Part shown: positions 1 to 64,000 of the stretch, one piece after another | How positions within the stretch are numbered: the first letter of the stretch is position 1 | Layout: every line of letters starts with the position of its first letter | From: Klebsormidium nitens | Lineage: Eukaryota; Plantae; Klebsormidiophyceae | DNA length: 64,000 bases | Reading direction: 5' to 3' | NCBI GenBank assembly: GCA_000708835.1 | Contig: DF237300.1 | Coordinates: 32,245-96,244, forward strand | Position numbers and translations under genes: made by a program | The notes under the pieces: generated by a model | What the model saw: only the letters and a program-made list of their open reading frames with translations | The model's database searches: none | Told to the model about the DNA's origin: nothing

Positions 1-486
1 TGACAAGGCAGCCAATTATGGTGAACGCAAAACCCGCCATTTTCACTGGTGTTCTTTCTGCATTGTTGCAGAACAATTGTTGGACAGCCCCTTGCTTGTA
101 GAGTCACCGATGGTTTTGGCCTTCTGGACCCCATCTCCCCCCCGCTCACAAGACAGTCACTTCTGGTTGGTTTGAAGCTCGGGGTCTGTTCAGATGCTTG
201 TAAACATCTAGAATGAATTGGAAAAACCGTTTAAGAAGGGACTGATTGCTTAGTGTATCTGCAGGAGTCCAATCTTTCCTCCACGTGTTGAACCCAGAGC
301 CAGATCAGAAACGATCAGCTCCCTTGAATACACGCTTCTCTCTGTTCTCTGCCATCTCCTTGAGAAACTACTTCCCCTGTGCCTACAACCCTGCAGCTCC
401 TTCAGATGGGCTTAACCAGATTTCCGGACGAGTAGAATCGACCAGAAAAAGTGGAGCAAGTTACGGAATTTCGTCGATACCTGCAG

Positions 487-3400
487 GAGTATGCCATTTC
501 CTCTATCCACCACCCGCGCAGCCACTTCATCGCAAAGTACCCCGACGGATCAACGCCACCCCCCCTGAACAACCGCAAGCGCTGGTTCATGCAGCGGGAC
601 GCGCCGGACGGCCGTCCAACCGGGCCCGACGCACGTGAGAAGCTTAAAGGTCTCCGGTGGATAATGGGGGACATGACTGAGAAGAATATCTTTAAAGGTT
701 CCCTGGAGGGCGGTCAGCAGGCCAGCTACATGGCACTCATCATGGCCGACAACAAGCTGACGACCTTCCCAATCTCGTCATGGTACGTGGGGCGATGAGG
801 TTCTGGTTGTGTGCGAATGGATGGGATGTCTACGTGTTCATCTCGCTTGGCTACTGTGTTCATTGGGTTGGAACTGCATACCCTGTGAGTTACAGGTGAT
901 GCATGTCTTATGCCTTAACGAGCTCTTCCATGGAATCTTCAGTTGTCTCTTGAAATTTCTACCAGAATTGGGAAAGCGAAATTCGGAAAGCCTTTTATCC
1001 CGAGTTTGCAGCCGGGCCCCGACTTTCTCGTGAGTTTTCCTGAAATATTGCACGTGATATGTCCCTCACTTCTGGTTTTGAGGACCCGTTCAAGGTTGCC
1101 TGATTTAGGAGAGGCTGTGCATGTGATTCAAGAGCATATCCCGAAGAAGCATTGGAACTACGACTGCAATAGCTGCGCTGACAACGATAGGCGTCAGCTT
1201 CGAGTCATACATGTAGAACTTCTGCAGACTTGAGGATCAGTGTCGTTCAAATTTTGGTTTGTTGCATCAAAGGAGAGTCACAGGAGCAGCTATCCAGGTT
1301 TAATATTGCAGTTACAGTATTGGATGAACGCTTTCCTTGCCCCAGGTACAATTTCCGCCACCAGATCAGCCTCAAGACGCGCACGCTCGAGGAAGCCGAA
1401 GAGCACATGAAGCGGCGCGAGCAAAGCTCCACCACTTACCAGCAATGGATGCTCCGCACCGCCAATTCGGGCACCGGCGCGTTTCCCGTGCAAAACGGGG
1501 GGGGCGCCGGCAGGGGAACGGTGCCGAGGGAAGAGGGGGGGGCGGTGAGCGATGACGACGGACAGGAGGATGCGCGCAGGACACGGCCGGCGAGGCGGGA
1601 CGAGGACGGGGATGAAGAGGCGGGGCGGGTGAGGGGCTTTTTGGTTTGGTTTTCTGGTGACTCAAGCCAGAGCAAGCTAGCTGGATTATTCTTGGAGGAG
1701 TGGGGCCAACCAAAGCGGGGAACCAAGTATCGGGCTGACACCTTAATCATTTGAAGAAGTTTTCTGTTTCCCTTTTTTTAATTCGGCTCTCGACTCGGAT
1801 ATCGTTTCTCCTTTGCTAGATTGCACCTATCAAAGCAGTCTTGATTGGGAAGTGCAGGCAACTTTTTGGCCAATAGAAGCTCTCGACGGACTTGTCTTCG
1901 ATCTCAATCAATGAGAACCCGGTCGCAATCAAGGATCCCCGCTCGCAACCCCATGTCAGCGTCTTCTTTTCCGGCCGTGGTGTCTGAACGGGCCCCAAAG
2001 CTTAGCCTATCCATCCGGAACGTTGGAAGCGCAGCAAAATGAAGCGTTCCATGTTCCAGTCCCTTTAAAACAGGAATAAAAAGCATCTAGATCCGATTGA
2101 TAGAGCGTGAGGGGCTCAAGCCTCTTGTCCGCTCTTATTCTCCTGAGAACTCCAGATTGCAAAGAGACCTACCGCATGGGTAGGTCCTGAATTTCGCTTT
2201 GCTCAAAGGGAGGGAGCGTTAATATGTGGTGAAGATGAAGGTATGAGAAGGTCTGGTCGAAACACGGACTCTGAAGAGGCCCTGTCAGACGGGTGAGTAA
2301 CAGGTGGGAGCTTTGCTTTCGATCCGCAGGGCAAGGACTGGGAGCACGACAGGAGTTTCCCACGAGAACAGTCCCTCGAGCTGCTATTCTCGATACTTTC
2401 TGTCAGAGACAGGAGACCTTCACGCCCTAAGAACGATTTTTGATCTGCTACGTTCAAGACGGGGGCGGTTCTAAATAGTGGTATTTTGAAGAGGCCTCGT
2501 CAGACTGCCGCGAGACGGCGGATAAATTTTTGGTCCTGCGCAGGGTGAGGATTGGGAACACGATAAGGCCTTTTCAGGAAAGCTGTCTTTCGACCTGCTA
2601 GTCGTGATACTTTTTCGAAAGACGGCAAAAGTTTTATGCCATAAGGTCGACCTTCGATCTGCACAATAATTTCGTGCATATGCCTCGTCAGAGCCCAGAG
2701 AAACGGGGAACAATGATCGCGGTTCCTGTGCAGGGCAAGGACTGGGTGCACGTCGAAGCGTAACTTTAAAGGATGCCTTGACAGCAAACAGATTTCCGTA
2801 AGGCCTTGTTCGAAAGGGAAGTAACAGGTGGGAGTTTTGCTTTTCGTTTGCAGGGGGAGGACTGGGAGCACGACGAGGCCTTTTCGGACGACGACGAGGC
2901 GCCTGGGACCGGCGAGCCGGAAGAGCGGGAGGAGCAAGAGCAGGACAAGAAGGCACCGCCACCGAAAGAGATGCAGGTGGGGCACAGCTGCACACTTGCA
3001 ACCAATGTCGTTTCTTTGTATCTATGTTCTCTTGTCATTCTTCTGCAGGACTAGATTGTTGTTTACCTAATCTGGAAGGTTAGATCAAAAAGGCGCCGCC
3101 ACCGTAAGAGATGCAGGTCAGGGTCAATGTCAAGATTTGCAGCCTATGTATGTCCCACAACACGCAGCTGGAGTGGCAGCAGAGCGACGGCGAAGTTTAT
3201 TGCAGATATTAGGGTTGCCGTAGGCAGTGTTCATTGAATGCCTGTTTCGTCGACCAGATTCAATTAGAAATATTTGACTTGGGCGCCGGAGGATCTGGGG
3301 GTAGCGCGGCTGCCGATCGTGAGCCTCTCACGTTCAAGCATTTTATCCAGGTGATTTCGCTGCAGAAGCCAGAAAGACATGTTCAAATCAGTCGCCATGT

Positions 3401-6299
3401 TGCTGTACAAATCGGAGGGAAGCGTAACAGTAGAACGGCTGTTAGTTGTCAGTGTCAAGAGCTTCTTAGGCATCGACTTTTCGTGAAGTTCGCCAAAGAA
3501 GTTACACAGGAGCGTTTGGCTCGGTCGCTGAAACGCAGGAGGAGTCGGAGGGCCATAGCAGCGGCTGTCACGTGTGAGTTTTCGTTTCTAGGCAATTATT
3601 TTATTGGATTCAAAAGATCCTGAACGCGGAAGTTCTGCAGATATGTTCAACTCGGTCGTCGAATTGCAGGAGGAGTTGGAGGGGCAGCGCAGCGACAGCG
3701 AGGGCGAGGGCAGCGGCGAGGGCAAGCAGCTGCAACGGCTGCTCAAAGAGACGGGAGAAGGGGACGACGACGAAGAAGAGGAAGAAGAGGAGGATGAAGA
3801 CGAGGAGGTGGGGCAGCCTTTTCTATTGACATCATCTCCAATTCCTAACCTTGCCGCTCTGTAAAAAATCCAGGTATGGCTCTGATTCAAGCTTTTGTGA
3901 GCGCTCGAAATCCTGAATCTCTGCGTCTTCAGAAGCTTTGGGGCCAAAACACGAGGCGGGGCTTTTGTTATGAAAACTGGTGTCATCAACCGTTCTGCAG
4001 GAGAACGAGGACCTGCTAGAAAAGATCGGCGCGCTCGGCGCGGGAGCGGAATCGCGGCCGGCGCCGAAAGCGCGCGAGGCTTCCGTCGAGCCCGGGGCCG
4101 GAGCGGGCCCCAGCGGACGGCCGGGCACGGCGGGGGGCAAGCGGAAGGATATGGCGGGACCCCCCCAGGCCGCGCAGAAGAAGCAGAAAGTGGAGACGGC
4201 ACCGGTGAGAAACTTTTAGGTGCTGGGCTGTGATGCTGACTGGTATGGCAAGAAGGGGAGGCGTTCGGGAATGGGTTCTGGTTCGTTCTGAATATGTGCC
4301 CGGGGGATGTTCTGTGTTTGGTTGCTTGCTTGTCACCTGCGGTTTGAGAGTTGGTCATGAGGAGTTCGCAAACTTAGAGCTTGGAAAGCAAATGTAAGAT
4401 GAAATTGCATGATCTTGCAGACTGTCTCTTCGCAAGATTCCCCACTGAAATGAACTGTTTGGTACATGCGAAAACAGAATCTGGGGAGGTTGCTGTAGGG
4501 GACTGGGATTGTAGAATTGTCGCTTCAGGTAGTCCCTCATTAGGGGCCTTAGTCACTAAGTAAGATAACCTTTTGGGATGTTGCTGATGTATTACGCTGG
4601 GAACTCTGCTGCTGCCGCCTTGACTCCTGTCGAAACACCCTAAGCTCAACGCCCTCTCTAGCCGTCCCTTCAGCTTCTGATGCCCTGGACCTCCGGTCGC
4701 AATTTCCTCGCGAGAGCAAAGGCAAGCCCGCAGCTGGTCCAACGCGAAAGCAGTTCGTCCCTTAGAGGGACACCAGTCCAACCGCCCTTCCAATCATTCA
4801 TACCTTTTCGCGTATACCAAAGCAGCGCCAACATACCTAGAAGGAACACATTCAGGGACTGTGTTGAGCTTACACCGCCCCCCGATGGCGGTTGGATCCC
4901 CTCTTCCAATCTTGAGAAGAACTGCTCAAATCACGTCTTCGTTGCCCCGCAGAAACCTCCGGTCGCCGCCCCAGCCGGCCCGAGCAAACCGCCGGCGGCC
5001 GCGCCGAAGGCCGCGGAGAAGCCGGCCAACCCGCGCATGCTGACGGTGGAGTTCCTGAAGGAGACGCTGCGGGAGACGGGGCCTATGACGCTGAAAGACT
5101 TGCTGGCGCTGCTCAAGAAGAGGAACTGCAACCCGCAAACCAAAGAGGTGGGCACGTGCTCGAGTTTTTGGTTTCTGGGGTTTTGGGTTTCCAGGGTTTG
5201 GTAGTAGGGTTCTAAATGGAGACGCTGCAAGTGACCGGGCCCACAACGCTGAAGGAGCTGCTGGCACGACTCAAAAAGAGGAAGTGCAACCCGCAGACCA
5301 GAGAGGTGGGCGAAGGGCTTTCATCCTTAATCCACTGTCTTCACTTCCATTTTATCCGAAAATGTCGACTCTGCGCTTTTATGTTGGTCGGGTGCTGGGG
5401 GACAGACGCTGCGGAAGTCCCCTGACGCTGAAGAAGAGGAATTACACCCCGCGGAACAAAGGGGGGGACACATGCTCGATTATCTGAGTTCTGACTTTTC
5501 GGATTTTGGACTTCGATCGGAAATTGGCGTTCTGGAAGGAAAACGCCGTGGGAGATTGGATTCAAGATACTGACGGACCTGCTGGCGCTGCTCAAGAAGA
5601 GGACGTGCAACCCGGAGATCAAGGAGGTGAGCGCGCACGCGACCTTTTGGAGGGTCCATGTTTCCGCGTCCATAACTCGGTTTGAGAACGAAAGGAGGCC
5701 TTGCGGATGATTGGACATTCGAAGCTAGATAACCTCCTGACGGCCTTAGTACGGAGCTGATGGTGGCAGACTGATGATTCGAGGGTCGTCTCTTCATGGC
5801 AAGCTGTTTTTCCTGTCTTAAGCCTTATTCAGAACAAGAGAAAAGGGTTTGAAGTCTGGACGGACTGGCTATCAGTCGTAGATTAGGCGGGGCTCATGTC
5901 AGCGGGGTTTTTGTTAGACTCTCGCCGCCAACCAAGGGGATGTGCGATTTGCAGGGCAAAGACTTGGGTCAAATGAGAAATATATGTTTCTCAAAGCCAA
6001 GCTTCAGCATCTCGTCATTTACATAGACCGTCATTATGGTCATACTGTGTGATTCCACACGGACTCGGCTTACCGTATCAGCTTTCTGGTCTACTTGAAT
6101 CCCCTCATCATTGGAAAGCCGCGCTTAGGAGATTTCCAAACCCTCAAAAGCCCGGCAGTTGTGCACCTTCAGGAAAGATAAACTCAACTAGTCTGAATTC
6201 GTTTTCTTCCAGGAAAAGGACAACCTGCAAGCCGTCATCAAGAAGGCGGTCAGCGTGGAGAAGATCAACGGAGTCAGCATGCTTCGTGCGAAGAACTAA
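487..6299 (+). CDS. RAP74: Transcription initiation factor IIF large (alpha) subunit; 5' exon(s) upstream of the window
   Basis: Phase-consistent exons 487-782, 1346-1628, 2854-2976, 3670-3807, 4001-4204, 4953-5147, 6213-6299 (1326 nt). Translation matches plant TFIIF-alpha motifs: EY..HFI, REKLK.W, LEG.Q.SY, SWYNF, TLEEAEEHMK, YQQWM, GEDWEHDE.FSDDDE, an acidic/charged middle and a C-terminal winged-helix-like segment. Confidence 0.93.
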
Positions 6300-7874
6300 T
6301 GCGGGTCCAGGTTCGGATGGTTGGTTTCAACCGTTCGCTAGCAACTTGACCGATTTGCTCCATGGTCGGTGAGAAGCCACCAGAGAAAAGTGCGCCAAAG
6401 CAGAATTCGCAAGGCAACAAAAGGTTGCCAGTGGGGCGGCAAGATGAGGTGGAGGTGCAGTGCGTCGTCTTTGGAAGGCAAGCGCCTCAAGTCGAGCAGG
6501 ATCAAGCACGGAAGATCAATACTGCGTAGTTTGGTGGGGCATTCAAGCGACCAGTGCGGCGGTGACCTTTGTGAATGAGAGTACTGGTTTAAGTCCTTCA
6601 AGAGAAGGTAGCGCCAGGCTGGACATTGACAAACGAGTGCTTTACTTTCTGCTTGAGGGGAAGCTTTGGCTTTCAAACTGAGAGCGAGTAGTGGTACCTA
6701 ACTTCTTGTGCGAAGTGCGAATTGGTGAAGTAAAGAAAATCTGGAGAGGGGATTCGTTGAATGGATGCAAGAGAACCTTTTACAACTGAGGAATGCAAGT
6801 GATCCTTTGTACTGAAAATTTCTCGTGCCGTGACCTGATCGTGCAGTCATGATTGATCATGGAAGTCTGCTACTAACCTGCGAAATCGTGAACACAACCG
6901 GAATGGCTGCCACATGTGTGCTGTGAGGTCGGGAATCGATCCATCGTATTCTATATGCTGACTCTTGTGCGCGCACTCTGCAGATCGCATAACTTGAAAT
7001 CGTGACTGAGTGGACCAATCACATTTATGCACTAAAAAAGATTACCTACTAGATTATATATTTCTGAGATTCTAGCCCGTCTACGACAGATCTGTATCGC
7101 GATATCGATCAGTCAGTGCAGGGAAATATGAAAATATATGTGACCGGGCGCAGAAACTTGCATGCCGTTCCATGATGGGCCTGACTGCATGTCTATATTC
7201 ACGGCGCGAGCTGTACCGCATGCACATGACCCGCATTCGCGTCATGGCCGCACGCAGATTTTTTTTTGGTTTGATTATATACTTATATAAGCAAAAATTG
7301 GTTCAGATCAATCTCCGGCCATTGGAAGCAACTTACTGAGTGCATGTGGCGAGTTACGTCAAGTTTGAAGTGCATCGCGCGTCCGCTTCATTTGAAACGT
7401 CTGTTATGCTCTCGGTCAATCGGGCCTAGCTGCCTCAGACCATGAATTCAGATCGATCCAAAAAAGCCGATAAGAGGAGCTGGAGCTGAGAGTACGCAGG
7501 CCCGCAACGATCCACATGATCTTTGGCGGCATGGTGCACTACCGGTTGGAAACGTCGAATCTCACATGCTGAGCCATATCGTGGTTCTTGATTGGATCAT
7601 GTTGGATCAGGATGCTCAGTTTGCAACGAATCTGAGAGAGCTAGAGATTGTCCTTACCCTGCCCCAGTCTTAATGGAGAGCGTCTTTAACCAAGTAGCCT
7701 GATGTGTATTCGATATCTTGCATATTTGAGCTCGACTTTAACCGTCTCGTTTACGACCTATGTATCTTGATCTACCTACATGCATCTACATTGTCCAGCT
7801 CAACATGAGTCCGCCTGTTTGCTAACACTGGTCTATAGCTATAAAGTCACAACGTCGTTGAAGTTGCAGCAACT

Positions 7875-9159
7875 TCAATCTTTCGAGAACTTTCTAATAT
7901 CCGAGTTAGCCATGAATTGTTCCCAGTTTTGGCCGTCAGCCTGATGAATGGTCACACTGCGTACTGTACCCGGATCCAAGCAATGCACGGTAACCGCATA
8001 GCCGTCTGGATTCGATCGCGGCACGTAAAAGGAGCAGATCCCGCACACTTTACAAAACAAATGCTGCAGAAAACGGGGAACACGTGGCTGCTGAACGGCT
8101 TGACTAACTTCAAATGCAGACTCCAACAGTTCATGAGAGTGGAGAGTTGAAGGAATGGGTCGTTTGAATACTGCACAGCAACAATTGGTCCAGAGTGAAA
8201 TTCTTGTATGGTAGAATATAAGGAGGTAGGCTGCACCTCACCTTGGCAACTCCTGTGTTGAACTGGTAGTTAGAGAGATACTTTCCACTACCTTTCTGGA
8301 GATGAAATCTTGTGCTAGGCACAATGAAGTGTGTGTTTCTTTTCATCGCACATATTGAGCAGTTGCAGTCCCACACAACCAGGTCTGCTGGTGCATCCAC
8401 CTGTAAGGAGCGAACATGCCAGTCACAGTTTGTAACTCAATTGTGGTTCAGTGTCCTTCTGCAACTAGATGCAACCCATAAAGCAATCTTCATCGCTGAC
8501 AAGTTGATTGCTAAAGACATGGCCGCTGCTTGTGATGATGTCAGGAGAGAATCTGATCAAACCGTGGACACAGAGGCTCTCAAGTGATTAAACAGAGCTG
8601 CAGCAGTGCACCCTGCTAGCTGATTGCTGTCAACCGGCAAAATGAGGGTCAGCTCCGTGATACATTGCAGAAAGTTTTTGCCTGAAAATATCCAATTGTT
8701 GTATTGTGCCTGATCTGGTAGGTCTCTCCAGCTAGACAATGCTCGCTTGTCGCACACAGTTTGCTTGCTCAAGAACAAAGGCAGGAAGAAGCAATGCAAG
8801 CTGGCCAGGACTGGATTGCTCAAGGACGGCGCAGCAACTTTTCGGGCAGAAAGCCAATACAAGCTGGTCTAAAGATAGAGAATTATTTTCCAATGCTGTG
8901 CTAGATGCAACAGTGATTAGCAGGCCCTCTTTGTTGTTGGCCCCGTTATTGTGAAAGCTTGATATCTTGAACAGCAGAAATGTGTCAGAGTATTCGAGTT
9001 TGGTATAGCTTGCAGGAAGTTTAAGTGTCATAAGAGAAGCAAGTGAAGCCCCACTGCACTCACCTCAAAGCGAACGCTACGGCAGTGACAACCGCCAGCA
9101 TGCCTGACAAGCTGGCCTTCTCCCGCCTGCTCACTCGCTGTCTTCAGCTCAACATGCAT
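7875..9159 (-). CDS. GFA/Mss4-like (CENP-V family) zinc-binding protein
   Basis: Exons 9159-9064, 8400-8242, 8063-7875, all phase 0. Motifs HAGGCHCRSVRFEV, DCNCSIC, YQFNTGVAKHLFCKVCGI and RSNPDG are typical of GFA/CENP-V. The start codon could lie further upstream. Confidence 0.9.
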
Positions 9160-10686
9160 TCTCAATGCTGATCAAACAGAAGGCGTTTTCCCAGATTGCT
9201 CAACCAACTCAGGACCCAACTCAAAACCCGTGCTCAGAGTCGCTAGCTTTCGTGCAGCGCTAGGAATTCGAAACAGGGCCAAACTTTCTTTTGTATGATG
9301 GCTCTTTTGAGATCTTGCAAAGACAGCCAGGATTTGAAACCGTAAGTACTTATCGTGCCTCCATTTAAATTTGAAGGTTTTATAGCTGTAATATTAGTCA
9401 AGAAGCGAAGCTTGAGAAGCTTCAGTAATTCATGCGCAGCAGATTGCTTGTCTTGAGCTCACTATAGCCTCCAGTCTACCTACCTACTGTCCAGAGGTCC
9501 AGGTGCTGTCGCCAGAAATAGCTGCCGCGGGTCGCCCTAGCGGTGCCGTCGTTACAAAAGTTGAAGGTCCAATAGACCCCGTAGCTCAAGAAACGGCAGG
9601 TCCTCAAACCGGTCCTCACTTTCCGAGTGACCCGTTACGGCGACCAGTTATCCGACACATCCTAATAGTTCATCGAAAATGCAAGCTCACTGTCGCAAGT
9701 TCCTTGTATCCTCGTCCATTCATCGCCAGGCGCAGGCTGTTTTTGAAAGAAAATCATGGATTCTATCGGCGGCGGCTCAATTCAAGTATCAACATCGCAG
9801 GCCTCTCACAGCGCACGGGTCCAGTATAACCATATTCGATAAGATATTCTTGTCAGACAATCTGGCTTTCACCATCACAAGCCTGCTAGTATGCACACAT
9901 ATTTCAAGAGTTCAGCTTGATCCGTTTATACTCCACAGTGCTCTAGAACTCAAACGATTGTCGCCCTTGAAATCAACCACGCTGCCTGAATACTGTGCAG
10001 ACTTGCTTGACTCTGTCGCATGCATGGCAGAGACAGTGTGTTTCTATGCTGGTCACGTTTGAAACGGCGGTCAAGTATACCGGCACTTCGAGCTGCTTTG
10101 AAGCGAAGTTCGAAGGGATTCTGACAGCGCTTGCAGATGCCACCGACTATAATTGAGCTGATATTCAAGGAATCTGCAGATGGGACTCGAGGTGCTAAGT
10201 GTTAAGATGGACTGAATCGACGAAGTGTGCACGCATCCCACGACACGAGGGACCTTACTTTTCCCTCTGAACGCAGTCTCGTTAACAGAATCACGTAGAA
10301 AACGGTGAAAAATGGGGAATGTTCGACTGAACGGTTGGTTCACTTGCAGAGGTATACTGATTGCATCTCTAGTTTCGTACGATTAACGGGCCTCCAGTTC
10401 GATTCTGAATCTCAACTTCTCGAGACTGAGTTCGCCTCACTTTACACCTTCCTCTCGCCTGTAGGTAATTTTACTTACGATACATCCGTCGGCCGCCTAC
10501 TTATCTAGGAAGCTCCCTCTCAATCTCGAACCGTGTCCTCAAGCTGTGTTTTCCTTCCGTTAGCAGTCCGGTCTTTTCGCATCACACTCCGGCAGAAATG
10601 CTGGTCCTTTCATACTACTGTACGTATTTATCAGTAAGGTCAGTCGGATCTCAAGGGATTTTTCCTGATGGGCATCGACGATTTTG

Positions 10687-13600
10687 CTAACGGCCACTTG
10701 TGCCTGCTGACCCGCTGCTGGGCGCATTGAGACACGTGCCCCCGGTTCCCGGTTTGGTGAACGGGGGGCTTGCCCCGTGGCACCGTGCCTCGCACTCGTT
10801 GCCGTACAGGGCCCCGGTTGAAGAACAGACCGGGGAATAGACAGCGATACAGATGCACTGGCCTGCAAGCGACATGCTTAGTAGGTTCAGAAAAAAAGGT
10901 CGACGTCCTTCTGCACGGCCCGGGATTCTCAAGACTTGACTAAACCCGGAAAACGTCTTTTGAGGAGGAGTCGAGCGACAAAACGGGGACGCACGATGAA
11001 CTGTCCGCCAATAGAGCAAGCTGAAAGGTAGATCCAAGTCATAATGCATGTTTGCCGACGAAGTGCGGTGGTTCAGCTGATTGCGGCCTTGGACCTTCGA
11101 AAGCAGAGCTATCGTGGAGTTCCTAAAGCTGTCAAAGTCGGAATCAACATCCGTTTCACGGTCCGTCAACTCCTTGACCGATATCCCTCTTCGTCCTCCA
11201 TCATTCAGGACTGAAGAATTGATTGCGCCTTGTTGAACCTTGTTGAACAGGATTATCAGAAAACGTCGACGAGAGTCAAGAAGATAACCACCAAGAAACA
11301 GCTCCAGAAACGCTCGTCAAGTTTAAACCAATCGCGGTTCTGATCTTACCGCAAGCTCCTGGGAAGTAGGACTTCTTGGCGCATTTGGCGAGGCATGCGT
11401 TCTTGTACGTCTTGCCGTCGGACCCGCACACCGGGTTCTGGTCGTTGGAGCAGCCGCACGAGCTCGTCTGGGCGCCTGCAAACCATTCCGGATTCGTCAC
11501 TTTACGGGAAACAGAAAGTGAGTTGAAACGGGCTTTCCGTAGCTCTGGCTTGCGTTTGTTCAAGACTTGCCGTTTGAACCCGCACACAGGGTTCTGTCGT
11601 TGGAGCAGCCGCACGAACTCGTCTGGGCGCCTGCAAACCATTCCGGATTGGTCACGACCTTGGAAAGAGAATTATTTACATACGGGCTTTCCGTATCTTT
11701 GGCGGAGCTTGCGATTCTTCATGACTTGCCGTTGGAATCGGCACACCGAATTTTGGCTCGTTGGAGCAGCCGCACGAGCTGGCCTGAGCGCCTGCAAACG
11801 ACTCCATATTCGTCCCGAGAGTGAATCTACAATCTCGTCGTTCTGGGCTCTTTGTCTGTTTAAGAGTATTGCATCGCTGTTCGCTGTGAAACGGCCTTCT
11901 GTAGGACAGTCGCTCTCGACCTTCCTAAAAAGACGGCCACAGAGAGAGAGACACTCCTCCGCCTTTACTGGACGAGTGACCAGGTTTTCTTGAGGCAGAA
12001 GTGAACATATCGTGCCCCAGGAATTGAGACGGCTCTGAGTAGCTAGGCGCCGTTGAGTAAATTGTTTTCCGATGGCAGACCTCGATTCCGTTCACACGAT
12101 GAGCTACGGCGCAGGAGCGGAACCGGAACAGCGAGTATGAGAGACACCCTTCACGATTTTGGTGAAGGGCGACAAGGAAAGACGCTGCAGCGAGTCTTAT
12201 ACGGATCACCATCCACGTTTCCCACTCAGTTCATAGTCAGCCATTGTTATCTTCCGCTGGCCACCTAGTCGCCACTTATTCGTGGCAAGAGGCAGTCCAG
12301 AAAAGCAAAGCGTCTATTTGCATTAGAAAAGGGTCTTCTGACCTGCCTCCCCTTGAACCACAGCACTTCGAACGATGACGTGCTTTTGACTATCCTAGAG
12401 TTTGACAGAGGTGTCAGAACGGAAGCAAACGAAGTGATGTCTGGAAAAGGGGAGTGCACGTGACGTCAGGCTCACCGCATTCCCCCTTCTTGTAAGGACC
12501 GCTGATGCCGTGGCATTGCGCGTCGCACGTGTTGATGTACGTCTTGTTGTCGGATCCGCACACTGGCACCCAGTCGGTTGGGCAGTTGCACGAACCTGGA
12601 GACACGTGGCAGAAAGTGACGTCAGAAGGGAACCAAACAATGTCTGTAAATCGCGGTAAATTTAGGGATGGAGTTTTATCAATGGAGCATAATCTACTTA
12701 CAGCATCCACCACAGTCGCAGGAAGCCACGATACTCGCTGAAATGGCGGATTAAGAACCTCTTCTCCAGAAAACGCAATGACATACCCTGAGTCCCTTCA
12801 AAGAAATTCTCGGCACCGAAAAGCGTTGAATGAGACGCTCGCAAGGCCTCAGAAGAGATCTGTCCCGCTGGGGAATCGGTTGGAAATCGAACCACAAAGC
12901 ATACGAATCCTAATGAAAGCGACCAACTAGATGTCTGTCTAAGGAGAAGAGTCTGTTTGCCCATAGCCGAAACGTCGAAAAAGTATACTGCTTTGCCTTT
13001 TTTTGTTCCCTCGGAAAGAGGAAATTGGATAAATCCTACGTGGAGAAACCTGCGAAGCGGCTTGTATCGGAGGTAAGTACGCTCGGCGAAGCGGAGCGAC
13101 GCTGAAGGCAAGGCCCCAGCAATGAGCTTCTTCCCTGAAAGATGAACCGCAATCCTGCCGAGTCGCTTTCAAAGTTAAGCTTTTTGGCGCTTGCAAAATC
13201 GACGAAGCGGAGCGACGCTGACTGCTCGCTGCACGGCCCCGGGAATGAGCTCCTTCCCCTGTCCTAGAAGATGAACCGCAATTCTACTAGGTTGCTTTTT
13301 CCATTCAAGGCCTTTAGCCCCTACACATTCGGCGAAGAAGGAGAGACAACTAGTTGCTCACCGCAGGGCCCCGGGAAATAGCTCGCCCCCTTGCACTTGG
13401 CCATGCACGCGTTCTGGTACGTCACACCGTCCTGCCCGCACACCTGGTACGTCGAGTTATCGCACCCGCAGCCGGCGGGGGTGGCTGGCGCGGGGGCCGG
13501 AGCGGGCGCACGCGCGGGGCCTTGAGCTGCAGAATTCCGTACTTTTCTTTTTCACTCTTTGTCTTTTAGATTCGTTCCTGGTTGAAGGCACGGGTATTTC

Positions 13601-16600
13601 GGCCCTGATCTTGGCATACTGGCAGCCCGCGGGGTGGATCGGGGCGGGGGCTGGCGCAGGCGCGCGCGCGCGGCCTTGAACTGCAAAATTGACGTCTTTT
13701 TTCTATGTTGTTTCCAGACTTTTGTCTTCAATATCGTTCTGTCTGAAGGGTATGTTGGCATACTGGCAGCCGGCGGGGCCTTGACCTGCAGGAATATCGT
13801 TTGGATTTATTCATGTCCGATAGGTAGGGATCTTCTCGTAGACGGCGAGAGTGTTTTGCCCACATTTGGCTGTTCGGAGTGGCCGGCGGGCGGGGGCGGC
13901 CGCTTGACCTGCAAAAGTATCGCGCTTCCTGGTCTTTCTTTGCCTTTGTTATTTTCTCTTCGTTTTGAAAGCTCGAGTGTGTTTGTCCTCGTTTGGACCA
14001 CTGGTAGCCGACGGGGGTGGCCGGGCGGGGCGCGAGGGCGGGCGCTTCACTCGCAGCAGGGTTGCCTTTCTTCTTGTTGATCGTTGTCTTCTCGGCGACG
14101 TCAACGATTGCATTGTGTCTTCGACGCGTTCTGAGCCCAAGGTCACGGTTCGAATAGCAGTTCGACAGCTTTCCGCTCAGAAGATGAGTTCTTGCTCCAT
14201 CCCGTTTCCTGATGATAAGAGTGCAGTATCCAATTTTCCCAAAAGCCGGAAAAGCAAATTTCCTTACCGGTAGGCAAGCAGACACCTCGTCTCCCAGCGT
14301 CAGGATTTGAGAGGGGCGTCGTAACCGGGGTCAGGTGGCAGGTGTAACCCGCAGGGCAGTCGATTGGCTTGATGTTACCCCCCTGGCGGCAGGTCGGGGG
14401 AGTGGTCGGGGAAGAGGCGTTGCAGTCGACCTTGTGGCCCTTCACGAACCAGTCCGCGTTGCAACCGCCGCAATAGTTGGCTTGACACGTGGCGGCGGGG
14501 AAGGCAGGGCACTGTATTCAAGAAAAGGGACGGAATTTTGAATCTTGACTTGTTCTGTACCTCGTGCAAGGTCGGGTCAACGGACGAGCAAGGGAGAGGT
14601 TTGTAAGGTATTCGAGTATCTGCAAATTAGCCTTTGTTGGATCGCCCGAGATAACCAGAGTGCGTCGAAATCTTTATTGCTTCACTGCAAAAGACTGACA
14701 ATATCGTCAAGATCGGACTCAATGAAGATGTATCATCCTCCCAGCATTGACAGCAGTCGGCCTTAAGAAGTGCCAGTGGTAGAAAAGCCGTCATGAGGCA
14801 TCCCACGAAAAGCCCCAGATCTCATTCAAGCTGACCGTAGGTATCTTTGCTTTCCTGGCGCAATTGTCAGGTGTGGCGCACCTTATTGACCTGGCATGGG
14901 TCGGCAAAGCAGCGCACAAGAGGCGTTGTCGTGCAGACGAGGCTGGAAAACAAAAAGAAGGGGACGTCAACGACGTACCTTATGAACCTGGCATGGGTCC
15001 GCAAAGCAGTCCGCAACAGGTGTTTTTGTGCAGACAACGCTGAAAAACAACAGAGAGGGGCCGTCAACGGTCTTTCAACGTGACCATGCAGCGCTTCTGC
15101 GGAACCACCACAGTGAGCCCCTATAACGACGTTTCCTTTCAATTGCAGAGGTGCTTTGTGCGCTGCCTAACCCCCTCTCGTCTTACAAATTACAATTGCG
15201 TCTATTAATACGGGGCTCGTAAGCTCAACCTCACCCCCGGAGGTCCGGAGGTCTAGAGCTCTGAGTTTTCTGATAATCGTGAAAGGACACATGACATCGA
15301 ATGTGAAGAAAGAAGGACACGAAAGCACTCTTCTCGTTATCGAAGTGCATTGTAGACGAGATTAAAGATTCAGTGTAGCGTCTACGTTTAGACTGGACAC
15401 AGAAACTTTGCAAGCAAACCTTGCTGAGACGCTGTTGTTGCTATCAAAAACTAAGCAGATTGGCGATCGGAAAGACCAAGAAAGCCTTTCCTTTCTCAAG
15501 GTAATTCATGGCTTACATTGTGTTCCATACCTTGATACCAAACCACAGACTGGACACGTGAAAGGGAGTCATCATCAGATCTGTCAACGAAAAGCAGTTG
15601 TCAGGCCTCGGACTCACGTGGCGTTTGAGCCCTTCCTCTGGTTGCCCTGACACGTGCAAGTATTGCAGCCATCGCCTGAGGGGAAGCTCGCTCCGACTAC
15701 GTAATAGGTGGCCGTCGGGAGATGGTTGCACATCAGGGATGGAGCAAACTTGTGGCATGTGCCGTTATGCGCAATGCCTTGGTCTGGGTCGCCGACGCTC
15801 TTGATGGCACAGCTAAGGGAAAGAAATGCACCAGGAAATAGAAGTGTCACACCTGGTGTGTTTACAGGAGCTCAGCATTCATTCTGCACAGCTTCTGCTT
15901 CGATATGCTACTCTGCTTAGAGATCACAACTGCAAATTCGGATACAGAAACTTGAGCAACTTTACCCTGAACAAAATGACCATTCACATACAGCACCTTG
16001 ATAGCAATCCTCACAGAGGCTGTGTGGTCCTGGAAGGGCTTGAATGAGAGGAAGGGCAGGCGACAGATACTCACACAGTGCCAGGCTTTCTGCACGCAAC
16101 TGCTTCTTCAGTTCCAACTGAACAGAAGCCCGGGGGCAGGCTGGCTGTGGCGGCAGATGCTGCACAAGAGAAGAGTTTGCTGCCATTCAGAGCCGTTCTT
16201 AACCACAGCTAGCTCGATTGAACACAATCAGATCGCCGCTGCTCTGACAGGCCAACTTGATTCGCTGTACAGACAGTGAGACGCTTCAATCAATCGCAAA
16301 TGATTCTGTACTAGCGAAATGGCCTGCGAACCAGCCGCAGAATATGGAACGAGAATGGGGATGCTCACAGAGAGGACTTTACGAGAAAAGCGGTACTTTA
16401 ATCAACCGGTCCCAAAATATTGATATTGCTGACCCAAAAGCCCTCCACCTAGCTTACTAGCAAAGGTCTAATAATCTGTTCGCCAAATCAACAAAGCATG
16501 ATAATTGTTCATCACTATTGGCTTGATGGTAATCGTTTAGTCCCATCGCAAGCATCAACTGTATCACATTTACTTGAGAATGCATAGCCTCCTCTCCTCC

Positions 16601-16900
16601 ATCGCTTTGTCTGTCCTGCCTTATGTCGTTGAAGGTAGCAACCAAGCAAGCATGCTGCCGATTGTCTAGAGCTGTCTACGTGAGGTCAATGCTGCCAAAT
16701 GTGAATTACGCTCTGCTAAGCTGGCTCCACATTTTGGTGAAGGGAGCGCCGTGAACCTCCGTCTTGACAAGGGCAAGTGTTGAGTAGGAGGCCCATGAAC
16801 GAATACTATTTAGCGAAGGAGATAAAGATGCAAACTTACCAAGAGCAAAGGTCCCACACAAGACCAAGAAAGCAGCAAGAGAAGCAAGGTGCCGCGCCAT
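10687..16900 (-). CDS. Secreted cysteine-rich mosaic protein with four Kazal-type protease-inhibitor domains (about 410 aa)
   Basis: Exons 16900-16840 (signal peptide MARHLASLAAFLVLCGTFAL), 16159-16075, 15812-15618, [15039-14979 or 14942-14882], 14511-14268, 13526-13362, 12595-12476, 11475-11350, 10862-10687; total 1233 nt in frame. Kazal signatures C-x-C-x7-C-G/S-x-D/T-x2-T/L-Y-x-N-x-C-x3-C in the last four exons. Confidence 0.88.
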
Positions 16901-18216
16901 TGTCGTTGTATCGACTCAAGCACGGTTAGAACCCGCGACAGATTTCTGCCTCTAGTTGTGTAGCCTGGGAGCTGCTCTTTTCAACGCTTGCTTTGCACAG
17001 CTGATGAATGTGTCAGTCGTAGGATGCGCGGACAGCTCGCTTGGCTCGCAGACAGAGGCCTCTGTGGAGCACCAATCATGCAGAGATTTTGACGTCCTTC
17101 CTTTTATCCACTATCTGTGAGTATGAGGTGGATAATCACTACAGTAGTTCATGTATACCTAGTTGTGTTGATCAACTCTACGATCTCGTTCCTCTATCCT
17201 AGGTCTGGGGATCTCCGACCTCGAACTCACGTCACTTCGTATCCAACACCACCTAGGACCGGCTTGCATTTGTTGCTTATATGAACGGTGAGCGTCATTG
17301 GCATATGCTGGACCTAAACCAAACCTAAACCAAAGTTATACAACTTACAATTTGGGCCACGCGAACCCGTACCCACCGTAATTCCCCCAGCTAATCCCAC
17401 CCGTCTCCATGGCTGCATACGTAGCAGCTAGCTGCATGGCTTAAAGTTTCATGAAATGAAGTACCTAGGTAGATGGTTTCGTACTTCCGCATCCACCAGA
17501 AAGCCTGTGCATTGTTTCACTGATGACACTGATGACAGTACAAACAGTTCGAGCTACCTATCTTGTATTACTACCTCAAGCCCAAGTCCAACAGAAATGC
17601 CTCCGCTGCGCGCGCGCGGTCGATGTGAGCCTGACTCGGAGACCGTCCATTGCGCGGATCGCGATTCGCGAGGGCCAAGCAGGTTTTATGCACGTGCGTT
17701 ATCAGTCAATCATTGAATCATGCGCGTTTCGCGGGGCCGGTGGACTGGCCGGATTCCAGAAGCATGTACCGGGGAACCGAGTCTGTAGCGTATCTTGTAC
17801 CGTACTGCGGCAGAGTGCTTTACGAAGGTACCGGTACTCACGACCAGTCGGGCCTGCAGTGGGCCCTGCAATGTGCATGCGCGATCGGACGCCACAAACG
17901 CGTACGTCGCGGCTGCGGCCAGCCTCTGACATCAGCAGCCACAAAGCGCAACGCTTAGATAGCAATCCGAGCAGTGTCTCAGGTTGACATCACTGCGGGA
18001 TCACGAGGATTAGTATAGAGTAGCTCTATGAATGGAAGAGGCCCTTGCCAGGGTAGCTCCCTGCATGTTTCTCACAGTCCCTCGAGCTCAGATCAATGAC
18101 TAGAGAATGACTAGTCCTTTTGAAATGCTGGACTATCGGTGTCAGCTCTAGTAGTTCTTCATTGCGGGGCAGCTCAGTTACTGACAACACTTTCCTCCTT
18201 TGAACGCTGGGCACCG

Positions 18217-21200
18217 ATGATGAAGCTCGTGCGGCTGGCCGTTCGGACCAAGCCCGTCTTTCTTGTGCTAAGTTTGATAGCATTCGGGGGGCTGACAGTC
18301 TTCCAAGGTGGTTGTTGGCTCTTGATCAAGAACCTCATAGTGCAGTCAAGTCCACAAACAGCGGACGTCCCTTTCTCCGAAACTGACTTCTTGAACATGA
18401 AATACTTTCTCCAAGACAAGATAGGAGCAATAGACCTAGAGGACACAGTCAGAACAGATTCAGAGAGGAGGCGGATTGTGTGGGATAGATTCCACACAGA
18501 CCTGTGGAGACTGGAGACTGAGTTCTTGAGGGCGCGCCTGAAGTCACTCAATGCTGACTTGGTAAGCATTCCTGAAGATGCGGAGGGGAGACAGGGACCC
18601 CCTGTGTGCACCAGAAACGACAGCAGCTGGTTGAGGGGCCACACAACCGCAGGGGAGGGCCGGCGAAAAGAGAGGCGCAAGATCTATGACGTGTTTCTGT
18701 GAGTAACTGCAGCTTTTGCTCTTGACACCATATTCATCCTTTTAAACGAACACTGATAACGAAGACATACACTGTATCAATGGTGAGCGATATTAGGGTG
18801 GTGTATACATGTGAGATGTGATAAGAGCTGATTGATGGCATGATCAATCGGTGCCACATTCTCAGCAGGTGGAGAGTTAATGCACAGCTGAGTTGGCAAA
18901 GTCAGGCGCAATATTGACAAACTTCTTTGCTCTCGTGGCTTAGCTCTGGGAGGCCCAGGTTGTTTGTCATTATTCAGTTGTTTGCGTGCTGTATGCGCCT
19001 TTGGTGGCATCAGAAAGCTGGATTGGAATCCTGATACGACAGATCTGGCCCCTGCTTGTCAGAAAGCAAATTTGTTTTGAACCCTACTTAGTGGAGCAAG
19101 ATTGCACCGATTACTTCTTAGGTCAAAGACTGGGGTGCTGAGGGCTTGACGCGATTCTAGGAAAATATAAACAGTAAGTCCTATGCTTGGAAAGTCATTG
19201 AATGGTGGTGCCCGATGGAATCATTTTTCTCAGCACCACTGATCAGGGCATTATTTCAGTTTGGTGGTGTGCAAACATATAGCCTCTAGTTGTGGATGGA
19301 TTTTGAACGATGCGAGAGAAGCCAACGGCGAAACAAGGCTTGGGTTGAACCGTGATTGGAAGTAGGTTCTGACGGGAAGCGAAGCTTTAGTGTGTCTGCT
19401 GACATTATTCCAACCACCACCGCGCCGTGACGCTAACCAAAGTTATGGGAAGCTCGTGTAAGAGTGTGCTTCAAAAAGCAAACGTACGAACGACCTTGTC
19501 AGATGCAAAGTGATTAAACGAAGAGGTCATCTTGAAGAGGTTGCACCAGTTTATGTCTGAGAGGAGGAACCATAGGACGCTGAGTGCCGTGATGGAACTA
19601 AAACATCAAAGACTTTGGATCTTGATGCTATTCGGTCTGCTTAATATGCACAACCCAAGGGCCTAGACATCGGGCTCTTGTTGTCTCCTTTGAAAGTTCT
19701 GTCAGTTGGACAACCATGCAAAGCCCTTCTGAACAAGGAACCACCCGGGCGAGAAGTACAACGCTATCCAGGTTTGGAAGTTGCAGTGGCTTGAAAGGGT
19801 TTGGAGGTTGCAGTGGCTGCAAACACATCTGTTCACTTCCCGAATGAGCTGTTGATGATTGACATCAACCAGACTGAGGTGGGACAATTGTAGCACCTCT
19901 CCGTGCTAATGTTCTGCACTGCGGAAATCTGGTGATTTGAGTTTTGATGACTTTCTTTCAAGCTCCAAATACATTACACTGAGCCAACCACCAGAGGTTT
20001 CGGTGACAGCCCTACTATCAACCTTGCCCAATTCAAGTTCCGGACACTTTTCTGGACTAAGATTTTCGACATGAGCTGTTCTGTATAAGCCTCTCCGAAC
20101 CTCCATTCGGTTCATTTGGCTCAACGAACTAGCATAAGTTGTGCACAATGCTCACACCAACGACTGCTCTGTCGGAACCTCTTGATATCCTCAAGATATG
20201 GCATCCATTTTTGAAACCGGGGTTCTTTCCAGGTCCTTTGACGAGTTCAAGCTGGCATCAGCCTGGACAAGCTTGCATAAACCAACCTTCTTATGCTCCT
20301 CGCTTTCGGTTCATTGGAACATCTGCCTACAATCTCTGACTTTTCCGAATCTGCAGATTTTTGGACGAGCGCCCCCTGATTGACATCCGGCTAAACCTGC
20401 TAGCAGACGTGGTCGACACATTTGTCATCATGCAGTGTCCCATCACATTTATGAACCACAGCAAGCCGATGCCAGACCCGACCACGTTCGAGGAGCTCGC
20501 GCACGTCAAGCACAAGATCAAGCGGCTGTACTGCGACCTCGAAAACTATCCGTTCCAGGTAAGGGATGCGTTGTGGTTTTCATTTTACCGGACAGTAAAA
20601 GTCGTGACGCTGCAAACAAGGAAAAGGGTGTATCTGCACAAGCGCTCGAGTTCTGTGAATGGTGACTGACCGCCCTCTATCCCTTACCTGCCACTCATCT
20701 CTGCCGTTTCGCCCATAAAACTCAAGAAAGATAAGAGTAAGCCAAGATAATAGTAAGCTCCGACTAACACTAAAAACCCTAACCCAAAAAGACACCCGCT
20801 CCGCGCCCGTACCCACCCTAACCACCAAACAACCCTACCCTTCCCAGTGCGGTTACTTTATTATTATCTCGGCTTACTATTCTTTTTCTTGAGTTTGATG
20901 TTTCGCCCCCTCCCAGCCGCTAGAGACGATCTCTCCTTTGCCACTTACTTCTTCCTTTCCCCCCCCTCCCGTCTCCCCAGGAACCCAGCCCCTGGAAACG
21001 AGAAGAGCACATGCGGTACACTGCCATCAAGCTCGTAACCGAGTTCGTTAACCCGGAAGATATCGTCATGTTGGGCGACTTGGATGAACTGGTCGACGGA
21101 GGCGCCGTTGACCACTTGACCCACGAGCCCGACTCCGCCTTTCCGGTCACCCTCTACGTTCCGCTCTACCGCTCGAGCTTCGGGTGCATCGACCGGAACT

Positions 21201-22226
21201 TCAACGGGGAGCCAAAGCTGTGGCCGGGGACAGTCGGTAAGCACGTGGTTAGAATTTCGGTCTGCGAATCGATTCCAAAAACAGGGTCATGCTTTTCATC
21301 CGGAATGATCAGTCGTTGACATCACTTTCCCAACGCATGAGCCCCAAACTCTTCACCTCTCATCTCCTCTTCAAAATTGCAAGGATAATAATTGTCTCGT
21401 CAGCTGCCTTTGGGGCAGATTTGCGCAGGCACAGACGCGTTTGGGTTGTTTCTTCGACGAGGTCCAAATTGTTGGGGTGCTGAGCGCGAAGACTTTTTGA
21501 TGTTCTTACAAGGGCAGAGAGAGAAGTTTCGCAATCGGTGCTGTTTGGGACATCAGGCCTGTCTGTGTCACGACAGAGGAGACTACGGACGCTGACATAG
21601 ACACCCCCTGACAAATAACAAAAGCAACCGTATTGAAGGATTCAAGATTTGTGAGGTCTTCGAGATTGCCTGTCACGGCGCCAACTGGATCGACGAAGAT
21701 GTTGGATGACTAGGTCAGTCAGTCCCAACAGCTATCTAGCCGTCAAGTTCCAATAATATTCTGATTATAATTATCGAGTCTCGTTTGATCCGGCATCATG
21801 ACGACACGCAACCAAAATCTCCAACAGCCTTAGTCCGTCCGCCCCGCTCGTTGTCTGATCCCGTTCCGGAAACCTAGTTCCTCTCCTCTGCTTGCAGCCA
21901 CGATCGGACGGCTGTTGAAGGAGAAGGCCCCGGGGCATCGGGACGGCAACGAGATGCGGGACGTGCTCCGCGACCAAAATGTGAATCGGCTCTGGTGCGC
22001 GGGGTGGCACTGTAGCTCGTGTATGCACGAACCCGAGATCAAGACAAAGCTGTCGGAGTATTCACACGCGGCGGAAGTGGACGATAACCACAAGATAGCG
22101 GCGGTGTTAAGGGACGTCCGGGACACGTGTCTCTTCGGGTTTTACGAGAGGAAGCGAACGCTCGAGGGGCTGCCAACATACGTGGTAGAGAATGCCGAGA
22201 AGTTTAGGTATTTGATGCCAAAGTAA
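18217..22226 (+). CDS. Glycosyltransferase family 17 (MGAT3/GnT-III-like beta-1,4-N-acetylglucosaminyltransferase), type II membrane protein
   Basis: Exons 18217-18698, 20357-20558, 20981-21236, 21898-22226, phases consistent. N-terminal TM anchor; motifs IYDVFLFLDE..LIDIRL, VDTFVI, GDLDE (DxD), AGWHCSSC, LPTYVVENAEKFRYL. Confidence 0.9.
20715..20899. mobile_element. MITE (Mutator/foldback-like, non-autonomous), 185 bp, in GT17 intron 2
   Basis: About 42-bp terminal inverted repeats (ATAAAACTCAAGAAAGATAAGAGTAAGCCAAGATAATAGTAA vs ATCAAACTCAAGAAAAAGAATAGTAAGCCGAGATAATAATAA, 36/42 identical), flanked by the perfect 9-bp direct repeat GTTTCGCCC at 20706-20714 and 20900-20908; second copy at 50231-50415. 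Confidence 0.85.
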
Positions 22227-23374
22227 AAGCGCACGCGCGCGGCGGCACTGCAAAAAGCGCCAGCGCGGCGGCACCGCGACCTAGTGTAGGATCATTGCGT
22301 TGGCGCGGCTAATAGCGACGGGTGCTGCGGTGCTGATTGCACTCAGTCAGGAGAGGGTTGAGTCGCATGTGAGTCAGGTCATAGGTGAGTCATATAAACG
22401 GCCATTATGCTTCCTCAAAAGCAGGGGATTATGTTGCCGTCTCCTATGAAATACATAGTAGATTAAGCGGCGCAATTGAAGCAGCTGACAATTTGGGTCC
22501 ATCGTACAAGTCTTAGCATAAGCTACCAAGAATTGCGGAAAGCATTGGACGAGTGTGCAGCGCGGCCGGCCGGCTATGCTGCTAGCTCAGTGACTTGAAT
22601 CACTGAGACAAAACAGAATTCACAGACTGAGTGGCAAAACGACGATATCGTGCGTAGCACTGCACTATAACTTCCATGCAAGGGGCGCGTTTTCCAGCCC
22701 TAGCATGCTTCATGTGGTAGCTTGATCGACGGTTATGCTACCATGGCTTTAATCGAGTAGCCCCAAACGCGCACAGTCTACGTGACGATTCTTTGCACCC
22801 GGATTGCAATTGCTATGGCTTTCTGCAAAATATATCAGCTATCGATCTTTGAGCCGGTTACCACTGATGCATGTATGTCATGCTTTGGAAGAATATATAT
22901 GGCCCACGCCGAGAACGGAACTAGAACAAACCATTGAGCACATGACACGGCCAGCTTGCCGTGTTGCTTAGACGCGTATGAACTGCTCATTTAATGACGG
23001 TGGTCCTCGAGGTTCGAGATCGTCAAAACGTGGCAACCACGTGACCTTATCTGAATGCAAAGATTTACAACTACATTGATACATATGATGCTGATGCTAT
23101 ACAGTAACATTGCAACCCATGAAACCTCAACAACAATGGGCCTTTCAAATCCAGGCATGACAAACTTGAAATCGCCCGATCAGAAACTAGCTATTTGCAG
23201 CGGCCGGCAGCCTGGCGCTGCCGTTGCAGCCAGTTTGAAGCTTGTGCACCGACCATCATTCATGCACGCGTCTGCATTGAAGCTTGCTCGTCTGACTGAC
23301 AACTTCGTCAACGAGACCTTCAGTGCATAATCCACAGACCACTAGTCGACACGCTTGTCGTACTTGATCGTGTC

Positions 23375-26300
23375 TTAGCTCTGCTTAGAGCACTGGAGAG
23401 AGCATGGTGGCTCCCCGGCTGGCTCGACCCACTCCATAAACTCCCTCTCCTCCTCTAGCGCGTGTGCATAAAAGAACTCAGGATCGACTTTCTGCGCATT
23501 CTTTTGTTTCTGAGGCACGAACGTCAACTTGGACGCATAAGCTTTAAGCATAAACAACATGTAGTCATAAATCCGAGACATGCCAATGTCTTCCCGCGTG
23601 AAGTCCAACGCTGCAACGCCGATTCCTTGGGCCTGTAATGAGAGAGGAGGAAATGTCACGCTCGCTACAACGCTCGCGACGTAGATGGACCAGACCAACG
23701 AATCATGCGCCGTAAAGCATCTCGACACAAAGCGCAGGTTTGCAAGCTCTCCGCAGTAAAAACGGTGAGCACTCGTAGATACGGCAAACCCGTTAAGCAT
23801 GGGGTTCTTAAGGCTTTGCAGAAGAGCATGCCGCTGAGGGCTGCCTCTGAACAGTACCAAGGCTTACGCAATGCCGTGGTCCCCAAATATATCTCATCCG
23901 CCAAACCTCAGACCATGTGCAAACTGCACTGAACAAACTTAAACGAGACCGCGATGCTGCGGCATCCGAGATCAAGTTTCTCAGATATCTTCTAGCCTTT
24001 CATGCACGGGCGTCTCCTAAAACAGCACTAAAGGGCCATCAATCGGCCGCAAAGATACACGGGCCCGACAAGGGATGTCTACAAGTACGAGGTCAAACAT
24101 TCCGGCGTGCGAAGTGCGAGGTAATGCTTGCGCAAGTGCCGTTCGTTGTTCCGCGAGATGGCCGTCGCATACAGAGAGCTTCGGTAAGCAAGGCTGGTTA
24201 CCTAAAATCTGAGTGCTCTCCTACCGTCTGACTTTAAAGCTTCCGTGTATGCGATTAATGGCAACCGGTTAGGAAGGTGTTTGGAACTCGTTAAGCGAGC
24301 TCGCGCAAGGGTGAACGTTTCTAGAAGAATTGTCTAGATGCGCCTATCTATGCCGCTTCATACGAAGGGATCAAAAGGTGCTCCGAATTTTTAAGACGAG
24401 CTTGATTATGGCAAAAGATCGAAATAGTGACAGCGAGGAAGGCCCGTCTCACCTCTTCCGGATTTGCGCTCCCCCACGCGATCTGTTTCCGAATGTCGGC
24501 ACACATGTCCTTTCCCCGATCCACCGGCAGGTAATGCGTCCCCGGTATAAGGCCCCGACTGCCACAAAAACGAGCTGCTTCAGGCATGTGGGCAGATTAA
24601 GGGAGCTATTTTGAGGCACTGTCAGACATTGTCGGAAGCTAATAAGGACCAGGACACGTCGAAAGGAAAAGCGTTTCGTGATTGAGGCGTTTGCAGCCCG
24701 TCGATACGTGGCAGATAGAAGCTCTACTTTTCAGGCCGGAAGTCAGAGAGATGCAGTCCGGGACCAGAAATGACAAAAGGTCAAGAGCTTGCCGTTGATA
24801 CTTATATAAGGGTACTGACGCCATGAATGCTCCAAAACGGCGCGTTTTCTTTCTGAGTACTTAACCAATTGAGATGCAGGAGACCAAGCACACGTTCAGG
24901 ATGCCGAGGTTCCAAAACGGGGCAGAAACGGTTCCGAGCACTCCAGAAAAGCTGCTATGTTGGCGAACGGACTTTCAGACAGTCGTGCACGTTGTCAGAG
25001 TGGCAACCTTGTCAGAGTGGCAACATTCCAACTCAGATATAAAAATCCAAAGCGCTATCGTAGAAAGGGACTTGTTTCGTACCTGTAAAAGTCCCAGTAG
25101 AGCGGCTCAATCACAATCGTTGGCGAGCCGCACGCTAGGATGTACTTGAGACTGCATGACCACGTGTTCCCCTCGACGTACATTCGGTACCTGGAGACCA
25201 TGGGAGGTACCGCTGTTTGCTTCACAGGCGCCATCGTGAACTTCAATGCTTCATTTTGAGCCGTCGATGCCATCCATCGTCGATCATATGAGTCCGATGA
25301 TAAGAATCATGATCCGAGTACTTCGAAAGCCGATGGCAACTTTGAAAAAATGTGCTGTGAAATCGGCGACCGGGTTGGGTAAGTCGTGACGTAACATCGT
25401 AAAGAACATTCTACTCAGATCCCCCTGGCGGGAGAAGCCAGAAGGTAAGATCAACCCGAATCGTGCGGTCATGCTCTTCGGACGTGCAGTAACGTCCAGC
25501 TTTCAGGACTATACGTATAGAACGAGTAGTGATGTCTGACAAAATTACTTATGTTCCAAAAGCGGAGGAAATCCTTGCCAGGCTCTCCAACGCTGCGCGT
25601 TGAGCCACCAAACAGCCCACAGCCGTCGTCCGACTTTTTTTTTTCCCGCTCCAGCATATCATCGTTTCGACGACAAGCACGATCTCGAGGTATCCCCACG
25701 CTCTTGCTTTCTCTCGTAAGCAATTTCACGCTGACCAAAACCAGTCCCTCAGCCTCACGCAACACTTCACTTGTGCGTACACAAATCACATCTGAAGTCA
25801 ATCAAAGAACGACTAAGGAAACGTATACACTGCAGGGGAGCACGTTGGGTATTGCGGACCATAATCGGCATAGAGACTGCTTCGAGCCTCAGAAACTGTG
25901 AACCATCACAACTCACTTGTGCGTGCACTGATTCTCCGGCTTGGTCGAGCTGCTGTTCATCTCCTTGTCCCAGTCAATGCCCGCCACCTCGATCTCCTCC
26001 GGAAATTCCGCCCCGCACGCTAATACCTCTTTCCGGATCATCGCGTTGTCCCCTCGGCCGGTGTCTACGTTCCCCTTCCAGAAGGCGCGCGGCACGCGGT
26101 CTTCCCACGGAGTGCGGATGGACTCCCCCAAGTAGACGGCGGTGCTGACGTTCTCCCACCCAGGAATCCGTAGTTGGGGCCTGGAGCAAAAACAGAAACT
26201 ACAAATCAGCGGCAAGAAAAGAGATGTAATGGACGGTCGTTTTTGCGGAGTCAACAAAGTGAATGGCAGGTCTTACGTTCACCAACCCGGGGAATCCGCG

Positions 26301-29300
26301 GTTGGGGCCTGGATTTATTTTGCAAATAGCTTCTGCAGTGAAAGAGAGATTCAAACTATATTTCGCAGAAAGGGAGTCACCCAAGTACCCGCCGGTGCTT
26401 CCGTTCCCCCCCCAGGATGCAACAGCTGGGGCTGAAAAAGACGGGGTTAACAATCTTGCAACCGCGATATAAAGCTCGGGCCCGCCAAGAAGAATAGGGA
26501 GTGAGCTAAATACCGACTTTCGGATACCCAGATACACACAGCACGGCAGTTCACGGCTACGCAGCGGGAGCAACAAGGGAAATGCGACGTAGAGATGTAA
26601 TTGGGTTCACCACACATGTCTAGTCATGAAGAGCTCTCCTCCTAGTACAAAATCTTCATGCTCGAGGCGCTGAGTCTACAGAATGACAAAGATGGGAAAA
26701 TCAGCAAGGTCTGAAAAGAGCACTTTGGCAAGACATTGCACTGACGGCTATTGTACGACACGTAAAATATAACGTCTTTTTGCTTCGTCAGGGCACGTTC
26801 GTCAGGTTGTGTAATGTACAGCCTCTGAGGATCTCAAGTACCGCATACACCCACACACCCTGTGCAATCACGGCCAGCGCTAGATGTCGAATACGAGTCA
26901 CTTGACCGAACTCTGATCCGATTCGCAAATCGGGTCTGTTTGCCATTCAAAACGTACAAGAAAGCTCTTGGTGAGGAGGTGACATTCGCCCCACCGCCAG
27001 AATGGTCTGGCCAGGCAATCAGAGTACCAGATCTCCTCATGTCACAAATTTTGACATGCCACATCAGCAGAAGAGGGGTCGCATACTGAGAGATAATCAG
27101 CCACCTGCTCTTGTAAAAATGGATGCCCCGCGGGCAACAATCACTTGACAACGACGTCGTCCGAAGGCAACATTTCTAAAATGGGCGAGCCCAAGAATGC
27201 TCGTCATAGAAGTGTTGAGCTTCTTCTCCTCGTTGCTTGGAAGTTCCTCACAGCAATGTTTCGACCGAAGCTACCAACAAAAGCGATAGGGGCGCCTGTG
27301 TGCAAAATCCGTCGTTTGCACGACGAGGATCACACAACAGCTGAGTAAAGATCTTGCAATCTGTGAGCAGGTTACCCAAAAGTGCCGTCTAAGACGATGT
27401 GGGATCGCTATGTGCAACTTAGGAGCCTGCTTGAAAAAAATGATCGACCTTGGCACGGATGGTATGCACGAGGGGCAATTGAAACTGATCGTACGACTTC
27501 GGGATTCCTTATTCAGAAGACCAGGGGTCCCTTGAGAAGACTACGTTAACAGTCAGTGGAAGGCTCTGCTAGGCAAAGGCCTTGCACCGAAGTCCGAGAT
27601 CGAGTTCAACAGTCGTGCACGAATCAAAAGATGGACAGAACAACTTCCAACCTGAGTTCAATGGCGGGAAAACGCAAGTTGACAATCCTTCGTATGGTCG
27701 ACTGATCACCTCACGGAATCAGTTTTGTGGATGCGATTTGTCGGAGAAAGTTGCCTGGTTGGCGGCTATGGACGCGTCTAAGTTATCAGGTGCAAGCGCT
27801 AAGGAAGTAACGATTAACTCAGCGTCGAAACGAGTTCCTCCGCATTGGGTCGATGTCTCAAGGCTCACGTCCCGCTCCAAACCTGGGTGGGGAAGCCAGG
27901 ATTTGCAGCATCACTGCCAAAGATGAGTGATAGTAGACATAGCCCCACGCTAAACTTCCCTTTTCGCATAGGTCCCTTCCCTCCAACGAATCATAGAACG
28001 GGCGAGCTGCGCATACATTCGTCAACGGGACATACCGAGCAAGTACCTGAGTTGAATCTCAGTAGGTTCGATCGTGCAATTTCAATTTCAAGACTGCTCT
28101 ACCAGATGTTTCGCTGCAAACGATAGTGCAATCTGGGGCTCAATTGAAAATGACGCATCGAAGGGAGTCTTGAGTGTCATCAACGAGTGAGACAACATAA
28201 AAGAGCCAATTCACGGACGTGACAACGCGCAACTTCGAAGTTGGCGAAGCAGAGGCTCGTCGGAATCAGACATAGAAGATTTGAAGCAGGGGCGTTTACG
28301 AACAGGCGTTCGTGGCATTCAGTTTGAAGCTCGGAGAAACCTGTTGAGCTTATCAAGTCACCCATGTCTAAGCGTCTTCTTCGCCACAAACAGTCTGCAA
28401 GGCAATCCTAGTGAATGCAAGATTTATCAGCGTGCATAACTTCGATACAGTCAGGCAATGAAATCCAGATCATTATAACCTCTGCCATTTGAAACAACGT
28501 CACCCTTGTACTCTCTGCACCAGATACACTGCTAAACAGAAACAGGGCAGCCAATGATTGCCGAAAAGAAAGCACATGTGGGCCACGAACGCGCTGATTT
28601 GCAATCAGCACTTGTAAGACCTTTCTTCCCGACCCTTTCCCCAAACTCATAGTGGTGCCGAAAACAGCCCCCACGGATAATCGTCCCGGCCACGTTGTTC
28701 AGCTGATCGGCCGGGCTATTGAGCTAACAAGCATACGTAGAGCACGGAAGCATTGCATCAATCTGTTTAAAGTATTGCTACTAGCCAAGCAGGAGCTCTC
28801 ACGAGTAGCGCTCGATAGCACCACAGACAAGGGCCCAAACCCAAGTCGTTGAGAAGGGCCCAAACCCAAGTCGTTGAGCTGTTCATCCATTCTGACGGAC
28901 GGCCATACGAAAGCATGCTGGTTGAAGATAAAACAAGGAAGCGTTCGCACAGTAGAACAAAGGCAATTTCTCGAAAGTGAAAGTGTTATCCATTCAAAGT
29001 CCGGAAAATGATAGAAAATCGCAGGAAGAGACTTGTTTTTCAACCGGATGCTCTGTCTCTGACGAGACTGGACGACTGCGGAGGCAATGAGGGAGTTTGC
29101 AAAGGTGGAAAATTGTAAGGGGATTGTGCAGGCTATGCGCACCAAGAGTCTACTTCTAGGCGTGGCTTCACTCCATAGCCGGAAAAGCATGGGTTTTTCC
29201 CAAGAGGTTTTTGATCATAGCCACTATGATAACCAGAAACATAAACAAAAGGGACGACAAAGAAAGTGCGCAGGCCGAGAGCAAACGCCAGGTTTATTCG

Positions 29301-32300
29301 TTAACAAGCACTATCCCCAACAAACGACGTTTTGTTCACAGGGAACGTCGCCCTGAGCCAGATCTCGACTAGGTAGCGAAAAGGCCAGAGCCACTCTCAA
29401 CAGATCTAAAAAGCGAGCGGGAATCGCAAGAGAGTCATACTTGTCGAGAGCTCAAAACAAAGTCGAATGTTGCTCGCTCGTTTTTTTGGACGACTCTTAT
29501 TGGCGCAACGCCGCTGCTTTGAGCCGGGCATCCAAGCGCCCGAGGAGGTTGGCTTTCGAGAAGACTTATCGGACGAGTTGGTTTCGGTGCAAGGATCGTA
29601 GCATACGGAATTCTCGAAAAGCTTTGAAGGAGCAAACGAAGGACAGGGTACGGAGGGCAGAGAGATAACAAGCGACGCTAAAATATGATTACGGCAACGT
29701 TGCACCAGAACTGTAGGGCAAGGAGTCCCTGTGAGCTTCCCTCCACACGGTCCAGTCGGGTAAGTCGGAGCGCGGCATTGGGCAGTCGGAGGAGGCTCTG
29801 GTATCGGATTTCGAATTCGTTTAGTTAACACTTATGGAAAAGCTTGAGGTAACACTTCTGGAAAGCTTGAGGTCATCGGCAAGAAGATGGTCTCTGGCTC
29901 CATAACAAGCAAGCCTGATGTCCCCACGGACTAGAAGTGGGAAGGTCTCTGCTGCTAAAATCATGGCCACAGTGTCTAACGACTCAAATTATCCAAAAGG
30001 ACGGTATAAACGATTTTAAAGATAAGTACCGTGCAGAGGAGCGGCGAAAATGACGCCGTCGACTTTGCCGTCGACTTTTGTGTTAACAGGATGCGCAGTC
30101 CCCGCCTTCAAAGCGTCTCGACACAGGTGACCGCACAAACACCTCAGATTGAACGTTGGAGAAGTTCAACAGGAACGGTTCGTTCCTGGATATTCTAGGC
30201 GGTGCCTAGCAGATTATGAAAGCTATCAAAATCACCAGGAATTGGAGTGGAACTGCCCCGTTCTACAACAGCATCGTATGGACAGAACAGGTCCCCATTT
30301 CGAAAAAATGAGGATCTCTTGTGTCCTGAATCATGGCTTATGAGATCGACAGCAGAAGACTCAAAGTCGCAGCCCCAAAACAGGTGGGTGGGGCAGTCCG
30401 TAAGCCCTGACCGGAAATGAAGAGGCAGATGCATGTGACTGGCATCACTTCTGAAAGACGGGAAACTGCGGCGGAGCTCAGGCGCCAGCCAATTGTTCCA
30501 GAAGAGCAGAAATGAAAACAAGAAGGTCCAAGCATTAAGCAAGAAAGAGGACGACACTTCGGTCTGATGTTTTGCGAAGAAGAGCCGCAAGAAAGCCATG
30601 GGGTAAGGCTTCAGCAAAAAAGGTTTTCAACTATCTGTTTCCCAAGAAAGGAAGATCAAGTCATCAAAATAAAAGACTGACGACGCGTTTGGGCTTCGGG
30701 CACGTGCTGCCTGCTGACGTTGCAGTTTGACCAGACTACTGGCAATAGGCACGTGTTAGTGCCAAGCAAGGTAATACTGTTATATTTTTCGAGACAAAAG
30801 GATTCTACTTGGCTCGTGTGTTGCAGAGGAGCAACTTTCTTTTCTTGGCTCACATATCTCATAGCAATACTCCTCTTAAATTTCAGCAAAAAGAGGTGGA
30901 GAATTAATCATGGCCGAGGGCGGGATGTGAGATTAGAAAGGCCGGTTTGCACAGCCTTGAAAGGATTTATCAAGTCGAGTGCAGAAATGAACCTCCTAGG
31001 AGTTTCTAGGATTTCGCAAGTAGTCTACAGATTGAGCTGCTAGACACCGACATGGACATAGAGGCCTCAGTTGCCTGTCCACAACCGGATACCAGATCTT
31101 TCCGGGGCCTAGAGAGTTGCAGTAACTCGAATCGAGAACAAACTCTCAGCGAGCAAGCCCGCTCTTTCTAGTAAGCACGGGGAGTAAGCCCTCTCTGACG
31201 CAAGAATTCAAACATCACGACTGACCATCCGCCATAAGGTTAGCCGCAGTTGGCAGTGAAAGGTGAAACACGAACGCACCCACAGGACCCCAGCAAAAGG
31301 GACAAGAAGCAAATTTGATCCTTGGTCAGGACAAAACGTCGTACTCAGAAGAAAGCTTTTACCAAGAAGCAAAGCAAAAGAACTTTCATTCTACAGAAGG
31401 GAGGGCGCTCACCAACCCCAGAACGACCAGTCGGGCCACACGAGGTCGTAGTGCCGGTCCGAACCAACGTAGTTGAACAGCGCCGGGGGTGACGTCACGT
31501 TGACGTTGTAGTCCGCGCGCACGATTTGGGGGTCGTCGCAGCAAAACACCATGGCGTCCACGTCAGGGACCTGTGGACGGAGGATGGACTTGCGGTGAGA
31601 AGAGCTAGATTCCATCTCAGATTGGAAAATGAGATTCAAAACCATGATTTCAGAACCTTGATATGGCTGAGGGGTGATGCCGCTAGGGCGTGAAGAACTC
31701 TGGTCTGGGGGGTGATTGTGGCAGCATCAAGTGGCCTGCTGCGTCAAGGGCCTGGGAAAGAGAGTTGGAGTGTGGTTGGGGGCGAAGAGAGACTCGGGTT
31801 CGGGGGATTTCGTTGCAGCGGAATGGAACGGCCTTTTGCGTCAAGGCCTCACTGGTGATCATGGATTGGGTGAGGAGTGGAGATGCGGGAGGGGTGTGGG
31901 AATCTCTTTTCAAACAGTGAGCGCAGAGCTCCCATCGCCACATCACTGGTCAATTGGTGCAGTCCCTATCTGGGGCAGCCACCATTGTCGCGGGGCCCGA
32001 GTTTCTGATGAGCCACCCGTTCGCAACAGGCGAAGCCAGGTACTTCACCTGAGATGCACAAGGTTCGTAAGGTCCGCAAATGCTAACTCATCTTTTCCAT
32101 GTAGTGCAACTTTTGATTACGTCTATGGTGTGTAAAGAAGGGGTGGAATGGAGACCCCGAAGAAGGCTGCTCATGTTCTGGGTCACCCCTTGCAAGCATC
32201 AAAGCGGCTACAGGAGAAAGGTCGTGCAGCCGATTCTCCGATATCAGCGCATTCGTCTCCTGATTTCGACTGACGGTTCGAACAAACGACGAACAGTTCA

Positions 32301-33196
32301 CTAGAGAAGCAGAATGAGAGATACGCGGCTCACATGATCCGGGTAGCGCCGCACAAGCATCATGAGCGACCACATGAAGAAGGTCATGCGCCGGTAGTAA
32401 CACCCACGGAACCACTCAAACGAAAGTTCGCCCTTGATGATCTGCAGGGAGGCGTAGAACTTGAAGCACTGTCGATGCGAATCTGATCTCAAGTCGGTGG
32501 TAAGAGCTTGGTTGAACCAGAACGCAGTCCTGGTTTGCGCGGGATGAGTGATACCTTGTTCCTAGAAGTTCAGAGCATGCGAGGTGAGAAGCATGAGACA
32601 GATGTTTGAAGGGGTAGCTCTACATCTGTAGAGCATTCTTCAATGAGGTCTGGTGGCTTGGCCAACGTCAGTCGATTTGATTGCTTTCTGCTATGTTTTG
32701 TTTCACTCTTCACGACCAATGGCATCCACAACCATCGTTCAACATCTGCAATGCATGCTACACTGTTCCGCAGCTCTTCACTGATGAATTGCACAACCCA
32801 GAAGGTGAAAGAGCAGATTTATGGTTGATCTACTTTCAGTCGGCTGAGTCCCAAGAAGAAACAGCGCAAGAATTTTGTTTCTGCCCCTTTTAGAATCTCT
32901 TGGGACGCAATGAAGCTCTAATTCGAACTTACCTGGAACCGAAACGCCGCAAACTCCTTTGCATCTTCAATGTTCTGCAGCGAGATGCCCTCTGGCCAGA
33001 AGCGCAGGTCCGTCTCTGCGTTGCAGAACCAGGGGGGGCACTGCGACCTGCTCTTTGTCGCCCCCGGATAGATGTCGAAGTTTTTAAACGAGAGCTCAAC
33101 GAACTGGGAGGCTGTTGATGCAACGCGTGAAGACGCTTCGGCGATGAAGGAACGGCGGCCGGCGATGAAGAGGAAGATCTCGAGGAGCAGGATTTG
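23375..33196 (-). CDS. Glycosyltransferase family 90 (CAP10 domain, O-glucosyltransferase rumi/POGLUT-like); first exon not resolved
   Basis: Exons 33196-32933, 32441-32334, 31570-31413, 26180-25917, 25190-25083, 24558-24453, 23632-23375, phases consistent. Motifs CPPWF..ETDL.FW..GI, RRYPDHVPDVD, PDWSFWGWP, PWEDRVPRAFWKGN, CTHKYRMYVEGNTWSCSLKYILACGS, IYDYMLFML..YA.KL. A candidate first exon lies around 33519-33833. Confidence 0.9.
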
Positions 33197-34629
33197 CTGC
33201 GAAAAAACAACTTGTTTTTCATGAATTTATTATCGCTCTGTCCTTCTTCGTGTCCCTGTACTATCTAGCCGACCCCAAAATAGGCCCTGCAGCTCTGAAG
33301 GGGAGCTTTCTAGTATGCCTGTTTGTTTATGGTTTCCTAGGATCTATCGGTTGGCAAAGACTGCATTTGGGTGTCCACGGGCAACAAGCTAAACTGCTTG
33401 TTACACAAACAGGAATTCGAGTTTCCATCGCAATTGGTACCAGGTATGACTGATCAAATCACTGGAAGCTGCTTGGCGACGCTTGCGCTTGACTCGCGCA
33501 CCATTCAGTCAATCATACACAAGCAAAATCGAACGAAGTCACCACAGATCTCACGGGTGCGGTTCCAAAGGTTTTCTGGGGTGGTGTAGTAGGCAGGTAA
33601 ATCCAAATTGCGCAATTTGTCACTGTACAAATCCAAGGACTTTGTAGTGCACACAATAGTAAAGTGCGCCGATTTGGATAAATTCTGAAGAAGCGACTCA
33701 GCACTTTGTTGTGCAGGTTTGGTACGAGTGGTTTGCATGACAAAACTGGAAGAATTTGCAAACTAAGCACGACAGTGGTCCCAAATGCACTGATGCGTGC
33801 ACAATGAAGTGCAGCAATTGTGAAGCGTCCCATACGTCTTTCTTTCACCACCGGTCATCGAACTTCCGTGCATCCACCGGCTGAAAACTCTAAAGCCACT
33901 TTCGCTTCATGAGTAGACTTTTCATATCTTTCCAGAGAGAGTATTGGTTGGAAGAAAAGCAGAGGGAGTGTCGTGCTTGAGTCCGTTGTGCTCTAACTAT
34001 CAAAACATAGTATTCCACGAGTAGCATACTTAACACAGGAGAGAAAATAAGTCAATGTGGGGCAGACTCTGTCACATCATTGTACGATACTGCCGAAGTG
34101 GCCAACAACTCACCACAACTCCCAGAACAATTATGTTTCTCCGGGAGCACAGGGAATGCGGTAGCTTCCTCCTGACACCAAGGCCAGAGGAAGGAAAAGT
34201 CTGCATAGCGCCCGCTCGGCTGCAAGAACTTTTCAAAGTTTCAAAGTTCTACTAGATTTTCTTGAAGCCCAGGGCTGCTTCTCACCCACAGACAACATAA
34301 TGACGCGTTCCTGTTCTTTTGAGCAACAAGGAAACGTCGATTTTGGGAAAATCTGGATCAGATATGGAGCTCCTCGCTGCGCATGCTGCTATGCTTGCAT
34401 TGCAATAGCCAAGCTACAGCCTTGGTACAGCCTTCCTGGGCCTAAATGCAGCCTCAGGGCGCCTATCTGGCAGTGGCGCAAAACTATCAAGGTAGACTCC
34501 TTTTGTTAGTGTCTCCGCCACTCTGATTGGTGTGAAGTACTCTCAACCCACCTGGAAGCACCTGAAGTGTGACAATTATTGCAAGTTGTCGGTGGTTACG
34601 GGAGTGGTTACAACGTTGACAATGAGACT

Positions 34630-34668
34630 GACATCGACATTGACATCGACATCGACATTGACATTGAC
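34630..34668. repeat. Hexamer microsatellite (GACATY)6
   Basis: gacatc gacatt gacatc gacatc gacatt gacatt gac read directly. Confidence 0.9.
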
Positions 34669-35371
34669 CCCGGGGCACTAACTGTGACATTAGGGCTACG
34701 TTGCAAACCTGTGACGGTTCACGCCAACCGACGAGCGCTTTGTTAGGGTTACGCCAATTCCCAGTGACATTAGGGTTACTCACTAACTGTGACAGCCGGG
34801 CAGAGTTCTTTTAGTTTTAGTGTTGTAGGCCATTTATCCTGACCCGGTTCCATCCGTACTAGAATTTGTACCGCAATGTGTACGGTAAAACCTGACATTC
34901 TGACGCATTTTTGTTCGAAGGACCTGATCTGACAGTACGGTCCACGCGGATACCCTGTGAACCTATGATCCCGCGTGTAAGATGTTTTCACACGTTTTGG
35001 GAGCCTGAGACACTAACAAAAGGAGTCTACTTCGTTGTACTTGCGGCAGTGGCATGGTGGGCATGCTTGCTGGAACTGTGGCGATTGCCCGACCGTGCCC
35101 TGGGCCTCAGGCTTCATGAGCTCGGCCAGTCACAAGAACCGCCGAGCCTTATACAGGGGGATCGATTTCAGTCACGGAGGATGCCCCCTGAAATGATCGT
35201 TTCCGCCAGCCGTAAGAGCGAGGCGACGCCCAATTTATCTCGTCTTCAGGCCGTCCGATCGCCAGGCGTGCCCTAAAGATGTCATCTGCGGCAGCGAGCT
35301 TCCGGAAGCTAGCAGCGCGAGCAGGCTCAGCTGAGATCCAGAATCACCGCGTGCTTGAAGAAAGTTTACCC

Positions 35372-35560
35372 GTACATACAGGGGTGCGTACCGTCCTTGC
35401 TGCAGGTTACGTACTGTACGTACCACGTACGTACGACTCCGGAGCAGCTACGTACCTGGTTCAACGACGTACCTAGGCACGCGTACCTTCGTAGGTACTG
35501 AACTGTAGGGTCGATGTCGGCTTCGCGATTGGTCGAGCTGTACCTATCAGCGCCATGTAC
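35372..35560. promoter_or_regulatory. Dense cluster of 13 GTAC cores (candidate SBP-box/CRR1-SPL7-type element array) about 270-450 bp upstream of the UPF0114 ATG
   Basis: GTAC at 35372, 35388, 35411, 35416, 35420, 35427, 35431, 35452, 35469, 35483, 35495, 35540, 35557; fewer than one expected by chance in 189 bp. The function is inferred. Confidence 0.5.
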
Positions 35561-35827
35561 ACTTCTTGAAGTTTCAGCTGGTTCGCTTTTGCTGGGCTTT
35601 TGCCCTGTGCTGCTTCCCAGCCTTCTCCTTGGCTGTTGATCGCCAAACTAAAGTGTTGACTTCACGTCTTCAAAGCCTGCTTGATTATCTTGTTTAGTCT
35701 GGCAAAGTGCAATCAGCCCACTAGTGGTACCATGCGTCATCACCACTACAAAAGTTCCTAGAAGCAAGAAAGTTTCTACTCAAGTTCCAACCAACGCAGA
35801 ACCGTTTTCCTGTGATTTCTTCCAGGA

Positions 35828-38800
35828 ATGTCGACTCAGTCATTTGCTCGGGCCGCAAAGGCCGGGCTTCCGCCAGCAACATTGAACCTCGCCACCGCTC
35901 AACACCAACTAGTACAATCAACCACAGGTGGCGCCAAACCAGCTAGTTCTTTCTACAGAGCCAAGAACGGATGCCGATTAATCTTTTGTGGGGCGGACAG
36001 CCACAAGCGAAGAGCGTCTAGGAGGGGTTTACTGGCACCGGGAGCTTCGAGAACTGGATCTCATTGCTCAGATTATAGAGCCTGCAGTTCTCGTGCGCAT
36101 TTGACACCGGCGCTTGGCAGGAGCTCCAGGTTCGTTCCTAACGTGGCAAACCAGTGGCAATCGCGCAATGCTGAGAGGCGGAGAGCTAGTGTGAGGGCGC
36201 AGGCCAATGCCGCAACTGTAGTGTCAAATGAGGGTGGTGATGATCCAGACTTATATGAGATGACACCACTTGAGCCAGCTCAGCCCAAGCAGTCTGCACC
36301 CACGGCAGAAGAGCTGGCATTGGCGAGGGAGACAGTTCGCAGGCGGCGGGCCGCAGAGAAAATGGTTGAAACGGTACGACTTTCACTCTGAATTGATTGC
36401 CAAAAGAGTATCTGTCTAAGACTATTCAATGACAGGGCAGCCAGCAGAGCTTCACGATTAGTCCTCGCACAGTTCTTATGAAAGTAACCCCGGAAGCATT
36501 GCAGACTGTCTTGTGCAAGAGAGATGTCTTGTGCAAGAGAAATATGTAAGTCAGGGTAGCTTTCCACATGGTGGTAGGGGCTTGATTGTGAGTTTTGTTC
36601 TATTGACAACCTGGGCTCTGAAGAATTTCAAACGGTAGCCCTTCAACCAGACCTGTGTTGAGACTGCCCTCTTTGAATGTTCTTGACAAATCTAGGTTTT
36701 GATACCGTCTGCAAGTACTTGAATTCTGAGATCCAGCACGACGGGGGACAAGTGGTTCTCTGATATCATGTACGATGATGCTCTCATGGTTGTTGAGTAC
36801 CTTGGCATGGAGTCGCGGCAAAATCTTCTTTGTACCGCAGTCTTGTGAATGACTTTCACCGTCCCAAGTGCTTCGGCAGCTAAGAACAATGTGCAGTGCA
36901 GGTTTCTACCTTACAACATCTTTCTCAGAAAGAGCGATGCTCGTACAAGGACGAGCATGTGCTGTCCCATCTTGGAAAACTAACAATTGTGACGATTGGG
37001 CTTGCAGATGATCGTCAATTGCCGCTTCTTCACGCTTGCTGGCGTTGTTGGGTCGCTCACTGGATCCCTCCTCTGCTTTCTCAAGGTAAGCCAAGGACCG
37101 CACTTTAATGATGGGGCGTCATGGCCAAACTTGGAAAATTTGATATAGAATTCCAGATTCTGTTTGTTCCTGGCTGCCCTTTATCTTTCTTGCTTGTGTT
37201 GGAAAAAGCGGCTTTGCTGGCAGAGGATTGGATGCTGCTCGTAAAGTCAGGAGTAATTTTCAGGTCGACAGTGTACGATCAGCAAGCCATGATTCTTATC
37301 CAAAACTTGATGAGCTGTGGCCTGTGCATCCAGTCTCTTCAGCGGACTGAGGCGCTTTGCTGCTCATCAGAGATTTGGTCATTTCCATTGGCTCTTGATT
37401 TCAACTTCATCTACGAATGAAACCTTCGGTTAAGAGGCCACGTGACCAGCGGCTAACCGGGGGCTAACCGGGGATGATTAAAGCGTTCTTTCGTGTTGTT
37501 CCTACAGGGAAGTTACTACGTCAGCGCGGCTGTCGTTGGCTACGTCATGATGCTGCTTGAGATGCCGAACCGGTGTAAAGTGGTTTTGAAGCTGATTGAG
37601 GCGCTGGGTAAGATCATCAATCCTCCTTCCTAGAGAGTTTGCGTTTGACTGACGCTCTCAAGATCTTGATATTCATTGTCAATCCGAGATTGCTGTTAAT
37701 GCTTTCGAAGAGATTGAGTGCTCTTCCCTGCTGTACGACGAGGGAATTTGGTGGCACTGTTCTTCAAAACCTTTGTGTAGACGAGCTTTAGACGCATCAG
37801 GTGGAACTCAGCAGAATACAAGTGTTTCAGCCCTCCCTGCCGCAAACTTCTATATTCGGGAATCGGACGATCGCTGGTGCTTCTATCCGCGTTTCGCTAG
37901 GTCTCAAGCAGGTTCAACAAAAGGAGTCTGCCGGAGGATGCCTGCAAATCAGCCCACGAAAGTTTTTGAAGCTTTTATAAGAAACCCATCGTTACCTCGC
38001 GATGAATGTGTACTAACAGCTTCTAGCCCGTTCCTTTTTGCAGATACCTACCTGGTCGGAACCGTGATGCTCATCTTTGGCATGGGGTAAGGCGTCAGCG
38101 CTTGAATCAGTGTTCTTTGTACAGCAGTTAAAACCGTCGCCCCGAAAGGCTAAGGCCACTGAGTCTCTCTGTAGGGCCCTCACCTCACTATAATCTGAGA
38201 TGGTCTAAGATGCGCGCACAATGTTTTCTTGTAAGTCACAAGCAAACAAAAAATGTCTTGCCAGCTCTTCGACAGGGGCTAAGGAGTGCCATTATGTGAA
38301 CCGGGGCCGACGCTAATTTCCGGTGGCTCACTCTCTGAAATGCTGTTTCGACTTGGCCGGATACTATCGAGGCTTCGTCTCGAATTGTCACCTTGCGAAC
38401 AGACTGCGACTGGTGTCTGCATGCCCCAAACTCAATCCGAGATGCGTTGCACCAGAGATGGCCCCTTTGGAAGAGCCTGTAAAATTTTCACAAAATCTCG
38501 GATAACTGACGAATAAGCAACGAAACTAAGGATTAGCGAGATATCCCCTTTTGACCACAAGCTTTGTACCGTTCTAGACGGGCAAGCAATGCTTTTCAAA
38601 AAGAAACGACGAGCACAACCTGGTGATTGATTGGTTCTACATCTCCGCTTCAGGTTGTACGAGCTGTTCGTGATGAAGCTGGACGGGGCGGTAGGGCCAG
38701 AGTCCGGGTCGACCCTCTTCGGGCTATTCCCGCTTGAAGTAAGTCACTCTGTTTTGTCTTTCTCCTTCTAATCAGCGTTTTATTATGTATACTTCCTTGC

Positions 38801-39483
38801 GTGGACTCGCCCACGTTCAGAATCACCTTTCTGAGGCCGGGTTTTGTGGTTTCTTGACGTTCTGTTCTGAACGACGTTTCCGCTCAAGGGGACCTTCTAA
38901 CCCACACTTCGGGTTCGCCCACGACGAGCAAGCTTTTGAAATGCTTCACGAACAGCAATCTCATTCTCTGAAAAGCCTTGTGTACATGACGTCACGGCCT
39001 GCGAAGCGCCTGGTTGACAGGCACGAGCAAACTAGTCAACGAGATCTGAGGACCTTCTAAACCTCAACAATGTCCTAAACACAGTATATGAGCGCCTCGA
39101 TCCGATATCACTCTCTTTCACTCGGAGATTCAGAGACATTGCTGTTCAATCAGGCGAATCCAGCCATGTGCTCCGGTACATCGCCCCCTTAAGCCCTCAT
39201 TACAGAGCTAACCTTGGGTTATTCCGGGTTTCTTTTTCTGCAGAAACGCCCCGCGTGGCTGGCGATCAAGGGCCTGGACGACCTGAAAACCAAGCTCGGC
39301 CACGTCATTGTGATGATCCTGCTAGTGGGCATGTTCGAAAAGTCCAAGATTGTACAGCCCACGTGCTCTTTGGACCTGTTCCTAACCGCGGGATCGGTTC
39401 TGCTATGCGCCGGGAGCTTGTTCCTGCTCAGCCGCCTTAAACCCGACGCTAAACCCGGCGCCGAAACCGCTGGTTTGCATTGA
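35828..39483 (+). CDS. UPF0114 (YqhA-like) membrane protein with a long, probably plastid-targeting N-terminal extension
   Basis: Exons 35828-36373, 37008-37085, 37508-37607, 38044-38086, 38654-38738, 39244-39483, phases consistent. Motifs CRFFTLAGVVGSLTGSLLCFLKG, LKLIEALDTYLVGTVMLIFGMGLYELF, RPAWLAIKGLDDLKTKLGHVIVMILLVGMFEKSK. Confidence 0.9.
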
Positions 39484-40813
39484 GTCTAGGCGGTTCGAGA
39501 GTTCACTTCCTCGGAGGACATGCCAAACTTCCTCAGTTGCGCTGAGTGGTATTTCTAGGTTCTGCTCAACAGGCCCGGCGATGGTATTCTTGTGCAGTGA
39601 GGGTTTAGCTCTCCGAAAATTGTAGATACGGGGTGCAAAAGACCTCCAAAGTTCTAGGTGTGTTCGACTGAGATCGAAAGGACCTGCGCTGCCTAACCCA
39701 AGTGTACATTTGCTTTGAGTTGACCCTTTCTAGCAGAGTGAGAGGACTGACTAGTGAGAAACATTGAGGTTACAACCAGCTGATGTAGTAGAGGTACTCC
39801 AAAATTGAGCGTTGTGCATACTAGTGCTCGTTTGGCGTAGCATACGAAGCAGGATAGAAGCGGAGCTTATTTGTACAGACGCACTTACACCAGATCAATG
39901 GTCAAACTGACAATACAATAAACGGAGACGTGATCAGTGTTGATTCTATCTCAATGACAGCGCTTCGATTGAGAACGACATGTGCAGGCGCACCCAGCTG
40001 TACAATTACGTGCATCATCGATCTGACTGCATGTCGTCCTCATACACTTAACCAACGACGCTTAAACCTTCGATGCGTCGCAAAGATGAACGATTAGTCG
40101 ATCAACCAGCTAGACCCTTTCCTCCTCTTTGACCTGGTCTGACTCTGTTGATCAAGTGTCCGCCTATTACGCTGATTGACCGTCGGTCGAATCCTCAACA
40201 ATCATTGCTACCTACAACGTGGCATGAGATCCTGAGTGCATACAGCGAGTTTTCTCGTCTGGGTAACCTGATTTATCTACTGTCGAATGTGGTGCGGCAC
40301 AATCTGATCAAAGCTAGCTACGTAACTCATGACCGTACCGTACGTCAACCTTTTCCATCATGTGATTTTACTTCCGAGCTGCGTGTGAGTTCACTCAGCA
40401 TGGCTCATCACAAGTGCCGGTGAAAGCAGATTACTGTTGTCAAAGACAGTGATCGACGGACAACATGGTGTGGCAATATGACATCATTTGTTCAACCAAA
40501 CGGAAACTAGCGGTCATGTGATCCATGGTGAAGTGGACAGGGTACACTCTATGTCGCTATCCTGCAGTGCAAATGCGTCAGCATGCGCATCAGCCTACTC
40601 CATTGGAAATGTACAGACTACACAAAAAGATCGTTCGATCTGCTGATTTCTATCCAGAGTCACAGCTGTCGTCGAGACCTTTCCAGCTCCGTGTGGACCG
40701 ACTGCTCTGAAGCGCGTCCACGGCTATCCATCGCACTTCTCGATGGTGTAACCTTTGCACTTCATATGATGCTTCCAATGAGCCATCCGCACAGATTCAA
40801 GTAGAATAATAGA

Positions 40814-43800
40814 CTATCGGAGCCGGAGCGACTCCATCCTAGTTGTGGGCTCCTCCGCTACCAGCACGACCCGTCGGGACAGCGTCTCAATGTCCTTCTC
40901 GATCTGGGCCAGCTCCGCTTCATACCTGGGGACATTTGAAACGATGTCAGATCAACACGAGTCAGCACGTGGCCTGAAAGATGTCCGAGTGAAGTCTTAA
41001 CCGCTTCTCTATTCGACTCAGTACGGCCTGATTTAAGATTACCCTTCATACCGGTGTAACGGGCTGATTATCCGGAGTCGAAAAGCAGGCCGATCCTGGT
41101 TCAAGCTAAATGCAGTCCCTACAAACCGTCGACTTCGAAGCTGGAAGAGTGGGCTAATTCTATTACCGCCAGATGTCTTGTTTTGTGAAGGGACGCTAGC
41201 GCTAAAAGAATCTTCTCTGCATCGACGGGTCTAAGTCCTTGGCGCACATATTCCAGAACGCCAGAATCCCAAGTTTGTAAAAAGCGCAGGAAGTGTAATA
41301 AGCAGAATCTTAAAATAAGAACTGTTCCGGCCACTCACTGCTCCTTCTTGGCTTTCTTGGTCCCCGTGTCGAGCGTAAAGGACATCTTTTGGTACGCCTC
41401 GTTGATGCGCTGCCACTTCTGCTTAAGCCCCACGATCAGCTCCTGCCGCTCCTCCTCCGACATGTGCCGGATGCCATCGGACGCGCCGTCCTGCAAGGAC
41501 GTCAAGGTGAGGTCAGCACTCGCAGAATGATGACGTTATCAAGCTGAGTCTCTGTGATCCTTCTTTAGTGAGATCCTCCCGCTCCTCTCCCGACATGTGC
41601 CGGAAGCCGTCGGACGCGCCGTCCTGGAAAACAGACGTCCAAGTGACGTAAGCAAACGGGGCTTGACAAACAATTGATGACGTCACCATGGTTGAAGTAT
41701 GTATCTGGGGTCAGCTACTGCCGCTCCTCTTGAGACAAGTCGTCGGATGCCGTCAGCTGCACCGTCCCGCAAAGTTGACGCCCGAGTGCCGTAAGCATAA
41801 GGGCTTGACAAAATATTATGCTCACGTCGTCATAGTCAATACTTGTTCGTGATTAGCTCCTGCCGGCTCATCCGTCGATTACGTGCGGGAGGCGGTCGGA
41901 CGTTTGCTCGGTCCTGCAATTGGACGTCGAGCCAAGACGACTACGGACGTTCGTGCTGACCTCATCATAACGAAGCTCACTTTTTGCGACGAGATCCTGA
42001 CGCTCCTTCTCAAAGTTGCATCGGATGTCTTCAACTGCCTGGGCCGTGCAATCTAGACGTACAGAATGACATCAGCTGCACGGCCGTACAGAGGTTTTCC
42101 GGAAGCTTTTAATGGATTACACACGCATTCACGCTAAGTGACCCACTAGCAATCCTCGATTCCGTCTGTCACTCGAACGCCAGCGAGAAAAACGAGCCCG
42201 TCCGTTCGACGACTTTCTCATTGACGACAAGGAGGCCTTTCGACTCTGCTCTCCGGCGATTGGGGAGAAATGATTGAGCCTTACGTGCATCATCTTTTGG
42301 GTTAAGTGCTCGATGTGCTCCTTCTCCCGCTTAACCTGGTCCTTGACCTTGGTCAAGTATCCGGGCACCTTTCCGTAGTCCTTTTTCTGCACGTACAAAC
42401 AGAACTTAGAAACTGTTCGAGACGCGGTACCAGATTAGCATCCGCTTCGCAAGGTGCTTCCAAGCAGACTGCATGCATTTCACGTTGTTGGGCTCTTCTC
42501 AGATTGCTCGGAACATGCTCAGCTTAATACTGTTCTTCTCCAGCCGGAATGGTACTGAGCATAGTACGCGAGACTCCGACTCCTGACGCCAAACATTTGG
42601 TTAATAAGTCACTTCGACAATCTGCCGTAGTCCTTTGCAGAGATGAGAACAATATCAACGTTCTCCCAAAGACTAGCAGGGGATCCCTTTCGCTATAAAT
42701 TCGCACAAAGGGATTGTAAGGCGACATTATAGTGGGCATCTCCGTACCTGGGTGGCCAGTGGCGGCGCGTCCTTGAGCTTCTTCGGAGAAGCAAGGATGT
42801 TTTCGATGGCGTTTGCAGTAACGAAATTTTTGGCGCTGCAAAAAGGTAACGACGGCGTCAGCACTACTTGACGTGTTCGTTGAGAAGTGGCAGGCCGTCC
42901 CAGCTCCCAAAAGGTGTCGCCTTAAATCCGCGTCCCTCTTATAAGGTAAAACAATAACGAGCTCGATCCAAGCGCCGCACCAACTCTACCCAAGCAGAAC
43001 CTTCCATGGAAGGTGCTCTTTGGGCTTATTCCCGTTTCATAACGTCCGACTACCGGACACATGAGCTATCCCAACTGTACGCTGTACGCTACCCGACCCA
43101 CCTCATTCCGTCAACCCCAAATACCGTGGGCGACCGTCAGACCCCTGAGGTCCCGTTTACATCTCGAGCGCCCTATTTCCCTGTTCTTGTCAACCGCAAC
43201 CCACCTGACGAGGCCCATAATCGGCCGGTCTTTGGGCAGATCCGGCTTGAGCTTCGCCTTGGTCTGACTGAGAGGGCCCGGGTCGGGAAGCGCCGGCTCC
43301 TTGCTGTGCTTGCGCAAGTACGTGTTGGTGCTCGGTTTGAGCGTCCCCCGGGGGGGCCCGAAGGTGGCGGCCTTCTTTACGGTGCCGCAGCCCATCTCAA
43401 ACTGGCTGGGATCGACCTGGAGTAAGGAGGAATCGGATAAGAGCTTGTTTTCAGAGGGGGTGGGAAGACGCGTGAAAGGTCAAGCGGGTGACACGCCCTT
43501 TCAGCTCTTTTTCTGGAGATCGTCATTGCAGAAGCTACCTTAATCGGTCTTTGAAGGTCAGTTGGTACATTAAGTGCTGTAAAGGTGCAAGCCTATGGCA
43601 GTACGGTGGAATCAAAAAGCTGAAGGAAGACAAGAGAGCCGGAGCTCGTGAAGAAGCCGTCTCCTTTGCTTCTTGCTAGTCACAACGATTAGGGCGCACT
43701 GAGATGCCCAACTTCAAAGTGACCGTTTAACCTTGTACCTTGTCAAAGGCTGTCACAGTGACAAAAGGGTTCTGCAACAGAACGTTTCTGTCCCGCCAGC

Positions 43801-44456
43801 ATTGACACAGCATTCGGCGAACTCAAAGAAGAAGACCTGACAAGGCCAGGCTCATCAGCACTATTCTCGAAGTAACGTCCTTTTCATGCACGTTCCAGCT
43901 TGTATTACAAAGCTGCGGCGCCAGCATAACTGGTGCATAAGCTGTCTAAATCGAAATTTGAAAATGTTCAATCTAACCGAGCTTTCTGCGCCCGTGTGTC
44001 CTTCCACCAAAACAATAACCACCAGCTCAAGTGCCACGTTAGGAGGTTTTAGGGAACAACGTCATGTAGAAGCGCCTGTGCTTCTTTCCCTTTCTGACAA
44101 AGCTGCCTTGAACTTATTCAGGCCCCTGACGGAAGCAGGACCGATCTAGTCAAAGTTCCGCTGCATGACGTCAAGTCATATCTCTTGCCAAAGGATCCAT
44201 GTGGACCCCATCTCTGTGCGCCTTTCATTTCTCAGCACCGCTTAACGGAAACGAAAATACAGAGGCCTCAATCCGGCCCCGGTCCAAGATTCGCGCAGTG
44301 AGCCCTTCTTCAGCACATTTTTGATAACTCGAAACGACAGTCCAGAGGACACGTGCCCACCTCGCCGGGCTGGAGAGACCGGTAAATGGGCGGCCTTTGC
44401 TTCGTTTCCACGGCCGGGGGAATGAGCGCATACACGCTCTCCCCAGACTCCATCAT
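40814..44456 (-). CDS. ENKUR: Enkurin (ciliary/flagellar calmodulin-binding protein)
   Basis: Exons 44456-44361, 43416-43205, 42835-42748, 42386-42285, 41490-41339, 40925-40814. Motifs ESVYALIP, KAATFGPP, IMGLVSAKNFVTANAIENIL, KKDYGKVPGYL..VK, ER..LI.GLKQKW..IN..YQ, E.ELAQIEKDIE.L. Confidence 0.88.
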
Positions 44457-45754
44457 TGTTGCCTAATATCACAACTCAAAGTATTGTGTTCCTTTTGGCT
44501 CTCCGAATCAAAGTACCGTCCTTGAAAGGCCACTCTGAGTCCTCGCTCAAGTCTTTCAAGTTTTTCTGACCAGACAAGCTGGTTCTTCTACTTGTTCTCC
44601 TCTGCTTTCTGACGTTGCTGCTCCTAGACTCCCCTCACGAAACAATTCATAGAATGCAATCCTACACTTTGATACTCCGCTATCCTCTGTCAGAGACCAA
44701 CGTATGGCTTAAGCAATTCCTTTAGGACTCGCTCGTGTTAGCCGGCCCCGGGAAGTCGAATCTTTAATGTTCTTCTCCAAGAGCCTTCGAGGTCGCTTCT
44801 CAGCCAAGGGATTAAGGTCAAGTCCGGTGAGCCCTCCGTGTACTTTTATTCAAGTTTTCTCGCTGTGGCGCAGATTACATGCCAAACTCCCAATTGCTTG
44901 AATCATGTGGCTACGCCAATTCAAATCTGTCCGCTGTGCTGCTATGGTAAAAACTGGTAAAAGGTGCTTCCTGCGATCCCTGTCACGCTGTCGATCAGGG
45001 GGGAGTGTCCATTGATATTAGAAACGATATTCCCTTTTGTGACTGATCAGACCGAAACGATCCTACCACCTAGCTCAGATCCCACTCTCTGGAGTCATGG
45101 GGCACCAGCAGGTTTTGAATCTGAGTGTGTGAGGCGGACCCCCAGCTTGACTCTGTTTTCCGAGTGTTCAGGAGCGTGCAGGTCGCCAAATTGTCTGATG
45201 AGGAGCCCAAATTTGCCTGCACGTATGTTGACGCTGGTTTCGTCCAAACTCGGTTGACACTCTAGACAGAACCGGAACATCGGAACGCCGGAAAGCCGGA
45301 AGCCAGACACAAACCCTAATTCAGGACAACCTCAGAACTGCTCGATCAGAACCTTGAAAGCCACAGAACGCGCAAACGTGCTGACGTGACGAAAATATCT
45401 CCTCCGAACGTTGCGAAACTTCGACATGCATCTTCGAAAATCTTCGATTCCGAGGACTTGGAATCAACATCTCTTTCGTCCACCAATTTCGAAATCGAAG
45501 ACAATGAATGTTCGGGAAAGCTCCGAATCGACTCCTTCCTGAAGCATCTTTCCAGCATGTTTCGGAATGCAACCTGAAAATTGCCTGAACGATCCTAGGC
45601 TGTGGCTCTCTGAGTCTTAAAACCCAAATCTGCCGTTCGCGAGCAGGTTGAGCTTCAAAAGCCTTCGAGACAAGAACGCAAGGTGCAGGCGCCATTGAGA
45701 GATTGCATTTTGTTGAAGCTTCTGCTCTTGTAAAGATACCTAAAGTCAGACATT

Positions 45755-47884
45755 ATGGCCCAGTGTGCAACGGTTGCCTCAGTCTCTGCGAGGGCCCTGG
45801 TGGCCCCGGCCGTTGTCTCAAGGCCGTCGACCAGCTTGAGGTCCAGCAATGCTTGCATTGTGAGCAGGAAGGTCAGCCTGCCGGACAGGAGGCACATGCG
45901 GAGCGTTGTTGCACAGGGAGTGCGGGCGTCCACCCCTTCTGATATTTCTCAGGTATGCTATCAGCTCCAAGAAGAAGGTTCCTCGAGTGAGGTAGTTGGT
46001 CTATTGGAGTTCACCTGTGAACGCATGTGGTAATGCTGGTTGTAGCACAGCATTGTTATTTTGGTCTAAGACGCCAAAATGCTTGGCAAGAATGTGGCTC
46101 GAGATATTATTGTGTAGGATTGGGACCGGACCTTGTGCATGTTGCCTTGTGAAGGTCAACTGTGTGAACACCACAGAGTGAGGCATTGAAGCACCTTTCG
46201 GATAGCCCTGGCTGCACAGCTAGCTTAAGGGTTTCTTGTGGGCATGGAGAAAGAGCTTTGGAACGACCGTGCTGTACCTGGTCACATGCGTACGCTTGTA
46301 GAGTCTTGGTCTCGGGCTTTCATTCGGTAGCTTTGTTATTTTTATTTTCTGCTGAATCACACCCTGTTACACAAACAATCTTTGAAACTCATAGGAATCC
46401 ACCATTTTGCTACCATATGTTATGTGGGATCTCTGTTGCTTCAACCAGACTCCTGTCCTGTCTCTTGTCTACTGATTGCTTTGCTCCAGGACACTCAGAT
46501 CTGCTATCGAGCATTATTGTTCCCAGGAACACATTTTGTGATCTGTAATTTTGGTTGTTCGGAGGACCTTGATGCAGCTTCGCTTGCACCTTTCCATCAA
46601 TCTTTGGTTTCTCGAGCGGTTTTTTGTTTTCCCGGTGCTGAGTAGGCTTGATGATTTGGAGGCTTCCTCGTACGTTCCCTTCACATGCGATCTACTCAAA
46701 AGCTGGATGGGTCATTGCTATGAGATCATCATGAACATTTTACATTGCCGCAAGATTTGGTCACGGTTTGTGAAAGGGTGGCTTTAGGTATTCACAAGCC
46801 TAGCACAAGTTTCTCCACAGGGTTAAGATATCAACCTTACAAAAGCTGGGTGTGGAGCATATAGGTTGTCTTAATGTGGATCTAGGCACTTTCTTGGTCA
46901 TTTTTGACCCTTGACGGTGGAAGTCAAAAACCAAAGCACACCACAAGTGGCCCTGTAATCAGTTCTCTTTGCCTTCCTCTTGAATTTTGAGGTTCTTTTG
47001 CAGATTAGGGTTCTGAATTTGTCAAGTTTTCTTAAGTACTCTTCTTTGAGGTACAGCAATGGCAATTCAATTAACATTTGGTTCTTATGGTACACGTTCT
47101 GCTTAAACTGTACGCTGGAAGACTGATAGATCCACTGATTTTGTCGGGTGTGGTCGATTGATATGCTGACTCTGTCCTTTTCATTTGTCTTATGAAGTTG
47201 ATCAAGGAAGCGCAGGAGACCTGCAAAGAGAACCCCGACAAGGAGTGCGCAGCGGCGTGGGATGAGGTGAGCACTGAGAATTGATTTCCGCATTTTGTTT
47301 AAGCATTCAGGCCGAGTATCATCGTAGCCAGGTTAATAACAAGTTGCGGGTTCAACCTGCACCGTTTATGATGCCATAAGGATTGTTCAACAGCTTTTGA
47401 TAGTTTTGCTCATGATAGTTTGCTCGGGATACAGCAGCCTTTGTTCTGATCAGAGTTTGCAAAGATTGCTTGCACCTTACTGGGTTCAGTCTGATTGGAG
47501 GCCACAGAGGATTGAGTGCACCTTATACGGTCAGTCAAGGACTAGCATCATCCACTGTTTGTCTATAATGTACTGTCAGGAACCTGTGTTAGGAACCTCG
47601 TCTCATTGCCCTCTTTCTTATTTTTCTTTGAATGTTTACTATGTTGTGAGCATACTGATCTGACATGGTTCTGTCCTGTGTGAACGAATGCACTTCAGTT
47701 GTTTGGGTTTAAGCACGTGTGGTTCTGAAAAGGTGCATGAATGGGTTTGCAGGTTGAAGAGCTTTCAGCTGAGGCCGCCCATCAGAAGGCCCGCGCCAAG
47801 GCCAACCCCGCCTCGACTGACCCCTTGGAGAAGTTCTGCGAAGACAACCCGGAGACGGACGAGTGCCGGGTGTACGAGGACTAG
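45755..47884 (+). CDS. CP12: Calvin-cycle regulatory protein CP12, with chloroplast transit peptide
   Basis: Exons 45755-45952, 47198-47266, 47753-47884. Both Cys pairs, the AWDEVEEL core and the C-terminal DPLEKFCEDNPETDECRVYED are present. The exon 2 acceptor is a weak AAG and the join is about 4 residues shorter than plant CP12, so a micro-exon may be missing. Confidence 0.93.
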
Positions 47885-48927
47885 ATAATTGTTTGATAAG
47901 GCCTTTGTCCTACTCGATGTATGAGTACTAGCCAGGTCGCGCGTCCACGAGTTGTTGGAGTCGTTGGGTCACAGATTGAATGAGAACAGTTCTCTACTCT
48001 TTCTCAGCGATTGTCAGTCGAGCAACAATAACCTTGCGTCTCATCTATTGTTTGTAAGTTGCTGTTTCCACATGTAACACTTGACTAGGAGATAGAATCG
48101 TAAATGTTCTGCGCTACTTGCAGTAGGTCTACAATCATCTCGTGTACCTGATGTGTGAGGATTACCATGTCAGTTCTGACGTTTCATATCTGAGAAATCT
48201 TGCTCGGTCAGATCTAATGCATGACCATTCCAAAATGATGCGACCTACTTTGACCTTGATTAGATCAAATTGAAAAAGATACAGCAGAAACATTGACTCG
48301 GTTTGCAAGTCTGGCAATGAGTGTGATGGTAGAGGTTGCATGTGCCCCCCAACCTAACACTACTGTGTACATGTGGTACTGGCAAGCGTTCGACCCGTGC
48401 GCCAGATGGGCAGGGATCCACTGCACACATGCATGCTCTTATAACACTTTGTCATTCGGGTCAGCGATGCAGGGCACTGAAAGTCCTTTGCATGCACAAC
48501 CATGATGGATGAATTATAGTAACAATGTCGCATAAAAATGTGCGCAATGCCGGATCGTTTTGCCATCACACGTGATATATGGCCGGGCTGATTCAGCTAG
48601 GCAAGTTGCCGTCGGCTTCAAATATCAATGCTGATGTATCGGCCTCTCCTGTAGTGCATGATGGCCGAGGGCCAAACGGCCATGATAGCATCATTGGTAG
48701 ACCCGACATACGTTGCGTTGAGCAGCTCCGCAATCGTTGCTTTGCATATCAAGGAGACATGAAGTGCGGTGACCTTAACACTGCATACTAAGATTCAATC
48801 TTTCTGCGTCCATCAAGTGAAATGCTTTGTTTGTTATGTGTCTTTGGATCTGACCATCTATTGCGACTTGGGCCCCCAGCCGAAACGTGGACCCACGGCG
48901 GCATTCGGAAGTCCAAGGATGACCATA

Positions 48928-51900
48928 TTAGGCAGCAGGGGCAGATGATTGAGCAGTTATGTCTGCAAAGAAGGTCCGCAGAAGCTCCTTTTTGTTGACC
49001 TGCGCAGAGGAAGCCCGAGCTCCATTACGAAGGGCCGTAGGGCACGCGTCTCGACGCAGAGAGCGGCAAAAGGCCTAAAGTAGCAAGCATTAAGTCGCCA
49101 ACAAAGACGTCAGCCGATGACGAGTTTCGCTTGTTCTGGCGACTCGCAAGCAGCGCAATCGGTTTTGTGGTCGCCTCCGCTTTGCCGCCATGCCGCTCCG
49201 TGAGCGGCTCTTACTGAGAGCACCAGCCTGAAACGTTCTGCAATGACGACGTTCTGAGACGCATTTGGCGACTGGGCAGGGCGAAACGAGGTCACCAGGA
49301 TTGCCGTGTTGAAGACAATCTGTTCCTGGGAAAAACTGCAGCCACAACTATACCTATCCCCAGACCGACAGGTGAACAAGTAGAGGATACTAAGGCGTTG
49401 GGGCAAGGGTATCTCTTTGGCTAGAGGGTAGTCAAATGCAAGGTGATATAAAACCTTGGGTTATGTGCTTTCCCTTTGTACTGGAAAAACACTCCCACGC
49501 ACAAATTTTCGCTTTAAGCAAAAGGCGATGTCCACTAGGAGAAAACTACGTAGACCTCACTTCCCGTTTGGCTCCTCAATCAGAATGGAAAGGCAAACGG
49601 AACGAGTCCTTTAGGTGCAACTTGCCCTTCTTTTACCAAGAGAAGAGACTGCAGCAGGCTGATTTCAACAAAACAAACAGTTCTCTGCGCTGGCTCTTCA
49701 ACAGAAAGCTGTACGAGCAAGTGTACGACCTACCTTCCCCATCGCGTTTCTTGGCATGGTTTCTACCATCTCGATGCGTCTCGGAATCTGCGTGATAAAT
49801 ACGAGCCGTCAGATGAACGGGTATCGACATTGACATGTCTGACAACACCCCCTCGATTCAGGGACCGTCAGCCGCTTCTTAATCCACAGGACCCTTGCTG
49901 TGCGCTATATGGTCGTACCGGCCCCACTCTCTCCCGGACGATAAGGACGCATTGTCAAGTGATTAGGGTGAATGAGCCGTAGGACTAAGAAAAGACCAGC
50001 TTGGGACAGGTAAGGTTTGATTGGTGTTTCGAGTGGGTTATAAAGGTCGGGAGCAGGGAGTGAGTTTTTGGTGTCGTGTTCTTCCCGAAGCTTATCACGC
50101 CTTTACTCTCGGACGTCAAGGATGTGACCCACTAAAGAACGCCGCCCCAACCAGTAGAGAACTGCCGATCGTTACACTCACCTTGTAGTGCGCCAGACGA
50201 ACTTCACCACTCCCTTATCCTTCGAAGATTATTGAACTCAAGAAAAGTATTAATAAGCCGAGATGATAAGAAGGTAACCGCACTGGGACGGGTAGGGGTA
50301 ATTTGGTGGTTAGGATGGGTATGGGTGCGGAGTAGGGGTCTTTTTGGGTTAGGATTTTTAGTGTTAGTCGGAGAATACTACTATCTTGGCTTTTCTTTAT
50401 CTTTTGACACCTTATTATAGAGTCAAGTACGCCCCGGTAATGACACCGTTTATTCGTCCCCGGATTGGTCGAAACCTTTATCGCTGACCACCGCATACCA
50501 CTGGTAGTCACCCCTGTCTAGATTGGTCCTGTAAGCCGGTTTCCACCTTTCGATTGTAATATCTACGGCGAGCATTCTAGCCGAGCAAACCCCCTGCAAA
50601 CTCGTCTCTTTCAGCGTTCAAACCCTCTTTAAAAACGGTAGAGTTGAAATCACTTGGCATCCAGTGCCAAAGAAAGAGACCTGCTTCGGCCCTTCCAACC
50701 TCCGCAGACATTGACACACACACGACACAGAAATAGGAGACCTAATTGTACCCCAGCTTAAACCACAGTACAAACCTAGCACGTAACCCTAGTAAGGTGG
50801 CCATTCTCTTTCTTGAGGTTTATTCGAAGACTGCGGACGCCCACTGTTGAAACGTACACCACGTCCAGCTTTCGGGCATCGGCTTTACGACACGCTGCCA
50901 CGTGTCAAACCCACCTTGTAGTGCGCCAGATGATCCTTGGCCCACTCCCGGACGTCTTTGGACGTCACGGACGCTCCCTCTGGACCGCTCCGGACGACAA
51001 TCACCGCTGCGACCGTCTCGCCGTACGTTGCGTCCGGAAGGCCGAGCACCGCACACTCCGCAACGGCCGAGTGCTGCACTTTGGAGGTGGAAGGGATTCG
51101 TAAAATGTCCTTGTTTGACCTCTCAATCTTCTCACCTTCTATCCTCGCTGCGACGCTGAGGATCAAGCAGCACTCGCATTGATCAGCAGAAATAGAGGAC
51201 GACTTTCGTATGTACCCACTTTCAGAACGGCAGCGCATGGAGAACGAGCGGTGTGGCGTTCAAAAAAGAGTTCTTAACCGAGGAAGCAACGGGGGGACAG
51301 ATCGATGGTCCAGCAAACGGTCACCTTTGCTAAGTTATTGCGGGTGAAGGCCTGATAAAAAGATCTGGGCATGATCGCTAAAATCACGTAATCCAGAAAG
51401 CCCCGACTTTCCAGTACTGAGCTGTTCGGAGAGACCGAAAGTCCTTTCAGAAATGAAAAGGAATAAGTTCCAAACTACAGAGAGGTTCCCTCTCGGCGTC
51501 GAACTCCGCCCGCCCCCACCTTGAGTAACTCCGTTTCGATTTCGAGCGCCGACAGCTTATACCCCCCGCTCTTGATGATATCCACACTCAAGCGGCCCAG
51601 AATTCGGAACGCCCCATCTTCTTTCCGGACCTTATCCCCCGTTCGAAAGAAGCCGTCCGCATCGAACGCTTCTAAAGTGGCATCCGGACGGTTCCAGTAC
51701 TGTGTGAACAGGCCCCCGCTGCGGACGAGGAGCTCGCCTTCGGATGCGTCCGAAGCGTCGGCGTCTGGAACAACTTTCACCTGTATCAGAAAAGGGATGT
51801 GTTTGTAAGCTTTAACAACGAACGATTGGAAGTACGATAGGCGGACGAACCACCGAAAGAGAAGGGTTGCGCCCCCATGGAACCCTGGCAACGCTCAATT

Positions 51901-54900
51901 TGAGGGGTATTAAAATTTCTAAAAGTTCACTTTGTTCAATTATGTAGCTCTGAGTTGCTTATCCCCTGCGAATGATCTCATACTCCGTGCCATATTCTAG
52001 TGAGGTCGAACACAGAAACGCGTGGCCCGAATGAGTTGCTGTCATTTTACGAATGGTAAAGAAAGGTATCATTCAGCGAATGCCTTCAGAAGGACTTAGC
52101 AAAGTCACAGCGCTGAATGAGACGTACAACTACGCAGGTTTTCTGTTACAACGCTCGAGAACTTTGGAACGACTTCGAAAAGGTCGAACCAGTGGTTTCC
52201 TTCTAGAACTCAGAGCGCAGAACCACAAAGCGCAGACTGCCACACGCTTATCTCAACCCCAGGTCGAGATACGTTCACAAGTTTCGGTCGCCGTTTTCCA
52301 TTCAGTGGGTTTGAGAGCGCCATCCCACACTCGATCCCCTCTACCCCGAGAACCTTTAAACCAAGAACGTGAAGACCCTAAAACCCTAAAATCCGCGCAT
52401 GTCAGCACATGCTGACGTCAACCCCAGGTAAAGGTACGCCCACAAAGCGCCAAACCCAAAAAAGTCTGATAACTCAAAGTCACAACTGATAACATCAAAC
52501 CCTGAAAGGTGCGCATCGCTTACGTCAACCGCGGGTTAAGGTACGCCCACAAAAATCCCGGTCGCCGTTCTCCGTGCAGTGGGTTTGAAAACTTCAACCC
52601 AAATCAATCCCCTAAACCCCTAAAGCCCTCAAACCAAAAACCTCGAAAACCCTAGAACCTTGAAAGCCGCGCAATGTCAGCACATGCTTACGTCAACCCC
52701 AGGTAAAGGTACGCCAACGAGCCCCGGCTGCCGTTCTCCGTGCAATGAATTCGAGAGCGCCATCCCAAACTCGGTCATTCCGTAGCGCTCTAGTAACCGG
52801 TGCCCTGAAACCCGCTCCCATTCTTCCATCAAGGAAGTCGGACAGGCCGCGGATCCGGACACCTGTCAGAACCAGACGTCCGAATTTGTGCTTTTGAGTA
52901 GTCACGTCACCCATGCTTTGCGCGAATCCTTCATTTTCTTGAGGCTTAGCTTTTGATGACTCCGTTAAAGCAGTAGTGACCAACTCCAGAAGCGCCTTTC
53001 GTGCAACGCGTGGAAATTCAGCTTAGACGGTAGCATTACAAAGTTGAGATTTTGTGCCCTTGTGAAAGATTTGAGCAGGTAGGTGCCGCAACATCAGCAC
53101 ACGGAGTGATTAAACCAGGGGAGTTTGATCTACTTTGATTTGGCAAGCTTTCGTCTAGTCGTACAGAAGACGCGCAACCCCTCTTGTAGAGCAATCCGCA
53201 TCACCAGACTATGGAGCCTAACCATAGCGCCTCGATACACTGAGAAACAAGACTAAAAGTGTTCGAGCTCTTGAGAATTGCAATCGGTTCTTCTCACCAT
53301 GAGCCGCAACCTATTGACGGACGCGATTGCGGACGCCTGCTCGTCTAGCGACATCGTTCGAAATAAAATCTCAGATACTTTTAAACAAAGTCTTTACTTT
53401 TCTATGGAGATTGCAGTCGGTCCTCTTCTCACCATGAGCCGCAACCTTTTGACGGACGCGGTTGCGGACGCCTGCTCGTCCGGCGGCATCGTCCGAAACG
53501 CCTCCAGCAGACGAACGTACATAGTGGGCACCTGGTCAACACAAGAGCGGAGGCGTCATAAGCGATGGGCGCAACGTATAAGCCATTGGCGCGCCGCATA
53601 AACGATGGTCGCAGGGGACGTGCGTCAACCATAAGGGGTGTGTAACCCAAGCTGTGTTGCACTCCTGTCGTACGAGCCACGTCTCCAGGTTTAGAGACAC
53701 AAGAAGATGCATTAGGCCTCTGACGTTAGAGTTACGGTCCCTGTGAATTGTTTCAAGAGCAGAGCCTGGGTGAAAGACAGAAGGCGGTGCACTCTTGTCT
53801 GGGGTACGCACCTTCGCATCCAATTCGAAGAAATTAAGACACTCAGTGAGACACCCACAAGCTCGGCGGAGACCGCTGTTAGAGTGTTATGCTTGCATGT
53901 TAGATCTCCTCAAGCAGACCAGCAACGAAGAGCTTAAACCTATTAACCAGTGAACGGGCTCGAATAGGAAGAGAACAGGAAGAACAGTCGGGAAGGTGTT
54001 GCATTGCTGAGATTTGGATAACTTGACCGTAAATTAGAGTTGTATCAAACAGTGAGAAGGTGAGGAAAGGAAAAAGGAAAGAGAAGCTTGCAGATAAGGA
54101 TGAAAGGATGTACCCACCCCCATGAAGAGCGTGAGCGGATGGTCACCGGACGCCTCTCGTCGGAAACGCTCCCACACCTCGTTTGCCTTGAACTTGGGGA
54201 GGAAGTGAATCTGTCATCAAGGAAGAAGCAGATTTCCTTCGATGAGCTTGAAGAAAGGGTTGTCGTCAAAGATCCGATTGCCTCTTGGCAATCTGAAAAC
54301 AACAACGAAGACAACGACTTTCGGGGCTCTCCCTTCAAGCGAAAGAGTGCGCTTCTGTGGGTTGACGACAGTGCAGCTACCTGCATAAACCTGAGCAAAG
54401 CAAGGATCAAAGCTGTGGTATCTACAAGTTCAGTGAAAGCATCGTTGAGCATGGATAATTTTGTGGAACCAAACACTTCCTTTGGTTTATAGTGGGCAGG
54501 AGACAAAGGCAGGGGAATCGAACGAACATAACCTCAGAGGTGTGTTTTGGAAACGGCTGCATTCAGCTTCTACATCCTAAAAACCTGCCCTGATTTCAAC
54601 GTAGGGCTGTCTCGCGTCAGCATGATTCCCGCGGAAACGACCATCGTCGCAAATGGAGGCGCAGAAAGCACACGGTCTCGACAAGTCGTGGTAAGAATCG
54701 CACAACTAAAGCCGAGAGTCAGCAAGCTCCAAGATCTGACGGCTTCGATATTTTCCTTCCACAGTGTTTAGAAGGTCCACGATATTCGAAACCAAGCTTT
54801 ACATGAAGTCGAGGTCTTCAGGGAATCTCCGTCCGCTTTTCAGATACCAGGCATTGACGTTCATTCCACTTTCAGGTTTACGAAAACCATTTTCCCGATC

Positions 54901-57112
54901 ATCAGGACTTGGAGTAGTTACAGTCCCGTCATACCGCAGATTGGAGGTCGCACGGCTCACCGAAGCGCCGCTGTAGAGCGGGCAGAGGAGCGCATTCACA
55001 AGGCCGTGGACGTGGTGGAGAGGCAGGGTGTGAAGAATCGCGTCGCTGGAGGCCCATTCCCAGGCGTCGACGAGCATGCGGGTCTGAAGAAAGGAATTTG
55101 ACGACTGGGTTATACAAGAATTTACCGTTCAAGGTTGATTGAAGAAATGGGGCAAAGAACGGATGACGAGAGTGCCGATGAGCAGTGGTTAGATGACGGT
55201 GGATTGTCAACGCAAGTCGTAAATGACCAACTTATAAGGTATATTGGGTCCTTGTTCGTGAAGCCATCTTAACTAATTTTTCATTCGACTTTGGTTCGAA
55301 GTGGCGAGAACACATCAAGCGGCGCTTGCTAGAAGGTCGCCCCATCGTCTGAGGCGGAAGGCTATCAGGTTGGGGGCCTGAAATGAGCGAAGCCCAGAGA
55401 ACGAAGAAGAGGATTTAACGTCGACGAGAGAAAGCGGCATCAAGGCTTCAAAGGAGCGCCGCACTGACACCAGACACTCAACCTGGTTCTGGCTCAGGGA
55501 ATGTTTCGAACGGGCCGGTCGCAGTCGTGTCATAAAAGAGGGCAGATGAAGAAACACGGAGATCTTCAAGGAAATTAGACTATACGACAGTTGGAGAAAA
55601 AAAGGTGACGAAAGAATCGAAAGAAAAACCTCGGAACAGCCGGTTTCCACATGACGTCACTCTCAACCCTACTCTTTGTCTGTTGCTTTCTCCGTTTTCT
55701 CCCTACCCCAAAAATCCCATCCACCCGTTATCCTACCTGCGCCTCCAAGCTCCCATGCGTATGCACCACTCCCTTTGGCTTCCCCGTCGTCCCACTCGTG
55801 TATATAATCATCGCCGGCTCGTCCTTAACCCCCTCCGTAACCCGCTCGTTAACCCTCCCCTCCAGGAACTTGACGAGGGGCCCTTGGGGGTTAGCCGCCA
55901 ACAACGAAACCCCATCCGGCGTTTTGAACACGTCTAGAAAGGCTGCCTTCCGGTCGAGCGCGGTTTTCAAGGGGTTTGGGGCGTGGACTGAGGGAATGGG
56001 GAGCAAGGGGATCGACGCTTTTTGGACGAGGTTTTGGAGGGTGGGGTGAAATTCGTCAGAGGCGAGGACGGCGGATATCCCCTGTGAAGGAAAGAGTTTC
56101 GGTTTGTTGTCAGATTTGTCCCACTGACTTCGATATGATGATACTGAGAGTAACAGGGGATCTTCACGTTGGAATCAGATGTTGTCATGTGTTGCTGAGG
56201 GCCTTAACGAAGGCAGAGGAAACAAGTGTAAGTGAATCTTCGATTTGACTGCAGATGCTTGTTTTCGAACCCCCGAAAAGCAAAGTGATTGGAGGGAGTC
56301 TCAGGAGGCTGGACGAATTATAGCGTCAAACGGCACCAGGAAGCATAGGCAAGAAAGCAACATCTCTCTATGAATTTTCAAACATTTTAACATTATAGGT
56401 ACGAAATTAGCTACAAAGGGGCGCCAGCTGCCTTTTCTACGACGAAGAGCTGTGTGCAAAGCTTTAGAGATCGAGGGATCCCTTGTTTGATGCAGGGTTC
56501 ACCGAATGACCAACGTTGAGGGGATTGCAGCCATCAGTAATCAGGAATGTTTTCTTTGAAACACAACATAATGCGGGTGTGGAAACGCATCAACGCTGCT
56601 CTTCACATCAGGGTTCCCTTGTCCCCTTTAGGGTACACATCTTCACAGAATGAGAGTATATGTGAAACCATCCACCAACTAGTCTTATTTTCCTAGATTG
56701 CCAGAACTACACTCACCGCATCGCGCATCACGTACTCTAGCTCAGCTGGAGGGTGCGAGAGCGCCATTGGAACTGCCACCCCCCCCGTCAGCCACGTCCC
56801 CCAGAGGGCGCCCACGAACGCCGCCGAGGGGGGGGCCATAATCCCCACCCGCTTCCTCTCCAGCCCAGCCCCCTGGAAAGGAACATTCCGCAGCAATGTG
56901 CGGAAGGCGTCTACGTAAGCCTGGCCTTCGAGTGGGGAGAAGTTTTCTGGGGGGGGAGGAATGTCAGCGGCATTGGAGCTAACCAGGAGATTGGTAGCTA
57001 GGAAGCTGGAGAAGTTGAGGAGATCTCGGTATGTCGTTGGGGGGGAGGAAGGGGAGGGGCGGGCGACAGCTGTCCGCCCCCCGTGCAGTAGTGCCCGGCG
57101 AATGACCTCCAT
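48928..57112 (-). CDS. AAE13: Malonate--CoA ligase / acyl-activating enzyme 13 (ACSF3-like)
   Basis: Exons 57112-56717, 56081-55737, 55083-54961, 54210-54118, 53531-53433, 52862-52692, 51780-51520, 51073-50915, 49787-49734, 48999-48928, all phase 0. Motifs [78 protein letters not shown]. An upstream targeting exon may exist. Confidence 0.93.
50231..50415. mobile_element. Second, older copy of the 185-bp MITE, inverted, in an AAE13 intron
   Basis: Its reverse complement aligns with 20715-20899 along the whole length (e.g. ccgactaacactaaaaa(t/c)cctaacccaaaaagac and cccagtgcggttac..ttat.atctcggctta..cttgagtt). One TIR and the target duplication are degraded. Confidence 0.8.
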
Positions 57113-57632
57113 AGCTTGTGCCCCTTGGGTGGTGCTTAGGGTGGGGGAATTGTGCGAAGCTAGCTCGATTGGTTTTGATTGCAGACAGTCAAATCCCAAG
57201 AGAGTTTTATTGCATCAGGCGCAAATCAGCAAAGGGCTTTCAAGAGCTTTCTAGTGGGCTGATTTGGGGCTTGTTCCCCAATTGCCTGCAAATGCTGTGG
57301 CCTGACTGCGCTGAACTTGGTTGTCCTGTTTGTAGAGTGTCTACTAAACTACTGCTGAAGGTGAAAAGATGCAGCTATGCCACCCGCTTGTGGGTCAGTG
57401 CAGATCAACATTCTGGCAGCTGTTAGTAAGCTGGGAGCGTCTTTTATTATCCACTGCTGTTCCTGGGCTTCGAGGAGCACCAACAAAAGTTGCAAAGGAT
57501 CTCTACAGCAGCATCGGATCACTTCTCTCGAGAGGAGAAGCTCTGATGCAATGCCATGCAGAGACACTGAGTGTGTCCGAAGTTTGAGATTCAGAATGCA
57601 AGCTGGGCGGTCGTTGAAGTCTAAGAGCTCTC

Positions 57633-57734
57633 CAAACTGAAAACTAAGGAACTGTATCGACTAAGCTTCCGTAGAAGCATTCTGCCTGTGGCACAGCTGC
57701 TTGATGGTCGATCATAAAATTTTGGGTCGAACCC
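57633..57734. repeat. Terminal repeat B2 of the YR retrotransposon
   Basis: 102 bp identical to 58216-58317 (caaactgaaaactaaggaac...aaattttgggtcgaaccc). Confidence 0.92.
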
Positions 57735-58215
57735 TCCGCGCGGGCTTGTGTCCAGTGCATGGGCTAGGAGGAATTAAAGGCTCCAAGCCGACGCAGTGTG
57801 TCGCGAATTTGTGTAGATTCGCGGCGGTGACGTACGCCCGATCGGAGGATCAGAGACTGCGCGCGCATTCGCGAGCAGACAGGGTTTGACCATCGAGCCG
57901 CGGCGCAACAGCGCGTGGCATTCATGGGGCGAGGACGCGAATGTCTCAGAAGGCGTCTTAGGGTGTCGTGCAACGAGCACACGGTGAGTATGAAGAAGAG
58001 CTAGATGGATATTTCAAGGGTGGGTGGGTGGGATCGCGCAAATTCCATGGCTTCTGCGCCTCAAAAAGCTCCTACGACACTTCTTCCTTCCAACTTGAAA
58101 TGCTGATAAACGCATTCTCTCTTCGTTCTCTTGAGCTCAAAGTCAAGACTCTGTTCCGTCGAGCTGTACCTTCGATGATCACGTGTCCAATTTCAATGGC
58201 TGCAAAAGTATTCCT
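57735..58215. other. Putative A2 segment of split direct repeats (A1-ORFs-B1-A2-B2)
   Basis: 481 bp between the two B copies, as in PAT/Ngaro-type split direct repeats. The matching A1 is predicted beyond position 64000 and cannot be seen. Confidence 0.6.
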
Positions 58216-58317
58216 CAAACTGAAAACTAAGGAACTGTATCGACTAAGCTTCCGTAGAAGCATTCTGCCTGTGGCACAGCTGCTTGATGGTCGATCATAA
58301 AATTTTGGGTCGAACCC
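58216..58317. repeat. Internal repeat B1 of the YR retrotransposon
   Basis: Identical to 57633-57734. Confidence 0.92.
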
Positions 58318-58338
58318 AATCAAGAATTGCCCAAAAGG

Positions 58339-59487
58339 ATGGCGGGCAAAAATCTGTTTCCTTTTGTCCGTGCAGGGTTCAGAACGAATTTAGCCGAACG
58401 TTATGGAAACGTGCTCGTGGTGTCACTTGCTGACACGTCAGTATCCGACTCTGGTGTGAGGGAAAGCACGGGTCAGGACTTCTACGCTCACGCCTTGCAC
58501 GGTGCAGCTGCTGTTGCAAACCGAAGTGTTTGCAGCTCATTCGAAGAAAGTCGAAAAAAGACTTGGAGCGAGTTCCTTGAGTTTTGCGGTTTCATCGGGA
58601 AGGCGGTTTCTGACATCATAGATTTGGACGTCTTGGCTTTCGTTCACGGTTTCTGGCTGCCGCGTCATCGGGATGCTTGTCGTACAGTGCTGAGCGTAGA
58701 TGGGAGCAAAACAGCGTCAGCGTCTGCGATCAAGGGCATCATCTGTCATCTGAACAAAAGTTTTCTCATGCTCGGTATCGAAGGGCATCGGAACCCGACG
58801 CAGTCAGAGGCGGTGCGGAACTACAGGGAAGGTTACCGGAATTTGTTGCACGAGTCAGGCGTTCGAGAAAAAAGAGCACTTGTTTTCAAGGAGGCAAAGG
58901 TTCAGGACTTCGTCGAGTGGTTAGAATCCAGGGTAGCCGCTGCCTCGGGTGTCCAGCTGTGCAGTCTTTTGAGCGATTTGGCAATCGTCCACTATCTTTG
59001 GGAATCGTGGAGTCGGGGCAAGGAATGCGGATCTTTAGAATTTCGGCAGATCTCTTTCGAGGATCAATTAGTTCGGGCCGGCTGGAGCAAGACGGTTCGA
59101 GAGGAACCCAGTGCCGAGATCCCCGTGCAGTCCAAGTTCTTGCGGGCTGCTGCTCGCCTCGTCAGCGCCTGCGAACAAGCAGGGGATCCGATCGGTTCCG
59201 GGTTCCTGTTCCGTCCACTAAATGAGCGGAAGAACGGATTCAAGCCGAAAGCCATGAGCAGCGGAACCATGAGGCGAAGAATGCAGCAGCGTCTGAAAGA
59301 AGCTGGCTTATTCGAAGGCGAGACTTTACACAGCTTCCGCCGTTCTGCAGTCCAACACGCTGCTTCCATAGAAGGTTACGACGTGGCAAAGTTGATGCAA
59401 CGAGGAAGGTGGTCTAGCTACGCAGCTTTCCGATTATATGTGGAGGAGATAGAATCAGAGTTCCCTCGACGACTTGGACCAAGGTAG
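58339..59487 (+). CDS. Tyrosine recombinase of the retrotransposon, antisense to gag-pol
   Basis: Uninterrupted ORF (open from about 58288, first ATG 58339). Catalytic set R (WSRGKECG), HSFRR, W (GRWSS) and Y (FRLYVE); preceded by a helical binding-domain-like region. Confidence 0.9.
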   Translation: MAGKNLFPFVRAGFRTNLAERYGNVLVVSLADTSVSDSGVRESTGQDFYAHALHGAAAVANRSVCSSFEESRKKTWSEFLEFCGFIGKAVSDIIDLDVLAFVHGFWLPRHRDACRTVLSVDGSKTASASAIKGIICHLNKSFLMLGIEGHRNPTQSEAVRNYREGYRNLLHESGVREKRALVFKEAKVQDFVEWLESRVAAASGVQLCSLLSDLAIVHYLWESWSRGKECGSLEFRQISFEDQLVRAGWSKTVREEPSAEIPVQSKFLRAAARLVSACEQAGDPIGSGFLFRPLNERKNGFKPKAMSSGTMRRRMQQRLKEAGLFEGETLHSFRRSAVQHAASIEGYDVAKLMQRGRWSSYAAFRLYVEEIESEFPRRLGPR

Positions 59488-59749
59488 TACAGGTTGTAGT
59501 AGTTCAAAATAACATTCGTAAATGATTAGACAATGGTAGTCTAACACATGCTGCGTCTCACATGCTAATTCTCAATGCACCTTATAGACATTTCATTGTA
59601 TACCAAGCGATACTTCATTCCCAATTCTCTATGATATTTCATATCCGCTGCATGCCAAGATTTCCAACACATCCTTTAACATTTTGCCTTTCCAACTTAC
59701 GACTGCAATGAAAAGAATTATTCATTTTCATCATATCGAGATCTGTCTC

Positions 59750-61627
59750 CTATCTGTTCTGGTTCTTCTTATCCCATTCTATGCAATATACTTCCAATCC
59801 TAAGAACGCAGGACTGATCGTTCTGCTTGGTACTCTTAGACTAGCTCTGCAGCTATCAGCTGCTCTCGGGATCTTGTAGCTGGCTCTTACGTTAGCGCCT
59901 TGAAACCCTCGGATTTGGGTTTCCGCTAGAGACCCTTTCGGCGCAGAAATGCAGACGAGAGCGTTGACTCGGAAGTTGCTCAGGCGCTCCAGGACCTGCG
60001 TCGTCAGGCCGACCGGCGAAAAGATCCAGGCGCTCTCTCCCGCCTGAACTAGTTCCCTCCAATCGAGCGCCATCGCGTGCACCGCCGTGCACCCCGGGGT
60101 ATAGTACTTCGCGACGAAGCGTTCCGCCACGTGGAAAGTTGCTGAGGCAAATAGATCTATCGACGGGTTAACCCCAAAGTGCTCCGTCAGCTTCCGGAAC
60201 ACGCTGGCCGAGACTCCCCAGTCGGACGCATCCGGTTCTCTCGACAACGCATCCGCTTCCGCCAGGTCCTCTCGCGGAACCCACCTCGTTACCAGATCGC
60301 AACGGAATTCCGCGCACAGTTCGAGGACCTGCTTCAGAGCGGAACGGATCAGCGGAACCGAACTGCGAAACTTCCCGATGGCTGCGAGCCCCGCTTGACT
60401 GTCCCCGGTCAGCATCACCGCCCGCTCCGTTATCAGTTCCGGTACCTTCTCCGTCACAACTTTTATCGCCGCCGCGTATCCGATTACTTCTCTCTCTGTG
60501 CTGGACCCTCCTGCCTGTACTTCCGAGAATGTTCCTTCTATTTCAAGTCTCCGCCCATCCGGAAGTTCCGCCCAGCCGCCAAAGCGGATCTCTGATGCGT
60601 CCACGTGCGCGCTCACCGCCACTGGCCTAGGCCACCATCTTCTTACGTTCCACCTCTCCAGGTTCTTCAACCAGAAGGTCGCCGTTTCCGCTACCTCCGC
60701 CGGTGTCGGGAAAAGTTCGTCCCAGGTCTCCTTTCCGCTGAGCGCCCCGTAAAAAGACCTACTGTAGAGCGCCACCGGGAGGATCGCAGGCGCCGTCGAC
60801 GCTAGCAAGCCGGCCATCTTCGCGAGCTTCCTGGGTGACGTCGTAGGGCTTTCCGCCATTTCCGCTAGTGCACTCCTCAGCCTCTCCATCCTGCCTTCTC
60901 CCAGTCTGAACTCCGCTTGCTCCGAATCGACCAGGAATCCGAGCCACTTCAGAAGGAGCACTGGCTCGAGTTGACACTTCGGCAGTCCGAAGTGCGCGCC
61001 CAGCGCAACACCCATAAGCCTCACAATGAACAGAATTTGACGTAGCGCTCTCCCAAAAGTCGGAGCTGCCGTGAAAGAGTCATCTATGTAGCCAGACAGC
61101 GGAACACCCCTAGCCCGGAGTTCAAGGATTGGCCCTCTCATGACCTTGGTGAAGACGTAACAGGCTTGAGCAAATCCAAAGCACAGGACCTTGTAGAAGA
61201 AGACAGTCTTTCCGACTTTAAACGCGAAATACTTCCAGTATGCCGGATGAATTGGCACATGGAAGTAACCTGACCTCAAGTCTGCAGTTGCCATGAAGAA
61301 ACCTCTTAGCGTGAACGCCAGGATGTCTCTCAGCTTCTCGTATTCGAACGGAATCTGCTCGAGGAAGGCATTGACGTATCTATCATTACAAATCAGGCGC
61401 TCTTTCCCCGCAGACTCTACCACGCCCATCGGGCTTATCACTTCCGGAGGCTCTGCGTCCGGGGGCCAAATTCCGACCGCTCCGGACTTGAGGTTTTTCC
61501 TAATCTCTGCTTCAGAGAACTCCCATCGCGTATAGAAGGAGCGATGGTTGCCGAATTCAACTCTGTGCGGTCGCTTACCCGACAGGTATTCGCCTACGTT
61601 TCGTTCTCCTATCGTCTTTGCTAGCAT
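59750..61627 (-). CDS. Pol: reverse transcriptase, RNase H and DIRS-type DNA adenine-methyltransferase-like domain
   Basis: 625-aa ORF, frame open to 61792. RT motifs RLICNDRYVN, ADLRSGYFH, LCFGFAQACYVFTKVM, YIDD (61090-61079). RNase H motifs VDAS, STEREV, GDSQ, EADALSR. C-terminal DW..VF..L..HFG.PSIDLFAS. Confidence 0.92.
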   Translation of the reverse strand: MLAKTIGERNVGEYLSGKRPHRVEFGNHRSFYTRWEFSEAEIRKNLKSGAVGIWPPDAEPPEVISPMGVVESAGKERLICNDRYVNAFLEQIPFEYEKLRDILAFTLRGFFMATADLRSGYFHVPIHPAYWKYFAFKVGKTVFFYKVLCFGFAQACYVFTKVMRGPILELRARGVPLSGYIDDSFTAAPTFGRALRQILFIVRLMGVALGAHFGLPKCQLEPVLLLKWLGFLVDSEQAEFRLGEGRMERLRSALAEMAESPTTSPRKLAKMAGLLASTAPAILPVALYSRSFYGALSGKETWDELFPTPAEVAETATFWLKNLERWNVRRWWPRPVAVSAHVDASEIRFGGWAELPDGRRLEIEGTFSEVQAGGSSTEREVIGYAAAIKVVTEKVPELITERAVMLTGDSQAGLAAIGKFRSSVPLIRSALKQVLELCAEFRCDLVTRWVPREDLAEADALSREPDASDWGVSASVFRKLTEHFGVNPSIDLFASATFHVAERFVAKYYTPGCTAVHAMALDWRELVQAGESAWIFSPVGLTTQVLERLSNFRVNALVCISAPKGSLAETQIRGFQGANVRASYKIPRAADSCRASLRVPSRTISPAFLGLEVYCIEWDKKNQNR

Positions 61628-62370
61628 CGCCTTGACGATTCTAATCTTGTCCTGCTTCGCGTTTTGGGTCCCTTCAAACCTCGGTCTAAACCCGTTTTTA
61701 AACCAGCTTAAGACCGACCTAGCAGACTTACGGTTCGAGCGTCTGAGTAGAACTTTCCTTCCAAGCAGGAAGGTGAGACTTGAAACTGGCAGCTACAAAG
61801 TTTTCATGGTCCGGGATTAGCGTCCGCAAATCCCGGAGTTGATTCAGAGATTCTGACACCAATTGCGTGTCAGGTGCTTTGGGTTCAGACTCCATCTCTT
61901 ATAACAGCTCGCTGACTCTAGCCACTTGTGCTTCCGGCGTCGGCGCCCTATCCTCTCTCGCTAGAATCTGCTTCATTTCATCCTCCCACTCTTGCGACGG
62001 TCCTTCCGCAGAACCGGAACTGAACGGATCGGATTCCGGATTTATTTGATCCGCTTCTGGATCTCCTAACGCCTCATCCGCTGCGTCTGGAACTGCCGTT
62101 AAGCACGTTGCCTCCAGCTCTTCTAACTCAAGCTGACTTAAAAGGGGCTCACTCTCGTTCATTTCTCTCGACTCGAGTTCTCCTTCTTCTTGCATAACGT
62201 CAGTCGAGCTGGCTCCTGGTTCCTCCACCTTGCCTTCAGTCGCGCCTTGTTTTGTCCACTCTCGTGGATCAGGGCTTCCGGAAGGGCACGCAGGTTCCGC
62301 TGGGGAAAGCTGGAACTCCTGCCGGGGCTTCTTTGGAACCGGCTCAGCGATTTCACTGTCAGCCCATTCA
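61628..62370 (-). pseudogene. Disrupted N-terminal part of pol (acidic linker plus pre-RT region)
   Basis: The acidic ORF stops at TAA 61901-61899. The same frame resumes EMESEP..PDHENFVAASFKSHLPAWKE (a DIRS-like pre-RT motif) and needs removal of one A at about 61755 to join the RT frame (WKEVLLRRSN..SWFKNGF). Confidence 0.7.
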
Positions 62371-62821
62371 CTGTTACAGATCAGTGAACATATTTCAGCC
62401 AAGAATCCGCAATCAAATTCTAGGAACTCAGAAAAAGGTTCAGAGGAATCGCACACAGGCCAAAACGCCAGAAACAACAAGCAAACTCCACGTTCCGCTC
62501 ATTCAGAGTTTAACCGAGAAATTTTTGCAAAGGCACTTTAACCGTTTAACTTAGCACACTGGCCGTGCTTATTTACACTTGTTACGAGTACAGACTTCCC
62601 TCTATCTTTATTCTGCATAGAATTGCCTACCTCGACAAGTTTAACCCACAGGATCAGAACCTAGTTCTGTCTTGCGCTCAAGAACCATCTCAGCGTGTTC
62701 ACACTTTTGCATCTTAGATCTTCTCCTATCTTGAGCACACCTTTCTAACCAGATTTGTGCAGTGCTTAAAATTTCGCGCTTCTGACTTCTCAGCCTTTCC
62801 TTTATCTACAAGGTTCTATCC

Positions 62822-63972
62822 TTACTCTCTGTTACGCCGGAACTGAGCATCCTGCCCGCCTAGAGGCGGCCTTGGTCCTTGATTCTGGTGTTGTCCGCCC
62901 CCTGCTCCCCTGCCATACGGTGGACGCCCCGCTCCCTGCTGCCCAGGACCGATGTTCTGGTAGTAGTTGGTCGCCGGATTGTAGAATTGCCCCCTGCATT
63001 ATGCATAACGAGTTTAGACCGGTTCCTCCTTTCAAGATTATCTCCGATCATAATTCCATTCTCGCTTTCTAAGTTGACTTCGAGTGTCCTCGACAGCAAC
63101 CGAAAGGTTCAGGTTGCTCACTGTCCAAGGCGGACGACAAAAGAATGCTTGGATCGATCGATCAGAACGAACTTCTTATAATCCCTTCCCTTTGCTCGTC
63201 CAAGTTGGACGAAACAAGTACCCGATTGGTCGATCGGGATCAATTCAGAGCTCTTCCTCTCGGCATACTTTGTTGTCCTCACCTTCCCCTACCAGACTTG
63301 ACTAGGTCTTCAGTTTTACGGTTGACCAAGATCGATCACAAAGCTTTACAACCGAGGTTAATTTTAGTCAGGAAATCACCTGTTCTTTTCTCTCAGCCAT
63401 TCCGGATGCTTCGCCAGGACTTCTTCTGCTTTGACCTTCTTCTCTTGGAAGCAGCGCAGGACTTCTCTTTCCACGGCCGCCACTTGAGTTGCCGTTGGGT
63501 TTTCGCCCAGCTCTCTAACTTTCTGCTGAGCGAAGGTGTTGAGATCCTCCGCTAGGTAGTTGAGCCTGATGCAGCGATTCTTTAGGAAGACACTCATGTC
63601 ACCGGCTAGTGCTAGCGTTCCTTTGTGCGCCGTTGGAGCAGCGTATATAGCTGAGTACATCTCATGCTGCGCAAAGAGTCCTCGCTTTCTGAACAGATCG
63701 ATCGCAGTCGCGTGACGTCGTAACTCTGACTCCATTGCAGCCTTGTCTGTGTTAGATCTCACAAGTTGCTCTTCTAGCGAGGCGATTCGAGACTGCACGT
63801 CTGAAGGAGTCGCCTGCCTAACCATTGGAAGAGGCTGCGCTGCCACTTTGACACTTCCCAGAAAGGGGTTTTGTGCAAACTGCTGCTCTTGCTGGCTAGG
63901 GAAGTTTTGGCGGCTGGGTCTCACGAAAGCCGGTGGTGTGACGGTTGGACGGGTTTCAACGCTGCCCGTCTG
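62822..63972 (-). CDS. Gag-like protein of the retrotransposon, spliced; 5' end outside the window
   Basis: Exon 63972-63380 (Q/P-rich start, coiled coil IASLEEQLVRSN, helical region), GT-AG intron 63379-62994, exon from 62993 (Gly/Gln/Pro/Arg-rich, RG-like), ending in TAA 62824-62822 if unspliced. Gag identity is inferred from position only. Confidence 0.65.
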
Positions 63973-64000
63973 CTAGACATGTGCGGAATCCATGCCCAGC

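Follow-up and report, generated by a model that had tools for sequence, protein, structure and literature searches.

The minus strand of Klebsormidium nitens scaffold DF237300.1 carries a 5'-truncated, PAT/Kangaroo-like tyrosine recombinase (YR) retrotransposon, in which we found gag followed by a 168-nt mini-exon with a GT-AG intron on either side and by a reverse transcriptase (RT)/RNase H pol; a recombinase gene antisense to pol and split direct repeats are also present. As a rule retrotransposons do not keep introns, and the usual means of balancing Gag against Pol are frameshifting, readthrough or ORF overlap. We consider it likely that the element is a dead copy from a PAT-like (Kangaroo-like) family whose gag and pol are split by two conserved phase-2 introns and an RG-rich mini-exon, with the spliced fraction of the RNA setting the Gag:Gag-Pol ratio. 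The whole stretch of DNA that we analysed, referred to below as the window, is 64,000 nucleotides long, and the parts of the element lie in it as follows (window coordinates).

63381-64000, minus strand: C-terminal part of gag (ORF 63924-63376; frame open from 63924), with the conserved end ..KHPEWLR..
62994-63379, minus strand: intron 1, 386 nt, GTGATT..AATGCAG, acceptor ..TGCAG|G, phase 2
62826-62993, minus strand: exon 2 (the mini-exon), 168 nt, open frame, RGQFYNPATNYY..FRRNR; an RG/Q/P-rich basic peptide
62371-62825, minus strand: intron 2, 455 nt, GTAAGG..TGTAACAG, acceptor ..TAACAG|T, phase 2
62607-62612, minus strand: AATAAA hexamer within intron 2, not conserved
61902-62370, minus strand: exon 3, beginning D-EWADSEIAEP; acidic, disordered N-terminal part of pol
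61899-61901, minus strand: premature TAA, in this copy only; relatives have sense codons (ACC, GAG) here
approximately 61752-61755 (near 61753), minus strand: 2-nt insertion displacing the RT frame, in this copy only
59750-61795, minus strand: pol frame with RT and RNase H motifs (VDAS / STERE / GDSQ / ADALSR) and a C-terminal DIRS-type domain
58327-59487, plus strand: tyrosine recombinase ORF, 386 aa, Phage_integrase match (E = 4.8e-7), antisense to and convergent with pol
58216-58317, minus strand: internal repeat B1, 102 nt, 100% identical to B2
57633-57734, minus strand: terminal repeat B2, 102 nt, the 3' end of the element

The window and the scaffold both end at window position 64000, so the 5' part of the element lies outside the assembled sequence. 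The gag C-terminal part that is present has homologues (P0001-P0008) at 59-88% identity, and the gag ORF is 100% identical to the public K. nitens protein KFL_003510150 (P0004), whose gene lies 403 nt from the scaffold end. The first-pass annotation had called the element a YR retrotransposon, which is borne out by the Pfam matches to RVT_1 in pol (E = 9e-10; 88 homologues) and to Phage_integrase in the recombinase, together with split direct repeats of the A1..B1-A2..B2 type. The window holds the B1/B2 pair of these repeats, A1 lying beyond the scaffold end, and both pairs are present in another copy, L001, where A1 (1-162) matches A2 (7149-7310) and B1 (7038-7079) matches B2 (7592-7633). The recombinase occupies the same inverted position in L001, L004, L010, L011 and L012, and no copy seen carries it on the pol strand. 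As to a Dam-like methyltransferase domain after RNase H, pol gave no Pfam match beyond RVT_1, and a DLFAS.. / ..FPP-like C-terminal region was discerned by eye only.

The element encodes a tyrosine recombinase, has no DDE integrase and has no LTRs, which sets it apart from the LTR/Ty3-gypsy retrotransposons; within the DIRS order it is a PAT-type element whose recombinase is inverted. It shares with Kangaroo of Volvox carteri and with PAT-type elements the combination of an RT/RNase H pol with a tyrosine recombinase, split direct repeats in the A1..B1-A2..B2 order and a Gag that lacks a zinc finger (no CCHC motif occurs in the Gag sequences), and with both Kangaroo and a Daphnia pulex PAT form it shares a recombinase inverted relative to pol (PMC4157794). 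It differs from Kangaroo in that the internal repeats of the latter lie between the methyltransferase (MT) and the YR, whereas the B1-A2 block of the Klebsormidium element (58317-57735) lies beyond the recombinase gene, downstream of it, as in the Daphnia form (PMC4157794).

The exon-intron anatomy between gag and pol could be read directly from the window, and every detail given for it by the first-pass annotation (the junction coordinates, the intron ends, the 168-nt exon, phase 2 and the AATAAA at 62612-62607) proved correct. The last base of the gag exon is 63380, in the sequence ..AAC AG|GTGATT, and the gag stop codon (TGA, 63378-63376) sits within the donor of intron 1, where retention of the intron gives AGG TGA. 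At the second donor, GA|GTAAGG at 62826/62825, retention of intron 2 gives GAG TAA, which, as had been claimed, ends Gag at once. Both junctions are in phase 2, and exon 3 carries an NLS-like PKKPRQ close to its start. Since phase 2 combined with a GTRAG donor yields a stop automatically, the immediate stop upon retention is not independent evidence of design. Of the dinucleotide shuffles of the window spacer, 24% permitted a mini-exon that is phase matched, has a GTRAG donor and is 96 nt or longer; for 168 nt or longer the fraction was 5.8%. The pattern is thus weak, barely beyond chance, in the window copy alone, and its significance rests on its conservation in seven other copies.

The frequency with which shuffled spacers allow a comparable mini-exon (24%) is one of the points that favor an account without any splicing, in which the spacer of ∼1 kb is untranslated, Pol is produced by its own initiation, by reinitiation or from an IRES, and what gene predictors take for introns are GT/AG pairs that occur by chance. 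The comparison that bears most directly on this account covers eight copies: the window copy, L004 (DF237548.1) and L013 (DF237679.1), which represent three K. nitens subfamilies, and L001, L002, L010, L011 and L012, which are contigs of other samples. The complete gag-to-pol region was taken for all seven additional copies. Relative to the window RT ORF, the pol proteins of the other copies range from 79% down to 48% identity; a protein that is 96% identical to this ORF (P0009) is the annotated pol model of the window copy itself.

The expectation that other copies would keep both introns held throughout this set, in position, in phase and in their GT-AG ends (16 of 16 introns are GT..AG and phase 2). 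As in Ogre-like elements, the introns lie between the ORFs and restore a single frame when removed, and this is so in all eight copies. The gag stop lies within donor 1 in every one of them, and donor 2 invariably reads A|GT(A/G)AG; among the copies aligned, AACAG|GT at donor 1 is likewise invariant. The mini-exons measure 168, 147, 165, 129, 129, 96, 120 and 132 nt, seven different lengths of which every one is divisible by 3. Intron 1 spans 345-440 nt and intron 2 spans 403-728 nt across copies, with all residues modulo 3 represented, and every frame of the introns contains at least two stops. In all seven copies for which GC content was measured, that of the mini-exon exceeded that of the intron on either side. 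The peptide encoded by the mini-exon is glycine/arginine-rich and basic in all copies, with a core of the form ..W..GAGRGR.. and a basic end (FRRNR or SPRRxDSPxKKR), and it is plausibly a nucleic-acid-binding or localisation tail.

At the nucleotide level the introns have diverged to a random level, with an identity between copies of 0.45-0.56 compared to ∼0.47 in shuffled controls, against 0.64-0.83 for the adjacent gag exon. The first-pass annotation had proposed that intron interiors would diverge faster than exons. This is true relative to the gag exon; it is not true relative to exon 2 and the start of exon 3, which are poorly conserved and likewise near random nucleotide identity, and for this reason we used frame, phase and length as evidence instead. 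Conservation of splice dinucleotides, of phases and of a mini-exon that is always a multiple of 3, in eight of eight copies whose intron sequence has been randomised, argues against chance GT/AG pairs and indicates that both introns are very probably real. Three of the copies (L010, L011 and L012) have ORFs intact throughout and keep the introns; in them the upstream ORF measures 273-333 aa, Gag 351-424 aa, pol 783-858 aa and the antisense YR 357-402 aa. In a decayed copy (L006/L007), a frame defect falls within the mini-exon.

The way in which the pol frame begins also bears on the account without splicing. No ATG or other initiator codon of pol is conserved among copies, the first Met lying from 7 to ∼100 codons into exon 3. 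Upstream, the pol frame opens merely 4-10 codons before the acceptor in L001, L002 and L004, and L011 and L012 each offer a single phase-matched acceptor. An NLS-like basic motif, P/A-K-(K/R)-x-(R/K/T), is found near the start of exon 3 in five copies, in three of which it lies upstream of the first Met, so that in these three a conserved motif precedes the first possible methionine start. Pol therefore appears, from these frames, to be entered from upstream and not by its own initiation, and apart from removal of the two introns no way of passing from Gag to Pol is evident. The same exons are joined exactly by the public K. nitens gene models KFL_003510150 (P0004), P0006 and P0020, the last of which covers Gag through the whole of pol, and these models may be ab initio predictions that are not transcript based.

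Two further observations can be counted in favor of an untranslated spacer. When P0004 was compared with protein libraries in word-indexed and exhaustive searches, the only proteins that spanned the junctions were K. nitens gene models, all other matches ending at the end of gag. Among the Logan contigs of four runs presumed to be RNA (X5, X4, X7 and X1), none covering gag-pol was placed in the region 58200-64000, which is no proof of silence. In view of the eight-copy conservation and the lack of a conserved start codon for pol, we regard the absence of splicing as improbable. The first-pass annotation had also raised the question of intronless copies, and none was detected in the protein searches with P0004, in which the rapid evolution of exons 2 and 3 restricts sensitivity. 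Scanning JGI metagenome contigs with a Gag alignment returned 367 pattern matches, none of which was confirmed.

The window copy itself is dead. Exon 3 had been described as continuing from 62370 in frame into pol, and its start and phase are indeed as described; in this copy, however, the frame of exon 3 does not reach pol, as the TAA at 61901-61899 comes first and the RT frame is then shifted by the 2-nt insertion. Because the homologous stretch from exon 3 into RT is a single unbroken frame in relatives, we interpret both the stop and the frame displacement as copy-specific defects. A third intron (GT at 61905 to AG at 61719, phase 2) that would bypass the TAA and the frame shift was considered and rejected, since the frame of the relatives is continuous and homologous across this stretch, which makes the two differences mutations.

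We infer that the gag-pol introns are spliced, that three protein isoforms result and that splicing has a role in their ratio. A full-length unspliced RNA would serve as the replication template and, because the gag stop falls within the donor of intron 1, its translation would give Gag alone. If intron 1 alone were removed, the product would be Gag extended by the RG tail and terminated by the stop in the intron 2 donor. If both introns were removed, Gag, the RG linker and Pol would be fused in one frame, which is the only evident way in which Pol would be translated. It would follow logically that the fraction of RNA that is spliced determines the amount of Gag-Pol relative to Gag. The suggestion of the first-pass annotation that the unspliced RNA is the one that is replicated agrees with the retention of the introns in copies: their persistence through deep divergence means that the replicated RNA must be unspliced.

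The position of the switch within this scheme is where our reading departs from the first-pass annotation, which had placed it at intron 2 and coupled retention of that intron to polyadenylation at the AATAAA at 62612-62607. The hexamer is present in the window copy, and there is a precedent in Arabidopsis Copia elements, which are reported to combine splicing with premature termination (PMC5580714). One such hexamer per 455 nt is nonetheless unremarkable, and AATAAA occurs in intron 2 of only three of the eight copies, at unrelated positions (214, 166 and 74); TGTAA in intron 2 is also not conserved in position in the copies compared. Retention of intron 1, moreover, already terminates Gag, which makes intron 1 at least as likely to be the deciding step. 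We therefore consider a switch at intron 2 through intronic polyadenylation very improbable.

Somewhat less remote, though still unlikely in our estimation, is an account in which both introns are real and are removed, and the ratio is not tuned by them. Splicing would then be essentially constitutive, or the mini-exon would be an optional cassette, and any excess of Gag would be set elsewhere (by RNA pools, export or protein turnover), while the introns may serve expression, export or the evasion of silencing. Joining donor 1 directly to acceptor 2 is also in frame, both introns being in phase 2, so inclusion of the mini-exon is not forced. BARE uses separate RNA pools (PMC3735527), and reverse transcription of a tagged DIRS-1 element usually takes place after the sense introns have been spliced out (PMC7192593). 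Against a constitutive removal stands the maintenance of both introns over deep divergence, which implies that a pool of unspliced, exported RNA must exist and that it encodes Gag only, and both stops lie exactly within the donors. The tagged DIRS-1 is also instructive in another respect. Sense introns in it are normally lost on retrotransposition and can be retained when they are placed near the 5' end (PMC7192593); that the introns of the Klebsormidium family are kept therefore implies that this family has a specific way of keeping its genomic RNA unspliced. Regulation by the spliced fraction, with unspliced RNA giving Gag and doubly spliced RNA giving Gag-Pol, is the reading that we prefer.

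In the same four runs and the same region (58200-64000), one small contig was placed on the plus strand, a 266-nt contig of run X5 that covers 58375-58602. It carries 38 further letters that match 57953-57982, so it joins 57983 to 58376 and delimits an additional feature.

57984-58375, plus strand: recombinase leader intron, 392 nt, GTGAGT..TGCAG, from one X5 contig

This intron contains the B1-A2 repeat junction as well as an ATG at 58340, and both of its splice sites are conserved in L001 and L004. In the window copy and in L001, both of which are decayed, the upstream exon of this plus-strand transcript has an ATG that does not share the frame of the YR.

To our knowledge, splicing-based solutions to the Gag/Pol problem are limited to a small number of LTR elements (Ogre, copia, BARE and EVADE). 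The first-pass annotation had found the arrangement unfamiliar for YR elements, and likewise no report of it came to light: neither full-text searches on YR elements and introns nor the reviews of YR elements that were consulted, a set that does not extend to the original description of Kangaroo, mention introns placed between the two genes. The principle itself is known from Ogre, a Ty3/gypsy LTR element of legumes. Ogre has an intron between its ORFs, the removal of which joins the upstream ORF to the pol part; splicing decides the amount of full polyprotein, and genomic copies keep the intron (PMC3735527 and PMC12786077, citing Steinbauerova 2008). We propose the same for Klebsormidium. Ogre differs in being an LTR/integrase element with one intron for which splicing was shown experimentally, whereas the Klebsormidium element is a YR element with two phase-2 introns and a coding mini-exon, known from sequence.

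In copia, BARE1 and EVADE, all Ty1/copia elements, a spliced subgenomic RNA encodes Gag only, while unspliced RNA serves as the genome (PMC3735527, PMC12786077). These elements resemble ours in that alternative splicing of their own transcript controls Gag relative to Pol, and they follow the opposite logic: in them splicing leads to Gag and unspliced RNA to Gag-Pol, whereas in Klebsormidium unspliced RNA would lead to Gag and splicing to Gag-Pol. Penelope-like elements keep spliceosomal introns after retrotransposition, a behavior described as "highly unusual among retroelements" (PMC8557442). Their 5'-UTR intron, which spans the boundary of a repeat, is similar to the leader intron on the plus strand of the Klebsormidium element; they belong to another RT clade with another integration mechanism, however, and their introns are mostly in UTRs, with none between gag and pol.

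These observations have consequences for annotation as well as for retroelement biology. The K. nitens gene set treats these elements as normal host genes with several exons, and, if the introns are confirmed, any pipeline for transposon annotation that expects ORFs without introns would break them up. Confirmation would also mean that control of Gag-Pol expression by splicing had arisen independently and convergently in a YR element whose two gag-pol introns are deeply conserved, and it would raise the question of how an algal retroelement exports and packages unspliced RNA, for which the intact copies (L010, L011 and L012) would provide a natural test system. A broader proposition, to which we give slightly better than even chances, is that a YR lineage found in streptophyte algae depends on the host spliceosome for all of its enzymes. 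The two sense introns would then be the sole route to Gag-Pol and the source of three isoforms, the antisense intron at the repeat junction would control the recombinase mRNA, and the genomic RNA would have to escape splicing and be exported unspliced. If this is true, the lineage would face a problem of unspliced export like that of retroviruses, one that is undescribed for the DIRS order.

The two closer copies of the element in K. nitens, the one in the window and L004 on contig DF237548.1, are broken, and each is broken differently. L004 (about 12080-12139) carries one frameshift in exon 3 and another in the tyrosine recombinase (YR), while the window copy carries the following defects:

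61899-61901, minus strand: in-frame TAA
about 61752-61755, minus strand: 2-nt insertion

The "genes" annotated on these two broken copies are therefore pseudogene models.

On the plus strand, one contig from sequencing run X5, a run only guessed to be RNA, joins 57983 to 58376 (window 57953-58602) and lacks the GT-AG intron between them:

392 nt between 57983 and 58376, plus strand: leader intron of the recombinase transcript

The junction between internal repeats B1 and A2 and the conserved ATG at 58340 both lie inside this intron, whose splice sites are kept in L004 and in L001, a copy from another sample. The upstream exon contains an ATG at 57924 that is out of frame with YR in the decayed window copy.

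About 400 nt past the 3' repeat of the element lies an intron-containing host gene (window about 54000-57200, minus strand) whose product is an AMP-binding enzyme of acyl-CoA synthetase-like type; the Pfam matches to AMP-binding come from a gene in L005. Elsewhere, inverted repeat arms of ~170 nt (20727-20895 and 50235-50404; 85-87% complementary) stand 29 kb apart, and diverged direct repeats (units of 45-108 nt, spacings of 107-321 nt) cluster at 52234-52776, 11441-11832 and 5064-5650.

The intact relatives L010, L011 and L012 share a conserved ORF of 273-333 aa 5' of Gag, which has no Pfam match; the corresponding part of the window copy falls beyond the window end. The regions containing it are:

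L010, 63-2158
L011, 231-2373
L012, 64-2178

This ORF lies immediately 5' of the Gag ORF or overlaps it; in L001 and L003 the overlap is of the ATGA type. A single ORF of 401-452 aa comprises the Gag N-terminal and coiled-coil parts in some copies (gag homologues P0007 and P0008).

In the more distant copies, SP/RS-type motifs (SPRRxDSP, RSPSP, RSRSPS) precede the basic end of the mini-exon peptide:

L002, 2431-2559: mini-exon with such motifs
L010, 2595-2723: the same
L011, 2715-2810: the same
L012, 2533-2652: the same

These motifs bring to mind SR-like regions that can be phosphorylated, or NLS regions.
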